From: a virus
DNA length: 41,356 nt
IMG/VR virus record: IMGVR_UViG_3300045988_077302
Span: 1 to 41,356 of that record
Reading direction: 5' to 3' (one strand)
Positions within the stretch are counted from its first letter, which is position 1, and each line of letters begins with the position of its first letter. Below, one piece after another: positions 1 to 41,356 of the stretch. The notes under the pieces were generated by a model, which did no database searches, was not told the DNA's origin, and was given only the letters and a program-made list of their open reading frames with translations. Both the position numbers and the translations under genes were made by a program.

Positions 1-85
1 GGAGAGCCGGAGCAGATACTTGATCTGGATCTGAAATGTAACTTTCAGGACCGAGCTAAGACAATCCTGACGGCGGAAAAAAAAC
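1..85. repeat. Terminal overlap, copy 1 (identical to 41272..41356)
   Basis: Read directly: ggagagccggagcagatacttgatctgg...cggcggaaaaaaaac is present at both ends. Confidence 0.95.
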
Positions 86-255
86 TGATCCAGATCACTG
101 GCACGGCCATGTTTCCGGGTGATATTGCACCGAACTTTCCGATACTCAGCGGCGGTACGGTGACCGTGTTCGGCCAGGAACGTCGGATCGAACAGGGAAT
201 GAAGGCCAGGAATCCAGATGGGACGGTTAATTACAGCCAGCTGGAGGTGATCTAA
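1..255 (+). CDS. Head-closure / head-tail adaptor protein, C-terminal part (gene starts at 41188 and wraps)
   Basis: Frame 1 is open from base 1 to TAA at 253..255 and continues the ORF from ATG 41188. The joined product is about 112 aa, and the position between connector and neck genes fits. Confidence 0.65.
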   Translation, partial: GEPEQILDLDLKCNFQDRAKTILTAEKKLIQITGTAMFPGDIAPNFPILSGGTVTVFGQERRIEQGMKARNPDGTVNYSQLEVI

Positions 256-635
256 TGCAGGTTAAGTCATCGGTAAAAATGAATTTTCCACGAATTAAGC
301 AGCTTACCCAGGCGGCAGTCACCGCGCTGGAAATGACGGCGGAAGCACTGCATACAGAGGTAGTACAGGCGCAGGTTATGCCATTTGACAGCGGCCATCT
401 GGAAGAAGATGCATCGTTCGTAGATTACAGCGAGTCCAAGCATGGGAGAGCGAGACTGGTTTCCAGTACGCCATATGCCCGCCGGCTTTACTATCATCCG
501 GAATATGATTACCAGACAGATGAGAATCCGTTTGCCGGCGGTGAGTGGTATTCGCCATGGCTGAAGGGCGGAAAGCAGGAAGACTTTGCAAAGAAAGCCT
601 TCAAGCAATTTTATAAGAGAGTAGGTGCTGTATGA
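255..635 (+). CDS. Neck / head-tail joining protein (HK97 gp10-like minor capsid family)
   Basis: 126 aa with TAATG coupling to the previous gene. It has the motif STPYARRLYYHPEY and sits in the neck module. Confidence 0.6.
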   Translation: MQVKSSVKMNFPRIKQLTQAAVTALEMTAEALHTEVVQAQVMPFDSGHLEEDASFVDYSESKHGRARLVSSTPYARRLYYHPEYDYQTDENPFAGGEWYSPWLKGGKQEDFAKKAFKQFYKRVGAV

Positions 636-1036
636 TGTTGACTCTGGATAATATCCGCGGTTACATTGCAAGCCTGGGAATTGCTGACGATAACAATGTC
701 TATATCGGTAAGCTGAACGGCAAGAAGGAACATTCAATCGGCGTGTACCATAGAAAAGACAGCGGGCCGCCTGTGATGGCTCTGGGTGGCTACGAATACA
801 GCAGCTATGATATCCGGCGCCTCTCCCTTCTGATCCACTGGGATAAGAGCGTGCAGGCATCGGAGCAGGCCGCCTATGAGTTATATGAGAAACTTAAAAA
901 TGGATCCAGCCTGTCCATAGGGGATACGCCCATTCACTGTATTATCCTTCAGGTACCCGAACCGGTTGATGTGGGGACAGATGACAAGGGCGTATACGAA
1001 TATGTGATATGGCTGGATTTTGTATATGGAAAGTGA
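632..1036 (+). CDS. Tail-completion / neck protein
   Basis: 134 aa with an ATGA overlap to the previous gene. The call rests only on its position directly before the major tail protein. Confidence 0.5.
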   Translation: MMLTLDNIRGYIASLGIADDNNVYIGKLNGKKEHSIGVYHRKDSGPPVMALGGYEYSSYDIRRLSLLIHWDKSVQASEQAAYELYEKLKNGSSLSIGDTPIHCIILQVPEPVDVGTDDKGVYEYVIWLDFVYGK

Positions 1037-1046
1037 GGAACGATAA

Positions 1047-1502
1047 ATGGCAGAAACTGCACGTGTATTTAAAGTATCTAATAATAAGTTCAAGTTTGGA
1101 ACGAAGGGACTGGAAAGTGCGGACGCGGATATGATGATGCCGAAAGATTTGACCAATTTCGCGCCAACAATCGACAACACAACAGATGAGTGGTATGCAA
1201 TGGACGCGGAAGGCTGGGCTAAAAGCGCCGTCGTTGGTAAGAAACTCAGTTTTTCCTTCCAGGGGAAGAGGAGCGTTGGCGATCCGGGGAATGACTATAT
1301 AGCCAGTCTGTTTATGGCTATGGGCAGCGATGCAATGACAAAGTTCGAATGGGAAATGGTATCTGGTGCAAAGCTGGCGTTTGACTGTGTCATTAACGTA
1401 ACGACACCAGGCGGCGGGGATACTGCGGCACTTGATGCGCTTGAATTTGAAGTAGTCTGCTATGGCAAGCCGGTTTTTACACCAGCAGCGCCCGCCGCAT
1501 AA
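1047..1502 (+). CDS. Major tail (tube) protein
   Basis: 151 aa with a GAGGAA RBS. It lies immediately upstream of the chaperone pair and the tape measure gene. Confidence 0.7.
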   Translation: MAETARVFKVSNNKFKFGTKGLESADADMMMPKDLTNFAPTIDNTTDEWYAMDAEGWAKSAVVGKKLSFSFQGKRSVGDPGNDYIASLFMAMGSDAMTKFEWEMVSGAKLAFDCVINVTTPGGGDTAALDALEFEVVCYGKPVFTPAAPAA

Positions 1503-1515
1503 GGAGGAATAAGAG

Positions 1516-1815
1516 ATGGCAAAAGTAATTGATATCACAGATAAGCTTACCTTTGACGGGAATCCGTCATTAATGATTAAAGGCAAAAAGCTGGAGGTCA
1601 ACGCTGATGCTCCAACCATGCTTAAAGTAATGAATTTTATGACAGCGGGCGGTGTAGAGATTAATCAAATCAATGAAGCGTATGAGCTGATTTTCCCGGA
1701 AAAGTCCCGTAAGGAAATTGAAAAATTTAAATTAAACTTCGAGGATTGGACGACTGTGGTAGAAGCGGCTATGGACCTGGTAGTAGGCGAGGAAAACAGC
1801 CAGGGGGAGCAGTGA
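1516..1815 (+). CDS. Tail assembly chaperone (gpG-like)
   Basis: 99 aa, acidic, with an AAGGAGGA RBS. It is the first of two small ORFs before the tape measure gene. Confidence 0.7.
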   Translation: MAKVIDITDKLTFDGNPSLMIKGKKLEVNADAPTMLKVMNFMTAGGVEINQINEAYELIFPEKSRKEIEKFKLNFEDWTTVVEAAMDLVVGEENSQGEQ

Positions 1816-1828
1816 CCCGTACTACGAT

Positions 1829-2149
1829 TTGTTTGAAGACTGGAATTTGATTATTTCCAGTTTCCTGTCGCAGTACGGGCTGAGAATAAGGACAAAAGAA
1901 TTTGAGTCAGTTAGTTGGGATGAGTTCAAGTCCCTTCTGGCCGGAATAGATCCGGAGACCGTGTTGGGGCGTATCGTGGCGATCCGATCAGAGACGGATA
2001 AAGATGTAATTAAGCATTTTACCACAGACCAGAAGCGGATTTACGATGAGTGGCATAAACGTCAGGCCGAGCAGATGAGCCCTCAGGCATACGGTCAGCA
2101 GATGGAATATCTGGAGCGGCAGATGGCTTTCCTGTGCGGAGGTGGTTGA
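1829..2149 (+). CDS. Tail assembly chaperone extension (gpT-like), probably made as a G-T fusion by +1 slippage
   Basis: The only start is a TTG and there is no RBS. The frame is open from 1787 and overlaps the end of the previous ORF in the +1 frame across a G5 run (1803..1807). Confidence 0.55.
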   Translation: MFEDWNLIISSFLSQYGLRIRTKEFESVSWDEFKSLLAGIDPETVLGRIVAIRSETDKDVIKHFTTDQKRIYDEWHKRQAEQMSPQAYGQQMEYLERQMAFLCGGG

Positions 2150-2180
2150 GATTGAGAAGATAAAAACAGAAAGAGAAAAA

Positions 2181-2303
2181 GTGAGGTGCCCGTATTGCGG
2201 GTACCCTGTTAATGCAATCAGAAATCAGGACGCCAGGTGTCAGGGCGTCTTTTTTAAATGCAAAAATAAGGATTGCAAACGGGAATTTGAATTAAGAATC
2301 TAA
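2181..2303 (+). CDS. Small zinc-ribbon protein (about 40 aa; alternative GTG start at 2142)
   Basis: Not in the ORF track because it is under 60 aa. Translation is (M)RCPYCGYPVNAIRNQDARCQGVFFKCKNKDCKREFELRI, with CxxC and CxxxxC pairs. The RBS is weak and purine-rich. Confidence 0.4.
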   Translation: MRCPYCGYPVNAIRNQDARCQGVFFKCKNKDCKREFELRI

Positions 2304-2355
2304 GACGCTGTGCCGATGTGCCTGTCTTACCAGATGAGTAAAGGCAGGTGATAGT

Positions 2356-5300
2356 ATGGCAGCTGAGAGCGTCGGACAAATTGGTCTTGACCTTACAGTA
2401 AATGATCGAAGTTTTAAGAAGCAGATGGTCGGCATTCAGGGCATGGCAAAGAAAGCGGGCGCCGCCCTGGCTGCCGCATTTGCAGTTAAAAAGATTATAG
2501 ATTTCGGGGCTTCCTGTATTGAGCTGGGATCGGATCTTGCCGAGGTCCAGAACGTCGTTGACGTGACATTCCCTCGAATGTCAAAACAAGTAGATGAGTT
2601 CGCCCGGAATGCGGCAGGATCCTTCGGCCTGTCTGAAACGATGGCAAAGAAGTTCACGGGTACGTTCGGCGCTATGGCGAAGGCATTCGGGTTCAACGAG
2701 CAAGCAGCCTACGAGATGTCTACGGCCCTTACCGGTCTGGCTGGAGACGTTGCGTCGTTCTACAACATCAGCCAGGACGAAGCATACACCAAAATGAAGG
2801 CGGTGTTCACCGGAGAAACTGAGGTCTTGAAAGATCTCGGAATTGTCATGACCCAGAATGCACTCGATGCTTATGCCATGGCAAACGGATACGGTAAAGT
2901 TACGGCCAAAATGACCGAGGCTGAAAAGGTAGCATTACGGTATCAGTTCGTGACAGATCAGCTGGCCCTGGCTTCCGGGGATTTTATCCGGACGAGTGAC
3001 GGCTGGGCGAATCAGGTTCGTATCCTGCAACTTCAGTTTGATAGCTTAAAGGCGACGATCGGCCAAGGGCTCATCAATGTCCTTACTCCTGTGATTAAGG
3101 TTATTAACCTTATAATCAACAAGTTGATGAGCCTGGCCAATGCTTTTAAATCCCTGACAGATATGTTTGCTGGGAAGAAATCAGGCGGAGGAGGCGCTGC
3201 GGTTGCAGCCGCCGGTATGGAAGGCGTAGCAGAATCCGCGGATAATGCAGGAACAGCCATGGGCGGAGCTGGGAGCGCTGCGAAAAAGGCCGCGAAAGAT
3301 ATCAAGGGAGCCACAAGTGGCATTGACGAACTCAATGTCATTCAGGCGCCAGATAGTGGTGGATCTGGTGGCGCGAGCGGCGGATATGCGGCCGACGAGT
3401 TCGATATGGGGGAAGTTGATACTTCAGCCATTGATGAGATGGATAGTAAGTATCAGGGACTCATTGATAAGGCCAGAGAGCTTTCCAGTCTGTTTAAGGG
3501 TGGATTTAATATTGCCTTCGGAGATAAAGGCGTTTTAGACAGTATTCAGCAGTCCATCACTAATATTGGGCAGAGCCTAAAAGATATATTCCTGGATCCG
3601 GCTGTCGTTTCTGCGGCAGATGAGTTTCTAAATCGGTTTGTATTTAATCTGGGTAAAGTTGCTGGTTCCACTGCAAGCATTGGTGCATCATTTGCTGATA
3701 ATCTACTGGGCGGGATCAGCCTGTACTTAGAGCAGAACAAGGAACGTCTGATCGAATATATTGTAGCAATGTTTGATATCGGTTCCAGAATCTCTGAGAT
3801 AAGTGGCCGATTTTCGACCGCAGTAGCTAAAATATTTGAGTCTTTCCGGAGTGACAGTGCAAAACAGATCACAGCTGACATCATCGGGATTTTTTCTGAA
3901 GGATTTATGGGTGTTACTGAACTGGCAGGCACGTTTCTGGCTGATTTACTAGACGTGCTTACTGGCCCGATTATAGATAATGCAGATTATATCAAATCAA
4001 CGCTGGAAAATACATTTAGCGCGATTGAACCGGTATTTGCAACGATTAAGTCAGTGATCGAGGAAGCATTCACCAAAATAGGTAACGCATACAACGACCA
4101 TGTAGCACCTATGCTCATGTCATTTAAAAAAGGATTTTCTGAAATAACAGAAAAACTTTTGGACGCTTATAATCAGTACATCCTCCCGGTAATATCAGAA
4201 ATGTCCCAGAAATTCCAGGAGTTTCACGAACAATATTTAAGCCCTCTTATAGATAAGTTTCTTGATTTCACTGGAAAAGTCGCTGATGCTATAACGACGG
4301 TGTGGGAAAATTTCCTTAAGCCATTTGTTTTATGGTTTATTGGGACAATGGTTCCTATCATTGGCAATGCATTATCAGGACTGGTTGACATGTTCTTTGG
4401 CTGGTGGAAAGGAATTAGCGAGACTCTGGGCCATGTATTCGACGCGCTGGGCGGTTTGATGGATTTTATCACCGGAATCTTTACTGGAGACTGGAAAAAG
4501 GCATGGGAAGGCATTAAGACATTTTTCAGCCAAATATGGGAGGCTATGAAGAGCCTGACAAATACCCTGATGACTGCAATAAGCAATATTATAAGTACGG
4601 TGCTGGGCGTTATTAAAGGTGTATGGGAATCTATTTGGGGAAAGATTAAGGAGTTTGCTTCCGGACTCTGGAATGGTTTAAAAGACTCAGCATCAGAGAT
4701 ATTCAATAGCATCAAGGATAAGCTGTCTGAAATCTGGGATAGCGTAAAGTCCACGATTGAGGAAAAGTGGAATGCCATCAAAGAGTGGTTCGATGGAATC
4801 TGGCAGAAGATCAAAGATATTTTCAATCTTGACGAAATGCTGCAAGTCGGAAAGAACATCATGAACAAACTGTGGGAAGGTATGAGTAATATCTGGGAAG
4901 ACGTGAAAAACTGGCTGGGCGGCATTGCAGATTTTGTAGGAAGTGTCTGGGACGGTATTGTAGATGGTGCAAAGAATCTGTTCAAGCGAGGTAAAGAAGA
5001 AGCTGAAGAAAGTGACAGTGATAGTTCCGGGCCGGGAGGCACTTCCGACTATGTTGACAGTGGCCCAGGTGTAAAGGGCCATGCAACCGGAGGCTTCCCG
5101 AAATCAGGCCAGATGTTTGTGGCCAATGAAAACGGCACCCCTGAGATGATTGGTAAGTGGGGCGGTAAAGCGGCGGTTGCCAATAACACGCAGATCACTC
5201 AGGGAATCTCTCAGGCAGTACAGGGTGGCATGAGAGCAGCCCTTACACCATTGGTTAATAGCATAAGGAGTATGACAAGCAATGCAACGCCGCGTCTGGC

Positions 5301-5547
5301 TATGGTGGGATCATCGAGTCCTGGCTATGAAGACACCGGGAGAATACGAGATATGGTCGATAAGGCCGTTGCAATGGCAGCCAGACCGGACGGCATGAGC
5401 GAGCAGTACTTAATCATTATGATCGATCTACTTAAGAAGATTATCGAGCTGATCGAGAACTTTGATCTGGTGGTCAACATAGATATCCGTGAGATCCGAC
5501 AGAAGCTTAAGGATCTCGAAAAACGGTCAGGCTTTTCGTTTGGATAA
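2356..5547 (+). CDS. Tail tape measure protein
   Basis: 1063 aa. The N-terminus has a TP901-type core (LAEVQNVVDVTF...FGLSETMAKKFTG), followed by a Gly/Ala-rich stretch and long Trp-containing helical repeats. It is the longest gene in the tail module. Confidence 0.95.
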   Translation: MAAESVGQIGLDLTVNDRSFKKQMVGIQGMAKKAGAALAAAFAVKKIIDFGASCIELGSDLAEVQNVVDVTFPRMSKQVDEFARNAAGSFGLSETMAKKFTGTFGAMAKAFGFNEQAAYEMSTALTGLAGDVASFYNISQDEAYTKMKAVFTGETEVLKDLGIVMTQNALDAYAMANGYGKVTAKMTEAEKVALRYQFVTDQLALASGDFIRTSDGWANQVRILQLQFDSLKATIGQGLINVLTPVIKVINLIINKLMSLANAFKSLTDMFAGKKSGGGGAAVAAAGMEGVAESADNAGTAMGGAGSAAKKAAKDIKGATSGIDELNVIQAPDSGGSGGASGGYAADEFDMGEVDTSAIDEMDSKYQGLIDKARELSSLFKGGFNIAFGDKGVLDSIQQSITNIGQSLKDIFLDPAVVSAADEFLNRFVFNLGKVAGSTASIGASFADNLLGGISLYLEQNKERLIEYIVAMFDIGSRISEISGRFSTAVAKIFESFRSDSAKQITADIIGIFSEGFMGVTELAGTFLADLLDVLTGPIIDNADYIKSTLENTFSAIEPVFATIKSVIEEAFTKIGNAYNDHVAPMLMSFKKGFSEITEKLLDAYNQYILPVISEMSQKFQEFHEQYLSPLIDKFLDFTGKVADAITTVWENFLKPFVLWFIGTMVPIIGNALSGLVDMFFGWWKGISETLGHVFDALGGLMDFITGIFTGDWKKAWEGIKTFFSQIWEAMKSLTNTLMTAISNIISTVLGVIKGVWESIWGKIKEFASGLWNGLKDSASEIFNSIKDKLSEIWDSVKSTIEEKWNAIKEWFDGIWQKIKDIFNLDEMLQVGKNIMNKLWEGMSNIWEDVKNWLGGIADFVGSVWDGIVDGAKNLFKRGKEEAEESDSDSSGPGGTSDYVDSGPGVKGHATGGFPKSGQMFVANENGTPEMIGKWGGKAAVANNTQITQGISQAVQGGMRAALTPLVNSIRSMTSNATPRLAMVGSSSPGYEDTGRIRDMVDKAVAMAARPDGMSEQYLIIMIDLLKKIIELIENFDLVVNIDIREIRQKLKDLEKRSGFSFG

Positions 5548-5559
5548 GGAGGTGGAGAC

Positions 5560-5937
5560 GTGGCTTTTATTACAATCAACGGTCGGGAGTTTCCGCCTCC
5601 CGACAACATGGCCGACTTAATTGTCGCCACGAACGTGAGCGATGGTAAAAATGCCCTCGGCGAGTTTATCGGGGACCGCGTCGGTAGGGATCAGTACAAG
5701 GTGGATAACCTGCAATGGTCCTATCTGGACGCAGCTACGTGGGCGGAGATGTTACAGGCGTTTTCGGAGTTCGTAGTGACGGCCCGGATCCCCGACATGG
5801 TACACGATGGCTGGATTACAATCCAGATGTACCCGGGCAACCGGACCGGTACGCCGTGTGAATATGACAGTGACGGCCGGCCCACCCGGTATAAGGTGTG
5901 CAAGGTCAATCTGGTGGATTGCGGGGTGATTGACTGA
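5560..5937 (+). CDS. Small tail component (distal-tail-protein position)
   Basis: 125 aa, GTG start 4 nt after the AAGGAGGTGG RBS, directly after the tape measure gene. It is shorter than a typical Dit. Confidence 0.45.
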   Translation: MAFITINGREFPPPDNMADLIVATNVSDGKNALGEFIGDRVGRDQYKVDNLQWSYLDAATWAEMLQAFSEFVVTARIPDMVHDGWITIQMYPGNRTGTPCEYDSDGRPTRYKVCKVNLVDCGVID

Positions 5938-8138
5938 TGCAGGCGGTAAGCAGAGCCTATAAAGAGACACAGACAAAGCAGACCAGAGATCAGATGTACA
6001 TGGACGTCACCATCGGTGTTATCAACCAGGCAGCACAGAATAACTCTTCCGTGGATCCGGGCCAGTGTACGGAGTTCTCGAACACCCGGAAGCTGTTGGA
6101 CAACTACGACCCAGAGTACATGTACGCGACTTACGAACAAGACTTCTGGCGGGCCGATGGCTCCATGTTATTCCTGCCAGAGGACGGCAGCCCCTATTTC
6201 AACCAGGGGGCGGTCAGCCGGGAGCTGCTGGGGGCAATCCAGATCGATTACCACGGCGGCCCCTATGATATCCGGGGGCTGACTATAGATTTTTCGGATT
6301 ACTTCCCGGTTGACTTTGACGTTGTGTCAGACAATAAGACGCTGAATGTCATCGGAAACAGCAGCCGGGTATACATAACCGAGGAGATTTTCGAGGACGC
6401 TACGTACATCCGGATCGTCCCTCACGCCATGGTCAACGGCCAGGGGCGGCTCCGGATTTTTAAAATATCCATGGGTGTTGGTATCTACTTTAAGAGCAGA
6501 CAGATTACCTCGAGCAGTAAAAAGGAGTATCTGTCGCAGATTTCGGAGGAGCTGCCGACCATAGACCTATCCCTGACCGTGGAAAACAAGGGCCGGAAGT
6601 TTGACACCGAGAACCGCGACAGCGCCCTATATTATCTGGAGATCGGCCAGGAGGTCGAGATCAAGTACGGCGTGACACTGGCGGACGGCTCCATCGAGTG
6701 GCTGGACGGAGCGAAGCTATACCTGGACACGTGGAAGGCCGACGACGACCGCATGAGCTTCGGGGCGCGTGATGCAGTCGCAAACCTCAACGGGACGTAT
6801 TACCGGGGGAGGCATGGCACCACAACGTTGTATGATCTGGCCGTCGATGTGCTGGCAGATGCAGACGTGGATCCTCGGAATTACGTACTGGACGATTATC
6901 TGCGGCAGGTGCTGGTTGTCAACCCGATGCCCGCAGTCACCCATGCAGAAGCGTTACAGATCATAGCCAACGCAGGCCGCTGCATCTTATACCAGGACCG
7001 ACAGGGTATGATCCGGATTAAGGCAGCATTCGCCACGGTGATCTCTCCGGAGCGCATGACGGTGACGTCGGACGATGCCATGGAGTACTCGCACCTTAAA
7101 GAGGTTGTGCTGCCGAGCGTTAAGTACGATTATGCCAGGTATACACAGGATTACTGGGTGGCAGATGGCAGTATGTACTTTCTTCCAGAGGACGGAGGCA
7201 ACTACTTAAATACCGGTTTTATAAGCAAGCAGGTGGCCGGAGATGATGGGCGATTTACAGATCCTCCAAAGCTGTCAATCCGACTGGAAGCGGCCATGAA
7301 GTACTACGGCCTGTCTATGGAGTTTGGCGGCAATCACCCGGTCGAGATGGTGATACACACCTATAAGGCCGGTGCATTGCAGGAAAGCTATACGCAGGGG
7401 ATAACCGGCAACGAGATGGTAGTGGAACATGAGTTTCCGGAGTTCGATACCATAGTTTTTGAATTTACGCAGGCGCACTCCAACAACGATGTAATCGTCA
7501 ACTATGTTAAGTTTGGGGACGTGAGCGATTATGAACTTAACTATCACAACATGCGGAAACCGCCTACAGGTATCCAGGTCGATAGGTATAAGGATCTCCG
7601 GGTGCAGATGACCAACTACTATGAGGGCACTGATCGTAAGGAGCTGTTTAAGGACGTGGTGCAGGGCGGCGGCCGTTATGTGGCTACGATGCTTAATGCA
7701 AGCCACGGGTATGCAGTTAATATTGGATCTATTGTGGAGTCTACGGCCTATAAGGTGATCGTGGATCTAAGCAGTGTTACCGGCTCTGTGGAGTTGATAA
7801 TCACCGGCTGCGAATACCTCCAGACACCGTCTGACTATGTGCTGAGACTTAACCCGTCTGGACAGAGTAAGACCTGGACTAATCCTCTAATCAACGATGC
7901 GGCTCATGCGCAGCTGGTAGCGGAGTGGACTGGAAATTACCTGAACAACAATATCAACTATGAGATCAGCTACCGTGGGGATTTCCGGCTGGATCCTGGG
8001 GATATCGTATTCCTCCAGAACCAATATGTGGATAAGCTCCAAATCAACATCGGGGAGCATACGATCAATTACGACGGCGGAGCCGTATCCGGTACCGTGA
8101 AAGCAAGGAGGGCTGTTAATGGCGTGGGTAACACCTAA
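5937..8138 (+). CDS. Tail-associated / baseplate hub-like protein with an internally duplicated domain
   Basis: 733 aa with TGATG coupling. It occupies the Tal position, and two homologous segments were seen (see findings). Confidence 0.65.
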   Translation: MQAVSRAYKETQTKQTRDQMYMDVTIGVINQAAQNNSSVDPGQCTEFSNTRKLLDNYDPEYMYATYEQDFWRADGSMLFLPEDGSPYFNQGAVSRELLGAIQIDYHGGPYDIRGLTIDFSDYFPVDFDVVSDNKTLNVIGNSSRVYITEEIFEDATYIRIVPHAMVNGQGRLRIFKISMGVGIYFKSRQITSSSKKEYLSQISEELPTIDLSLTVENKGRKFDTENRDSALYYLEIGQEVEIKYGVTLADGSIEWLDGAKLYLDTWKADDDRMSFGARDAVANLNGTYYRGRHGTTTLYDLAVDVLADADVDPRNYVLDDYLRQVLVVNPMPAVTHAEALQIIANAGRCILYQDRQGMIRIKAAFATVISPERMTVTSDDAMEYSHLKEVVLPSVKYDYARYTQDYWVADGSMYFLPEDGGNYLNTGFISKQVAGDDGRFTDPPKLSIRLEAAMKYYGLSMEFGGNHPVEMVIHTYKAGALQESYTQGITGNEMVVEHEFPEFDTIVFEFTQAHSNNDVIVNYVKFGDVSDYELNYHNMRKPPTGIQVDRYKDLRVQMTNYYEGTDRKELFKDVVQGGGRYVATMLNASHGYAVNIGSIVESTAYKVIVDLSSVTGSVELIITGCEYLQTPSDYVLRLNPSGQSKTWTNPLINDAAHAQLVAEWTGNYLNNNINYEISYRGDFRLDPGDIVFLQNQYVDKLQINIGEHTINYDGGAVSGTVKARRAVNGVGNT

Positions 8139-8520
8139 AACTAATTGGGTTAAGACGGACAGGATTAACTATGTGGATTACAACCGGATCAAAAACAACT
8201 TGGCGTATCTGCGGGATCTGGCGGCGCAGTTGTATCGGGAGTTTGACATCACAGTGGATCCGGACAAAGACAATTATAGTCTCTGGCCTTATCCGTCCGA
8301 GATCAACCGCTTGGAGGAGAATCTGGAGACAATCCGGAATCATACGTATCAGTTCCGGACGGGGCAGAAGCGGACCTATTACGGCAACGTCCCCACTATC
8401 GACTGGCAGGAGCTCAACCGCCTGGAATCAGCCACGCTGCTGATCCACGATAACTTACAGGGCCAGGCAGAGGGCAAGCGGCGGTTATCATTTAGATTAG
8501 GAGGTTTAAGAGGACTATGA
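8119..8520 (+). CDS. Tail fibre-associated protein
   Basis: 133 aa. The N-terminus WVTPKTNW...VDYNRIKNNL is typical of Firmicutes phage fibre/collar proteins. It overlaps both neighbouring genes. Confidence 0.5.
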   Translation: MAWVTPKTNWVKTDRINYVDYNRIKNNLAYLRDLAAQLYREFDITVDPDKDNYSLWPYPSEINRLEENLETIRNHTYQFRTGQKRTYYGNVPTIDWQELNRLESATLLIHDNLQGQAEGKRRLSFRLGGLRGL

Positions 8521-9653
8521 AGACAGACTGGAAAGATGATATCTTCACCCGCCGGAAGCTCCGCATGGTAGACAACGGAGACGGCACGGTTACACCGGAG
8601 GACGCAACGGATTATACCCAGCGAGGAGACAGTTTCGGGGCGAAGGAACTCAATACGATTGGCGAGGAAGTAAATGAGATAAAAAAATCTGTCAGTGATG
8701 GAAAAGCCCTTGTTGCCGCAGCCATCACTGCGAAGAGAGTAGCAACAGCGGCGACAGCGACATTTAAGGAGATGGCAGCAAATATCGGACGCATTGTATT
8801 GGGATCCGGGAATGCACAGCCGGCGGATGTCCGGAAGGGAAAAACCTTTACGAACGATGAGGGAATAGAAAAAGCCGGGACTATGCCGGAGTACATATCC
8901 GGAACAAAAGGTATATCATGCGGATTAAACGACAGTGGCCTGTATTATTACATGGGCGCCGGTTACTGGATTCAAGACGGATCTGGAAAGTCGTGGGTCT
9001 ATATGAGCCGCGACGAGGTGGCTGCCACAATCGGACTTAACCCGGATTGTATGCTGGACAGTATTAACGTGCTGGGAAAGCAGGGCAAGATCCAGTCCAT
9101 GGCGGGAGTGACGATTACACCGCAAACCTATGCTCAGACAGTGCAGTCGGCGTGGAAACGCATGACAGGCAACGTGGAAATAGCAGCTGCATCACTTCCG
9201 CCGGCGAATGTGATTAAGAAGGGGTACCGGTATTGGATAGGCAGTAACTACGTTGACGGAACTTTTGAGGGGTATGTACCAATGCCGACGGATTTGTATG
9301 TAAGAGGTAATAACATAGTCGGATTCTCGAAATACGAGGGGTACGATCTCCCGAACTTTGATAGCGGACAACTTACATTCGTTACTAACTATGGTGGAAT
9401 GCAAGCGCCGTTTGACTTCACCAGGTACACAAGAGTTAATTTTGAAATACACAAAACAGCTAAACAGGCCAACTCTTATATTTCGATTAGAGACCTCAAC
9501 AATAAAGTCGTATATGCCAAAGTCGTACTGGACAATACATTAAATGTAACACAAACCGTATCGATCGCCCTTAATACATTGGCTATCAACTCGTTCTTCG
9601 GCTTTGAATTTGCGAGTTGGCGTGGCGCTGTATATCGCATTTGGGCGTCATAA
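8517..9653 (+). CDS. Tail fibre / receptor-binding protein
   Basis: 378 aa. Contains the motif GNAQPADVRKGKTFTNDEGIEKAGTMPE, common in clostridial phage fibre proteins. The C-terminal third is AT-richer. Confidence 0.6.
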   Translation: MKTDWKDDIFTRRKLRMVDNGDGTVTPEDATDYTQRGDSFGAKELNTIGEEVNEIKKSVSDGKALVAAAITAKRVATAATATFKEMAANIGRIVLGSGNAQPADVRKGKTFTNDEGIEKAGTMPEYISGTKGISCGLNDSGLYYYMGAGYWIQDGSGKSWVYMSRDEVAATIGLNPDCMLDSINVLGKQGKIQSMAGVTITPQTYAQTVQSAWKRMTGNVEIAAASLPPANVIKKGYRYWIGSNYVDGTFEGYVPMPTDLYVRGNNIVGFSKYEGYDLPNFDSGQLTFVTNYGGMQAPFDFTRYTRVNFEIHKTAKQANSYISIRDLNNKVVYAKVVLDNTLNVTQTVSIALNTLAINSFFGFEFASWRGAVYRIWAS

Positions 9654-9676
9654 CTGACAAGAAAGGAAGAAAACTT

Positions 9677-9955
9677 ATGAAATCATTAATCATCTACGAC
9701 GCCACCGGCACAATCTGGTCGGTAATCCACGGTCAGGATACAGTCCCCGCCGGAGTCCTCGGTCTGGTCGTCACGATCCCAGACGGCGCGGCAGTTACCA
9801 GCATGGACGTCAGCAATCCTGCCAGTCCACAGCCGGTCTATCAGTACGACAGCAATGGTATCGATCTGCACGAGGAGGTCAAGACAATCAAGGCCATGAT
9901 CGACGACATGTCCCTTATCCTGGCTGATGTGATTGGAGGTGTGTACTATGCTTAG
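9677..9955 (+). CDS. Hypothetical tail-module protein (92 aa)
   Basis: ATG 9677 follows AAGGAAGA. The track ORF 9617..9955 was trimmed to this RBS-supported start. Confidence 0.5.
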   Translation: MKSLIIYDATGTIWSVIHGQDTVPAGVLGLVVTIPDGAAVTSMDVSNPASPQPVYQYDSNGIDLHEEVKTIKAMIDDMSLILADVIGGVYYA

Positions 9956-10100
9956 TACAGCGGCGAAAAATATAATTATCTATGCGCTTAAGATCAGGCG
10001 CGGGCAGGGGGAAGATGTGGAAGAGATCCTGAAGGGATACCGCAACCTGACCGATGCCGAGAAATACGAGGTCTTACGGGCAGTGACAGAGGAGGGATAA
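9948..10100 (+). CDS. Small protein (50 aa), XkdX-like by size and position
   Basis: Not in the track. Translation is MLSTAAKNIIIYALKIRRGQGEDVEEILKGYRNLTDAEKYEVLRAVTEEG. It is tightly packed between its neighbours. Confidence 0.4.
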   Translation: MLSTAAKNIIIYALKIRRGQGEDVEEILKGYRNLTDAEKYEVLRAVTEEG

Positions 10101-10101
10101 G

Positions 10102-12921
10102 ATGGACGGTACAATCCAAAACTATACGCTTGACATGGCGGCCGATACGAAAAAGGATCCGTTGGAGATCAAGCAGTACGACACGAACAGCCGATGGGCG
10201 CGTATATCTCTGGTAGCATTCAAGAGTCCATGGATTATCCCGTTTGGATGTCAGATACACATCAGCGTCCGGAAGACCGACGGGACTTTAGCCAATGCCA
10301 CGTGTACGCGGGAAACTGAAAGTACAGTTCTTGCCCCAATAACAGACCAGATGGCTGCCGTAGCGGGAACCCATTTGGGGGAACTGTATTTTCTTGGCAA
10401 TGATGGAGACATTAGATCCCAGACTTTTCCCGTAGTAGTACGAGATGCCGTCACAGACTTAGACCGATTGGCCTCCTCAGACGATTTCCAGGTTCTTAAG
10501 GACGCGCTCAGAGAAGTCAAAACCTCCACGGAAGCCGCAGACATTGCCGCCCAGTACGCTACGGAGCAGGGCAACTCTGCCAGAGATGCGGCCCAGCGTG
10601 CAAATGATGCAGCGGACAGCATACAGGTAGCGGTCGATGCGGCGGCGGCAGCCAAAGTTAGCGAGACCAACGCTAAGACATCGGAGATAGCTGCGGCGCA
10701 GACTCAGCAGGAGGTCACGGATTACGTCGAGGCGCAGAAGGCCGCCTTTGCCGGTTACTCAAAACGGGAGTCTGACAGCAAGTACGCCAACGCCCTGACA
10801 GAGACCGCGACAGGTGAGGGCGGCGTAACCGTAGAGGACGCGTGGACGGCGCCGGTGCTGGGGCTTGATGTGGCAGGTAAGAGTGAGCAGGTGGTGACGA
10901 CGGGAGCGCAGTTGTTACCGCAGCCTCAATTCAACGATACTAAAAACGGTATCACTGTGAAAACACAGACGGACGGTGGAATTTCCATAACGGGAACCGC
11001 AACAGCCGCTATTACATTTACGGTTGCGGAAATCCTGCTTCAGGCGGGGCAGTATACACTGTCGGGATTATCCGGTTTGGTCGTTGGTAAAATGTATTTT
11101 CAGCTTGTTGAAATAAGTGCACAGGGTGGTCAATTTGTTGGTGAGCTGGCAAAGGTAGGCCATGTTACTAGCGCGACCGTTACAATTGACCATGATGTAT
11201 GGGCGCGTGCAGAAATAAAAGTATTATCAGGAGTAACCGCCGATAGTGTTTGTTATCCCATGCTTAACGCCGGAGACACCGCCCTCCCCTGGGAACCCTA
11301 CACCGGAGCCGCTCCCTCTCCCAGCCCGGACTACCCGCAGGACATTATCAGCGTGGGGACGGTGAGCACGGGGAAGCAGATGTTAAATGCTGACACGATT
11401 GTACAGGGCGGAATTAATGCGGATACAGGAGCAACGAATAATGCTTCTAATTTTGTGCGTAGTGATTATATACCAGTTAAGCCCGGAGATTATGTGCTAA
11501 GCGGTGATGGACTAAAGTCATATTTAAATTACGTTATGTATTTCAATCAAGAGAAAGTAATACAAAGTAGTTTGTCAATTAAACCAACTAACGGAAAATT
11601 TACTGTCACAGAGGGGACTGCATATATCAGAATTAGATTTATTGCCAAAGATGGTGCGGAGGGAACGGTGATACCATCGGAAGTAGTTGCACTTAAACCT
11701 ATGCTCAACACAGGCGACATAGCCTTACCATGGGAGCCGTACACCGGAGGCAAGCCGAGCCCGTCGGTGGAGTATCCGCAGACGTTGGAGCTGGTGGTGA
11801 CAGGGGCGCAGATGTTTTACAAATCTCTTGTGACGTTACGGGGGACAGGTGCAGAAGCTGATATCACGGACAAAAGAGCCATTAAGATTACTTACACAAG
11901 AGCTAATGGCGGAAAATATGCAGGATTTATTGTGGACGATAAAAGTAATATTGTTGGCAAGACATTAACAATATCGTACGGCAGTATCATACCGAGTAAA
12001 AGCGGTTTGACACCCGGTATCCGATTGTATTGGATAGACATTAATGGATCCGTATTATCCTATGTGGTGTATGTAAATAAATCTCCCACTACAATTACAA
12101 TAGAGGATCCTCAAAATGATATGGCTACAAAATTGGCATTGTTGTTGTATGCCGATATCGGTGACGCGGCCGTCGTAAATGATTATGTAATATATAAGGA
12201 TATCATGATTAACGCCGGAGACACCCCGCTCCCATGGGAGCCGTACAAAGACCGCCAAACTGCCCCCGTCACTTTGACAGAACCATTACATGGGACCGGA
12301 GAGTGCCGGGACAGGATCGCGTGCAAAGATGGGGAATGGGGGATTGAGCGGTATATTGGTGTGGTGGATAACGGGCAATGGAGGAAGCTAAATGTAGCAT
12401 CAGGAAGCGCCGGACATAGGTTTGTATATGATGCAACAGATATGATCGAAAAATTAAATTGCATGGTTATATGCTCTAAATATACAAGACGTCCAAAGGG
12501 TGCTAGCTTTAACGCTATTGGCGATTATGTGGCGACAGATGAAGTGGGAAAAATTTTTATTCGCACGCTTAACCCTGATTTCGAAACGATCGAAGCATTT
12601 AGGGAATTTATAGCCGATGCAATCACCCTCTATCCCCTTGCCACCCCTACCTGGGAGCCTTTCCCCTCCGCCACCCAGCAGGCCCTCAACGCCCTGACCA
12701 CTTACGCAGGCACCACGCACTTAACGATCACAGCAGGCGGCCCGGCTCCCACGGTAACTCTGGATTATGTCCAGGACACCCAAAAGGCCATAGAGCAGCA
12801 CGACACGGCCAACCGCCAGTACACCGACAACCAGATAGCGGCAATAGTAGCAGCCCTGCCGACAGCGACGCAGGCAGCTATTGTAGATAACCAGACAACC
12901 AGATTATTACAGGAGGTATGA
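10102..12921 (+). CDS. Large modular tail fibre / baseplate upper protein (BppU-like N-terminus)
   Basis: 939 aa with a GGAGGG RBS. It has an Ala-rich coiled coil and three repeats of M(L/I)N(A/T)GD..LPWEPY linkers separating AT-rich domains. Confidence 0.8.
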   Translation: MDGTIQNYTLDMAADTKKDPLEIKQYDTNSRWARISLVAFKSPWIIPFGCQIHISVRKTDGTLANATCTRETESTVLAPITDQMAAVAGTHLGELYFLGNDGDIRSQTFPVVVRDAVTDLDRLASSDDFQVLKDALREVKTSTEAADIAAQYATEQGNSARDAAQRANDAADSIQVAVDAAAAAKVSETNAKTSEIAAAQTQQEVTDYVEAQKAAFAGYSKRESDSKYANALTETATGEGGVTVEDAWTAPVLGLDVAGKSEQVVTTGAQLLPQPQFNDTKNGITVKTQTDGGISITGTATAAITFTVAEILLQAGQYTLSGLSGLVVGKMYFQLVEISAQGGQFVGELAKVGHVTSATVTIDHDVWARAEIKVLSGVTADSVCYPMLNAGDTALPWEPYTGAAPSPSPDYPQDIISVGTVSTGKQMLNADTIVQGGINADTGATNNASNFVRSDYIPVKPGDYVLSGDGLKSYLNYVMYFNQEKVIQSSLSIKPTNGKFTVTEGTAYIRIRFIAKDGAEGTVIPSEVVALKPMLNTGDIALPWEPYTGGKPSPSVEYPQTLELVVTGAQMFYKSLVTLRGTGAEADITDKRAIKITYTRANGGKYAGFIVDDKSNIVGKTLTISYGSIIPSKSGLTPGIRLYWIDINGSVLSYVVYVNKSPTTITIEDPQNDMATKLALLLYADIGDAAVVNDYVIYKDIMINAGDTPLPWEPYKDRQTAPVTLTEPLHGTGECRDRIACKDGEWGIERYIGVVDNGQWRKLNVASGSAGHRFVYDATDMIEKLNCMVICSKYTRRPKGASFNAIGDYVATDEVGKIFIRTLNPDFETIEAFREFIADAITLYPLATPTWEPFPSATQQALNALTTYAGTTHLTITAGGPAPTVTLDYVQDTQKAIEQHDTANRQYTDNQIAAIVAALPTATQAAIVDNQTTRLLQEV

Positions 12922-12925
12922 GATT

Positions 12926-13147
12926 ATGAGTAACACAGTGATTTACACGTTGATGGAGAGTCTTATCAGCAAAAAGTATTATGCAACCAAAGAGGAGGCC
13001 ACGGACAAGCTGGGGGTATACTTTGCGTTTGATATGATCGATGCAGAGCAGATGACGGAGCTTGCATTACTGGCCGAGGGCGTGTACGCGCCGCCGGCGG
13101 TTGAGCCGGATCCGGAACCCGTAGACCCGGCAACACCAACAGAATAG
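12926..13147 (+). CDS. XkdX-like small protein
   Basis: 73 aa. Contains KKYYATKEEATDKL...IDAEQMTEL, and sits directly after the fibre gene. Confidence 0.45.
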   Translation: MSNTVIYTLMESLISKKYYATKEEATDKLGVYFAFDMIDAEQMTELALLAEGVYAPPAVEPDPEPVDPATPTE

Positions 13148-13158
13148 GAGGACTTATC

Positions 13159-13353
13159 ATGAATAAGAACAAGCCAGACATGAACTACAAGACACCCGTA
13201 CCCTATGGACCAGCAACCGGTAAAGAAGATTCCGGCCGGCAGCCAGTGATTGCAGACACGCCGTATGAAGGAGATTACAGCCCGGACCATAAGCAGTTTA
13301 AGGCCGGCCATGTACCGGGAGGCCCGGGGCATAAAGATTGTGAGCATGAATAA
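13159..13353 (+). CDS. Hypothetical Pro/Gly-rich protein
   Basis: 64 aa with a GGAGGA RBS. No motif recognised. Confidence 0.4.
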   Translation: MNKNKPDMNYKTPVPYGPATGKEDSGRQPVIADTPYEGDYSPDHKQFKAGHVPGGPGHKDCEHE

Positions 13354-13372
13354 CTGACGGGAGGACTAAAGT

Positions 13373-13726
13373 GTGGAGAATGAGGAGATCGCCGTAAAGC
13401 TCACCGCTCTGGAGCACGAGGAGATCGCCGTAAAGCTCACCGCTCTGGAGCACGAGGCAAAGTCGGCCAAACATCGTATTGATGATCTGGAAGTGCAGAA
13501 TCAGGCAATACAGGACCTTGCGCTGTCTGTGAAGGAGCTGACCATTAATATGGGTAATATGCTGGAGGAGCAGCGAAAGCAGGGGAAGGATATTGACAAG
13601 CTGAAGGCCGAACCAGCGGAGCGGTGGAGCGGTATGCAGCGAACAATTTTCAACACCATCGTAGGGGCAATGTCAGGGGCGGTTGCTGTCGGCCTTGTCC
13701 TCATGATGGCACAGTACATAAAATAA
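13373..13726 (+). CDS. XhlA-like lysis-associated membrane protein
   Basis: 117 aa with a GTG start after GGGAGGAC. It has a coiled-coil N-terminus and one C-terminal TM helix (IVGAMSGAVAVGLVLMMAQYI), and precedes the holin as in PBSX xhlA-xhlB-xlyA. Confidence 0.7.
   Translation: MENEEIAVKLTALEHEEIAVKLTALEHEAKSAKHRIDDLEVQNQAIQDLALSVKELTINMGNMLEEQRKQGKDIDKLKAEPAERWSGMQRTIFNTIVGAMSGAVAVGLVLMMAQYIK
13382..13453 (+). repeat. Perfect 36-bp tandem duplication (2 copies) inside the XhlA-like gene
   Basis: gaggagatcgccgtaaagctcaccgctctggagcac occurs at 13382..13417 and again at 13418..13453, duplicating EEIAVKLTALEH. Confidence 0.95.
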
Positions 13727-13741
13727 GAAAAGAGGTATGAA

Positions 13742-13954
13742 ATGATGAAGAAGTACGATCTTAAGGTATGGGCGAAAGCCGCAGGAATCAGGGCAATCAA
13801 GACCATGGCGCAGACCGCAGTCGCTACGATTGGCACGGCTGCCGTGTTGGGTGATGTCAACGGTCCGATGGTAATAAGCGCGTCGGTGCTGGCTGGGGTG
13901 CTGTCTATCCTTACCAGCGTAGCCGGACTGCCGGAGTTGGATAAGACTGCCTGA
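13742..13954 (+). CDS. Holin
   Basis: 70 aa with two hydrophobic segments (AVATIGTAAVLG and VISASVLAGVLSILTSVAG). It lies between the XhlA-like gene and the endolysin. Confidence 0.75.
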   Translation: MMKKYDLKVWAKAAGIRAIKTMAQTAVATIGTAAVLGDVNGPMVISASVLAGVLSILTSVAGLPELDKTA

Positions 13955-14003
13955 GAGGAGGTGGTCCGCATATCTCCCGGCCGGCAGGGTGAGAGCCGGT
14001 GAT

Positions 14004-14036
14004 GTTGCGATATCGCAACGGTTGTAATATCACAAC
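14004..14036. promoter_or_regulatory. Tandem operator-like palindromes GTTGCGATATCGCAAC (14004..14019) and GTTGTAATATCACAAC (14021..14036)
   Basis: Read directly. The first is a perfect 16-bp palindrome and the second has 2 mismatches. The core TTGCGATATCGCAA recurs at 38798..38811. Confidence 0.5.
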
Positions 14037-14042
14037 TTTTTA

Positions 14043-14074
14043 GGGCCTGGGAGAGATCCTGGGCCTTTTTCTTT
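14043..14074 (+). terminator. Intrinsic terminator between holin and endolysin
   Basis: The stem 14044..14052 pairs with 14057..14065 (9 bp including 2 GU pairs), closing a GAGA tetraloop, followed by TTTTTCTTT. The GU pairs make it specific to the + strand. Confidence 0.65.
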
Positions 14075-14085
14075 AAGGAGGATTT

Positions 14086-14835
14086 ATGATACCTATTACG
14101 AAACAGATCAAACAGATTAATTGCTATGCAAGTCAGAATCACCCAAAGTACATTGTAATCCATGAGACTGACAATTTTAACCGTGGCGCCGGGGCTGCCG
14201 CTCATTCCAGGGCGCATAATAATTGCAATCTGGCTACATCGGTTCATTATTACGTTGATGATGTAGCAATCTACCAGACACTCAACCATACAGACGGAGC
14301 ATGGGCTGTCGGCAAGCAGTACGGCACGCCGCTGGTGGCTGGAGTCAATAACAACAACACGATCAATATCGAGATCTGCGTTAATCCGGACAGCAACTAC
14401 GACAAAGCGCGGCTTAACTGTGTAGACCTGGTACGGCACCTGATTCAGGAGACGGGGATCCCCGCCGATCGGGTGATCCGGCATTACGATGCAAAGCGTA
14501 AATGGTGTCCGCGTAAGATGATGGACAGCCCGGAGTTATGGACGGACTTCTGCCTGAGGATTCGCGGACAGGCGGACGAGGTGAAGAGCTTCGAGGACGG
14601 CACCGGGAACTGGCATTTTACGATTAATGGCGAGTTGCAGAAAAACCGCTGGGTGAAATATAAGAATAAGTGGTTCTACGTGGACGATTACGGGAACATG
14701 GTTACTGGATACACTGTGATTGGCGGCCTGGCCTATGTGCTTAACCCATCAAAGGCTGATATGGAGACATATGGGGCGCTGATGGTAACGAATAACCTTG
14801 CACAGGGCAATCTTGAGGTGCAGTGGGTGGAATAG
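14086..14835 (+). CDS. Endolysin: N-acetylmuramoyl-L-alanine amidase (Amidase_2/PGRP type) with C-terminal cell-wall-binding repeats
   Basis: 249 aa. Motifs seen are IVIHETD, NIEIC and VIRHYDAKRKWCP. The C-terminal repeat WVKYKNKWFYVDDYGNMVTG resembles CW_binding repeats. Confidence 0.9.
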   Translation: MIPITKQIKQINCYASQNHPKYIVIHETDNFNRGAGAAAHSRAHNNCNLATSVHYYVDDVAIYQTLNHTDGAWAVGKQYGTPLVAGVNNNNTINIEICVNPDSNYDKARLNCVDLVRHLIQETGIPADRVIRHYDAKRKWCPRKMMDSPELWTDFCLRIRGQADEVKSFEDGTGNWHFTINGELQKNRWVKYKNKWFYVDDYGNMVTGYTVIGGLAYVLNPSKADMETYGALMVTNNLAQGNLEVQWVE

Positions 14836-14862
14836 CAAACAACAGAATAATGATGTGACTGA

Positions 14863-14891
14863 AGCTCTGGGAGGAATCCTGGGGCTTTTTA
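14863..14891 (+). terminator. Intrinsic terminator after the endolysin
   Basis: AGCTCTGGGA pairs with TCCTGGGGCT (10 bp, with GU pairs), closing a GGAA tetraloop, followed by TTTTT. Confidence 0.7.
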
Positions 14892-14913
14892 AATTGAAAG
14901 GAAGGTATATTTT

Positions 14914-15612
14914 ATGAAACTAAGACTTGTTAAACAGGGAGACTTTTTAGGAACGAAGTGCGATTTTTATGTAAATGAAACCGGTGATATCTTTATGAGC
15001 AGAACCCAGATAGGATACGCCTTGAAGTATAAAAATCCGAGCAAAGGTATAGAAGACATACATAACAGACACCATGACCGACTTGACACCATGAGCGTAA
15101 AAGTTGACCCCCTCAGTTTGCAGGGGTCAAATCCACATTACAGGAATGGCGAAAGAGCCTATATGTATCCCGAAAAAGGAATATACGAAATCTGTAGGTA
15201 TTCCAGGCAAAAGGTTGCTGGGGATTTTTATGATTGGGTTTATGATGTTATTCAGTCCATCAAAAAGAACGGTTACTACATCGCTTCCGAGAAAGACGAG
15301 AAGTGGCTGGGAATCCGTCGTGAGACCAAAGAGGTACGCAAGGCCGAGACGGATCAGATCAAGTTATTCGTGGAGTATGCGAGGGCACAGGGCAGCCAGC
15401 ACGCAGACAGATATTATGTGTCGCTGACCAAGCTCATAAACCGCAGATTAGGCATAGAGAGCGGCGGGAGGGACAAGGCATACCAGAGGACGCTGATGCA
15501 CTTAAAATCACTGGAAACGGTGGTGGAGCTGCATCTGGCTACGCTGATGGAGGAGGGGCTGCCGTACAAGGAGATATATCAGGGCGTGAAAAAGTTTATC
15601 GAAGCGCTGTAG
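14914..15612 (+). CDS. Bro-N domain protein (antirepressor-like)
   Basis: 232 aa. The N-terminal half matches the Bro-N pattern (FMSRTQIGYALKY...EKGIYEICRYSRQKVAGDFYDWVYDVIQSIKKNGYY). Confidence 0.6.
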   Translation: MKLRLVKQGDFLGTKCDFYVNETGDIFMSRTQIGYALKYKNPSKGIEDIHNRHHDRLDTMSVKVDPLSLQGSNPHYRNGERAYMYPEKGIYEICRYSRQKVAGDFYDWVYDVIQSIKKNGYYIASEKDEKWLGIRRETKEVRKAETDQIKLFVEYARAQGSQHADRYYVSLTKLINRRLGIESGGRDKAYQRTLMHLKSLETVVELHLATLMEEGLPYKEIYQGVKKFIEAL

Positions 15613-15794
15613 GAATCTCACGGCAGAAAATTCCGCTGCCAGTTTGAGTGGTAAGAAAAGGGCGGTCCGCTTGGGCCGCCTGAAAACATGATCTGTATGT
15701 TATAAAATTTGTAATTGAAGCCATACTACTACTGTGCTTTGATATATAAATTGTAATCAGTATTTTATGCTTTACTGTAAAAGAGGGAAAATAG

Positions 15795-16148
15795 TTGAAA
15801 AGATATGATCCGATGATGGTGGGAAAAAGAATTAGGAGACAACGGATAATAATGGGATTGACCCAGGAAGAAGTGGCTGAGAAGATTGAACGGTCATATA
15901 AGTACTATCAAGATATCGAGCGAGGGACATGTGGAATGTCGATTAATACAATACTTAGTATTGCAGAATGTCTTCATATATCTATAGACTATTTAATCTT
16001 CGGAAATAATGAGAAAAATTTCCCCACCTTTAATGGTGAAGAAGAGCAACAAGCGCTTATAGATGCTTTGAGCAATTGTAGTATTCATAAGAAAAAATAT
16101 GCCTTAGAATTAATAAAATTATTTTTGAAGGCTTGTGGTGAACAATAA
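15795..16148 (+). CDS. XRE-family helix-turn-helix transcriptional regulator
   Basis: 117 aa with a TTG start after AGAGGGA (alternative ATG at 15813). The HTH reads LTQEEVAEKIERSYKYYQDIERG. The surrounding DNA is AT-rich. Confidence 0.8.
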   Translation: MKRYDPMMVGKRIRRQRIIMGLTQEEVAEKIERSYKYYQDIERGTCGMSINTILSIAECLHISIDYLIFGNNEKNFPTFNGEEEQQALIDALSNCSIHKKKYALELIKLFLKACGEQ

Positions 16149-16297
16149 CGGCGGCAGCGCCCCATGGCTCCGCCCTGCCTTCTCGGCATAATATAGGCGG
16201 TCTGTTTGGGACTCCTTACTTCTAAGGGGGCTTCACGACCGTCGATTTTTTTAACACACCTCTTGCCAGGAGATCACAGAAATGATATAATAAATTC

Positions 16298-16386
16298 GCT
16301 CGTATTATTTCATATATTTTTCTGGCGTATCAGAAGAGTATTCATGCAAAGCCGCTCAGTATCCCCATACACTGGGCGGTTTTTGT
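16298..16386 (+). ncRNA. Candidate small RNA 1 (promoter 16263..16291, terminator 16351..16386)
   Basis: Promoter is TTGCCA, a 17-nt spacer, then TATAAT with a TG extension (tgatataat). The terminator stem CCGCTCAG/CTGGGCGG is followed by TTTTT. There is no credible ORF between them. Confidence 0.4.
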
Positions 16387-16445
16387 GCGTAATTCATGTA
16401 TAGGTGACCAGTAGTAGGCTACATCTAAAATGATATATACGCGCT

Positions 16446-16508
16446 ATAATAATTGCGTTTTGCTTTTCTAACTTGCGGCTTAGCTATATTGGCAGGCCGC
16501 ATTTTTTG
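16446..16508 (+). ncRNA. Candidate small RNA 2 (extended -10 at 16431..16439, terminator 16474..16508)
   Basis: There is a TGATATATA extended -10 but the -35 is poor. The terminator stem TGCGGC/GCCGCA is followed by TTTTTT. Confidence 0.3.
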
Positions 16509-16586
16509 TATACATAACTGCATAAATTTAGCAGAGTAGAGTAAAAAAGCGTTGATTTATTGAGAAAAAAGTGATATGATTTTCCC

Positions 16587-16646
16587 AGCAGCTCTTCTTT
16601 GCGGTCGTCTAGGTATATTTCCCCCATATACCCGGGCGACTTTTAT
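16587..16646 (+). ncRNA. Candidate small RNA 3 (promoter 16552..16580, terminator 16603..16646)
   Basis: Promoter is TTGATT, a 17-nt spacer, then TATGAT with a TG extension. A roughly 16-bp GU-rich stem (core GTATAT/ATATAC) is followed by TTTTAT. Confidence 0.4.
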
Positions 16647-16663
16647 ATGCGTATCTTACTACG

Positions 16664-16846
16664 TTACATCAACCGGCATTTGGTATCTGGCGATCGCTGA
16701 GTTAAAAACCACATAGCTGATATATCCACATCGATTACCATTTTCGCCATCTCGCGAGTCTCCTGGTATTTTGCATTTTTAGCCATCTGGGCATGGCGCT
16801 GGTAGGTCTCAATTATCTCAAAAAATAATTCATCTGTTCGGTTCAT
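16664..16846 (-). CDS. Hypothetical 60-aa protein downstream of the integrase
   Basis: Strong RBS AAGGAGAA upstream of the ATG. The product is hydrophilic and no motif was recognised. Confidence 0.6.
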   Translation of the reverse strand: MNRTDELFFEIIETYQRHAQMAKNAKYQETREMAKMVIDVDISAMWFLTQRSPDTKCRLM

Positions 16847-16929
16847 CTTTTCTCCTTCTTTCCCTTATGATTATATTTTACCGGTAATTAATATTAACCG
16901 ACCGGAAACTTAACTTAACGGTAAAACAA

Positions 16930-18321
16930 TTACAAAAAGATAATTTGATATTTCCGGTTCCGCCCAATACTCTTTGATACACGGATTTCCTTAATAATTG
17001 ACCGCCAGAAGGCCCTCTTTTCCTCATTGTTTAAATTATTATAGATGATCTCAAAATTGCAGTCCAGAACTTGCTTAAGCGGTTTTAGATTTTTTATCGG
17101 TTGTTCCATGTCTGGAAGGGCAGCAAGCTGTTCCTCATACTCCGCGCGGTCTTTTTTATATTCTTCCAGATTGATCACTTCATTCAGGTACAAATCCTTC
17201 AAACGGTCTAGTTTTCTGCGGATCTTATTCTTTTTTGCGCGATTATCAATTCTCTTGGCTTCCCCTGTCTCAAAATCTACCAGATAGCCGCTTAACTCTT
17301 CCCGGATGTGTTCTAATAAATATTCTTCAATCCTCATTTCTCGAATCTCACCGCCGTTGCTGCATTTTTTGTATGCACGGTACTGCAGGCATTCATAAGC
17401 AGGATATTTGTAGCGGTAGACTTTTCCGCTGGTCCTGCGGCTCACGACGTTAATGTGGCAGCCGCTCATTTTATGGCCGCACTCGTCACAAATCAGGATT
17501 CCTGAGAATATGTAGGGGTATTTTTGGCTGGAGCGTATCGTGCTGTTGTTGTCAAGAACACGTTGAATGTCCTGATACATCTCGTCAGAAATCAGGCGCG
17601 GACAGTAATTTTCGTTGCCGCGATAACGGCCGGTGTATTTCTCGTTTCGCAGGATACTGTTTTTAAGGTTCTGGATACTCATATTTATTCCGTGGTTTTC
17701 CCGCATGTAGTTTACGGTTTTGGCAAGCCCCTGTTCCCGATGGAAGTACTGAATACTATCCAACATCGCGGGTGCCTCGTCAGAAAAAACTAAATGCTTA
17801 TTTTGAATCATGTAGCCGCGCGGCACCTTTCCGGTGATAACCTCTCCATGAACTACCTTGTTGCGAAAGACATCGGCAACGCGCAGGCCGCCGTTCTGAG
17901 CTTCCAGCTCCGCCCATGTCATAGACTGAGCTACGAAGGCACGGCCGTAAGGGGTGGAAGTGTCAAAGTAGGGTTGGTCAATGGCTGTCCATGCAACATT
18001 GTACTTATCCAATATGACCTGAATATTGAGATAATGGCGCAGGCTCCTGAACCAGCGGTCTAATTTTGTGAATATGATGAGATCAACCAGGCCGGCTTTT
18101 ACATTCCCGATCAGGCGGGTAAAATCATCACGATCCAGCTTCTGGCCGGAGACGCCGTCGTCGATATAAGTGTCCTGGAGGACCATGTTCTGATGATCAT
18201 CAATATATTTAATTCCGCGTTCCTTCTGATCGCGAATGGAATCGCCGCGTTCAGCCTGTTCGTCTGAGGATACACGGATGTAGAGCGCTACACGCAGAAG
18301 GGCGGTCTGGGGCTTTGTCAT
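16930..18321 (-). CDS. int: Large serine recombinase (phage integrase)
   Basis: 463 aa from ATG 18321 (RBS AAGGAGAT). It has the resolvase catalytic motif VALYIRVSSDEQ, a Cys-rich zinc ribbon CDECGHKMSGC...YECLQY...C, and a C-terminal coiled coil. The track extension to 18522 has no RBS. Confidence 0.9.
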   Translation of the reverse strand: MTKPQTALLRVALYIRVSSDEQAERGDSIRDQKERGIKYIDDHQNMVLQDTYIDDGVSGQKLDRDDFTRLIGNVKAGLVDLIIFTKLDRWFRSLRHYLNIQVILDKYNVAWTAIDQPYFDTSTPYGRAFVAQSMTWAELEAQNGGLRVADVFRNKVVHGEVITGKVPRGYMIQNKHLVFSDEAPAMLDSIQYFHREQGLAKTVNYMRENHGINMSIQNLKNSILRNEKYTGRYRGNENYCPRLISDEMYQDIQRVLDNNSTIRSSQKYPYIFSGILICDECGHKMSGCHINVVSRRTSGKVYRYKYPAYECLQYRAYKKCSNGGEIREMRIEEYLLEHIREELSGYLVDFETGEAKRIDNRAKKNKIRRKLDRLKDLYLNEVINLEEYKKDRAEYEEQLAALPDMEQPIKNLKPLKQVLDCNFEIIYNNLNNEEKRAFWRSIIKEIRVSKSIGRNRKYQIIFL

Positions 18322-18409
18322 AATATCATCTCCTTGGTTAAGTGTATTAATTTTGGGTATAAAAAATACGCCCCTTGTCAGGACGCGTTGGAGATGATAT
18401 AATTTGTTT

Positions 18410-18495
18410 GCGAGACAGATTATATCTTCCGGTGCGTCCGGCAAGAGAAATCTATGTGAAAGGCTCTGGGAGTTGGTAGCTCCTGGGGCTTTTTG
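18410..18495 (+). ncRNA. Candidate small RNA 4, antisense to the integrase leader (promoter 18375..18403, terminator 18463..18494)
   Basis: Near-consensus promoter: TTGTCA, a 17-nt spacer, then TATAAT with a TG extension. The terminator is a 10-bp GU-rich stem followed by TTTTT. No + strand ORF is present. Confidence 0.45.
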
Positions 18496-18496
18496 C

Positions 18497-19252
18497 TTAC
18501 TTATTATGGGTGATAACGTCAAATGCTGATAATATTTGGTGTGCCAAATTAAAGGCCGTTTGATACTCTTTGCTATTAGTCTTAGTGGGTTTCGTAATTA
18601 AAGGAATCATAATACAAGGAGAACCGAAATTATTAACGGTTACTTTTATGTAAAGTGATTCTACTTTTTTCTTCTGTACCCTTTTTCCGGTAATACCTCC
18701 AGCAACAGCACCAAAACCGCCAAATATAGCACCGCCGATTAATGCCTGGCCGACACCACCGCTTGTAACAAGGCTATCATCTTCTAAAAGATCATAATTA
18801 AGCAAGTCATTAAATTCCAGCCATTCTTTATTTCCGACTTTTTGCTTGTTTCCGCCAATAAGTTTTTCAGCAGCTACAGACATTCCCAATGTACTAACTG
18901 CCATAAGTCCTTTAAACATTGATTTTCCGGCGCCATCTTTTTTACCATTAATAGGAACAGCACCGTTTATACGAAACATCTTATGCGGTTCGTCTATTTG
19001 AACCGGTCCTACTTGACGAGTGACTTTGATAGCGTTTTTATTGTTTTCAGCGACAGTCTGAACTCCAGTTTGTACTGCAGACCATACCTTGTTTACAACG
19101 GATTCATCAGTTTGGGCATCAGATACAATAGGAGTGGCTGTATTTATTTCTTCATTAGACAGCATATCGCTGGTAGGACAGCCACAATTGGGACACGCAG
19201 CTGCTTTGTCTGAGAATTCTTTTCCACACTCTGTGCATTTAATAAGTGCCAT
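18497..19252 (-). CDS. Zinc-ribbon protein with a glycine-zipper hydrophobic segment
   Basis: 251 aa. The N-terminus is CTECGKEF...CPNCGC and it contains GGVGQALIGGAIFGGFGAVAGGITG. RBS is GGGAGGAA. Confidence 0.7.
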   Translation of the reverse strand: MALIKCTECGKEFSDKAAACPNCGCPTSDMLSNEEINTATPIVSDAQTDESVVNKVWSAVQTGVQTVAENNKNAIKVTRQVGPVQIDEPHKMFRINGAVPINGKKDGAGKSMFKGLMAVSTLGMSVAAEKLIGGNKQKVGNKEWLEFNDLLNYDLLEDDSLVTSGGVGQALIGGAIFGGFGAVAGGITGKRVQKKKVESLYIKVTVNNFGSPCIMIPLITKPTKTNSKEYQTAFNLAHQILSAFDVITHNK

Positions 19253-19300
19253 AATATATTCCTCCCGGTTTTATATATTTAAAAATTATTGTGTAAAACA

Positions 19301-19948
19301 TTATCTTAAAACATAATTTTGCAGTCGTTCAGGAAAATATCGTTCAAGAAATTCGTGATATTCTGCCCATGCAGAGTATTTTTCCTCTGGCTCAGATTCC
19401 AGTTCTATTTCATAGCCAAGCTCTTTTTCTGGAAAAAACATCAATTCCAATTGGTGTTCCGGTTCAGATGGTTTGTGCGTAGTATGAGCGATATGTTCAT
19501 ACCATCTTCTGTAATCCGACAAAGCTCTGTTTGATGCCTTATAGGATAATCCGAATAACTCATATATATGTCTGACTGTTCTACAATCATATTTATGAAT
19601 TAGTATTCTGGGAGCCAGAATATGGCTGGCAAACTCATTGGCCTCATCATCATTTTCTTTTGTATCCCCATTATGACTCAATAAAATGTGGCCCACTTCA
19701 TGCATTAGCGAAAAACGCTGACGGCGAATGTAAGGGAAAGAATCATTATAGTAGATTTTTCCTCTTAGCTTAAATGCATCATCACTTACTTTATAACATT
19801 CGCGCTCTTTTATTTCTGAAAGTTCAGAATACCTATATAGAGGTATCTTTAATTTTTTAATTACATCAATGCAATCAATAGGAAAATTTTTGATATTACA
19901 GGTTTCGTAGACATCTAAAATAATACGTGAAACCTCACAATGCTCCAA
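19301..19948 (-). CDS. immA: ImmA/IrrE-family zinc metallopeptidase (anti-repressor protease)
   Basis: 215 aa with a TTG start. It has the motif HEVGHILLSH followed by EANEFASHILAP, and lies directly downstream of the repressor gene. Confidence 0.85.
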   Translation of the reverse strand: MEHCEVSRIILDVYETCNIKNFPIDCIDVIKKLKIPLYRYSELSEIKERECYKVSDDAFKLRGKIYYNDSFPYIRRQRFSLMHEVGHILLSHNGDTKENDDEANEFASHILAPRILIHKYDCRTVRHIYELFGLSYKASNRALSDYRRWYEHIAHTTHKPSEPEHQLELMFFPEKELGYEIELESEPEEKYSAWAEYHEFLERYFPERLQNYVLR

Positions 19949-19962
19949 ACAAAATCACTCCT

Positions 19963-20292
19963 TTAATCATCATCGGATAACAAAGTTCTAATGATGTCCT
20001 GTTTTTGTTCGATCGTGAGTTTTTTTCCATTACGGGCAATAAGGCTTTGAATATCTTCATAGGTTGGCTCGTATACGGTTTGTGATGATCCTCTTGCCAT
20101 CTCGTCAAGTTCTTCAACTGTAATTCCTAATTCTTTACATATCGAAATTACGATATTAACACTTGCACCGCCAACACCTCTCTTTAATATCGAATAGAGT
20201 GTACTTTCGGATAAACCACATTTCTCTGCAAATGCCCGTTTACTCATTCCAGTCTCGGAAATTAGTTTTTCTAAAATTCTAGCTTTCTCCAT
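19963..20292 (-). CDS. XRE/CI-like phage repressor (ImmR-like)
   Basis: 109 aa. The HTH reads MSKRAFAEKCGLSESTLYSILKRG. It is divergent from the Cro-like gene. Confidence 0.85.
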   Translation of the reverse strand: MEKARILEKLISETGMSKRAFAEKCGLSESTLYSILKRGVGGASVNIVISICKELGITVEELDEMARGSSQTVYEPTYEDIQSLIARNGKKLTIEQKQDIIRTLLSDDD

Positions 20293-20317
20293 TATCCCAC
20301 CTCACTTCTATAAACTT

Positions 20318-20346
20318 ATTATACGCGCAATCACGTAAAAAGTAAA
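20318..20346 (-). promoter_or_regulatory. Leftward (repressor) promoter
   Basis: Read on the minus strand: TTTACT, a 17-nt spacer, then TATAAT. The -10 overlaps the operator-like element TATACGCGCAAT. Confidence 0.45.
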
Positions 20347-20395
20347 TAGAAATATGCGCAAAAATGCAAATAAGTTTAAAATAGAAAAAAATATA

Positions 20396-20409
20396 CGCGC
20401 AATTGCGCG
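20396..20409. promoter_or_regulatory. Operator: perfect 14-bp palindrome CGCGCAATTGCGCG
   Basis: Read directly. Related sites are GCGCAATTGC at 20461..20470 and TATACGCGCAAT at 20320..20331. Confidence 0.6.
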
Positions 20410-20418
20410 AAAAAGTTC

Positions 20419-20447
20419 TTGACAATACACGCGAATGAGCGTATATT
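20419..20447 (+). promoter_or_regulatory. Rightward early promoter
   Basis: TTGACA (20419..20424), a 17-nt spacer, then TATATT (20442..20447). It is flanked by operator palindromes. Confidence 0.7.
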
Positions 20448-20488
20448 ACAACTATGGTCAGCGCAATTGCACAAAAGGAGGTGATACA

Positions 20489-20704
20489 ATGTATAAAAAC
20501 CTTTTAGACACTATGTCTAATAAAAAAATTACATTTACGCAGATTTCAGAACTTCTTCATTGCCAACTAAGAACGGTATCGGAGAAAAGCAGGGGAGTGG
20601 TTCAAAGCGAGTTCACTGTTACTGAAGCGTTATTAATTAAGCGGGTCTTTTTCCCAGAGTATGATATTGACTGGTTATTTGAAAAAGAAGAATTAAGCAC
20701 CTAA
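20489..20704 (+). CDS. Cro-like HTH regulator
   Basis: 71 aa from ATG 20489 (RBS AAGGAGGTG). Contains ITFTQISELLHCQLRTVSEK. The track start at 20435 lacks an RBS. Confidence 0.75.
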   Translation: MYKNLLDTMSNKKITFTQISELLHCQLRTVSEKSRGVVQSEFTVTEALLIKRVFFPEYDIDWLFEKEELST

Positions 20705-20778
20705 TACAAACACACGTTCGATAAAACCAATATACCACTATCGAATATAAGTGTCAATGGGAAGATGAGGAAAGGAGC

Positions 20779-20907
20779 GTGGTCCACATAGGAGCAACAT
20801 GTAACACCTGCCGATACCGCAATCGCTGCTTGGAGCAGAGCAGGCGGTATCCATGTAAGGTCTATGCGCCTAAAAAGGCGGCAACAAGTACAACCAGTCA
20901 TACATAG
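20779..20907 (+). CDS. Small 4-Cys protein (42 aa)
   Basis: Not in the track. GTG start after GAGGAAAGGAG. Translation is MVHIGATCNTCRYRNRCLEQSRRYPCKVYAPKKAATSTTSHT. Confidence 0.4.
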   Translation: MVHIGATCNTCRYRNRCLEQSRRYPCKVYAPKKAATSTTSHT

Positions 20908-20933
20908 AATCTATCAGAGAGGGGTGGTGAGAA

Positions 20934-21083
20934 ATGAAAGATACTGTAGTTGCGCTTAACAGCGTTAATGTGGAACGGGCGTTTGAGGCTTTGGCCCGGA
21001 TATTCACGGCGCGGGGAGAATGTACAGTGACTGTTAAGTCTATTAAAAAGAAAGACGAGGTACAGAAAGATGAAACCGCTTAA
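20934..21083 (+). CDS. Hypothetical early protein (49 aa)
   Basis: Not in the track. ATG follows GAGGGGTGGTGA. Confidence 0.5.
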   Translation: MKDTVVALNSVNVERAFEALARIFTARGECTVTVKSIKKKDEVQKDETA

Positions 21084-21119
21084 TAGCGGTACTGATGGAC
21101 AAGCAGGAGGTGATACAGA

Positions 21120-21275
21120 ATGCAGAAGTACATTGACAACCTCGACGACTTCGAGGACGACAGCCGGCCGCCGCTAATCGATTGGGTGGAATGGCTGCTG
21201 GTTGGGATCTTTGATCTGGCCGGGGCGGTGGCCTGCGGGTACATAGGGTATCTGCTGTTGGTGAGATTGATTTGA
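21120..21275 (+). CDS. Small membrane protein (51 aa)
   Basis: Not in the track. ATG follows AGGAGGTG. It has an acidic N-terminus and one TM helix (WLLVGIFDLAGAVACGYIGYLLLV). Confidence 0.55.
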   Translation: MQKYIDNLDDFEDDSRPPLIDWVEWLLVGIFDLAGAVACGYIGYLLLVRLI

Positions 21276-21289
21276 GAGGAGGGAATCAG

Positions 21290-21505
21290 ATGCAGAAGGA
21301 AACAATTATGAAACAGTTGGAAAAACAAGCGCGGTATGCGCAGCGCTCCCTGTCGCGCGACCTGCTTTATCAGACATATGGACAAGCTTGTATGGCGCGT
21401 CAGCTGGAAGCAATAACGCGGGAGGAGTTTGCACAGATCAACCACATGACTGTCTATTTTATGAATACCCATGCAAGGGAACTGGAAGGAGAAGGTGAAG
21501 GATGA
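21290..21505 (+). CDS. Hypothetical early protein (71 aa)
   Basis: ATG 21290 follows GAGAGGAGGG. The track ORF was trimmed to this start. Confidence 0.55.
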   Translation: MQKETIMKQLEKQARYAQRSLSRDLLYQTYGQACMARQLEAITREEFAQINHMTVYFMNTHARELEGEGEG

Positions 21506-21831
21506 TGAAGAAACGATTAGAGAAGAAGATGGAGAAGCGGAAGCGTGAACAGATCCACCGGCTGCTAGATCTGGCGCTGGATATCAATGGACTGGAACCA
21601 AGAGAACAGAAAGTTACAGGGAATCTTCCAACAGTATTTTTTGACTTTTCTGGTCATGTTGGGCGGATAAGCATTCGGACATATTCTGCTGGCTGGACTC
21701 CCGGCAAAGATTCCGATACTGAAATATGGCCGCGCGCATACAAACTCAGTGAGCTTTCTGATGCGGTACGCCGCGTAAATACACTAAAAGCAGAATCCCC
21801 AGGAGCTGCAACTCCCAGGGATTCAAGGTAA
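21502..21831 (+). CDS. Hypothetical early protein (109 aa)
   Basis: ATGA overlap with the previous ORF. The N-terminus is basic. Confidence 0.55.
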   Translation: MMKKRLEKKMEKRKREQIHRLLDLALDINGLEPREQKVTGNLPTVFFDFSGHVGRISIRTYSAGWTPGKDSDTEIWPRAYKLSELSDAVRRVNTLKAESPGAATPRDSR

Positions 21832-21883
21832 CTACTAATTATTCTACAGCCCCATTGTACCATGGGGAGAAACGGAGTGCAAG

Positions 21884-22252
21884 ATGGTAAAAAAAGAATT
21901 AATGAAACGCGCAGAGGCCACGCTGGGAAGAGTCAACCGTTTAAATGACGGAATTGACTTGTGCGAGACGGCTACAAAGATACTTGCAGAGCAGCCGGCG
22001 ATTACTGTTAGCAGTAATTATGGTAGCATCGCACTGAATGATGAAGAGATCGGATTCAGCCAGGAGACTATGGCTGAGTGCGTGAAATGTATATCTGAAA
22101 AAATACTGGTGAGGCGGGATATGATGGCCGAGGCACTGATTGAGGTACTGGAGGCGATTGACGAGGCATTGCCGCCGGAGCCTGTGAACTGTAAACAGCC
22201 GGTACCGCAAAGACATTATGGGGCGATCAGCCCAGACGAAGTAGATTGGTAA
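21884..22252 (+). CDS. Hypothetical early protein (122 aa)
   Basis: ORF with plausible coding composition. No motif recognised. Confidence 0.55.
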   Translation: MVKKELMKRAEATLGRVNRLNDGIDLCETATKILAEQPAITVSSNYGSIALNDEEIGFSQETMAECVKCISEKILVRRDMMAEALIEVLEAIDEALPPEPVNCKQPVPQRHYGAISPDEVDW

Positions 22253-22265
22253 GGAGGATTACGAG

Positions 22266-22760
22266 ATGAGATTATACGAATTATCAGAGCAGTACGAGAT
22301 TTTGGAGCAGATGCTTTATGATGGCGAAACGGATGAGCAGACAATCCGAGATACCATGGAAGCTATTTTCGGGGAGTTCGAGGATAAGGCAGAATCCTAT
22401 GCGATTATTATTACTGGCATGAAAGCTGACATTGAGGCGTTAAAGTCGGAAGAATCCCGCCTGAATGCCCGGAGGACAAGTCTGGAAAACCGCCAGAAGG
22501 CTTTGAAGACAACGCTCATGGAGAACATGAAGGCTATAGGAAAGACGAAGATTAAGACACCCCTCTTTACGATCAGCGTGGCAAAGAACGGCGGTCAGGA
22601 ACCACTGGTCATTGACGGAGCCATTGACGATATCCCGGGCCGCTTCCTGATTCCGCAGCCACCGAAGGTAAACGGAGATGCGGTCCGCGCCTTATTATCC
22701 GAGCGCCAGGTAGACTGGGCGCATCTGGAACCGCGTGGGGAGCATCTGGGGATCCGCTGA
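22266..22760 (+). CDS. Siphovirus Gp157-like protein
   Basis: 164 aa. The N-terminus LYELSEQYEILEQML...DTMEAIFGEFEDKAE is followed by a coiled coil. It sits at the start of the replication module. Confidence 0.7.
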   Translation: MRLYELSEQYEILEQMLYDGETDEQTIRDTMEAIFGEFEDKAESYAIIITGMKADIEALKSEESRLNARRTSLENRQKALKTTLMENMKAIGKTKIKTPLFTISVAKNGGQEPLVIDGAIDDIPGRFLIPQPPKVNGDAVRALLSERQVDWAHLEPRGEHLGIR

Positions 22761-23026
22761 TGGGCGGCGGGGATATGACTCCGTTCCGTATGCAGGTATT
22801 GATGGATGTTGCAGCACGGGTTGTAAAACTCATGGTTACAGGCGTGTGGCATCTGTCTTTCGAGGAAATGGATATGGTACTTGCATTGGTACGGCACGGA
22901 ATAGATGAGAGCAATGAGAGAAACAGGAAAGGGGATTGTGAAGATGTTCTTAAAAACAGGAGAATTGAAGAAGATCATGAAGGCCAGTTTGAAGAAGCAC
23001 GGCCTGATCGTAGGGAATGTGAATGA
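22760..23026 (+). CDS. Possible small ORF (88 aa), 3' end uncertain
   Basis: TGATG coupling to the previous gene. It overlaps the next ORF by about 80 nt in another frame. Confidence 0.35.
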   Translation: MGGGDMTPFRMQVLMDVAARVVKLMVTGVWHLSFEEMDMVLALVRHGIDESNERNRKGDCEDVLKNRRIEEDHEGQFEEARPDRRECE

Positions 23027-23618
23027 CCATTATCTGGTTTATTCCGATAACTGGGGGCTGTATATTGAAATACCGTACGCATCGAATAAGTTCAAGGCTG
23101 CAATCATGGAGCTGATCGGAGATCTGCCGGAAGCAGGAGAATGCTATCTTTTTAAGATTAATCCAGATGGAGATACGGAACCGGAGACTGTATTCGATTA
23201 TCCGGATCCGTATGAGCAGTGGAAAGCAGCAAAAGATTTTGCCGTAGTGGCGCCGGTAATGCTGTTTGCCTGGCCTCATGAGTATATCGTATGCCAGAAG
23301 CACAGCGATTTGAGATTCGTGGTTGCGGATCGGTCCCTGTCAGACCGGGTGATATCGCGGAGCGAACTGGATACAACCGTGGAGGTGATGCCAACCAGGC
23401 CGAGTTTTCTTGCCGGCGTGCTCTATTGGAAGAATGAAACGACAATCTATTGGGTACATACGGAATCACCAGGGAATAAGGCACTGGAAGTGTTGTTTCC
23501 ACGTCTGAACGGCATCAGCTTTTTTGAGGATGACTGGATTGCGGATAATGCAGGTCAGGAAGATGAGGAACCGGCAGACGGGAGAGAGGAAGCAGCGGAA
23601 GATTCGCTGCCATATTAA
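22944..23618 (+). CDS. Hypothetical replication-module protein with an acidic SSB-like C-terminal tip
   Basis: 224 aa from ATG 22944 (alternative starts at 22905 and 22914). It ends ...EEPADGREEAAEDSLPY. Confidence 0.6.
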   Translation: MFLKTGELKKIMKASLKKHGLIVGNVNDHYLVYSDNWGLYIEIPYASNKFKAAIMELIGDLPEAGECYLFKINPDGDTEPETVFDYPDPYEQWKAAKDFAVVAPVMLFAWPHEYIVCQKHSDLRFVVADRSLSDRVISRSELDTTVEVMPTRPSFLAGVLYWKNETTIYWVHTESPGNKALEVLFPRLNGISFFEDDWIADNAGQEDEEPADGREEAAEDSLPY

Positions 23619-23628
23619 GGAGGAAGCC

Positions 23629-24288
23629 ATGGCAGTGCCAGTATTAATTATAGGCCGGAGCGGGGCCGGTAAAAGTGCAAGTATGAGAAATTGCGTGGGT
23701 AAGGATTTTGCCCTAATCAATGTCCTGAAAAAGCCGCTCCCATTTAAGGGGAAGATCCCGGCAGTCCAATCCGATGACTACAATAAGATTATGACAGCGC
23801 TTAAAGGCTGTCAGCAGAAATCAGTGGTAATTGACGATGCCGGATATCTTATTACGAATCAGTTCATGCGGGGCCACAGTAACGCTGGAAAAGGGAATGG
23901 CGTATTCTCCCTTTACAATGATCTGGGAGACCGGTTCTGGAGTCTGATTCAGTTCGTGGTAACTATGCGGGAAGACCAGATCGTGTACTTTATGATGCAC
24001 GAAGATAAGGACGACAGCGGCGATGTTAAACCGAAGACCATCGGGAAACTGCTGGATGAGAAAGTATGTGTGGAAGGAATGTTTACGATTGTGCTGCGGT
24101 GTGTGTTAGATGGCGAGGATCACCGGTTTATTACCCAGTCGGCAAATGGCGCGGTCAGTAAGTCTCCAATGGGGATGTTCCAGGCGCTTGAGATTGATAA
24201 CGATCTTTTAATGGTAGACAACACAATCAGAGAATATTACGGGATTCAGAACCCGAAGAACTTAGAGGAGGATAAGAAAAATGATTAA
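23629..24288 (+). CDS. P-loop ATPase (AAA_24/Sak4-like)
   Basis: 219 aa from ATG 23629 (RBS AAGGAGGAA). Walker A is GRSGAGKS and Walker B is VVIDDAG. Confidence 0.75.
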   Translation: MAVPVLIIGRSGAGKSASMRNCVGKDFALINVLKKPLPFKGKIPAVQSDDYNKIMTALKGCQQKSVVIDDAGYLITNQFMRGHSNAGKGNGVFSLYNDLGDRFWSLIQFVVTMREDQIVYFMMHEDKDDSGDVKPKTIGKLLDEKVCVEGMFTIVLRCVLDGEDHRFITQSANGAVSKSPMGMFQALEIDNDLLMVDNTIREYYGIQNPKNLEEDKKND

Positions 24289-24916
24289 GAAACCACAGGG
24301 ATATGATGAGGCGGCAGCTTATACGGGCGAATTTCAGGCCCTTCCAAAAGGAAAATATGTTTGTAAAATTCGTCAGGTTGCCGAAGTGACGGATACAGAT
24401 AAGAGCGGGCATGAGTGGAGAAAGTTTGTAATTCTGTACGATATTGCGGAAGGAGAGTATGCAGACTTTTATGATAAGCAGTTTAAAGCAGAAAAAGAAA
24501 CGAATCCAAAAGCCAAATGGAGAGGCGTCTTTAAACAGAACATGGATGATAAGGGAACGCCATGGCTTAAGGGTGTTGTTACTGCCATTGAGAGGTCTAA
24601 CAATTTCACTTTCCAGTGGGACAAGGAAGACAATGAGAAAACGCTTGTCAATAAAAAATTCGGTGGTATTTTCCGCCGCCGTCAGTACGAAAAGGATAAT
24701 GGAGAGCGCGCAATGACAACGGAGCTGTGGCGGATCCGCAGCGTGGCAGGCCTGGCAGAAGCGGAAGTGCCGGAAGATGAACTGCTTCCAGTAACAGGAC
24801 CGGGAGGCGGCAGGCCAAATCCGGCAGATGCCGCGGCACCCCCTTCTTTTACAGACAGTGACGGTTTTATGAATATCCCAGAAGGAACCGGAGATGAAGG
24901 GATCCCTTTCATGTAA
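24281..24916 (+). CDS. DUF669-like putative ssDNA-binding protein
   Basis: 211 aa. It follows the ATPase as in Sfi21-type modules, and ends in an acidic tip ...GTGDEGIPFM. Confidence 0.6.
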   Translation: MIKKPQGYDEAAAYTGEFQALPKGKYVCKIRQVAEVTDTDKSGHEWRKFVILYDIAEGEYADFYDKQFKAEKETNPKAKWRGVFKQNMDDKGTPWLKGVVTAIERSNNFTFQWDKEDNEKTLVNKKFGGIFRRRQYEKDNGERAMTTELWRIRSVAGLAEAEVPEDELLPVTGPGGGRPNPADAAAPPSFTDSDGFMNIPEGTGDEGIPFM

Positions 24917-25124
24917 GGCCAGAAGTTCCGTTATTAATCCCAGGGTATCGTTCAGGACTCATCCGGAGAGGGTTTCCGGATCCGGATGAGTTTGATATGC
25001 GTCTGATTGATAATTCCGACATAGGAAGCCTGCAGGGCGGAATCCATTGTGCTGATGATATAGGACAGAGCGGCTGGATGTTTGCAATGGAGGGACTTCT
25101 CGGTCATACGAGGTTTGAAGATTA

Positions 25125-25736
25125 ATGATAATGAAAGGTTATAATCCGGATCTGTTCCGGAAGGTAAAGGAAGCGGTCTCCATGCAGCAGGTGGCGGAGT
25201 ATTATGGCCTGCAGCTTAATCGGAAGGGGCTGTGTCAGTGCCCCTTCCATCAGGATAAGAATCCGAGCCTTAAAATATATCCGGACGGAAAGGGATTTTA
25301 CTGCTTTACGTGTGGAACTGGTGGTGACCAAATCAAGTTTGTAGCGTTGTACCATGATACGAGTAACTATGAAGCCGCAAAAGAACTGGCTGCCGCTTTT
25401 GATATTCCCCTGGCTGAGCCGATGACATACAGGGAGAAGCGGGAAGCGGAGCTGGTGCGCCGGCACAGAGCGGCGGTTGCTGCATTTAAAAAGCGGTCAA
25501 CATTATACGTCAAAATGTACTGGATCCTGCTGTGTGAGGCAATCCATGAGAGAAATGAGCATTTTACGGAAGCGCTGCAGAACATCACGTATATTGAATA
25601 TTTGTTAGAAAATATAGAAGAATGTCCGGAAGAGGTCTACGAAGACAAGAAGGCGGTGAGAAGGATTGGGGACATCGAAAGACGAATTACTGACTGGTAT
25701 ATCCGCATTAAAGCCGACGGAACCATTTCCAGATGA
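25125..25736 (+). CDS. CHC2 (DnaG-type) zinc-finger protein
   Basis: 203 aa. Contains CQCPFHQDKNPSLKIYPDGKGFYCFTCGTGGD. No Toprim or primase catalytic motifs were seen. Confidence 0.8.
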   Translation: MIMKGYNPDLFRKVKEAVSMQQVAEYYGLQLNRKGLCQCPFHQDKNPSLKIYPDGKGFYCFTCGTGGDQIKFVALYHDTSNYEAAKELAAAFDIPLAEPMTYREKREAELVRRHRAAVAAFKKRSTLYVKMYWILLCEAIHERNEHFTEALQNITYIEYLLENIEECPEEVYEDKKAVRRIGDIERRITDWYIRIKADGTISR

Positions 25737-27558
25737 GATTTTTTATGAAATTTTTGAGATAGAGGACAATATCGAGCGGACCCAATATATAGAATCCCTT
25801 CGTAACACCGCGCGGCAGCTTAAAAGGGTAACGGAATTTAACAATCTTTATAAGTCATTTGTGCTTGATTATGCACAGCGTCAGAAGCAGACCGGGAATA
25901 AAACAAAATTCACCGATCAACCACTGGAATTAGTATGCGGCGAGTGGACTGCGAATGATTTCGGAGTGAGGACGATCCGATATGACAAGAATGCCATGCC
26001 GGTGCCATATCAGGCGTGTAGTCATCCGATCCTGCCTGTAGAGATCCTGAAGAACGTAGATACGGCGGAGGAGCGGATCACGCTGGCGTATTTTAAATCA
26101 GCTGCCTGGCAGACCATTACCGTAGACCGGAGCGTCTGTGCAAATACAAATAAGATCGTAGATGCGCTGAGCCAGTTTGGCATTGAGGTTACGTCGGACA
26201 ATGCAAAAAATATGGTCCGTTACATATCGGACTGCGTGGGGCTGAATCCATTAACACTGAATCCTAAAAAATCCATTAATCGTCTGGGCTGGGTGGGGAA
26301 TTCCTTTACCCCGTATGCAGATGATATCCGGTATGAGGGGGATATGGATTATGAGGCAATTTTCAGGAATGTAAAAGAGGCTGGCAGTTTTGAGACCTGG
26401 CTGAATCTTTGTACCGATCTTCGGAAAAATATCCCTCTTCGTATGATGATGGCGGCCAGTTTCGCCTCTGTGCTTCTGGAGCCGTTGAAAGTCCTGCCTT
26501 TTGTTTTGCATGTATGGGGCACGACTGGGACCTGCAAGACCGTGGCTCTTATGGTGTCTATGAGCATCTGGGGCAACCCGAAGATGGGCGGCCTGGTTAA
26601 GACCATGAACATGACGCGCAATGCCATTATGCGGAATGCAGCCTTTCTGTGCAGTATCCCATTCGCCGGTGATGAGCTGCAGACGATCAAAGACAAGTGG
26701 CAGGGAAACTTTGACCAGCTGATCTACCAGATAACAGAAGGAGTGGACCGGGGACGGGCGCGGGCCTATGGCGGAGTAGAGGAAACCAGGACCTGGAAAA
26801 ACAGTTTTCTGTTTACCGGAGAGGAGCCGGTTACAAAAGCAAACTCCGGAGGCGGAAGCAAGAACCGCGTTATAGAGATCGCGATTGACGGACCGCTGGT
26901 GGAGGACGGGCACTATGTCAGCAGCATTGTTCAGGAAAACTATGGATTTGCCGGCCGGAAACTGGTTGAATACATTCAGGAAGCGGAAGAGGGGGCACTT
27001 ACAGAGAGATACCGGGAGCTGTTTGAACAACTATGCCATCTGGATACGACTGACAAGCAGGCGATGGCAATGGCCTGTATTCTACTGGCTGATGAACTGG
27101 CGGCAGAGTTGTTCTTCCCAAAGGAGCAGCCATTGGGGATCCGGCAGGTAAGCCAATACCTGCAGAGCGCACTGGAAGTTGATGTCGCTGAACGCGCTTA
27201 CCAGTCCGTGCTTAACTGGGCAGCAAAGAATCCGGTGAGATTTGAGGATCCTAAAGCAGACAATTCCCCTAATAAAGGGGAGGTATGGGGGAAGATTGAT
27301 GGAGAAATTCTGATTTTAAACCGGGATGTGCTGCTTGGTTATCTGGAACAGAATGGATTTGATTATACCGCGGTCAGCAGGAAGTGGAATGATAAAGGGT
27401 ATTTGAAAAAGACGCCTCAAAGTAAGTTTATACACAATACAAAAGTTTATGGAATTAAGTCCAGTTATATCAAACTTATCCTGCCGCAGGACGATGATAA
27501 TACAGATCGAGATGGATTTATAGTGTCTGATGGACAAGAAACACTGCCGTTTGATTAG
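25666..27558 (+). CDS. DUF927/SF3-like replicative helicase / initiator
   Basis: 630 aa. P-loop is VWGTTGTCKT and the Walker B-like motif is PFAGDELQ. It has only a TTG start and overlaps the CHC2 ORF by 71 nt. Confidence 0.7.
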   Translation: MGTSKDELLTGISALKPTEPFPDEIFYEIFEIEDNIERTQYIESLRNTARQLKRVTEFNNLYKSFVLDYAQRQKQTGNKTKFTDQPLELVCGEWTANDFGVRTIRYDKNAMPVPYQACSHPILPVEILKNVDTAEERITLAYFKSAAWQTITVDRSVCANTNKIVDALSQFGIEVTSDNAKNMVRYISDCVGLNPLTLNPKKSINRLGWVGNSFTPYADDIRYEGDMDYEAIFRNVKEAGSFETWLNLCTDLRKNIPLRMMMAASFASVLLEPLKVLPFVLHVWGTTGTCKTVALMVSMSIWGNPKMGGLVKTMNMTRNAIMRNAAFLCSIPFAGDELQTIKDKWQGNFDQLIYQITEGVDRGRARAYGGVEETRTWKNSFLFTGEEPVTKANSGGGSKNRVIEIAIDGPLVEDGHYVSSIVQENYGFAGRKLVEYIQEAEEGALTERYRELFEQLCHLDTTDKQAMAMACILLADELAAELFFPKEQPLGIRQVSQYLQSALEVDVAERAYQSVLNWAAKNPVRFEDPKADNSPNKGEVWGKIDGEILILNRDVLLGYLEQNGFDYTAVSRKWNDKGYLKKTPQSKFIHNTKVYGIKSSYIKLILPQDDDNTDRDGFIVSDGQETLPFD

Positions 27559-27566
27559 TGGAGAGG

Positions 27567-27855
27567 GGTCCAACCATAAAATTTTAGGTTGGACCATAGG
27601 TTGGACCATGAAACCCGCATAAAATAAGGCTTTTTAATATAGAGTCCAACCAGTCCAACTAGTCCAACCAGTTTTATATATCTCGTGACGCGAGAAAAAA
27701 GTTTGTAGAAAATTTAACACATATAGTTTGCTCTAAAAATATATAGATATGCAACCGGATTTTAGGTTGGACGGTTGGACCATACGTAAAATCAAGGGGT
27801 TGCGGATACTTATCGGAACAAAACCTGGTTGGACGGACCAGAAAAATGGTTGGAC
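27567..27855. repeat. Origin of replication: 10 iterons of GGTTGGAC in both orientations flanking an AT-rich core
   Basis: GTCCAACC at 27568, 27644 and 27662, with the variant GTCCAACT at 27653. GGTTGGAC at 27587, 27599, 27765, 27773, 27827 and 27848. The AT-rich core is 27670..27755. Confidence 0.8.
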
Positions 27856-27878
27856 TGGGGAGAATAAGGAGGATAATT

Positions 27879-28091
27879 TTGATCAAAAAATTGGAAATGC
27901 TGGGCTTCCTTCTGGAAGATGCCGACAATGAGGCGAAGAAGATAAACGAATTCAAAGATGCGCTGGAATCCGGAGATGAAAAGCGATTATGGAACGCGGA
28001 GAGGCCGAACCGCCAGAGGATAAAAGACGATTTAAAGATGATGCGCCGGCTGTCCATTGAGGTAGAGAAGGAGGCAGAAAAGCTATGGTAA
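27879..28091 (+). CDS. Hypothetical coiled-coil protein (about 70 aa)
   Basis: TTG start 6 nt after AAGGAGG (alternative ATG at 27897). Confidence 0.5.
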   Translation: MIKKLEMLGFLLEDADNEAKKINEFKDALESGDEKRLWNAERPNRQRIKDDLKMMRRLSIEVEKEAEKLW

Positions 28092-28516
28092 GTAATAAAA
28101 CGGCAGGCTCCAGGTTCGAAAAGGAGTTTGCGGGGATCCTGGCGGATCACTGGTTCTGGGTTCATCTCTTCCAGGATAACAAAAATGGCCAGCCCTGTGA
28201 TGTAATTGCGGTGAAGAATGGCCGGGCCTATCTAATCGACTGTAAGGACTGCCAGTCAGAGATATTTCCTCTCAGCCGGATCGAGGAAAACCAGATCAAT
28301 GCAATGATCCTGTTCAGCATGATGGGGAATGTCCCCGGAATGTTCGCAATCCGGTTCCCTGATCGCCAGATATATCTCCTGCAGTACACGAAGCTGCGGG
28401 AACTGCAGGAAGCTGGTTTTAAACGGATCAATGAAACAGTATGCAGAACCCAGGGAATGCCCCTGGAGCAATGGCTGGAATGGAGTGACAGAGATGCAGG
28501 TGATAATCGGGAGTGA
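28085..28516 (+). CDS. PD-(D/E)xK Holliday junction resolvase (Hjc/RecU-like)
   Basis: 143 aa. Contains GSRFEKEF and CDVIAVKNGRAYLIDCKD. Confidence 0.65.
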   Translation: MVSNKTAGSRFEKEFAGILADHWFWVHLFQDNKNGQPCDVIAVKNGRAYLIDCKDCQSEIFPLSRIEENQINAMILFSMMGNVPGMFAIRFPDRQIYLLQYTKLRELQEAGFKRINETVCRTQGMPLEQWLEWSDRDAGDNRE

Positions 28517-29876
28517 GATCAGGATTAAGGACGCCCCAAAGATCTTGCAGAACTGGTGTGGTGAGAATCTGGTGATCCCGAATCCAGAGTATGCGAACCG
28601 GGCCCGCCGGGGATTATGGACAGGTAACACGCCGCAGCATCTATGGCTGTATTGGGTTGATGGCAGCGATCTGGTGTTACCGGTTGGAGTCGGAAAAGAG
28701 ATAAGGGCACTGCTCCCTGCTGAGTGTGAATACATCACCGATCTGGCTGACAATGGAGAGCTGCAGTATGCCGGGAATATTTCACTGTATGATTACCAGA
28801 CGCCGGCAGTGGAGGCAATGTGGAAAGCAAGCTGCGGAATCCTGCAGAGCCCGTGTGGCTCCGGTAAGACACAGATGGGAATTGCTCTGGCGGCTTCCCT
28901 TGGGCGGAAGACGCTCTGGATTACACACACTCAGGATCTGTTGAAACAATCTTATGACCGGGCGGCCCAGTACTTCCTCCGGGAGACTCTGGGGACCATT
29001 ACGGCTGGTAAGGTCAGTATAGGAAGCCATATAACCTTTGCCACAGTACAGACGCTTTGTAAGCTGGATCTGGCTCAGTACAGGTACATGTGGGACGTTA
29101 TAATCGTAGATGAGTGCCATCGGCTGGCCGGAACACCGACGCAGATGACAATGTTCTATAAGGTCATGAACAGCCTGGCGGCGCGGCATAAGTATGGACT
29201 GTCAGCTACGGTACATCGGTCTGACGGCCTGATCCGCAGTACCTTCGCAGTATTAGGACCGGTAATCTACCGGGTGCCGGACGAGGCGGTAGCAGACAAG
29301 ACCATGCAGGTTAGGATCCTGAAGAGAGATACTGACATCGTTACTGCGCGGGAATGCCTGGACACGGATGGGACGCTGGAGTACAGCAGGCTGATGCAGT
29401 ATCTGACTGGAAAACGGGACCGAAGCCAGCTGATCGTGGAGGATCTGGTACATAACCAGAAACACTATAACCTGATATTGTCGGACCGGTTGGAGCATCT
29501 CAGGACATTGATGCAGATGCTGCCGGAGGAATGCCGGGAAACAGCAGTAATGATTGATGGCAGCATGACGAGTAAAAAGGACCGGTGCGCCAGGGAACGG
29601 GCGATCGAGGATATGCGGTCAGGGAAGAAGCATTACCTGTTTGCCAGTTACAGTCTGGCGAAGGAAGGACTTGATATCCCGCGTCTGGACCGGCTGTACA
29701 TGACAACACCGAAGAAAGACTATGCAGTGGTAACACAGAGTGTCGGCCGGATTGCGAGGGTGGCAGACGGGAAGAAAGATGCAGTCTGTTATGACTATGT
29801 TGACGATATCCAGTTCTGCGAGAACCAGTGGAAGCGGCGCCGGGCACATTACAGAAAGGCAGGGTGCAGATTATGA
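28494..29876 (+). CDS. Superfamily 2 DEAD/DEAH-box helicase
   Basis: 460 aa from ATG 28494. Motifs seen are CGSGKTQ, IIVDECHR, GLSAT and QSVGRIAR. Confidence 0.85.
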   Translation: MQVIIGSEIRIKDAPKILQNWCGENLVIPNPEYANRARRGLWTGNTPQHLWLYWVDGSDLVLPVGVGKEIRALLPAECEYITDLADNGELQYAGNISLYDYQTPAVEAMWKASCGILQSPCGSGKTQMGIALAASLGRKTLWITHTQDLLKQSYDRAAQYFLRETLGTITAGKVSIGSHITFATVQTLCKLDLAQYRYMWDVIIVDECHRLAGTPTQMTMFYKVMNSLAARHKYGLSATVHRSDGLIRSTFAVLGPVIYRVPDEAVADKTMQVRILKRDTDIVTARECLDTDGTLEYSRLMQYLTGKRDRSQLIVEDLVHNQKHYNLILSDRLEHLRTLMQMLPEECRETAVMIDGSMTSKKDRCARERAIEDMRSGKKHYLFASYSLAKEGLDIPRLDRLYMTTPKKDYAVVTQSVGRIARVADGKKDAVCYDYVDDIQFCENQWKRRRAHYRKAGCRL

Positions 29877-30091
29877 GCAAGCGGGATGAAGAACGCGCGG
29901 CGATGGTAAAAGGCGTCTTCTGCGAAGCATATAAGTTTTACTTAAAATACCATAGCCGGCCAATGGAGCCGGGAATGTGGCAGGAGGCTACAGATGATTT
30001 CGCTGCGATCATGAAGAGGTGTGGTGCCACTTCTATATGTGGACGGATTATGCTTGCAACGTTTTCGCAGCTGGAAGAAGAGAAAAGATAG
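29873..30091 (+). CDS. Hypothetical protein (72 aa)
   Basis: ATGA overlap with the helicase stop codon. Confidence 0.55.
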   Translation: MSKRDEERAAMVKGVFCEAYKFYLKYHSRPMEPGMWQEATDDFAAIMKRCGATSICGRIMLATFSQLEEEKR

Positions 30092-30103
30092 GGGAAAAAG
30101 ATT

Positions 30104-30352
30104 ATGGCAGTTAAGAATACACTGACAGATTTGAATAATCACCTGTTTGCCGAGATGGAACGGCTGGGAGATGAGGAATTAAAAGGTGAAGAACTGGACA
30201 AGGAAATAGAACGGGCGAAGGCGATCACCTGTGTTGCATCGCAGATCATAGCAAACGGGTCCCTGGCATTAAGGGCAGAACAGTTTAAGAGCGATGTGAT
30301 TTCAGCAAAGGAAGCACAGGTTCCAGCTTTTTTGGAGGCGAGAAGTGATTGA
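30104..30352 (+). CDS. Hypothetical protein (82 aa)
   Basis: ORF with an upstream purine-rich RBS. Confidence 0.55.
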   Translation: MAVKNTLTDLNNHLFAEMERLGDEELKGEELDKEIERAKAITCVASQIIANGSLALRAEQFKSDVISAKEAQVPAFLEARSD

Positions 30353-30894
30353 GAAGAGAATACAAGGACGACGAGATCGCCTTCCTGAAGGAGATTTCGC
30401 CTGGAAAGACATATGCAGCAATAGCAGATGCGTTTAATGCCAGGTTCAGGGATAGAGATTATGTAATGCCCCGTCAGGTGAAGGATGCTATGAAATATCG
30501 GAAGATTCCATATAGTGGGAATTCAGAAACTGTAGCCCGCCATGTGCCTGTTGGTTCGGTGGAGGTATTACTGTACGGAACAAATAAAAATGGAGAACGG
30601 TATAAATATGAAATGGTGAAAGTAGCAGAGCCAAATGTCTGGAAAAGGAAAAGCCTGTTGGAATGGGAGAAACATCACGGTCCGCTTCCGGAAGGGAAAA
30701 TGATTATATTTCTGGATGGCAACACGCTAAACTCAGATATTGAAAATCTTTATGCAGTCAGTACGAGAGTACATTTCCGGCTCAATAAATATAGAGTTAT
30801 GAAACCGAATCGGGAATATATGCTGGCTGCCATTAAGATAGCCGAGATTGAGGATTCTATAAATCAGCTTAAGAAGAAAAGGAAAAATAGATAA
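30349..30894 (+). CDS. HNH_3-like endonuclease homologue with a degenerate motif
   Basis: 181 aa with a TTG start. Contains WEKHHGPLPEGKMIIFLDGNTLNSDIENLYAV, where Phe/Leu occupy the position of the first catalytic His. Confidence 0.55.
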   Translation: MRREYKDDEIAFLKEISPGKTYAAIADAFNARFRDRDYVMPRQVKDAMKYRKIPYSGNSETVARHVPVGSVEVLLYGTNKNGERYKYEMVKVAEPNVWKRKSLLEWEKHHGPLPEGKMIIFLDGNTLNSDIENLYAVSTRVHFRLNKYRVMKPNREYMLAAIKIAEIEDSINQLKKKRKNR

Positions 30895-30947
30895 AAATAA
30901 GCAGAGTGTTATATTGTCTAATTTAAAGTTTTCGGAAGGAGACAGCA

Positions 30948-31130
30948 ATGACGGTAAGGGAATTAATCGAACTGCTGAAAAAAGCGCCGCCAGACGATAT
31001 TGTCCTGGCAGATATAGGGCAGGAAGAAAGTGCAGATATATCGGGGATGTTGACAGCATCTGATGTGTTAATAGGGAACGGGACAATCCGGGGGATAACA
31101 TACCTGAAAATAGAACCATACGAAACTTAG
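30948..31130 (+). CDS. Hypothetical protein (60 aa)
   Basis: RBS GGAAGGAG. Confidence 0.55.
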   Translation: MTVRELIELLKKAPPDDIVLADIGQEESADISGMLTASDVLIGNGTIRGITYLKIEPYET

Positions 31131-31147
31131 GATTTAGGAGAGCAGAT

Positions 31148-31438
31148 ATGGATAACATATTCCAAAGTGATATAGTTAAAAACGCAAACGAAGAATTAAA
31201 AGCAATAAGTGATAGTTTGTCCGTTCATAGCGTGGGCGGTTCAGAAGGAAAAATATATAGCCTATCAACATCAATACCGCTAAAGGGTAACAAAGATATT
31301 ATTCATTCTTTAGAGAAGCTTGGTTGGGAAAAGACTAGAAGATTCAAAGTTAAGACGGACGGGAACTGGACTAGGAATCAATACGATGGATATGAAATGC
31401 ATCAAGGTATGGCAAAGTATTTTAGGCAACTAAACTGA
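31148..31438 (+). CDS. Hypothetical protein (96 aa)
   Basis: RBS AGGAGAG. The DNA is AT-rich. Confidence 0.55.
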   Translation: MDNIFQSDIVKNANEELKAISDSLSVHSVGGSEGKIYSLSTSIPLKGNKDIIHSLEKLGWEKTRRFKVKTDGNWTRNQYDGYEMHQGMAKYFRQLN

Positions 31439-31466
31439 TATTTCCCGAACGAAAGGAGGCGGTTTA

Positions 31467-31637
31467 TTGAGCCTTAAGGAAGAGATGGCGAAGCACAGGA
31501 AATATGAGGACCTATTAAAAGATCAGTCACCTGAAAGAACGTGGTCCATGGACAAGCCAGCCTACTGCTACACACCGGCGTGTCCGGATCCAAAGTTACG
31601 GGCGCCGATCTGGAGGAGGAACAAACATGGCATTTAG
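31467..31637 (+). CDS. Hypothetical protein (56 aa)
   Basis: Not in the track. TTG start 7 nt after AAAGGAGG (alternative ATG at 31485). It is preferred over the overlapping track ORF 31541..31723. Confidence 0.45.
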   Translation: MSLKEEMAKHRKYEDLLKDQSPERTWSMDKPAYCYTPACPDPKLRAPIWRRNKHGI

Positions 31638-31893
31638 CAAAACATATGCAGTATATGATCGCGGTGTCCTGCTGGGTCAGTACTATGCTGATGAGGTATC
31701 GGAACTTATCGGGATTCCACTGAGAAGAGTTTCGGCCTATGCGGCCAGCGGGGCCAGATTCTTAAGGCGGTATACGATTGAGGCAGTGGACGATACTGAG
31801 CCAGGGTGGGCCGAGGAGTGGGATCGGGTAAGGCTTGAGAAACTGGCATGGTTAAGAGGAGGTGGAGCCAGTGGAGCAAAACAGTCCGGCTAA
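31627..31893 (+). CDS. Hypothetical protein (88 aa)
   Basis: RBS GGAGGAGGAA. Confidence 0.55.
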   Translation: MAFSKTYAVYDRGVLLGQYYADEVSELIGIPLRRVSAYAASGARFLRRYTIEAVDDTEPGWAEEWDRVRLEKLAWLRGGGASGAKQSG

Positions 31894-32245
31894 AGAACTG
31901 GAGAATTTTTTGAATTTCATAGACCAATGTGTCCAGGAATACAAGGCAGCTTATGAAAATGTGAACGAAGAGGACCGGCGTCTGCAAGATCTGGTTCATG
32001 CAATGGAATTTGCAGCGGATAAGTCTGAGCGGAACCGGGTAGCGACGAAGCTTCAGCAGAGTCGGAAATACCGCAGGCAGAACAAAGATATTGTCAAGCG
32101 AAATGAGCGGATTGTAAAGTTCTTTGAGGAGCAGAAGAACCGGGACACGCTGAATCGGATGCGGCAGCTTCTGGGCCAGCAGAGGAAGGAAGAAGAGTAC
32201 CTGGATGGGGAACGTGCGTACAAGCCGCGGGTAGGGAAGGGGTGA
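31862..32245 (+). CDS. Hypothetical basic coiled-coil protein (127 aa)
   Basis: GTG start that overlaps the previous gene. Confidence 0.5.
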   Translation: MEPVEQNSPAKELENFLNFIDQCVQEYKAAYENVNEEDRRLQDLVHAMEFAADKSERNRVATKLQQSRKYRRQNKDIVKRNERIVKFFEEQKNRDTLNRMRQLLGQQRKEEEYLDGERAYKPRVGKG

Positions 32246-32718
32246 GGCCGTTGGACAAAGAGGTACTGGAACAATACTCAGACAGACTTGCGAGGGTAAG
32301 ACTGATACAGGAGCACCGGGAAAAGAAACAGAGGCGCCTGAACAAGCTAAATGAGAAGGGATATACCGTAGCTGATTCGGTAGCTTGCGGCAGAAAAGGG
32401 AGAAAGCCTTTACAGACGGTAAAAATATTCGGAACTCCTTACTCGGAAATCAGTAAAGTAAAAGCAGAGCTGAAAAAGCAGGATTTTATTCTGGCACGAG
32501 AGGAGCAGGCACTTTTAGAAGACACAACGAGGGTGGAGGAGTACATATCTGGGATTGCTGATGCTGAGATCAGAAACCTATTGACATTGTATTACGTGGA
32601 AGATCTGAACTGGGTACAGGTTGCACACAGAATGAATTATCTGTACCCAAAGAGAAAAGGGAGTTATACGGCGGATAGTTGCAGATGTAAACATGACAGA
32701 TTTTTAGAAAAAGTTTAA
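32242..32718 (+). CDS. Sigma-70 region-4-like HTH protein, candidate late-gene regulator
   Basis: 158 aa. Contains AEIRNLLTLYYVEDLNWVQVAHRMN. It is the last gene before the packaging module, the position typical of RinA/ArpU-type activators. Confidence 0.55.
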   Translation: MRPLDKEVLEQYSDRLARVRLIQEHREKKQRRLNKLNEKGYTVADSVACGRKGRKPLQTVKIFGTPYSEISKVKAELKKQDFILAREEQALLEDTTRVEEYISGIADAEIRNLLTLYYVEDLNWVQVAHRMNYLYPKRKGSYTADSCRCKHDRFLEKV

Positions 32719-32861
32719 AACGACGGTTCCGACGGTTTTTCTGTGATACACTTTAAACTGGAAGATCTGAAAAACGGATTTCCTCCCCCAATTGACGGCC
32801 GCCGGCTTTTACCGGTCGGTGGCTGATTTATCCTTCATAATTCATGTTTTCTCCCTAAGAA

Positions 32862-32891
32862 GCACCTGTCGAAAGATGGGTGTTTTCTTTT
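32862..32891 (+). terminator. Intrinsic terminator 30 nt upstream of terS
   Basis: The stem 32862..32870 pairs with 32875..32883 (9 bp including 3 GU pairs), closing a GAAA tetraloop, followed by TTTCTTTT. Confidence 0.6.
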
Positions 32892-32920
32892 ACCCAAAAA
32901 CAGAAAGGAAGTGAGTCTGA

Positions 32921-33430
32921 ATGACTCAGAAACAGAAAAGATTCATAGAAGAGTACCTGATCGACTTAAATGCCACTCAGGCCGCTATCCGTGCCGGGTA
33001 CAGTCCTGATACGGCACAGCAAACTGGAAGTGAAAACCTGTCAAAACCTGTTATTCGTGCACAAATAGACCGCGCGATGGCCGAACGCTCCAAGCGCACT
33101 GGCGTCAATGCTGAACGGGTGGTTCAGGAACTGGCGAAGATTGCCTTCGTGAACGCTGCAGAGGTGATCGACCCAAAGACCGCAACGGTTAAGGAGGATG
33201 CTCTTCCGGAGGATACAGCGGCGATCCAGTCGGTGAAGGTTAAGACCTTCGGTGAGGACGGCCTGGAGCGTGAGATTAAAATGGCCGATAAGCTTAAAGC
33301 CTTGGAGCTCTTGGGGAAGCACCTGGGAATGTTCAAGGATAGGATTGAATTATCCGGCGGCCTCGATACTGAAAAGAGTAAGCTGGACGACCTGATCGGA
33401 CAGATGAGAGGTGGTGATGCTACCTCATGA
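32921..33430 (+). CDS. terS: Terminase small subunit (Terminase_2 type)
   Basis: 169 aa. Contains QKRFIEEYLIDLNATQAAIRAGYSPDTAQQTGSENLSKP. Confidence 0.9.
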   Translation: MTQKQKRFIEEYLIDLNATQAAIRAGYSPDTAQQTGSENLSKPVIRAQIDRAMAERSKRTGVNAERVVQELAKIAFVNAAEVIDPKTATVKEDALPEDTAAIQSVKVKTFGEDGLEREIKMADKLKALELLGKHLGMFKDRIELSGGLDTEKSKLDDLIGQMRGGDATS

Positions 33431-34796
33431 GTTCTGAACGATTACTTTTGTCAGAGAAGTATAAAGCGTTTCTTAGGTGTGATGCACCCGTCGAATTTCT
33501 TGAGGGTACTTAACCACCTATGCAGGTAAGACAACAGTCGGTCTATTTAAGTTCATGCTCAAGGTGGCTGAGAGTCCGAAGAAGCTGCACATCATCGCGG
33601 CCAAAGACACCGGCACCGCCGAGAAGAACATCATCAACAAGGATCTGGGAATTATAGACGATTTCGGGATCCTGGCCGAGTACAACGGCAACGGATCCAA
33701 AGACGATAAGATCCCGCATATCCTCTTCCACACGTCCGGCGGTGACAAGGTCATTTATGTAATGGGCTACGGTGATAAGACGAAATGGCAGAAGGCCCTC
33801 GGCGGCCAGTACGGCTGTCTGTACATCGATGAGATTAACACGGCAGACATTGAGTTTATCCGTGAAGCGTCCATGCGTTGCGATTACATGATGGCGACGC
33901 TTAACCCCGATGATCCGGGGCTGGACGTCTACAAGGAGTATATCAACTGCTCCCGGCCGCTGCCCGAATGGGAGGAAGAGACTCCGCAGGAAATTAGAGA
34001 GGAATTGAGAGAGGAACCGAAACCCGGCTGGGTGCATTGGTTCTTTTCTTTTGCTCACAACTTAGGTCTGAGTAAGGAGAAACTGGATCAGATCATGACT
34101 AACACGCCGAAGGGAACGAAGATCTGGAAGAATAAGATTCAGGGCCTGCGGGGCAGGGCAACCGGGCTGATCTTCCCGAACTTCGAGCGGTCTAAGCATG
34201 TGGTCACGGTTGCCTGGGTGAAGGCACAGGTCGCAGCTGGTAAGATTAAATTTAAGAAGTTTTCGGCCGGCCTGGATACGTCCTACTCAAGCAAGTCCCC
34301 TGACACCATCGCCATGATCTTCCAGGGGACTACCATGGACCGGCGCGTGATCGTGCTGGATGAGAAGGTATACAGTAATGCGGACCTATCGCAGCCGCTG
34401 GCGCCATCGGATACGGTGGGTAAGTTCCTGGACTTCCTGGAGCACAACCGGAAGGCATGGGGGCTTGCCAGGGACGTATTTATCGATTGTGCGGATCAGG
34501 CGACAATCATGGAGCTTAAGAAGTGGAAGCGCCTTCATGGTAGCCTGTACACATTTAACGACAGCTATAAGAAAGTTGAGATTCTGGACCGTATTAAGTT
34601 TATGCTGGGCTGGATCCAGCAGGGCTGTTACCTGGTTGTAGATACGTGCAGAGAGCACCTGGGAGAACTGGACCGGTACAGTTGGCAGGAAGATAAGGAT
34701 CTCCCCGAGGACCGTAACGATCATACGATTAATGCATCACAGTATGGCTGGATCCCATATAGAGGACTTATAGGATTTGAGGAGGCAGAGAAATGA
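33427..34796 (+). CDS. terL: Terminase large subunit, reading frame broken by a -1 shift at 33504..33510
   Basis: ATG 33427 (ATGA-coupled to terS) gives 28 aa ending ...VEFLEGT at a stop. The Walker A motif YAGKTTVG and the other 431 codons lie in the -1 frame, which is open from 33504. The track ORF 33555..34796 lacks the Walker A. Confidence 0.8.
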
Positions 34797-36382
34797 GGTG
34801 GCTATCAACATTGAATGAGAATATCAAACGAGGGATCCGGAGCTGGCTTGATGTCCAGCCGGCCATGGGGCAGAGCATACAGATTCAGGAAACAATGGAC
34901 TTTGAACTTAATGCCATCCGAAACCGGATCTGGTACCGCGGGGACAGTAACGAACTGGAACAGATGTACCAGAGCGTCAATGAGTATGCAGATAAATATA
35001 AGTTCTGGGCCAGTAAATGTACACCTGGCATGGAGATGCGGAAGATTCATACGGGCCTCCCTGGTCTGATCGTGCGGATCCTCTCCGGGATTGTGTTGGC
35101 CGATATGAATGATTTTGAGTTTGAGAGCCCGGCACAGGAACAACTCTGGAAGGAGATAGAGAAAGAAAATAAGTTCAGGAAGGCCCTGGAGCGATCTGTT
35201 AAGGAAGTATTGTATATTGGTGATGGCGCCTACAAGGTGACGATCGACACAAACTTAAGCCAGTACCCGATCCTGGAATGGTATCCGGGGGAGCGGATCG
35301 AGATCATACAGGAGCGCGGCCGGCTAAAAGAGGTCGTGTTTAAAACACCATATATAGACCATCGTCAGCAGTATGTCCTCTACGAGCATTATGGTTATGG
35401 ATACATCCGGAATGAGCTCTATAAGGGAGAACGCGAGGTTGACATGAAGACCATCGAAGCCACGCGGAATATATCCGACTGGAAATTTGATGAGATGGTG
35501 ATCCTGGCAGTGCCGCTCAAGGTGTATGAGAGCACGAAATACGAGGGTCGTGGCGGCTCTATTTTTGACGGCAAACTGGACAGCTTCGATGCATTTGATG
35601 AGGCCTGGTCGCAATGGATGGACGCGCTCCGGGCAGGAAGGGCCAGGACATACATTCCAGAGTCATATATTCCACGAAATCCGGAAACCGGGGAGCTGCT
35701 GAAGGCGAGTGCATTTGATAACCGGTTCATTGCCGGCGACGACAACATGGGTGAAGGCGGAAAGAACCAGATTCTAACGGAGCAGCCAGATATCCCGCAC
35801 GAGAGTTACCTTGCCAGCTATGTGACAGCCTTAGACCTTTGCTTGCAGGGGATCATCAGTCCCAGCACCCTCGGTATTGACGTCAAGAAGCTGGACAATG
35901 CCGAGGCACAAAGGGAGAAAGAGAAGGCCACCCTGTATACTCGTAATGCCATTGTGGAGGCCTTGCAGGAGGAACTTCCGGAAGTGATATCGTTCTGCAT
36001 CAATGCTTATCATATCCTGTTGGGGCAACCGATCGAAGAGGTGAAGGTCGAGATACCGTTTGGCGAGTATGCGAATCCGTCATTCGAGAGTCAGGTTGAG
36101 ACGCTGGCTAAGGCCCGCCCTGGTGCCAGTATTATGAGCATCGAGGCCCAGGTGGAGGAGATGTGGGGAGATAGCAAGGACGAGGCGTGGAAGGCAGAGG
36201 AAGTAAAGCGCCTGAAGGCAGAGCAGGGAATCGCAGAAGTTGAGGAACTAGGCATGAATATGGCTGCCGGTGGCTTCATGGTCAACACGGAAGGAGGAAA
36301 TCCAGATGAAGGTCAAAGTAATGAACCACCTGTACCAGATGAACCAGAAGGAATACCAGGGCTTACTCCAGACGGCAAGTGA
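34793..36382 (+). CDS. Portal protein (SPP1 gp6-like)
   Basis: 529 aa with an ATGA overlap to terL. Size and position fit a portal. Confidence 0.85.
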   Translation: MRWLSTLNENIKRGIRSWLDVQPAMGQSIQIQETMDFELNAIRNRIWYRGDSNELEQMYQSVNEYADKYKFWASKCTPGMEMRKIHTGLPGLIVRILSGIVLADMNDFEFESPAQEQLWKEIEKENKFRKALERSVKEVLYIGDGAYKVTIDTNLSQYPILEWYPGERIEIIQERGRLKEVVFKTPYIDHRQQYVLYEHYGYGYIRNELYKGEREVDMKTIEATRNISDWKFDEMVILAVPLKVYESTKYEGRGGSIFDGKLDSFDAFDEAWSQWMDALRAGRARTYIPESYIPRNPETGELLKASAFDNRFIAGDDNMGEGGKNQILTEQPDIPHESYLASYVTALDLCLQGIISPSTLGIDVKKLDNAEAQREKEKATLYTRNAIVEALQEELPEVISFCINAYHILLGQPIEEVKVEIPFGEYANPSFESQVETLAKARPGASIMSIEAQVEEMWGDSKDEAWKAEEVKRLKAEQGIAEVEELGMNMAAGGFMVNTEGGNPDEGQSNEPPVPDEPEGIPGLTPDGK

Positions 36383-36527
36383 GCAGGTCCCTTTCGGAAT
36401 CTACGCGATTGAGAAACAGGGATATGCGGAGTTGCGCTGCGATAAGTGTACGAGCGTTACCCAGCTTAAAAACCTAACGCGGCAGTTTAAGGCGCAGGGA
36501 TTCAAAGTATATGCAAACGGGAGGTGA
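36306..36527 (+). CDS. Hypothetical 73-aa protein overlapping the portal 3' end
   Basis: ATG 7 nt after AAGGAGGA. It overlaps the portal gene by 77 nt in a different frame. Confidence 0.5.
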   Translation: MKVKVMNHLYQMNQKEYQGLLQTASEQVPFGIYAIEKQGYAELRCDKCTSVTQLKNLTRQFKAQGFKVYANGR

Positions 36528-38221
36528 TGCTGTTGGCGGATTATGATATCGGCGCCGCCTTCGAGGCGATCGAGGACGAACTGATTGCTTCCATGATCCG
36601 GAATATGGACCGTCATCGCGCTTGGGAAGATGACGAGGGAATCCAGTGGAGCATGTGGCAGGCAGAACAGTTAAAAACGCTGGAGAAGTATAAGAAAGCC
36701 AATCAGAAGCGCTACGGGAAGCAGTTTAAGGATATCAACGGTCAGATTGGAGAAATCCTTTACAAGGCAAGGCAGACTGGGAATATGCAGCAAGAGATCC
36801 AGATCCTGAACGCCATTAAGAATGGATTTACCGGCGCAAATAAAGTCTCCCAGGGTACCGCGGCAGAGTTCTTCCGTCTAAACAACCGGAAACTGGAAGC
36901 CCTGATCGAAGCCACCACGAACGATATGGAACGGGCAGAGACAGCAATCCTTAGGAAAGCTAATGATGAGTACCGGAAGGTAATATACAACGCTCAGGTC
37001 TATGCCAATACCGGCGCCGGAACTTACGAGAAGGCCGTGGACATGGCTACAAAGGATATGTTGTCCCGTGGTCTTACATGTGTAGAGTATGCAAACGGAG
37101 CCCGCCATACTCTGGCTGATTACGCTGACATGGCAATCAGGACGGCCAGCAAGCGGGCGTATTTGCAGGGAGAGGGAGAGAAGCGGCAGGAATGGGGAAT
37201 TACCACTGTTATTATGGTAAAGCGTGGGAATCCTTGCCCGAAGTGTCTGCCGTTTGTTGGTAAAGTTCTGATTGATGATGTGTGGAGCGGCGGGAAGAAA
37301 TCCGATGGGTCGTATCCGTTGATGAGCAAGGCCATAGCCGCTGGCTTATACCACCCACGATGTAAGGACAGCCATACAACCTATTTCCCAGGTATCTCCA
37401 CGGCTGATGACTCATGGACAGAGAAGGAGTTGGAGGACATCGGCCAGGCCAATACGCAGGAGACCAAACAACAGTATGCGAAACGGCAGACCGAGAAGTT
37501 TGACAGGCTGTCTGACAACTCGTTGGATGATGAAAATCGGAAACAATATCAGCAGAAGGCGGAGGCGTGGAAAAAACAATGTCCGATATCAATCGGTGGA
37601 ATTGATTGTGCCGTTACGAAAGAGGATTATGGTCTTCCAGATGGCTGTGGTGGTGTCAAGAGAACTGCAAAGGCTACAATATACGAGACTCCGGATGGAA
37701 CAAAATTCGTTTTTCCAGAAAAAATGAATTCTGCAAAGCAAATGATGACTCCCGAAAAGGCAATTGAATTATGGCAAAATGTTCCGGAAACAATTCGACA
37801 ACAGGGGCCAAAGACAATTGAATTTGTGGATTATTATAACCCGCAGGATAGTTATTGGAAGAAGAAGTACAAAAATTTCACACATTCCTATGCAACCGGG
37901 GGAGATAAAATTACATTTTATCGGCATGATTATCCCCACAATGATGACTACGTTGTAAGAACATATTGCCATGAGTCCGGCCATTATATAGATAGGCAGA
38001 TAGCGTCGACTGAAAAACATTTTTCTTCAGAAGTTTTGTGGACAGAGTCTATGAAAAAAGATATAATAGAGTCAGGAAAGAAATCTCCGACACCGTATGG
38101 AGAAAATGCACCAGCGGAAGACTTTGCGGAAAGTATAGCAGAATATGTTGCAGATACAGAAGCATTTAAGAAGAGTTTTCCTAACAGAGCATCTCTTTTA
38201 AATTTAATTTTGGGAATATAG
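36524..38221 (+). CDS. Minor head protein (SPP1 gp7 / Mu F family) fused to a C-terminal HExxH zincin-like domain
   Basis: 565 aa. MuF-type motifs are GNPCPKCLPFVGKV and LYHPRCKDSHT. The C-terminal part has CHESGHYID (37970..37984) and YGENAPAEDFAESIAEY. Confidence 0.8.
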   Translation: MMLLADYDIGAAFEAIEDELIASMIRNMDRHRAWEDDEGIQWSMWQAEQLKTLEKYKKANQKRYGKQFKDINGQIGEILYKARQTGNMQQEIQILNAIKNGFTGANKVSQGTAAEFFRLNNRKLEALIEATTNDMERAETAILRKANDEYRKVIYNAQVYANTGAGTYEKAVDMATKDMLSRGLTCVEYANGARHTLADYADMAIRTASKRAYLQGEGEKRQEWGITTVIMVKRGNPCPKCLPFVGKVLIDDVWSGGKKSDGSYPLMSKAIAAGLYHPRCKDSHTTYFPGISTADDSWTEKELEDIGQANTQETKQQYAKRQTEKFDRLSDNSLDDENRKQYQQKAEAWKKQCPISIGGIDCAVTKEDYGLPDGCGGVKRTAKATIYETPDGTKFVFPEKMNSAKQMMTPEKAIELWQNVPETIRQQGPKTIEFVDYYNPQDSYWKKKYKNFTHSYATGGDKITFYRHDYPHNDDYVVRTYCHESGHYIDRQIASTEKHFSSEVLWTESMKKDIIESGKKSPTPYGENAPAEDFAESIAEYVADTEAFKKSFPNRASLLNLILGI

Positions 38222-38231
38222 GAGGTGAACC

Positions 38232-38405
38232 ATGAAATATCAGAAAATCGAAGAGAAAACACCAAGCGGGGGCGATTATTCAGAAATCTACTATTTCGAT
38301 GATGACAATAATCCAATTGATAAAAAACAGGCGTCAAAATGCGTTATCAGAGAATGTAAAAAAGATGGGGAACTTGTCAATGAAACGTGGGGACGATGTA
38401 AATAA
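38232..38405 (+). CDS. 57-aa protein, candidate immunity/partner of the MuF C-terminal domain
   Basis: Not in the track. ATG 4 nt after GGAGGTGAAC. Translation is MKYQKIEEKTPSGGDYSEIYYFDDDNNPIDKKQASKCVIRECKKDGELVNETWGRCK. Confidence 0.55.
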   Translation: MKYQKIEEKTPSGGDYSEIYYFDDDNNPIDKKQASKCVIRECKKDGELVNETWGRCK

Positions 38406-38441
38406 TATTGCCAGTTTATGGGAAGAGGAGTGATATGGAAG

Positions 38442-38765
38442 ATGGATGATTTTCGTTTGATTTATAAAATCCTTCGCATCCTGCAAAAATCAATGGACTG
38501 TGAGGAAATTGATGCTGACATTTTGTCTCCGGAAAGGCTTGAATTGTCGGTACCGAAATGGAGTCGTATAATGGCGATGTTGTTGAAAGAAGGATACATC
38601 ACAGGGGGAGAGACATGGAATGCTATGGACTGCGGATACCCCAGAGTGTCATTAACAAGACCAGAGATTACTTTAAAAGGTCTTGAGTATCTGGAAGAAA
38701 ATACCCTGATGAAGAAAGCGGCAAGCCTTGCAAAAGGAATAAAGGATACAATACCGGGTTTATAA
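38442..38765 (+). CDS. YjcQ-like winged-helix protein
   Basis: 107 aa from ATG 38442 (RBS GGAAGAGGAG; the track start is 38418). Contains FRLIYKILRIL, WSRIMAMLLKEGYI and TLKGLEYLEENTLMKKA. Confidence 0.6.
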   Translation: MDDFRLIYKILRILQKSMDCEEIDADILSPERLELSVPKWSRIMAMLLKEGYITGGETWNAMDCGYPRVSLTRPEITLKGLEYLEENTLMKKAASLAKGIKDTIPGL

Positions 38766-38796
38766 CCACCAGTCAGTAAATGGCCGGTGGTATTTT

Positions 38797-38812
38797 ATTG
38801 CGATATCGCAAT
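38797..38812. promoter_or_regulatory. Perfect 16-bp palindrome ATTGCGATATCGCAAT
   Basis: Read directly. It shares the 14-bp core TTGCGATATCGCAA with 14005..14018. Confidence 0.5.
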
Positions 38813-38822
38813 AGAATTGATT

Positions 38823-38856
38823 TAACACGCAGGATTACCCTGGGTGTTATTTTTAT
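38823..38856 (+). terminator. Intrinsic terminator upstream of the scaffold/capsid genes
   Basis: TAACACGCAGG pairs with CCTGGGTGTTA (11 bp with 1 mismatch) around a 5-nt loop, followed by TTTTT. A weaker hairpin (ACCACC/GGTGGT plus TTTT) lies at 38765..38796. Confidence 0.55.
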
Positions 38857-38960
38857 GCCCAAACACGAGCAAGGCTTAAAAATCTGCGTGGCCGGCGATA
38901 CCGATGACAATGAACAGCAATAAGGGTGACACCCTCAAAATGGAAAGGAGTAATTGAAGC

Positions 38961-39581
38961 ATGATGAAAAAGATGAATTTACAATTTTTTGCAGAGCCGG
39001 CAGGGGGAGGAGATCCGGGCGCGGGATCAGTACCAGCAGGAGCGGGTCAGCAGACTCCACCAGCCGCTGGCAGTCCACAGGCATCACAGATTGACTATAG
39101 TAAGATCCAGCAGATGCTTGATGGAACATTGGCAGCCAAAGAAGATACGGCGCTGAAGGCCTATTTCAAACAGCAGGGCTTGTCTGAGGAAGAGATGAAG
39201 CAGGCGATTGCAGGATTCAAACAGCAGAAAGCAGCCCAACAGCCGGATGTGAATGCTCTTCAGACACAGATCACGCAGGCTCAGGCTATAGCCCAGAAGG
39301 CAATGCTTGAAAAAGAGGCTACTCTTACAGCGATCAGTCTGGGGCTTGATGCAAAGACAATTCCATATGTCCTTAAGATGGCGGATTTAAGCCAGGTCTC
39401 AGGGCAGGACGGAAAGATCAATGATGAGTCGCTGAAAAATGCGATCAATAAGGTGCTGGAAGACGTGCCGGCGCTTAAACCGCAGGCGGCAGGTTCTACC
39501 GGTTTTATCCAGGTAGGTGCCTCAGGATCCGGACAGCAAACAAGTAATGACGACGCCTTAAAGAAGGCATTCGGACTTTAA
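38961..39581 (+). CDS. Scaffolding protein (DUF4355-like)
   Basis: 206 aa with the MNLQFFAE signature near the N-terminus and a Q/A-rich helical body. It precedes the capsid gene. Confidence 0.8.
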   Translation: MMKKMNLQFFAEPAGGGDPGAGSVPAGAGQQTPPAAGSPQASQIDYSKIQQMLDGTLAAKEDTALKAYFKQQGLSEEEMKQAIAGFKQQKAAQQPDVNALQTQITQAQAIAQKAMLEKEATLTAISLGLDAKTIPYVLKMADLSQVSGQDGKINDESLKNAINKVLEDVPALKPQAAGSTGFIQVGASGSGQQTSNDDALKKAFGL

Positions 39582-39601
39582 AGAAAGAGAGGAACTAACA
39601 C

Positions 39602-40492
39602 ATGGCAGTATACGATTATGCAACAACCTTTACGCAGCTTCTCCAGCAGAAGTATGCAAAAGAACTGTGCTCTGATGCACTGACACAGAGCAATCAGAGT
39701 GTGAAGTTTATTAACGCCCAGACCATTAAACTCCCGAGAATGACGGTATCCGGGTATAAGGATCATACCAGGACACCGGGATTCAACTCCGGTACCCTCA
39801 GTAATGACTGGGAGGCTAAAAAACTGGAGCACGACAGAGATGTGGAATTCTGGATTGATCCCATGGACATCGACGAAACGAATCTTACCTTATCAGTGGC
39901 AAATATCCAGAATACCTTTGAAACGGAGCAGGCGATCCCGGAAAAGGATTCTTACCGTTTTTCCAAGCTCCACGCAGAACTTACAGGATATTCCGGCCGG
40001 ATCAGCAACGATGTGATAGCAGCCGCAAATTTCCTCGAGGCATTTGATGAGGAGATGGCACGCATGGACGAGGCAGGGGTTCCGGAAGAGGGGAGAATGC
40101 TGTACGTCACTCCGGCCATGAACAAGATCATTAAGGAGGCAGAGGGGCTTCAGCGGGTTATGACCGTGACGTCTCCTTCCACCATTAACCGGAATGTCCA
40201 CAGTCTGGATAATGTTTCTATTAAGATGGTACCGGCCGCCAGAATGAAGACAAAGTATGACTTTACAGCCGGCTGTGTGGCGGCGACCGATGCGAAACAG
40301 ATCAACTGGATCCTGATTCATACATCCTGTGTGGTTTGCCGCGACAGGTACAGCTATATCAAGCTGTTTACTCCGGGAACCGATTCCAGGACCGCAGATG
40401 GCTATCTGTACCAGAACCGTAACTTTGGCGATCTGTTCCTGTTGGAGAAAAAGGTAGAAGGCTGTGCCATGAATGTGGCAGCCGGAGCGTAA
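39602..40492 (+). CDS. Major capsid protein
   Basis: 296 aa with RBS GAGAGGAA. It lies directly after the scaffold gene. Confidence 0.8.
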   Translation: MAVYDYATTFTQLLQQKYAKELCSDALTQSNQSVKFINAQTIKLPRMTVSGYKDHTRTPGFNSGTLSNDWEAKKLEHDRDVEFWIDPMDIDETNLTLSVANIQNTFETEQAIPEKDSYRFSKLHAELTGYSGRISNDVIAAANFLEAFDEEMARMDEAGVPEEGRMLYVTPAMNKIIKEAEGLQRVMTVTSPSTINRNVHSLDNVSIKMVPAARMKTKYDFTAGCVAATDAKQINWILIHTSCVVCRDRYSYIKLFTPGTDSRTADGYLYQNRNFGDLFLLEKKVEGCAMNVAAGA

Positions 40493-40504
40493 GGAGGAGC
40501 TAAG

Positions 40505-40792
40505 ATGAGAGCGGTTAAAGGAAACAAGGAGTACACGATTGACGAATCACAGCAGAAGTTTTACCAGGACGGCGGTTTTGATATTCTGGGTGATGATGGC
40601 GAGACAATTGCATATGGCCGCGGCAAGACGGTTCCATATGAGGAGCACGCAAAAGCCGTAAAGGAGATCGAACGCCTGCAGGGAATAGCAGCTGAGCGGT
40701 ACGAAGAATTAGAAGCCTTGAAAGAAGAAATTGCAGGACTCAAGGCTGCGAAACAGGAGCAGAAGGCGCCGGGTAAGAAAGCTGGTGAATAG
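40505..40792 (+). CDS. Hypothetical head-module protein (95 aa)
   Basis: RBS AAGGAGGAG. It has a C-terminal coiled coil. Confidence 0.55.
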   Translation: MRAVKGNKEYTIDESQQKFYQDGGFDILGDDGETIAYGRGKTVPYEEHAKAVKEIERLQGIAAERYEELEALKEEIAGLKAAKQEQKAPGKKAGE

Positions 40793-40793
40793 T

Positions 40794-41183
40794 ATGGCAT
40801 GCGAACCATATGTCACATCAGAATATTACTTTAACGAGTACCACGGTACAGTCCTGAAGGAATGCGCTGAGATCAATCAGCGGCTCCGGCAGGCCAGCCG
40901 CCATATTGATTCCCTGACCTATAACCGCATTATAGGCCGGGGATTTTCCAATTTGACGCCTTTTCAGCAGGAAACAATCAGAGAAGCAGTCTGCCAGCAG
41001 GCGGATTTTGAGTATGAGAACGCCGACGAGATCAGCACAATTTTATCTGGCTATAGTTTGAATGGAGCGTCGGTTCAATTCGGGCAGAGTTGGAACGTCT
41101 ATACGGATAAGGGCGTGGCGATGATGCGTGATACATATGCCCTGTTGTCTCAAACTGGCATGTGCTGCCGGTTAGCGAGGTGA
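40794..41183 (+). CDS. Head-tail connector (gp6-like) protein
   Basis: 129 aa from ATG 40794 (track ORF trimmed). The call rests on its position between the capsid and head-closure genes. Confidence 0.55.
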   Translation: MACEPYVTSEYYFNEYHGTVLKECAEINQRLRQASRHIDSLTYNRIIGRGFSNLTPFQQETIREAVCQQADFEYENADEISTILSGYSLNGASVQFGQSWNVYTDKGVAMMRDTYALLSQTGMCCRLAR

Positions 41184-41187
41184 TTTA

Positions 41188-41356
41188 ATGAGATACCCAT
41201 GTTTAGTACCTAAAAAGCTCTGCAAGGTAGATATACACGTCCATCTGGAGTCTGAAGACGTGAATAACCACGGAGAGCCGGAGCAGATACTTGATCTGGA
41301 TCTGAAATGTAACTTTCAGGACCGAGCTAAGACAATCCTGACGGCGGAAAAAAAAC
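41188..41356 (+). CDS. Head-closure / adaptor protein, N-terminal part (continues at 1..255)
   Basis: From ATG 41188 the frame is open to the contig end and is in phase with frame 1 at base 1 through the 85-nt overlap. Confidence 0.65.
   Translation, partial: MRYPCLVPKKLCKVDIHVHLESEDVNNHGEPEQILDLDLKCNFQDRAKTILTAEKK
41272..41356. repeat. Terminal overlap, copy 2 (identical to 1..85)
   Basis: Read directly. It lies in frame inside the ORF that starts at 41188. Confidence 0.95.

Follow-up and report, generated by a model that had tools for sequence, protein, structure and literature searches.

Candidate small-RNA genes built as promoter-plus-terminator modules near the attachment site of a temperate Hungatella phage

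The accessory arm and its attachment site

The DNA analysed here (41,356 nt; referred to as the window) is the genome of a temperate phage of the gut bacterium Hungatella in its attP, i.e. non-integrated, form. The + strand carries the tail genes, an amidase gene (14086-14835), a Bro-N/antirepressor-like gene (14914-15612) and a gene for an XRE-type helix-turn-helix (HTH) protein (15795-16148). On the - strand lie ORF60 (60 aa; 16664-16846), the gene for a large serine recombinase, the integrase (16930-18321/18522), and the genes of an M78 peptidase and of an HTH repressor. The XRE gene and ORF60 are separated by a gap of 515 bp (16149-16663), which holds three + strand units that are the subject of this analysis.

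The attachment site was located by alignment to integrated copies of the phage in H. hathewayi DSM 13479 and in gut metagenomes. The copies L029 (in H. hathewayi), L041 and L043 match the window up to and including TTAACCGACCGGAAACT, the last base of which is 16910; beyond this position the integrated copies run into the host gene feoB, whereas the window runs into the integrase gene. Because the homology with integrated prophages breaks at 16910, attP is placed at approximately 16876-16926, where the integrase gene and ORF60 flank a 51-bp imperfect inverted repeat (repeat I15). The core common to attP and the integrated copies is GGAAACT (16904-16910). A second type of serine integrase is present in L008, with a junction at the corresponding position, and the integrated form of this type (L030) sits in a gene resembling that of CotJC/manganese catalase. 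Measured from the units, the attachment site is some 230-260 bp further to the right, and the units themselves are found approximately 230-640 bp inside the end of the prophage.

ORF60 is convergent with the third unit and usually adjoins the units without being part of them. Its protein family is confined to Hungatella, and no match was obtained in Pfam, PHROG or PADLOC. The protein is a hydrophilic, charged two-helix hairpin, for which AlphaFold2 and Foldseek gave a generic fold and no assignment. A promoter-like site for ORF60 (TTAATA-16-TATAAT, 16870-16897, - strand) overlaps one arm of attP, and its -10 is conserved in relatives.

Two elements that were absent from the original description of the gap precede unit 1. 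Just 3' of the XRE stop codon lies a GC-rich hairpin (16150-16174, + strand) with the loop GCCCCAUG and without a U-tract; in relatives without units the same hairpin directly follows the ORF60 stop codon. The second element, at the end of the XRE/late transcription unit, is the terminator T0 (16196-16252, + strand), composed of a hairpin (16196-16243) and a run of seven U residues (16246-16252). T0 folds with -20.7 kcal/mol (z = -2.9) on the + strand and with -12.4 kcal/mol (z = -2.0) on the - strand. Its first 21 nt (16196-16216) duplicate a terminator hairpin at 15661-15681. Judged by alignment, the XRE gene is a cassette inserted between these duplicated terminator hairpins, of which the relatives lacking the XRE gene contain a single copy.

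The sequence CCCCAU is found in the loops of three hairpins of the gap, namely those of unit 1 and unit 3 and the GC-rich hairpin behind the XRE gene. In all 41 kb of the window, CCCCAT occurs only five times on the + strand, and three of the five occurrences fall in these loops. The sequence CAGTAGTAG, present at 15726-15735 and 16408-16417, was considered as an operator for the XRE protein and was not significant; the idea was dropped because eight out of 100 shuffles do equally well. Among the relatives, L030 contains a DUF3800-I RNA (RF02969, 91 bits) in the same arm, which is not found in the window. Its presence there fits the arm as a habitual home of non-coding RNA genes.

Three promoter-to-terminator units in the gap

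Three units, each running from a promoter through a hairpin to a U-tract, had been predicted on the + strand of the gap, and they were recovered at the same positions: the promoter scan finds units 1 and 3, TGATATATA is present at 16431-16439 in unit 2, and all three hairpins fold on the + strand. The fold of the gap as a whole is similarly strand-biased (z = -4.68 on the + strand versus -1.43 on the - strand). The expectation that the gap holds no credible open reading frame was also borne out. The longest frame (65 aa, 16206-16403) is disrupted in relatives, reading ATG TAA in L001 and carrying indels elsewhere that are not multiples of three, and neither the list of open reading frames nor the alignment of relatives contained a conserved frame in the 515 bp.

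The scanned region from 15000 to 18000 contains 13 promoter-like sites, where 7.1 would be expected. As far as can be judged from the alignments, chance may explain the promoter-like sites alone, which are common here, but not the comparative conservation of the units described below. A simple terminator scan did not call the hairpins of units 1-3, presumably because its rules exclude the 10-nt loop of unit 1, the run of only four U residues in unit 3 and the mismatch inside the hairpins of units 2 and 3. A search for tRNA and tmRNA genes gave zero genes, and no Rfam family matched the window at the gathering threshold; the best sub-threshold scores, obtained in a permissive run, were 20.5 of 59 bits for trpB and 17.6 of 41 bits for c4-2. 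A blastn search of the 1.4-kb region against the GenBank phages gave no relative.

The promoter of unit 1 (16263-16291, + strand) consists of TTGCCA (16263-16268), a 17-nt spacer that includes the dinucleotide TG (16283-16284), and TATAAT (16286-16291). With a score of 11 out of 12 and the additional TG it is the top promoter-like site in the 3 kb scanned. Both hexamers and the TG are invariant in 15 variants of the unit, while 8 of the 14 spacer columns are variable. The predicted RNA (16298-16386, + strand; approximately 89 nt, counted from an inferred start) would comprise a 5' tail, a first hairpin (16314-16341) and a terminator hairpin (16346-16386). In the latter, 16351-16360 pairs with 16371-16380, the loop reads AUCCCCAUAC and the U-tract consists of five residues (16380-16384). 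The terminator hairpin folds with -28.2 kcal/mol (z = -4.7) on the + strand, and its reverse complement reaches a z of -2.0. Several indels notwithstanding, the two-hairpin fold is retained in four variants. The pairs of the terminator show 0-2 broken cells each, and one of them occurs as U.G in eight sequences, as U-A in three and as C-G in one.

For unit 2 the original prediction had proposed an extended -10 promoter on the basis of TGATATATA. This sequence may indeed act as an extended -10 in the window, but it is not conserved among the relatives, which according to the alignment keep a promoter of the form TTTACA-17-TATAAT or TATAGT. The corresponding promoter in the window (16422-16450, + strand) has retained the conserved -10 TATAAT (16445-16450), and at its -35 position (16422-16427) the TTTACA of the relatives is replaced by the degenerate CATCTA. 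The conserved spacer after unit 1 (16391-16437) ends in AAAATGATAT, which marks a deletion junction: relatives contain extra DNA at this point, approximately 65 bp in L002 and 250 bp in L001. From this comparison, the -35 of unit 2 was lost from the window by a deletion between two AAAATGATAT repeats, and the L008/L030 lineage likewise lacks the 65-250 bp.

The predicted RNA of unit 2 (16457-16507, + strand; approximately 50-57 nt) would consist of a 5' tail, a terminator hairpin (16474-16501) and six U residues (16502-16507). The tail, UUUUGCUUUUCUAAYUU, has a single variable position (C/U), in contrast to the adjoining leader, which is highly variable. The hairpin folds with -16.9 kcal/mol (z = -2.4) on the + strand; its reverse complement has a z of -1.2.

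The promoter of unit 3 (16552-16580, + strand) reads TTGATT, a 17-nt spacer with TG, and TATGAT, and scores 9 out of 12. The -35, the TG and the -10 are conserved among relatives, whereas both the sequence and the length of the spacer (16 or 17 nt) depend on the class. The predicted RNA (16587-16645, + strand; approximately 60 nt) would be made up of a 5' tail rich in C and U (CAGCUCUUCUUUGCGG, type A), a hairpin and four U residues. The terminator hairpin (16604-16640) has 15 bp and a UUCCCCC loop and is followed by U4 (16641-16644). It folds with -20.2 kcal/mol (z = -3.3) on the + strand, against a z of -1.4 for the reverse complement. A search with a covariance model for additional, diverged copies of unit 3 found none, so that each phage has one copy.

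Control of the units by the phage repressor, which had been suggested earlier, is not supported by the comparison. The palindrome of the switch operator, CGCGCAATTGCGCG, occurs once, at 20396-20409, and no conserved operator overlies the unit promoters, the spacers of which vary freely among relatives in all three cases. The two operator halves that had been recognized in unit 2 fall in its variable spacer and leader, where CGCGC changes to GCGTGC and TATGTGA, and AATTGCG to AATTACG and ACGCTCG.

Conservation and exchange of the units among relatives

With ORF60 as an anchor, relatives were found in 19 IMG/VR loci, in 32 gut-metagenome loci and in three prophages of the Hungatella hathewayi DSM 13479 chromosome. 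BLAST and alignment of all loci gave 15 distinct variants of unit 1, 12 of unit 2 and 12 of unit 3, and a further, divergent unit 3 was present in L065. The comparison demonstrates the anatomy of the units, their strand, their conservation and their modular exchange. Relatives that preserve the region merely as an attachment site had been named as the finding that would speak against the units; it is their promoters and terminators that proved to be conserved.

The complete set of three units was observed in the window, L001, L002, L005, L008/L030, L012, L025 and L065, and also in the type strain H. hathewayi DSM 13479 (approximately 2,184,644-2,185,004 of NZ_CP102274.1). Other loci contain unit 1 only (L027 and L061), units 1 and 3 (L018) or units 2 and 3 (L019, L023, L044, L052 and others), and about half of the ORF60-anchored loci have no unit at all. 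A gene for a Cys-rich protein of 76 aa takes the place of the units in L029. The units have unrelated flanks. In one class of relatives the homology to the window starts at the -35 of unit 1, the DNA upstream of it being unrelated, and the spacers between the units are swapped wholesale between classes. On the basis of these alignments, the units are independent promoter-plus-terminator modules in the relatives.

The promoters of the units are, to judge from their variation, under selection. In the three alignments taken together, only 4 of the 42 columns of the -35, TG and -10 elements are variable, as compared to 22 of 42 in the spacers (Fisher p=3.6e-5). At transcribed positions 1-12, variation was seen in 20 of 37 columns.

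The terminator stems were predicted to be specific to the + strand RNA, and this was supported by G.U pairs that can form on the + strand only, by compensatory changes and by the weaker folds of the reverse complements. On the + strand 178 of the 180 terminator cells of unit 1, all 129 of unit 2 and 129 of the 130 of unit 3 are paired, versus 149, 102 and 107 cells, respectively, on the - strand. Overall this amounts to approximately 99% on the + strand versus 79-83% on the - strand, a difference that stems from G.U pairing on the + strand, with 22-31 such cells in each helix. Variation in the stems is nearly all of the G.U to Watson-Crick type. Unit 3 shows, in addition, double compensatory changes at two pairs (U-A to C-G and A-U to U-A), all of them contributed by L065, and a third pair occurs as three pair types when the divergent L065 copy is included. 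Of the unit 3 cells 95% are paired, versus 27-46% when the partner strand is slid, and the covariation score exceeds that of 499 of 500 shuffles. All relatives of the units belong to one genus and are 75-100% identical, and most of the evidence from the stems is for this reason partly inherited as well as one-sided, consisting of changes from G.U to Watson-Crick. The support for hairpins that are constrained as + strand RNA can thus be described as real but thin.

Exchange is also apparent within unit 3. Its tails are of three CU-rich types, CAGCUCUUCUUUGCGG, CAACCCUUCUCU(AU/UA)GG and CAACUCUUCUUACGG, and these recombine with three types of stem and loop.

Possible roles of the units

On these comparative grounds small RNAs encoded at the end of the prophage, as originally proposed, would be the best reading of the region. 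We consider the three units to be candidates for autonomous, moron-like small-RNA genes, a reading to which we give slightly better than an even chance. Each unit would have its own promoter of the housekeeping type (-35, TG and -10), from which a run of approximately 50-95 nt would lead into its own intrinsic terminator, the body between promoter and terminator being 25-60 nt in this accessory arm near att. Since no conserved operator overlaps the unit promoters, transcription is expected to be constitutive, the lysogen included. In the predicted RNAs an unpaired 5' tail rich in pyrimidines would be combined with the terminator hairpin, which in units 1 and 3 would display a conserved C-rich loop (YCCCCAU). 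As trans-acting RNAs they might base-pair with purine-rich stretches, most probably in the Shine-Dalgarno region of mRNAs from the host or the phage, or in small RNAs of the host. The transcription of the units, the ends of their RNAs, the timing of their expression and their targets are thus what we infer from this architecture.

A conserved unpaired stretch that could serve as a seed is found in the tail of unit 2 and in the CCCCAU loop; the tails of unit 3 are of three types. A duplex scan of the window for phage targets brought only the antisense strands of the units themselves above background, and approximately 12 kb of host flank gave only 9-11-mers at chance level as host targets.

Morons are independent modules of temperate phages, in which a cargo is combined with its own promoter and terminator (Juhala et al. 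2000; review PMC3594210). The units are similar to these in that they have a promoter of their own (the -35 of unit 2 being lost in the window) and a factor-independent terminator, and in that phages which are otherwise related differ in whether they carry them. Their place is the accessory arm at the att site, where the neighbouring XRE cassette and the 76-aa cassette of L029 behave alike. They differ from morons in that their cargo is a non-coding stretch of 25-60 nt instead of a protein gene.

By analogy, the units appear to resemble most closely the short anti-sRNAs AsxR and AgvB of E. coli O157:H7 prophages, which are 51-60 nt long, occupy moron sites and combine a conserved 3' part with a variable 5' end (Tree et al. 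2014, PMC4104026). Units 2 and 3, with predicted RNAs of approximately 50-60 nt, have a conserved terminator part, and unit 3 has its three types of 5' tail. There is no sequence or Rfam similarity between the two groups, and the units are located next to att in a phage of a Firmicute, whereas the anti-sRNAs are found downstream of PR'.

Looser likenesses can be drawn to other RNAs. Small RNAs of the RsaE/RoxS type in Firmicutes have C-rich motifs, with unpaired UCCC or CCCC in hairpin loops. The loops of the units are C-rich too and could pair with G-rich Shine-Dalgarno sequences; the units are not homologous to this type (no Rfam match), and their C-rich loop is that of the terminator. Phage antisense RNAs such as OOP of lambda, Sar of P22 and c4 of P1/P7 have their own promoter and terminator and target defined genes (cII, ant). 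Like the predicted RNAs of the units, they are short, 60-80 nt in length, and have an intrinsic terminator at the end, but no gene lies opposite the units. The small-RNA units are new candidates of a familiar type, without an Rfam family.

A more far-reaching version of the small-RNA reading, which we regard as improbable but worth stating, is that the units form a combinatorial array of ultra-short RNA morons in the temperate phages of Hungatella. These would share the YCCCCAU loop, carry interchangeable tails and be swapped by recombination at the terminator hairpins, and in the lysogen they would reprogram host translation or neutralise host small RNAs.

Two observations count against small RNAs in general: terminators are to be expected anyway where the end of a late operon faces a convergent gene, and unit 2 has lost its -35 in the window itself. 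The units could be a tandem array of terminators or insulators, which would keep read-through of the late operon and the XRE gene from entering ORF60, attP and the integrase gene in antisense orientation, with incidental promoters and no functional RNA. Four + strand terminators within 500 bp at a point where transcription units converge would be in line with such an array, as would the abundance of promoter-like hexamers in AT-rich DNA (the 13 sites versus 7.1 expected) and the missing -35 of unit 2 in the window. We nevertheless consider it unlikely, since conservation in the -35, TG and -10 columns far exceeds that in the spacers and the modules move as promoter plus terminator, with boundaries at the -35. 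Moreover, the conserved unit 2 tail and loop motif are not needed for termination, for which T0 with its seven U residues would suffice alone.

The position of unit 3, the terminator of which ends 20 nt from the stop codon of the convergent ORF60, raises the question whether this unit (and perhaps others) regulates ORF60 as an antisense or antitoxin-like RNA, in the manner of type I toxin-antitoxin or par-like systems, by pairing with the ORF60 mRNA at its ribosome-binding site or in its 3' untranslated region. Type I loci known from prophages and plasmids of Firmicutes are par (Fst/RNAII), txpA/RatA and bsrG/SR4, and in these terms unit 3 would be an RNA convergent with a small open reading frame at a prophage end, with adjacent and probably overlapping 3' regions. 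Since the unit 3 hairpin has no U-tract on the - strand, the ORF60 mRNA probably reads through it and would be complementary to the unit 3 RNA; a 3' overlap of the two transcripts is possible. The type B tail of L030, CCCUUCUCU, is moreover exactly complementary over 9 nt to AGAGAAGGG in the ribosome-binding site of ORF60. The co-occurrence is loose, in that about half of the loci have ORF60 but no unit 3, the two are approximately 190 nt apart in L019 and L023, and ORF60 does not adjoin the unit 3 of L065. No co-variation between RNA and ribosome-binding site was seen in 19 combinations, with mean duplex energies of -11.1 kcal/mol for matched, -10.8 for mismatched and -9.3 +/- 2.5 for shuffled pairs. 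ORF60 is, furthermore, hydrophilic and not a membrane peptide, and has no PADLOC, Pfam or PHROG match. A type I toxin-antitoxin link is not supported by these results, and we regard a regulator of ORF60 as quite unlikely.

The units could also be the remains of protein-coding morons, i.e. a promoter and a terminator that were left after deletion of the reading frame and persist by inertia. Indels are frequent in the region, 65-250 bp present in relatives between units 1 and 2 are missing from the window, and the adjoining XRE gene is itself an inserted cassette with a duplicated terminator. However, none of the 12-15 variants per unit contains an open reading frame, the short architecture is the conserved state, and the stems show compensatory and G.U-preserving changes, all of which makes decay very unlikely. 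That the region of the units is or contains attP had been favoured in the original prediction, and the inverted repeats of a non-coding stretch close to the integrase gene would be in line with it. This reading is refuted by the integrated prophages, in which the whole region is intact and which diverge at 16910 only; the junction of the second integrase type, too, falls at the equivalent of that site. A hairpin for retroregulation of the integrase mRNA, similar to sib of lambda, was rejected on account of the strands, since the hairpins favour the + strand and the integrase gene is read on the - strand. RNA anti-CRISPRs or solitary repeats were considered as well, and the units have no repeat structure.

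Small RNAs encoded by phages are well documented in enterobacteria and in a few pathogens. In gut Clostridia they are, to our knowledge, almost unexplored. Against this background the three units represent a good candidate set of small-RNA genes and not a new principle. The position of attP and the insertion sites in feoB and in the cotJC-like gene are useful for the annotation and engineering of these prophages. If the combinatorial array were real, it would amount to lysogenic conversion by RNA only in an abundant gut commensal. Expression of the candidate RNAs from the prophage, if it occurs, would provide a compact and genetically tractable case of RNA-based lysogenic conversion in Hungatella, in which the exchange of tails and hairpins would show how phages diversify their riboregulators.

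Attachment site and integrase

The attP site of the large serine integrase was located at positions 16876-16926 of the window, with its core at 16904-16910. For the integrated copies, among them a prophage of H. hathewayi DSM 13479 (L029) and the loci L041 and L043, the insertion point falls within the 5' part of feoB. Related phages (L008) encode an integrase of a second type, the target of which is a cotJC/Mn-catalase-like gene, as found for the integrated form L030.

Two candidate starts were considered for the integrase ORF of the window, a TTG at 18522, which yields the longest ORF (530 aa), versus an ATG at 18321. The TTG-started ORF runs into the upstream gene, with which it overlaps, and the resolvase domain begins only at residue 78 of the 530-aa product. 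The ATG (MTKPQTALLRVALYIRVSSDEQ), with a product of about 463 aa, is the more likely start.

The 60-aa protein and a repressor-adjacent palindrome

Between unit 3, the last of the three candidate small-RNA cassettes, and the integrase gene lies a gene for a 60-aa protein (16664-16846, - strand), whose own promoter overlaps one of the attP arms. The protein family was found in Hungatella only, and in several relatives the stop codon comes four residues sooner. The predicted structure is a two-helix hairpin. Some records label the protein a "GNAT family acetyltransferase", yet it has no Pfam match.

A perfect 14-bp palindrome, CGCGCAATTGCGCG, adjoins the HTH repressor gene (20396-20409). It is a single occurrence; a search of the whole window at up to two mismatches returned no second copy.

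Non-coding elements and junctions around the units

In L030 a DUF3800-I RNA (Rfam RF02969) is present at 6831-6939, on the + strand of the locus, whereas the units there lie on the other strand; its score is 91 bits, the threshold being 44. In this DSM 13479 prophage the RNA occupies the same non-coding arm as the units, upstream of unit 1; none was found in the window. Also not present in the window is a conserved non-coding module with the hairpin CCAGACACTGTAAAGAATGTCTGG (L030, about 6700-6800; L019, about 300-420), the place of which differs by phage: in window orientation it is found either on the upstream side of unit 1 or in the stretch that separates unit 3 from the 60-aa gene.

Between units 1 and 2, the repeat AAAATGATAT (16427-16437) marks a deletion relative to L001 and L002, which carry about 250 bp and about 65 bp of extra DNA at this repeat, respectively. 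Within the extra DNA of the relatives there is a further promoter-like site (TGTGATACAAT), and that of L001, L018, L025 and L065 also contains a hairpin on the - strand, the tail of which is rich in U (AGCCCCGGAGCAATCTGGGGCT).

The XRE-type HTH gene (15795-16148) is flanked by a 21-nt direct repeat of a terminator hairpin (15661-15681 and 16196-16216), the two copies being 81% identical, and relatives without this gene (L025, L065 and L027) have a single copy of the hairpin. Another hairpin (16150-16174), GC-rich and with CCCCAU in its loop, lies 3' of the XRE stop codon; in phages without the three units it directly follows the stop of the 60-aa gene. The XRE-type gene looks like an inserted moron, and the CCCCAU-loop hairpin seems to move as a junction element.

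Follow-up and report, generated by a model that had tools for sequence, protein, structure and literature searches.

A candidate antisense-RNA attenuator preceding integrase genes in phages of gut Lachnospiraceae

Antisense attenuators and the control of integrase genes

Attenuation driven by an antisense RNA is an established mechanism for the plasmid pT181 (PMC3753616) and for the RnaG/icsA pair of Shigella (PMC2879508). In pT181 (RNAI/II-repC), as in pIP501 (RNAIII-repR) and pAMbeta1, a small antisense RNA is transcribed from a promoter inside the sense leader, with an intrinsic terminator of its own at the end. In these plasmids, the leader on the sense strand forms an antiterminator that excludes a terminator located just before the ribosome site (PMC3753616, and established for these plasmids), pairing of the antisense RNA with the 5' part of the leader lets that terminator form, and mirror-image hairpins in the two RNAs allow loop-loop contact. 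RnaG is likewise a cis-antisense RNA that promotes premature termination of the sense transcript, and it has convergent promoters (PMC2879508). At one end of the mobile element Tn916, a terminator shields the genes of the element from incoming read-through, and the part of that report drawn on here describes neither an antisense RNA nor an alternative leader fold (PMC11658703).

Among phages, the immunity RNAs of satellite phage P4 (CI RNA) and of P1/P7 (c4) are small RNAs that pair with a nascent leader and cause premature termination or a translation block. In the prgQ/Anti-Q system of Enterococcus plasmid pCF10, the sense transcript of a mobile-element gene is ended early through the action of a cis-antisense RNA. 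The int gene of phage lambda is controlled by cII activation of PI and by sib retroregulation through RNase III.

The locus described here, the leader of an integrase gene in a temperate phage, resembles the pT181/pIP501 type in having an antisense promoter that faces sense transcription and a predicted small, structured and terminated antisense RNA, together with a leader terminator, a predicted antiterminator whose 5' half would lie in the region paired with the antisense RNA, and mirror-image hairpins, termed P1 and P1'. It differs from that type in its targets, which are integrases and not a replication initiator under copy-number control, and in its phage rather than plasmid setting. No dedicated sense promoter was found here, the leader being the 3' UTR of the upstream gene, and an additional anti-SD overlaps the -10 box of the antisense promoter. 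The targets of prgQ/Anti-Q and RnaG/icsA are conjugation and virulence, respectively, their RNAs are unrelated to that described here, and neither system has an anti-SD. The RNAs of P4 and P1/P7 are, unlike the present one, processed from the strand of their own target, and control replication or antirepressor genes. As in lambda, Int would be made on infection and kept low when unneeded, through an RNA structure that depends on genome configuration; however, sib acts at the 3' end by mRNA decay, without an antisense RNA or a leader terminator switch. In full-text literature searches, no antisense attenuator acting on a phage integrase was found to be described. In the present case, attenuation would act on integrases, and the antisense promoter contains an anti-SD.

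The integrase leader and its predicted antisense RNA gene

The window, i.e. the whole stretch of 41,356 bp analysed here (IMG/VR record IMGVR_UViG_3300045988_077302), is a complete temperate phage genome, the structural genes of which occupy about 33-41 kb and 0-14 kb. The analysis was computational and covered sequence elements, with their strand specificity and covariation, the two-state folding of the leader, and gene context. A four-gene lysogeny block lies on the minus strand, and includes an XRE-type repressor (19963-20292) and an ImmA-like metalloprotease (19301-19948). The other two genes of the block encode a Zn-ribbon protein of unknown function (18497-19252, stop codon 18497-18499) and a large serine recombinase of 463 aa, the integrase (int, 16930-18321; Pfam Resolvase 4e-24, Zn_ribbon_recom 8e-11). 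A repressor/cro-like switch region is flanked by two near-consensus promoters at 20419-20447 (plus strand) and 20757-20729 (minus strand), both TTGACA-17-TATATT and the latter with a TG. A search of GenBank phages returned no close relative of the window, only distant integrase matches.

The gap between the Zn-ribbon stop codon and the int ATG is 175 bp long (18322..18496, minus strand). It is at once the 3' UTR of the Zn-ribbon gene, the int leader and, as judged by the alignment of relatives, a conserved module. It is followed by the int ribosome site and start codon (18319..18335, minus strand), with the SD AAGGAGA at 18335-18329 and the ATG at 18321-18319. The int frame remains open for 67 codons 5' of this ATG, up to a TTG at 18522 (18322-18522, minus strand), but this is due to chance, as indicated by the conserved SD and ATG and by where the N-terminus of the recombinase lies. 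In seven viral contigs with integrases 92-100% identical, the stretch that can be aligned to the window starts at the int ribosome site and reaches the T-run of the antisense RNA gene described below; homology ends right past this T-run, and the upstream genes differ among the seven. The corresponding module in a prophage of Hungatella hathewayi DSM 13479 (locus L105, NZ_CP102274.1) is 93.5% identical to that of the window.

A first-pass annotation of this DNA had proposed that the plus strand of the gap carries a promoter and a terminator defining an antisense RNA of ~85 nt, and all of these elements were recovered at the positions given. The putative promoter consists of the -35 hexamer TTGTCA (18375..18380), a 17-nt spacer, and the extended -10 box TGATATAAT (18395..18403), with TG at 18395-18396 and TATAAT at 18398-18403, and thus matches 11 of 12 consensus positions in addition to the TG extension. 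On the minus strand, the counterpart of the -35 hexamer lies in the loop of the leader terminator. The hairpin claimed to contain G-U pairs and to be followed by T5 is a predicted intrinsic terminator at 18462..18494, in which the arms GGCTCTGGGAGTT/AGCTCCTGGGGCT form a 13-bp stem with five G-U pairs (18462-18490) and T5 occupies 18490-18494. Given that T18409 and G18410 are conserved in at least 90% of relatives, 7 nt past the -10 box, G18410 was taken as the start, and the predicted sRNA would be ~86 nt in length (18410..18495), the whole of it being conserved as a unit. It would include a 5' hairpin, P1 (18417-18453), and a conserved single-stranded linker (about 18447-18461) between P1 and the terminator. 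The folding energy predicted for the RNA 18410-18498 is -37.9 kcal/mol (z = -4.7). The plus strand of the gap had been said to have no ORF; its only ones are two TTG-started frames of 34 and 41 aa, both of them without a ribosome site.

Rfam 15 covariance models, those of ctRNA and antisense families included, gave no match at the gathering score anywhere in the window and, at E values up to 10, only chance-level matches in 18000-18900. The gap region is, however, one member of an RNA family, which is absent from Rfam. A first pattern scan matched 74 viral loci and 34 genome loci, and a second matched more than 120 loci. After removal of duplicates and false matches, at least 137 distinct elements remained, from viral contigs and Lachnospiraceae genomes, and 120 representatives of these make up alignment A2. 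Since the search patterns used conserved motifs and the collected sequences are mutually related, the locus counts given here do not represent independent events. Nearly all named genomes belong to Lachnospiraceae or related Clostridia, and include Enterocloster, Hungatella, Lacrimispora, [Clostridium] symbiosum and Lachnoclostridium.

The -35 hexamer located 17 nt from the -10 box is TTGCCA in 115 of 145 elements and TTGTCA in 15. Within the -10 box, ATGATATAAT is invariant in alignment A2; this is not an artefact of collection, because 51 of the 53 elements matched by a pattern that did not require the -10 box also have it. The predicted sRNA has a median length of 86 nt across the family (range 80-95). 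The linker, AAGAG-N-ATCTATGTGAAA (18447-18461, plus strand), is nearly invariant in alignment A2, and resembles a weak ribosome site followed by ATG-TGA, or ATG-TAA in some relatives.

Covariation in P1 and the sRNA terminator was scored on a MAFFT alignment that had not been fitted to any structure. The cells were 91.9% paired, as compared with 45-65% when the partners were slid, and double-change cells numbered 287 versus 101 +/- 13 in shuffles. Compensatory changes were found at 12 pairs for P1 and the terminator together, and at nine pairs for the sRNA terminator. One relative, L004, carries four double compensatory changes in the terminator stem, with the G-U pairs kept. The sRNA terminator has a mean ΔG of -15.0 on the plus strand versus -8.7 on the minus strand, the plus strand being better in 112 of 120 relatives, and on the plus strand its stems include 345 G-U pairs versus three A.C mismatches. 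The reverse holds for the leader terminator, the mean ΔG of which is -9.3 on the minus strand versus -3.1 on the plus strand. The minus strand gives the more stable fold in 118 of 120 relatives, and its stems there include 268 G-U pairs but not a single A.C mismatch. Hence, the two terminators are RNA-level signals, as a DNA palindrome or protein-binding site would lack such strand asymmetry, and the predicted structure of the sRNA covaries and is specific to the plus strand.

The genes located downstream of the module fall into 18 protein clusters. Representatives of nine clusters were scanned and all are integrases, of which six are tyrosine recombinases (PF00589) and three are large serine recombinases; across the collected loci, the full module always adjoins an integrase gene. 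In 26 of 120 family members (e.g. L011, L015 and L024), the stretch from the leader terminator to the int SD contains a perfect 16-bp palindrome, GTTGCGATATCGCAAC, which could be an operator or an RNA hairpin. These are loci with tyrosine integrases, and the palindrome is absent from the window.

On the upstream side, a co-directional ORF of at least 70 aa ends no more than 90 nt from the T-run in 83 of 118 loci, mostly at a distance of 1-13 nt, and only two of these loci have a clearly divergent upstream gene. The upstream genes encode accessory-type proteins of 39 clusters. No sigma-A promoter was found past the leader terminator. Just beyond the sRNA terminator, a search for a conserved sense promoter gave a score distribution near that of shuffles and no preferred position. 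A candidate minus-strand promoter inside the module, with the -10-like GATATAAT at 18426-18419, was rejected on inspection, its sole -35-like hexamer lying 14-15 nt away. As a co-directional gene ends close to the module and no int promoter was found, int would be reached by read-through. Thus, int would normally be the final gene of its transcription unit, entered by read-through under the control of the module. The dependence of int on read-through of a leader terminator, as proposed in the first-pass annotation, is therefore favoured by sequence comparison, with the putative terminator conserved and strand-specific and not followed by a sigma-A promoter.

Two predicted states of the leader

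The minus-strand hairpin and U-run that had been noted ~40 nt before the int start form the leader terminator (18361..18386), which consists of a stem at 18386-18368, an A, and U6 at 18366-18361. An antiterminator that would exclude this terminator is predicted in the minimum-energy fold of the leader of the window. The 5' half of the latter (18415..18443, minus strand) lies wholly inside the stretch complementary to the sRNA, and the 3' half (18376..18407, minus strand), which is outside the sRNA, includes the anti-SD as well as the terminator's 5' arm and loop.

Minus-strand leaders of the 120 representatives, each starting opposite the T-run of the sRNA gene and ending with the terminator's 3' arm, were folded under three conditions; the values obtained are equilibrium predictions. 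In the free leader, the mean terminator probability was 0.035, with values below 0.2 in 115 of 120. When the nucleotides complementary to the sRNA were masked, the mean rose to 0.84, with values above 0.8 in 101 of 120, that for the window itself being only 0.52. Dinucleotide shuffling of the 5' part gave a mean of 0.45, and the native leader was lower in 117 of 120. The long hairpin predicted for the free leader has 23-33 pairs, except in one of the 19 seed sequences, where it has 14; in this hairpin, the 5' region pairs with the anti-SD and with the 5' arm, the loop and the first bases of the 3' arm of the terminator; in the window, 18443-18415 pair with 18407-18376.

A covariance model of the antiterminator was used to align 106 sequences. 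In this alignment, the antiterminator cells were 85% paired versus 39-50% with the partners slid, and there were 92 double-change cells versus 38 in shuffles, a number attained by none of 500 shuffles. In the outer helix, 96% of cells are paired; this helix is conserved without covariation, and its G-U pairs would be A.C mismatches on the plus strand. The inner part of the long hairpin, in which the -10 region pairs with 18415-18430 (18390-18430), is more stable on the plus strand in 96 of 120 relatives, and its 5' arm there lies upstream of the predicted sRNA start. In these models, a long antiterminator can form in the free leader at the expense of its terminator. The predicted sRNA start, 18410, falls in the apical loop of the antiterminator hairpin, and the sRNA is therefore complementary to exactly the 5' half. 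A leader peptide was rejected as an explanation, because the leader was found to have no AUG before the int ribosome site.

A second layer of control would act on translation. The minus-strand complement of the sRNA -10 region, ATTATATCATCTCC (18390..18403), is a conserved anti-SD that can pair with the int SD/ATG, 18403-18390 matching 18333-18320 at 13 of 14 positions. The two segments form inverted repeat I4 (93% complementary), and their pairing is present in the minimum-energy fold. Across the family, the mean energy of the anti-SD:SD duplex was -13.1 kcal/mol for cognate pairs, -11.7 for non-cognate pairs and -5.5 for shuffled sequences, and the cognate pair was better in 89 of 114. Variants such as GGAGATGATAT, GGAATGATAT, GGATGATA and GAGAATGATATA occur in parallel at the anti-SD and SD sites. 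Predicted accessibility of the SD was 0.38 in the free leader versus 0.21 in the masked leader, and was higher in the free leader in 84 of 107. For the full-length leader of the window, the minimum-energy fold already includes the anti-SD:SD pairing when the sRNA is absent. One segment thus serves both as the -10 region of the sRNA gene and, read from the opposite strand, as the anti-SD of int.

The reading that we consider the most probable, with somewhat better than even confidence, is that the gap is a self-contained cassette which gates read-through into int by antisense-RNA-driven attenuation of the pT181/pIP501 type. Minus-strand transcripts of the upstream lysogeny or moron genes would enter the 175-nt leader. 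In a nascent leader on its own, the antiterminator (18443-18415 / 18407-18376) would sequester the anti-SD and, of the terminator, the 5' arm and loop; RNA polymerase would pass the U-run, and the int ribosome site would be left free. The near-consensus promoter on the plus strand would yield the 86-nt sRNA (18410-18495), which matches the complement of the leader without mismatch over its initial ~86 nt, a stretch that contains the entire 5' half of the antiterminator. Pairing of this sRNA with the nascent leader would allow the terminator stem (18386-18368) with U6 to form and transcription to stop ~40 nt before int. In transcripts that escape, the freed anti-SD (18403-18390) would pair with the SD/ATG. 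We infer that both RNAs are made, that their pairing shifts the fold during transcription, and that the biological timing is as follows: a genome that has just entered the cell would give a burst of Int while the sRNA is yet to accumulate, and Int would be silenced as the sRNA builds up, e.g. in a lysogen. The cassette thus probably keeps the integrase off except for a burst when the phage enters a cell. Points against attenuation are that the local hairpin P1' could delay formation of the antiterminator during transcription, and also the masked value of only 0.52 in the window, the anti-SD:SD pairing in its full-length leader fold, the plus-strand preference of the inner hairpin, the outer helix that does not covary, and the orphan sRNA gene described below.

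That the sRNA opposes int, as suggested at first, is supported by the comparative and folding evidence, and the mode of action can be refined. The predicted sRNA starts at 18410 and heads away from int, without overlapping the int SD (18335-18329), and the arrangement of ribosome-site-occluding antisense RNAs of the IS10 RNA-OUT and R1 CopA type was not found. As it covers the 5' half of the antiterminator and not the int ribosome site, the sRNA would act by forcing termination.

Repression of int by the sRNA without attenuation, the leader terminator being constitutive, appears improbable. It would proceed by RNase III cleavage of the duplex, by collision of polymerases, or by pairing of the sRNA segment ATTATATCTTCC (18419-18430) with the int ribosome site. 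In agreement with such routes, the two promoters face each other and their transcripts would overlap along their whole shared length, and ATTATATCTTCC resembles the anti-SD, forming a duplex with the SD of -9.2 kcal/mol versus -6.2 for shuffled sequences. However, the sRNA:SD duplex showed no cognate preference (-9.2 vs -9.0, with the cognate better in 59 of 114), and direct pairing of this kind was rejected as the main mechanism for lack of a cognate signal. Moreover, a partly covarying antiterminator, the 5' half of which equals the footprint of the sRNA, would be purposeless if the terminator were constitutive.

The orphan copy, competing readings and wider meaning

The window contains a second, diverged copy of the sRNA gene at 16263-16384 (plus strand; sRNA 16298-16384). 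Its -35 hexamer is TTGCCA (16263-16268), and its TGaTATAAT has its last base at 16291. Next come a hairpin resembling P1, then the linker AAGAGTATTCATGCAAAG, and finally a predicted terminator (16352-16379) with T5. Exact match to the first copy is limited to 5 nt. It has no leader terminator, and no integrase lies on its left. This variant occurs in nine other contigs, never with an integrase, and a search for a full int-linked module matching it returned orphan copies only. Because the orphan exists without a leader terminator or an integrase, the sRNA may act beyond its cis target.

The nine loci in which promoter, P1 and terminator are kept without leader terminator or integrase would also suit a different reading, namely that the module insulates against transcription of the upstream accessory genes, that int is expressed in another way, for example through an antiterminator protein of the phage or from a promoter that went unrecognised, and that the sRNA is trans-acting and was placed there by chance. 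The strong conservation of the single-stranded linker, which is not required by cis-antisense pairing, points in the same direction, and Tn916 offers a known case of a terminator acting as an insulator at one of its ends (PMC11658703). Nevertheless, this reading is unlikely. The full module is always beside an integrase, despite 18 protein clusters and two unrelated enzyme families, the sRNA starts exactly between the antiterminator halves, and within the window the linker matches its cis site only, with no trans target.

The view that the inverted repeats of the gap are DNA sites, either the attP of the serine integrase or the operator of a dimeric regulator, and not RNA structures, has very little probability left. 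A large imperfect inverted repeat (18381-18440) does adjoin the serine integrase gene. However, homology to the prophage of Hungatella hathewayi (L105) ends at 16901, 29 nt past the int stop codon, which is the centre of another imperfect inverted repeat, TTTTACCGGTAA / TTAACGGTAAAA (16876-16887 / 16915-16926), and several prophage-derived contigs end at the int stop codon. The segment 16876..16926 is therefore the probable attP, and this break in homology, being downstream of int, excludes attP from the gap (18322-18496). In addition, the module also precedes tyrosine integrases, and its helices show strand-specific G-U pairs and compensatory changes. The reading of 18381-18440 as attP or operator was rejected, attP mapping to about 16901. 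Just past attP lies a 60-aa ORF (16664-16846, minus strand) with a strong ribosome site, AAGGAG, and no PHROG match, which is downstream of int only in the circular genome and beside host DNA in the prophage. It could encode a directionality factor or be an accessory gene.

Chance matches to promoter-like and terminator-like motifs were rejected on the comparative data as having next to no probability since, although simple consensus scans yield ~8 weak promoter-like sites per 3 kb by chance, the window has six matches of at least 11/12 versus 0.91 expected and three with TG versus 0.08 expected, and the elements are conserved and covarying in more than 100 relatives.

Returning to attenuation, the cassette precedes many unrelated integrases in phages of gut Lachnospiraceae, and in Enterocloster, Hungatella, Lacrimispora and related genera it has moved between integrases of the tyrosine and serine types. 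It represents a new RNA family to be added beyond those in Rfam, which can be tested directly in culturable strains, and provides more than 100 natural sequence variants of an antisense attenuator, a type of part used in synthetic RNA circuits.

A bolder and rather doubtful extension is that the cassette is a portable one-shot pulse generator suited to any integrase type, with the sRNA acting also in trans between elements. If so, the sRNA of a resident prophage would silence the integrase of an incoming related phage, so that integration would be excluded by RNA much as incompatibility groups operate among plasmids. The shared contact point would be the conserved linker, the variable hairpins would set specificity, and orphan sRNA genes, such as that at 16263-16384 of the window, would be weapons or decoys. 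RNA-mediated interference between co-resident prophages is thus possible.

To our knowledge, little is known of the timing of integrase expression in temperate phages of gut Firmicutes. The cassette suggests a general, protein-free answer, in which an RNA circuit would sense whether the element has just arrived.

Follow-up and report, generated by a model that had tools for sequence, protein, structure and literature searches.

A conserved predicted terminator between an Ltr-type late promoter and terS in a temperate Lachnospiraceae siphophage suggests possible regulated read-through of late transcription

Ltr regulators govern packaging and lysis in a very large share of the temperate phages of Firmicutes, among them phages that mobilise pathogenicity islands and transduce genes. 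Members of this superfamily are needed for terS transcription and bind direct repeats distal to their own gene, and activation depends on these repeats (Quiles-Puchalt 2013, PMC3753634). RinA requires sequences more than 155 bp upstream of a 5' end that was mapped to 23 nt ahead of terS, the interval from rinA to terS contains a terminator, and the authors hold the mechanism to be more complex than simple or direct activation (Ferrer 2011, PMC3152322). For the Ltr protein of phi13, the mapped start site adjoins the repeats, and terminators are unmentioned in that paper (2026, PMC13123087). Published Ltr work thus far treats these proteins as activators only, puts the start site of 80alpha and phi11 downstream of the terminator, and discusses neither read-through nor internal terminators. 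Our search for literature on RinA or ArpU together with antitermination found nothing relevant, and the published Ltr papers are silent on antitermination. In the 80alpha rinA-terS gap (L137, 1422-1607), we observed TGGCAGT twice after rinA, followed by a TAAAAT box, a leader of ~95 nt, a strong terminator (GGGTTGGCTGATTATAGCCAATCC plus T6) and terS, an order that matches the one in the phage described here. The published 5' end of 80alpha lies ~20 nt past this terminator.

Here we describe a late region that resembles both the Ltr systems and the Q/PR'/tR' system of lambda. With the Ltr late regions (RinA of phi11/80alpha, ArpU, LtrA/Sigma70_r4, LtrB/DUF1492 and LtrC), in which the genes for packaging, morphogenesis and lysis are all considered to depend on one promoter, it shares a protein of probable DUF1492/sigma-4-like kind, a regulator gene that is the last before terS, repeats after its stop codon, and a terminator between regulator and terS. 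With lambda, it shares a regulator gene directly upstream of the late promoter, a DNA site for the regulator in that promoter (predicted here), a terminator shortly downstream and ahead of the first late gene, and further terminators, including moron ones, within a long operon on one strand. Its regulator, however, resembles no Q family in sequence or fold, and PR' is constitutive whereas Ltr promoters need protein for initiation.

The analysed DNA, a stretch of 41,356 nt (the window), carries its first 85 bases again at its 3' end, and its IMG/VR entry is rated complete, with direct terminal repeats. These ends therefore describe a circular genome of 41,271 bp (41.3 kb), that of a temperate gut siphophage of Lachnospiraceae. 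A search of the GenBank phage collection for near relatives matched terS fragments only. The plus strand holds all genes from 20435 across the circular junction to 15612, which bears out the single-strand gene run described in the initial annotation, with the run starting at 20435. The early operon (20435-32718) spans ~12 kb and the late operon ~24 kb, the latter in the order terS, terL, portal, MuF-type minor head, YjcQ island, scaffold, capsid, tail genes, holin, endolysin and Bro-N. Gene identities were assigned with Pfam and PHROGs, and included an r1t-type holin; the genes needed for what follows are:

16930-20292, minus strand: serine integrase and XRE-type repressor
32242-32718, plus strand: late regulator gene (phrog_36 transcriptional regulator, E 3e-8)
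32921-33430, plus strand: terS, the first late gene (PF03592 Terminase_2, E 1e-45)
ATG at 38961, plus strand: scaffold gene (phrog_2303)
ATG at 14086, plus strand: Amidase_2 endolysin gene
14914-15612, plus strand: Bro-N gene (PF02498)

A gap of 125 nt separates terS from the called terL ORF (33430-33555); terminase models match only the C-terminal half of terL, and its N-terminal part may lie upstream in another frame. The intergenic region between repressor and cro (20396-20441) carries a 14-bp perfect palindrome, CGCGCAATTGCGCG, that differs from the palindrome of the late operon and probably serves the lysogeny switch as an operator.

The regulator gene is the last before terS (32921) and closes the replication/early module. 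Its product had been regarded as only a positional candidate for the antiterminator, but it is more than that: HMM matches of its homologues, its predicted fold, and repeats that vary with the protein place it among the Ltr proteins (RinA, ArpU, LtrA-C), and we assign it as a probable late regulator of the DUF1492/sigma-region-4-like kind. Homologues precede terS, HNH or moron genes in 134 loci, and were found in prophages of Lacrimispora, Enterocloster, Hungatella, Roseburia, Blautia and other Lachnospiraceae. PF07374 (DUF1492) was matched by 18 of 32 homologues and Sigma70_r4 by seven of the 32. The window protein itself had no Pfam match at E<=10, and so none to known antiterminator families, and matched TIGR02937 weakly (E 0.013). 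In this it differs from the described Ltr late regions, since it falls below every Pfam threshold; its promoter differs too, with only two repeats, located at -35 beside an extended -10.

An AF2 model of the regulator (mean pLDDT 89) consists of two long antiparallel helices forming a prefoldin-like coiled coil, a beta-hairpin that joins them, and a C-terminal three-helix HTH. Foldseek comparison with BFVD viral models returned DUF1492, Sigma70_r4 and ECF-sigma proteins at TM 0.6-0.7. Against the PDB it returned prefoldin-like coiled coils and the sigma-4 domain of SigD (rmsd 2.3 A over 62 aa, E 1.9), with no Q-like structure among the matches. No sequence match to a Q protein was found in Pfam, NCBIfam or the PDB; sequence-profile matches to PDB entries, including TFIIS at E 0.14, were at chance level only and were discarded. 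The beta-hairpin carries the most conserved motif of the family, ADSVxCGxKGKKPLGT, which is basic. In the model, this hairpin (residues 38-66) sits at the tip of the coiled coil, distant from the HTH, and may serve as a contact surface for RNA polymerase or as a dimer interface.

The DNA between the regulator and terS, 32719-32920, is the predicted late control region. Its elements, all on the plus strand, are as follows:

32721-32728 and 32730-32737, plus strand: two direct repeats, CGACGGTT, the first base lying 3 nt past the regulator stop codon
32744-32752, plus strand: extended -10, TGATACACT, with its hexamer at 32747-32752, in a conserved column pattern
32754-32759, plus strand: second -10-like hexamer, TAAACT, conserved, 1-2 nt past the -10
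32760-32783, plus strand: leader hairpin P1, read from the sequence
32782-32789, plus strand: C-rich tract, CCTCCCCC, likewise read
32796-32825, plus strand: leader hairpin P2, whose 12-bp stem has a poor T tail, then TGATT (dG -21.7, z -3.9)
32836-32859, plus strand: pre-terminator module, comprising the -10-like CATAAT (32836-32841) and a U/C-rich stretch, GTTTTCTCCCTAAG (32846-32859)
32861-32884, plus strand: predicted terminator tL, a 10-bp stem with a GAAA loop and three G.U pairs, followed by TTCTTTT, the T-run ending at 32891

The two copies of CGACGGTT after the regulator gene are the only exact copies in the window. We compared the DNA 3' of the regulator gene across 134 related loci, and observed a fixed design in which two direct repeats of 7-8 nt, with a period of 9-10 bp, begin a few bases past the stop codon and are followed after 6-9 bases by a TGnTAnnnT extended -10. 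Of 135 loci, 112 had this layout of repeats and extended -10. In a set of 76 non-redundant promoters, conservation was highest at the TG, the TA and the final T, and a relative with a 99% identical regulator has TAGAAT at the position of the -10 hexamer. The repeats fall into classes by protein clade (GGCGGTT, GACGGTT, CACGGTT, GTCCGC, GTTCGC, GTCGGG and GTCACG), a shift with the protein that is expected of a cognate binding site. Published Ltr sites are also direct repeats, lying just past the ends of ltr genes (PMC3753634). The CGACGGTT repeats are therefore predicted to be Ltr binding sites that fill the -35 region. The initial annotation had reported no good sigma-A promoter in 32719-32861; there is one, which lacks a -35 box and has instead the conserved extended -10 and the two repeats. 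Its spacing would place the late start site near 32760, ~100 nt before the terminator. TAAACT sits around this predicted start, at about -5 to +1, rather than at +1 to +6 or beyond, and this second -10-like hexamer is all that the region offers in comparison with the sigma-dependent, promoter-proximal pause element of lambda.

The leader downstream of this predicted start is ~130 nt long and structured, with tL at its end, 30 nt from the terS ATG (32921). The tL hairpin folds with a dG of -15.5 kcal/mol (z -4.4), a value that 0 of 200 shuffles equalled. Between tL and terS, we found no -10/-35 or Ltr-type motif in the sequence. To determine whether such a terminator is common, we scored leaders for a sense-strand hairpin plus U-run with dG <= -10 within 300 nt of the predicted start. 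A strong terminator was present in 72 of 90 non-redundant relatives, whereas the reverse strand gave 23 and shuffles gave 14-22 of the 90; in the other ~20% of related leaders, the first gene comes directly. A stem base of the form GCAYC ... GGGTGY with a U.G wobble was common to many of these leader terminators. A near relative, L057, shares the promoter, P1 and P2 with the window and has a different hairpin sequence at the terminator position. Another, L056, has the same regulator and an unrelated leader of 430 nt, yet a CATAAT-TTCTCC-hairpin module closes that leader before the first gene. The module order xATAAT ... TTCTCC ... hairpin also recurs in distant leaders such as L003, L008, L030 and L073. 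As judged from these comparisons, a predicted terminator of the tL type proximal to terS is a conserved feature of the related phages.

Two properties of the pre-terminator module were considered and set aside. CATAAT at 32836 was rejected as a real promoter, as its transcript would meet tL 20 nt on. Leader-peptide attenuation was also rejected: the ATG at 32844, which encodes MFSP and whose frame stops 2 nt short of the terminator stem, lacks an SD and shows no conservation in L003, L056, L057 and L001.

Since the repeats begin 3 nt past the regulator stop codon, a terminator for early and middle transcripts must lie downstream of the late promoter, and late transcripts meet it too. This constraint also suits an insulator reading, in which tL stops read-in from early and middle transcription, a strong late promoter with a natural read-through of 10-30% suffices, the internal terminators tune dosage, and no antitermination factor exists. 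The absence of a leader terminator from ~20% of relatives fits that proposal, as do the stems of the predicted terminators, with two to three G.U pairs, weak pairs at the bottom and interrupted U-tracts that could make them leaky and so count against antitermination. Retention of the terminator position where its sequence has been replaced, as in L057, argues the other way, and together with the internal terminators described below it leads us to consider this explanation unlikely, though one to be taken seriously.

The leader RNA itself could also be the agent. The put RNA of HK022 and the Bacillus EAR RNA, like this leader, have structured hairpins within the first ~70 nt and upstream of terminators. 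An RNA of this kind, composed here of P1, the C-rich linker and P2, would act in cis on polymerase to give processive antitermination, with the Ltr protein only activating initiation. The two hairpins do come right after the predicted start site and upstream of the terminators. Small 5' hairpins of the P1 type with GNRA-type loops were enriched in leaders (36 of 90, compared to ~6 in shuffles), as was the C-rich motif (34 of 90, compared to ~11). Across 18 diverse leaders, 97.5% of P2 cells were paired and five pairs were changed on both sides, values that 0 of 500 shuffles reached. These compensatory changes and conserved G.U pairs extend across Ltr subfamilies with different repeats, and conservation of the G.U pairs indicates that the structure acts at the RNA level, on the plus strand.

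However, the P2 search matched only 18 of 90 non-redundant leaders, and P2 is missing from many leaders that have a terminator; it is therefore not a general antitermination element. The leader bears no sequence similarity to put or EAR, a search of Rfam at gathering and permissive thresholds gave nothing above threshold, and the nearest relative with the same regulator, L056, has the wholly different leader noted above. RNA-based antitermination consequently seems improbable to us. We looked among the leaders for a conserved alternative pairing that would open the terminator and found none. A riboswitch-like switch between the C-rich tract or P2 arms and the tL arms was rejected, as matches were of only 4-6 nt, occurred in few loci and were inconsistent.

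A further proposal draws on the tRNA genes found between late promoter and terminator in ~25 of 55 related leaders. The segment from promoter to tL could be a stand-alone small RNA or tRNA-type unit, with internal hairpins protecting processed 3' ends and termination being incidental. Consistent with this, the late transcripts of 80alpha and phi11 are visible only as processed pieces of 2-4 kb (PMC3152322), and the CU-rich pre-terminator motif plus hairpin weakly resembles the anti-SD sRNA mmgR (E 0.2, below threshold). Polymerase would nevertheless have to cross the hairpin and U-tract to reach terS 30 nt on, so that this proposal adds a product while the read-through problem stays, and we give it little credence. 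The leader tRNAs are of Trp, Ile, Met, Arg, Gly, Val, Glu and Ala types, in loci including L018, L030, L038, L051, L061, L065, L075, L082, L094 and L097. tRNA-like 3' halves that ARAGORN did not call likewise occur inside late leaders.

tL is not the only predicted terminator that late transcription would encounter. A strict scan identified five canonical intergenic terminators on the sense strand of the late operon, whereas the early operon (20435-32718) had none. Folding energies at the five sites range from -13 to -18 kcal/mol, the 8-9 nt that follow each hairpin contain 5-8 U, and the sites would be expected from their sequence to act as terminators. A generic consensus scan of the window gave an overall terminator count not above that of its shuffles; the case for significance thus comes from position, folding z-scores and, most of all, conservation in relatives. 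Apart from tL, the sites and the elements around them are:

38765-38791, T-run to 38799, plus strand: first scaffold-side predicted terminator (dG -14.7, z -3.0)
38798-38811: 14-bp perfect palindrome, TTGCGATATCGCAA, between the twin terminators
38823-38849, T-run to 38856, plus strand: second scaffold-side predicted terminator (dG -14.9, z -3.4), 105 nt from the scaffold gene
14005-14074, plus strand: cassette at the holin-endolysin junction, with palindromes at 14005-14018 and 14022-14035, then terminator and RBS
14042-14067, T-run to 14074, plus strand: predicted endolysin terminator with a GAGA loop, then TTTCTTT (dG -17.5, centroid), 12 nt from the endolysin gene
14862-14887, T-run to 14890, plus strand: predicted post-endolysin terminator with a GGAA loop (dG -16.5, z -3.4), ~23 nt from Bro-N

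All the hairpins listed in the initial annotation were recovered within 1-2 nt or less of where it had put them, with computed folding energies far better than those of shuffles. The design it had noticed in three of them was confirmed as well, namely GNRA loops (GAAA, GAGA and GGAA) with two to three G.U pairs. Each G.U pair would be A.C on the opposite strand; the hairpins are therefore plus-sense RNA structures. Nor did we find anything promoter-like between any of these terminators and the next gene, and the scaffold and endolysin sites, like tL, are followed by no -10/-35 or Ltr-type motif, in agreement with the earlier observation that the hairpins leave no space for a new promoter.

Morons of temperate phages, according to work of Juhala et al. 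in 2000, are reportedly inserts of promoter, gene and terminator in late operons. In the window, an AT-rich YjcQ island (GC 0.39) between the minor head and scaffold genes precedes the twin terminators and shares with morons the possession of its own terminators. The order before the scaffold gene in relatives is terminator, palindrome, RBS, small gene and second terminator. This small gene is missing from the window and from L193 while the twin terminators remain, so the twin-terminator site looks like a moron remnant. The first scaffold-side hairpin is also kept before the scaffold gene of G003. At the other end of the operon, the cassette of TTGCGATATCGCAA, a second palindrome and a terminator stands ahead of a variety of endolysin genes, in no fewer than 17 distinct phage contexts, and in the relative G001 the terminator at the holin-endolysin junction is kept and the palindromes are missing. 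We conclude that the internal terminators probably arrived with mobile cassettes, and that late transcription must still pass them; the comparison with morons explains their origin and not how they are passed.

The palindrome TTGCGATATCGCAA (with its partner palindrome, at window positions 14005-14018, 14022-14035 and 38798-38811; loci L149-L257) turns up across many IMG/VR phages, in two fixed settings. One places it between a terminator and the RBS of a small gene (MKYRKKPVVIEAFQW...). The other couples it to a second palindrome, TTGTGACGTCACAA or TTGTAATATCACAA, with a terminator and an endolysin gene next. Symmetric changes at the palindrome centre suggest a DNA site for a dimeric protein. 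The 14-bp palindromes were rejected as sigma-A promoters or nut-like hairpins, given the wrong spacing to any -10 and those symmetric changes.

As parts of mobile cassettes, the internal terminators may be tolerated rather than required, which again favours leaky read-through in the absence of a factor. Against this, four serial terminators lie before the endolysin gene, two of them directly before the scaffold and capsid genes that need the highest expression, and leaky read-through across such a series would compound to a very low level. The complete relatives G001 and G003 also have a leader terminator and several intergenic sense-strand terminators in their late operons, and so repeat the pattern of the window. 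The initial annotation had proposed that late expression requires an antiterminator. That proposal is supported insofar as plus-strand terminators stand between the only recognisable late promoter and their genes, with the terS-proximal one conserved, and is weakened insofar as the internal ones are partly cassette baggage. A need for termination-resistant late transcription is thus probable, and has not been described for regulators of the Ltr class.

From the anatomy of the region, its conservation and the family of the protein, we infer the following series of events. The Ltr-type regulator, through its sigma-4-like HTH, would bind the two CGACGGTT repeats that replace the -35 box, host sigma-A would read the extended -10, and with the regulator in place late transcription would begin near 32760. 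The leader would then fold into P1, the C-rich linker and P2, followed by the intrinsic terminator 30 nt before terS, and late transcripts would later meet four more terminators ahead of the endolysin and Bro genes. Polymerase that starts at the late promoter may become terminator-resistant, as at lambda PR'-tR', while other polymerases stop; the modifying factor would most likely be the Ltr protein, with the leader RNA as second candidate. Regulated read-through is the best reading of these data in our analysis, with leaky terminators as a possibility. We put at about 0.5 the probability that antitermination here depends on a factor, most likely the Ltr protein, and is specific to the late promoter. 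More tentatively, and at well short of even odds, Ltr-type regulators in general may load onto RNA polymerase at repeat-bearing promoters and confer resistance to intrinsic terminators over more than 20 kb, as a Gram-positive analogue of lambda Q with an unrelated fold.

If polymerase from Ltr late promoters routinely has to cross terminators, the accepted 'simple activator' model falls short, and a mechanism of processive antitermination in Gram-positive phages awaits description. Antitermination by Ltr proteins would also account for a RinA site more than 155 bp upstream of the mapped 5' end in phi11 and 80alpha. The window is a compact test case: its control region spans 200 bp, the operator consists of two repeats, the extended -10 is clear, and the leader is short and holds a single terminator. 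More than 100 natural variants are available for comparison. For prophage annotation, terminators within late operons do not mark operon ends, and these findings also bear on the design of phage-based expression or packaging systems.

An additional sense-strand hairpin, AGGACGCCAGGTGTCAGGGCGTCTT, followed by TTTT, was observed at 2227-2251, within a short ORF (2142-2303) that is flanked by the tape measure gene and a putative tail chaperone gene. This hairpin may be a further internal terminator or a structure of a frameshift region.
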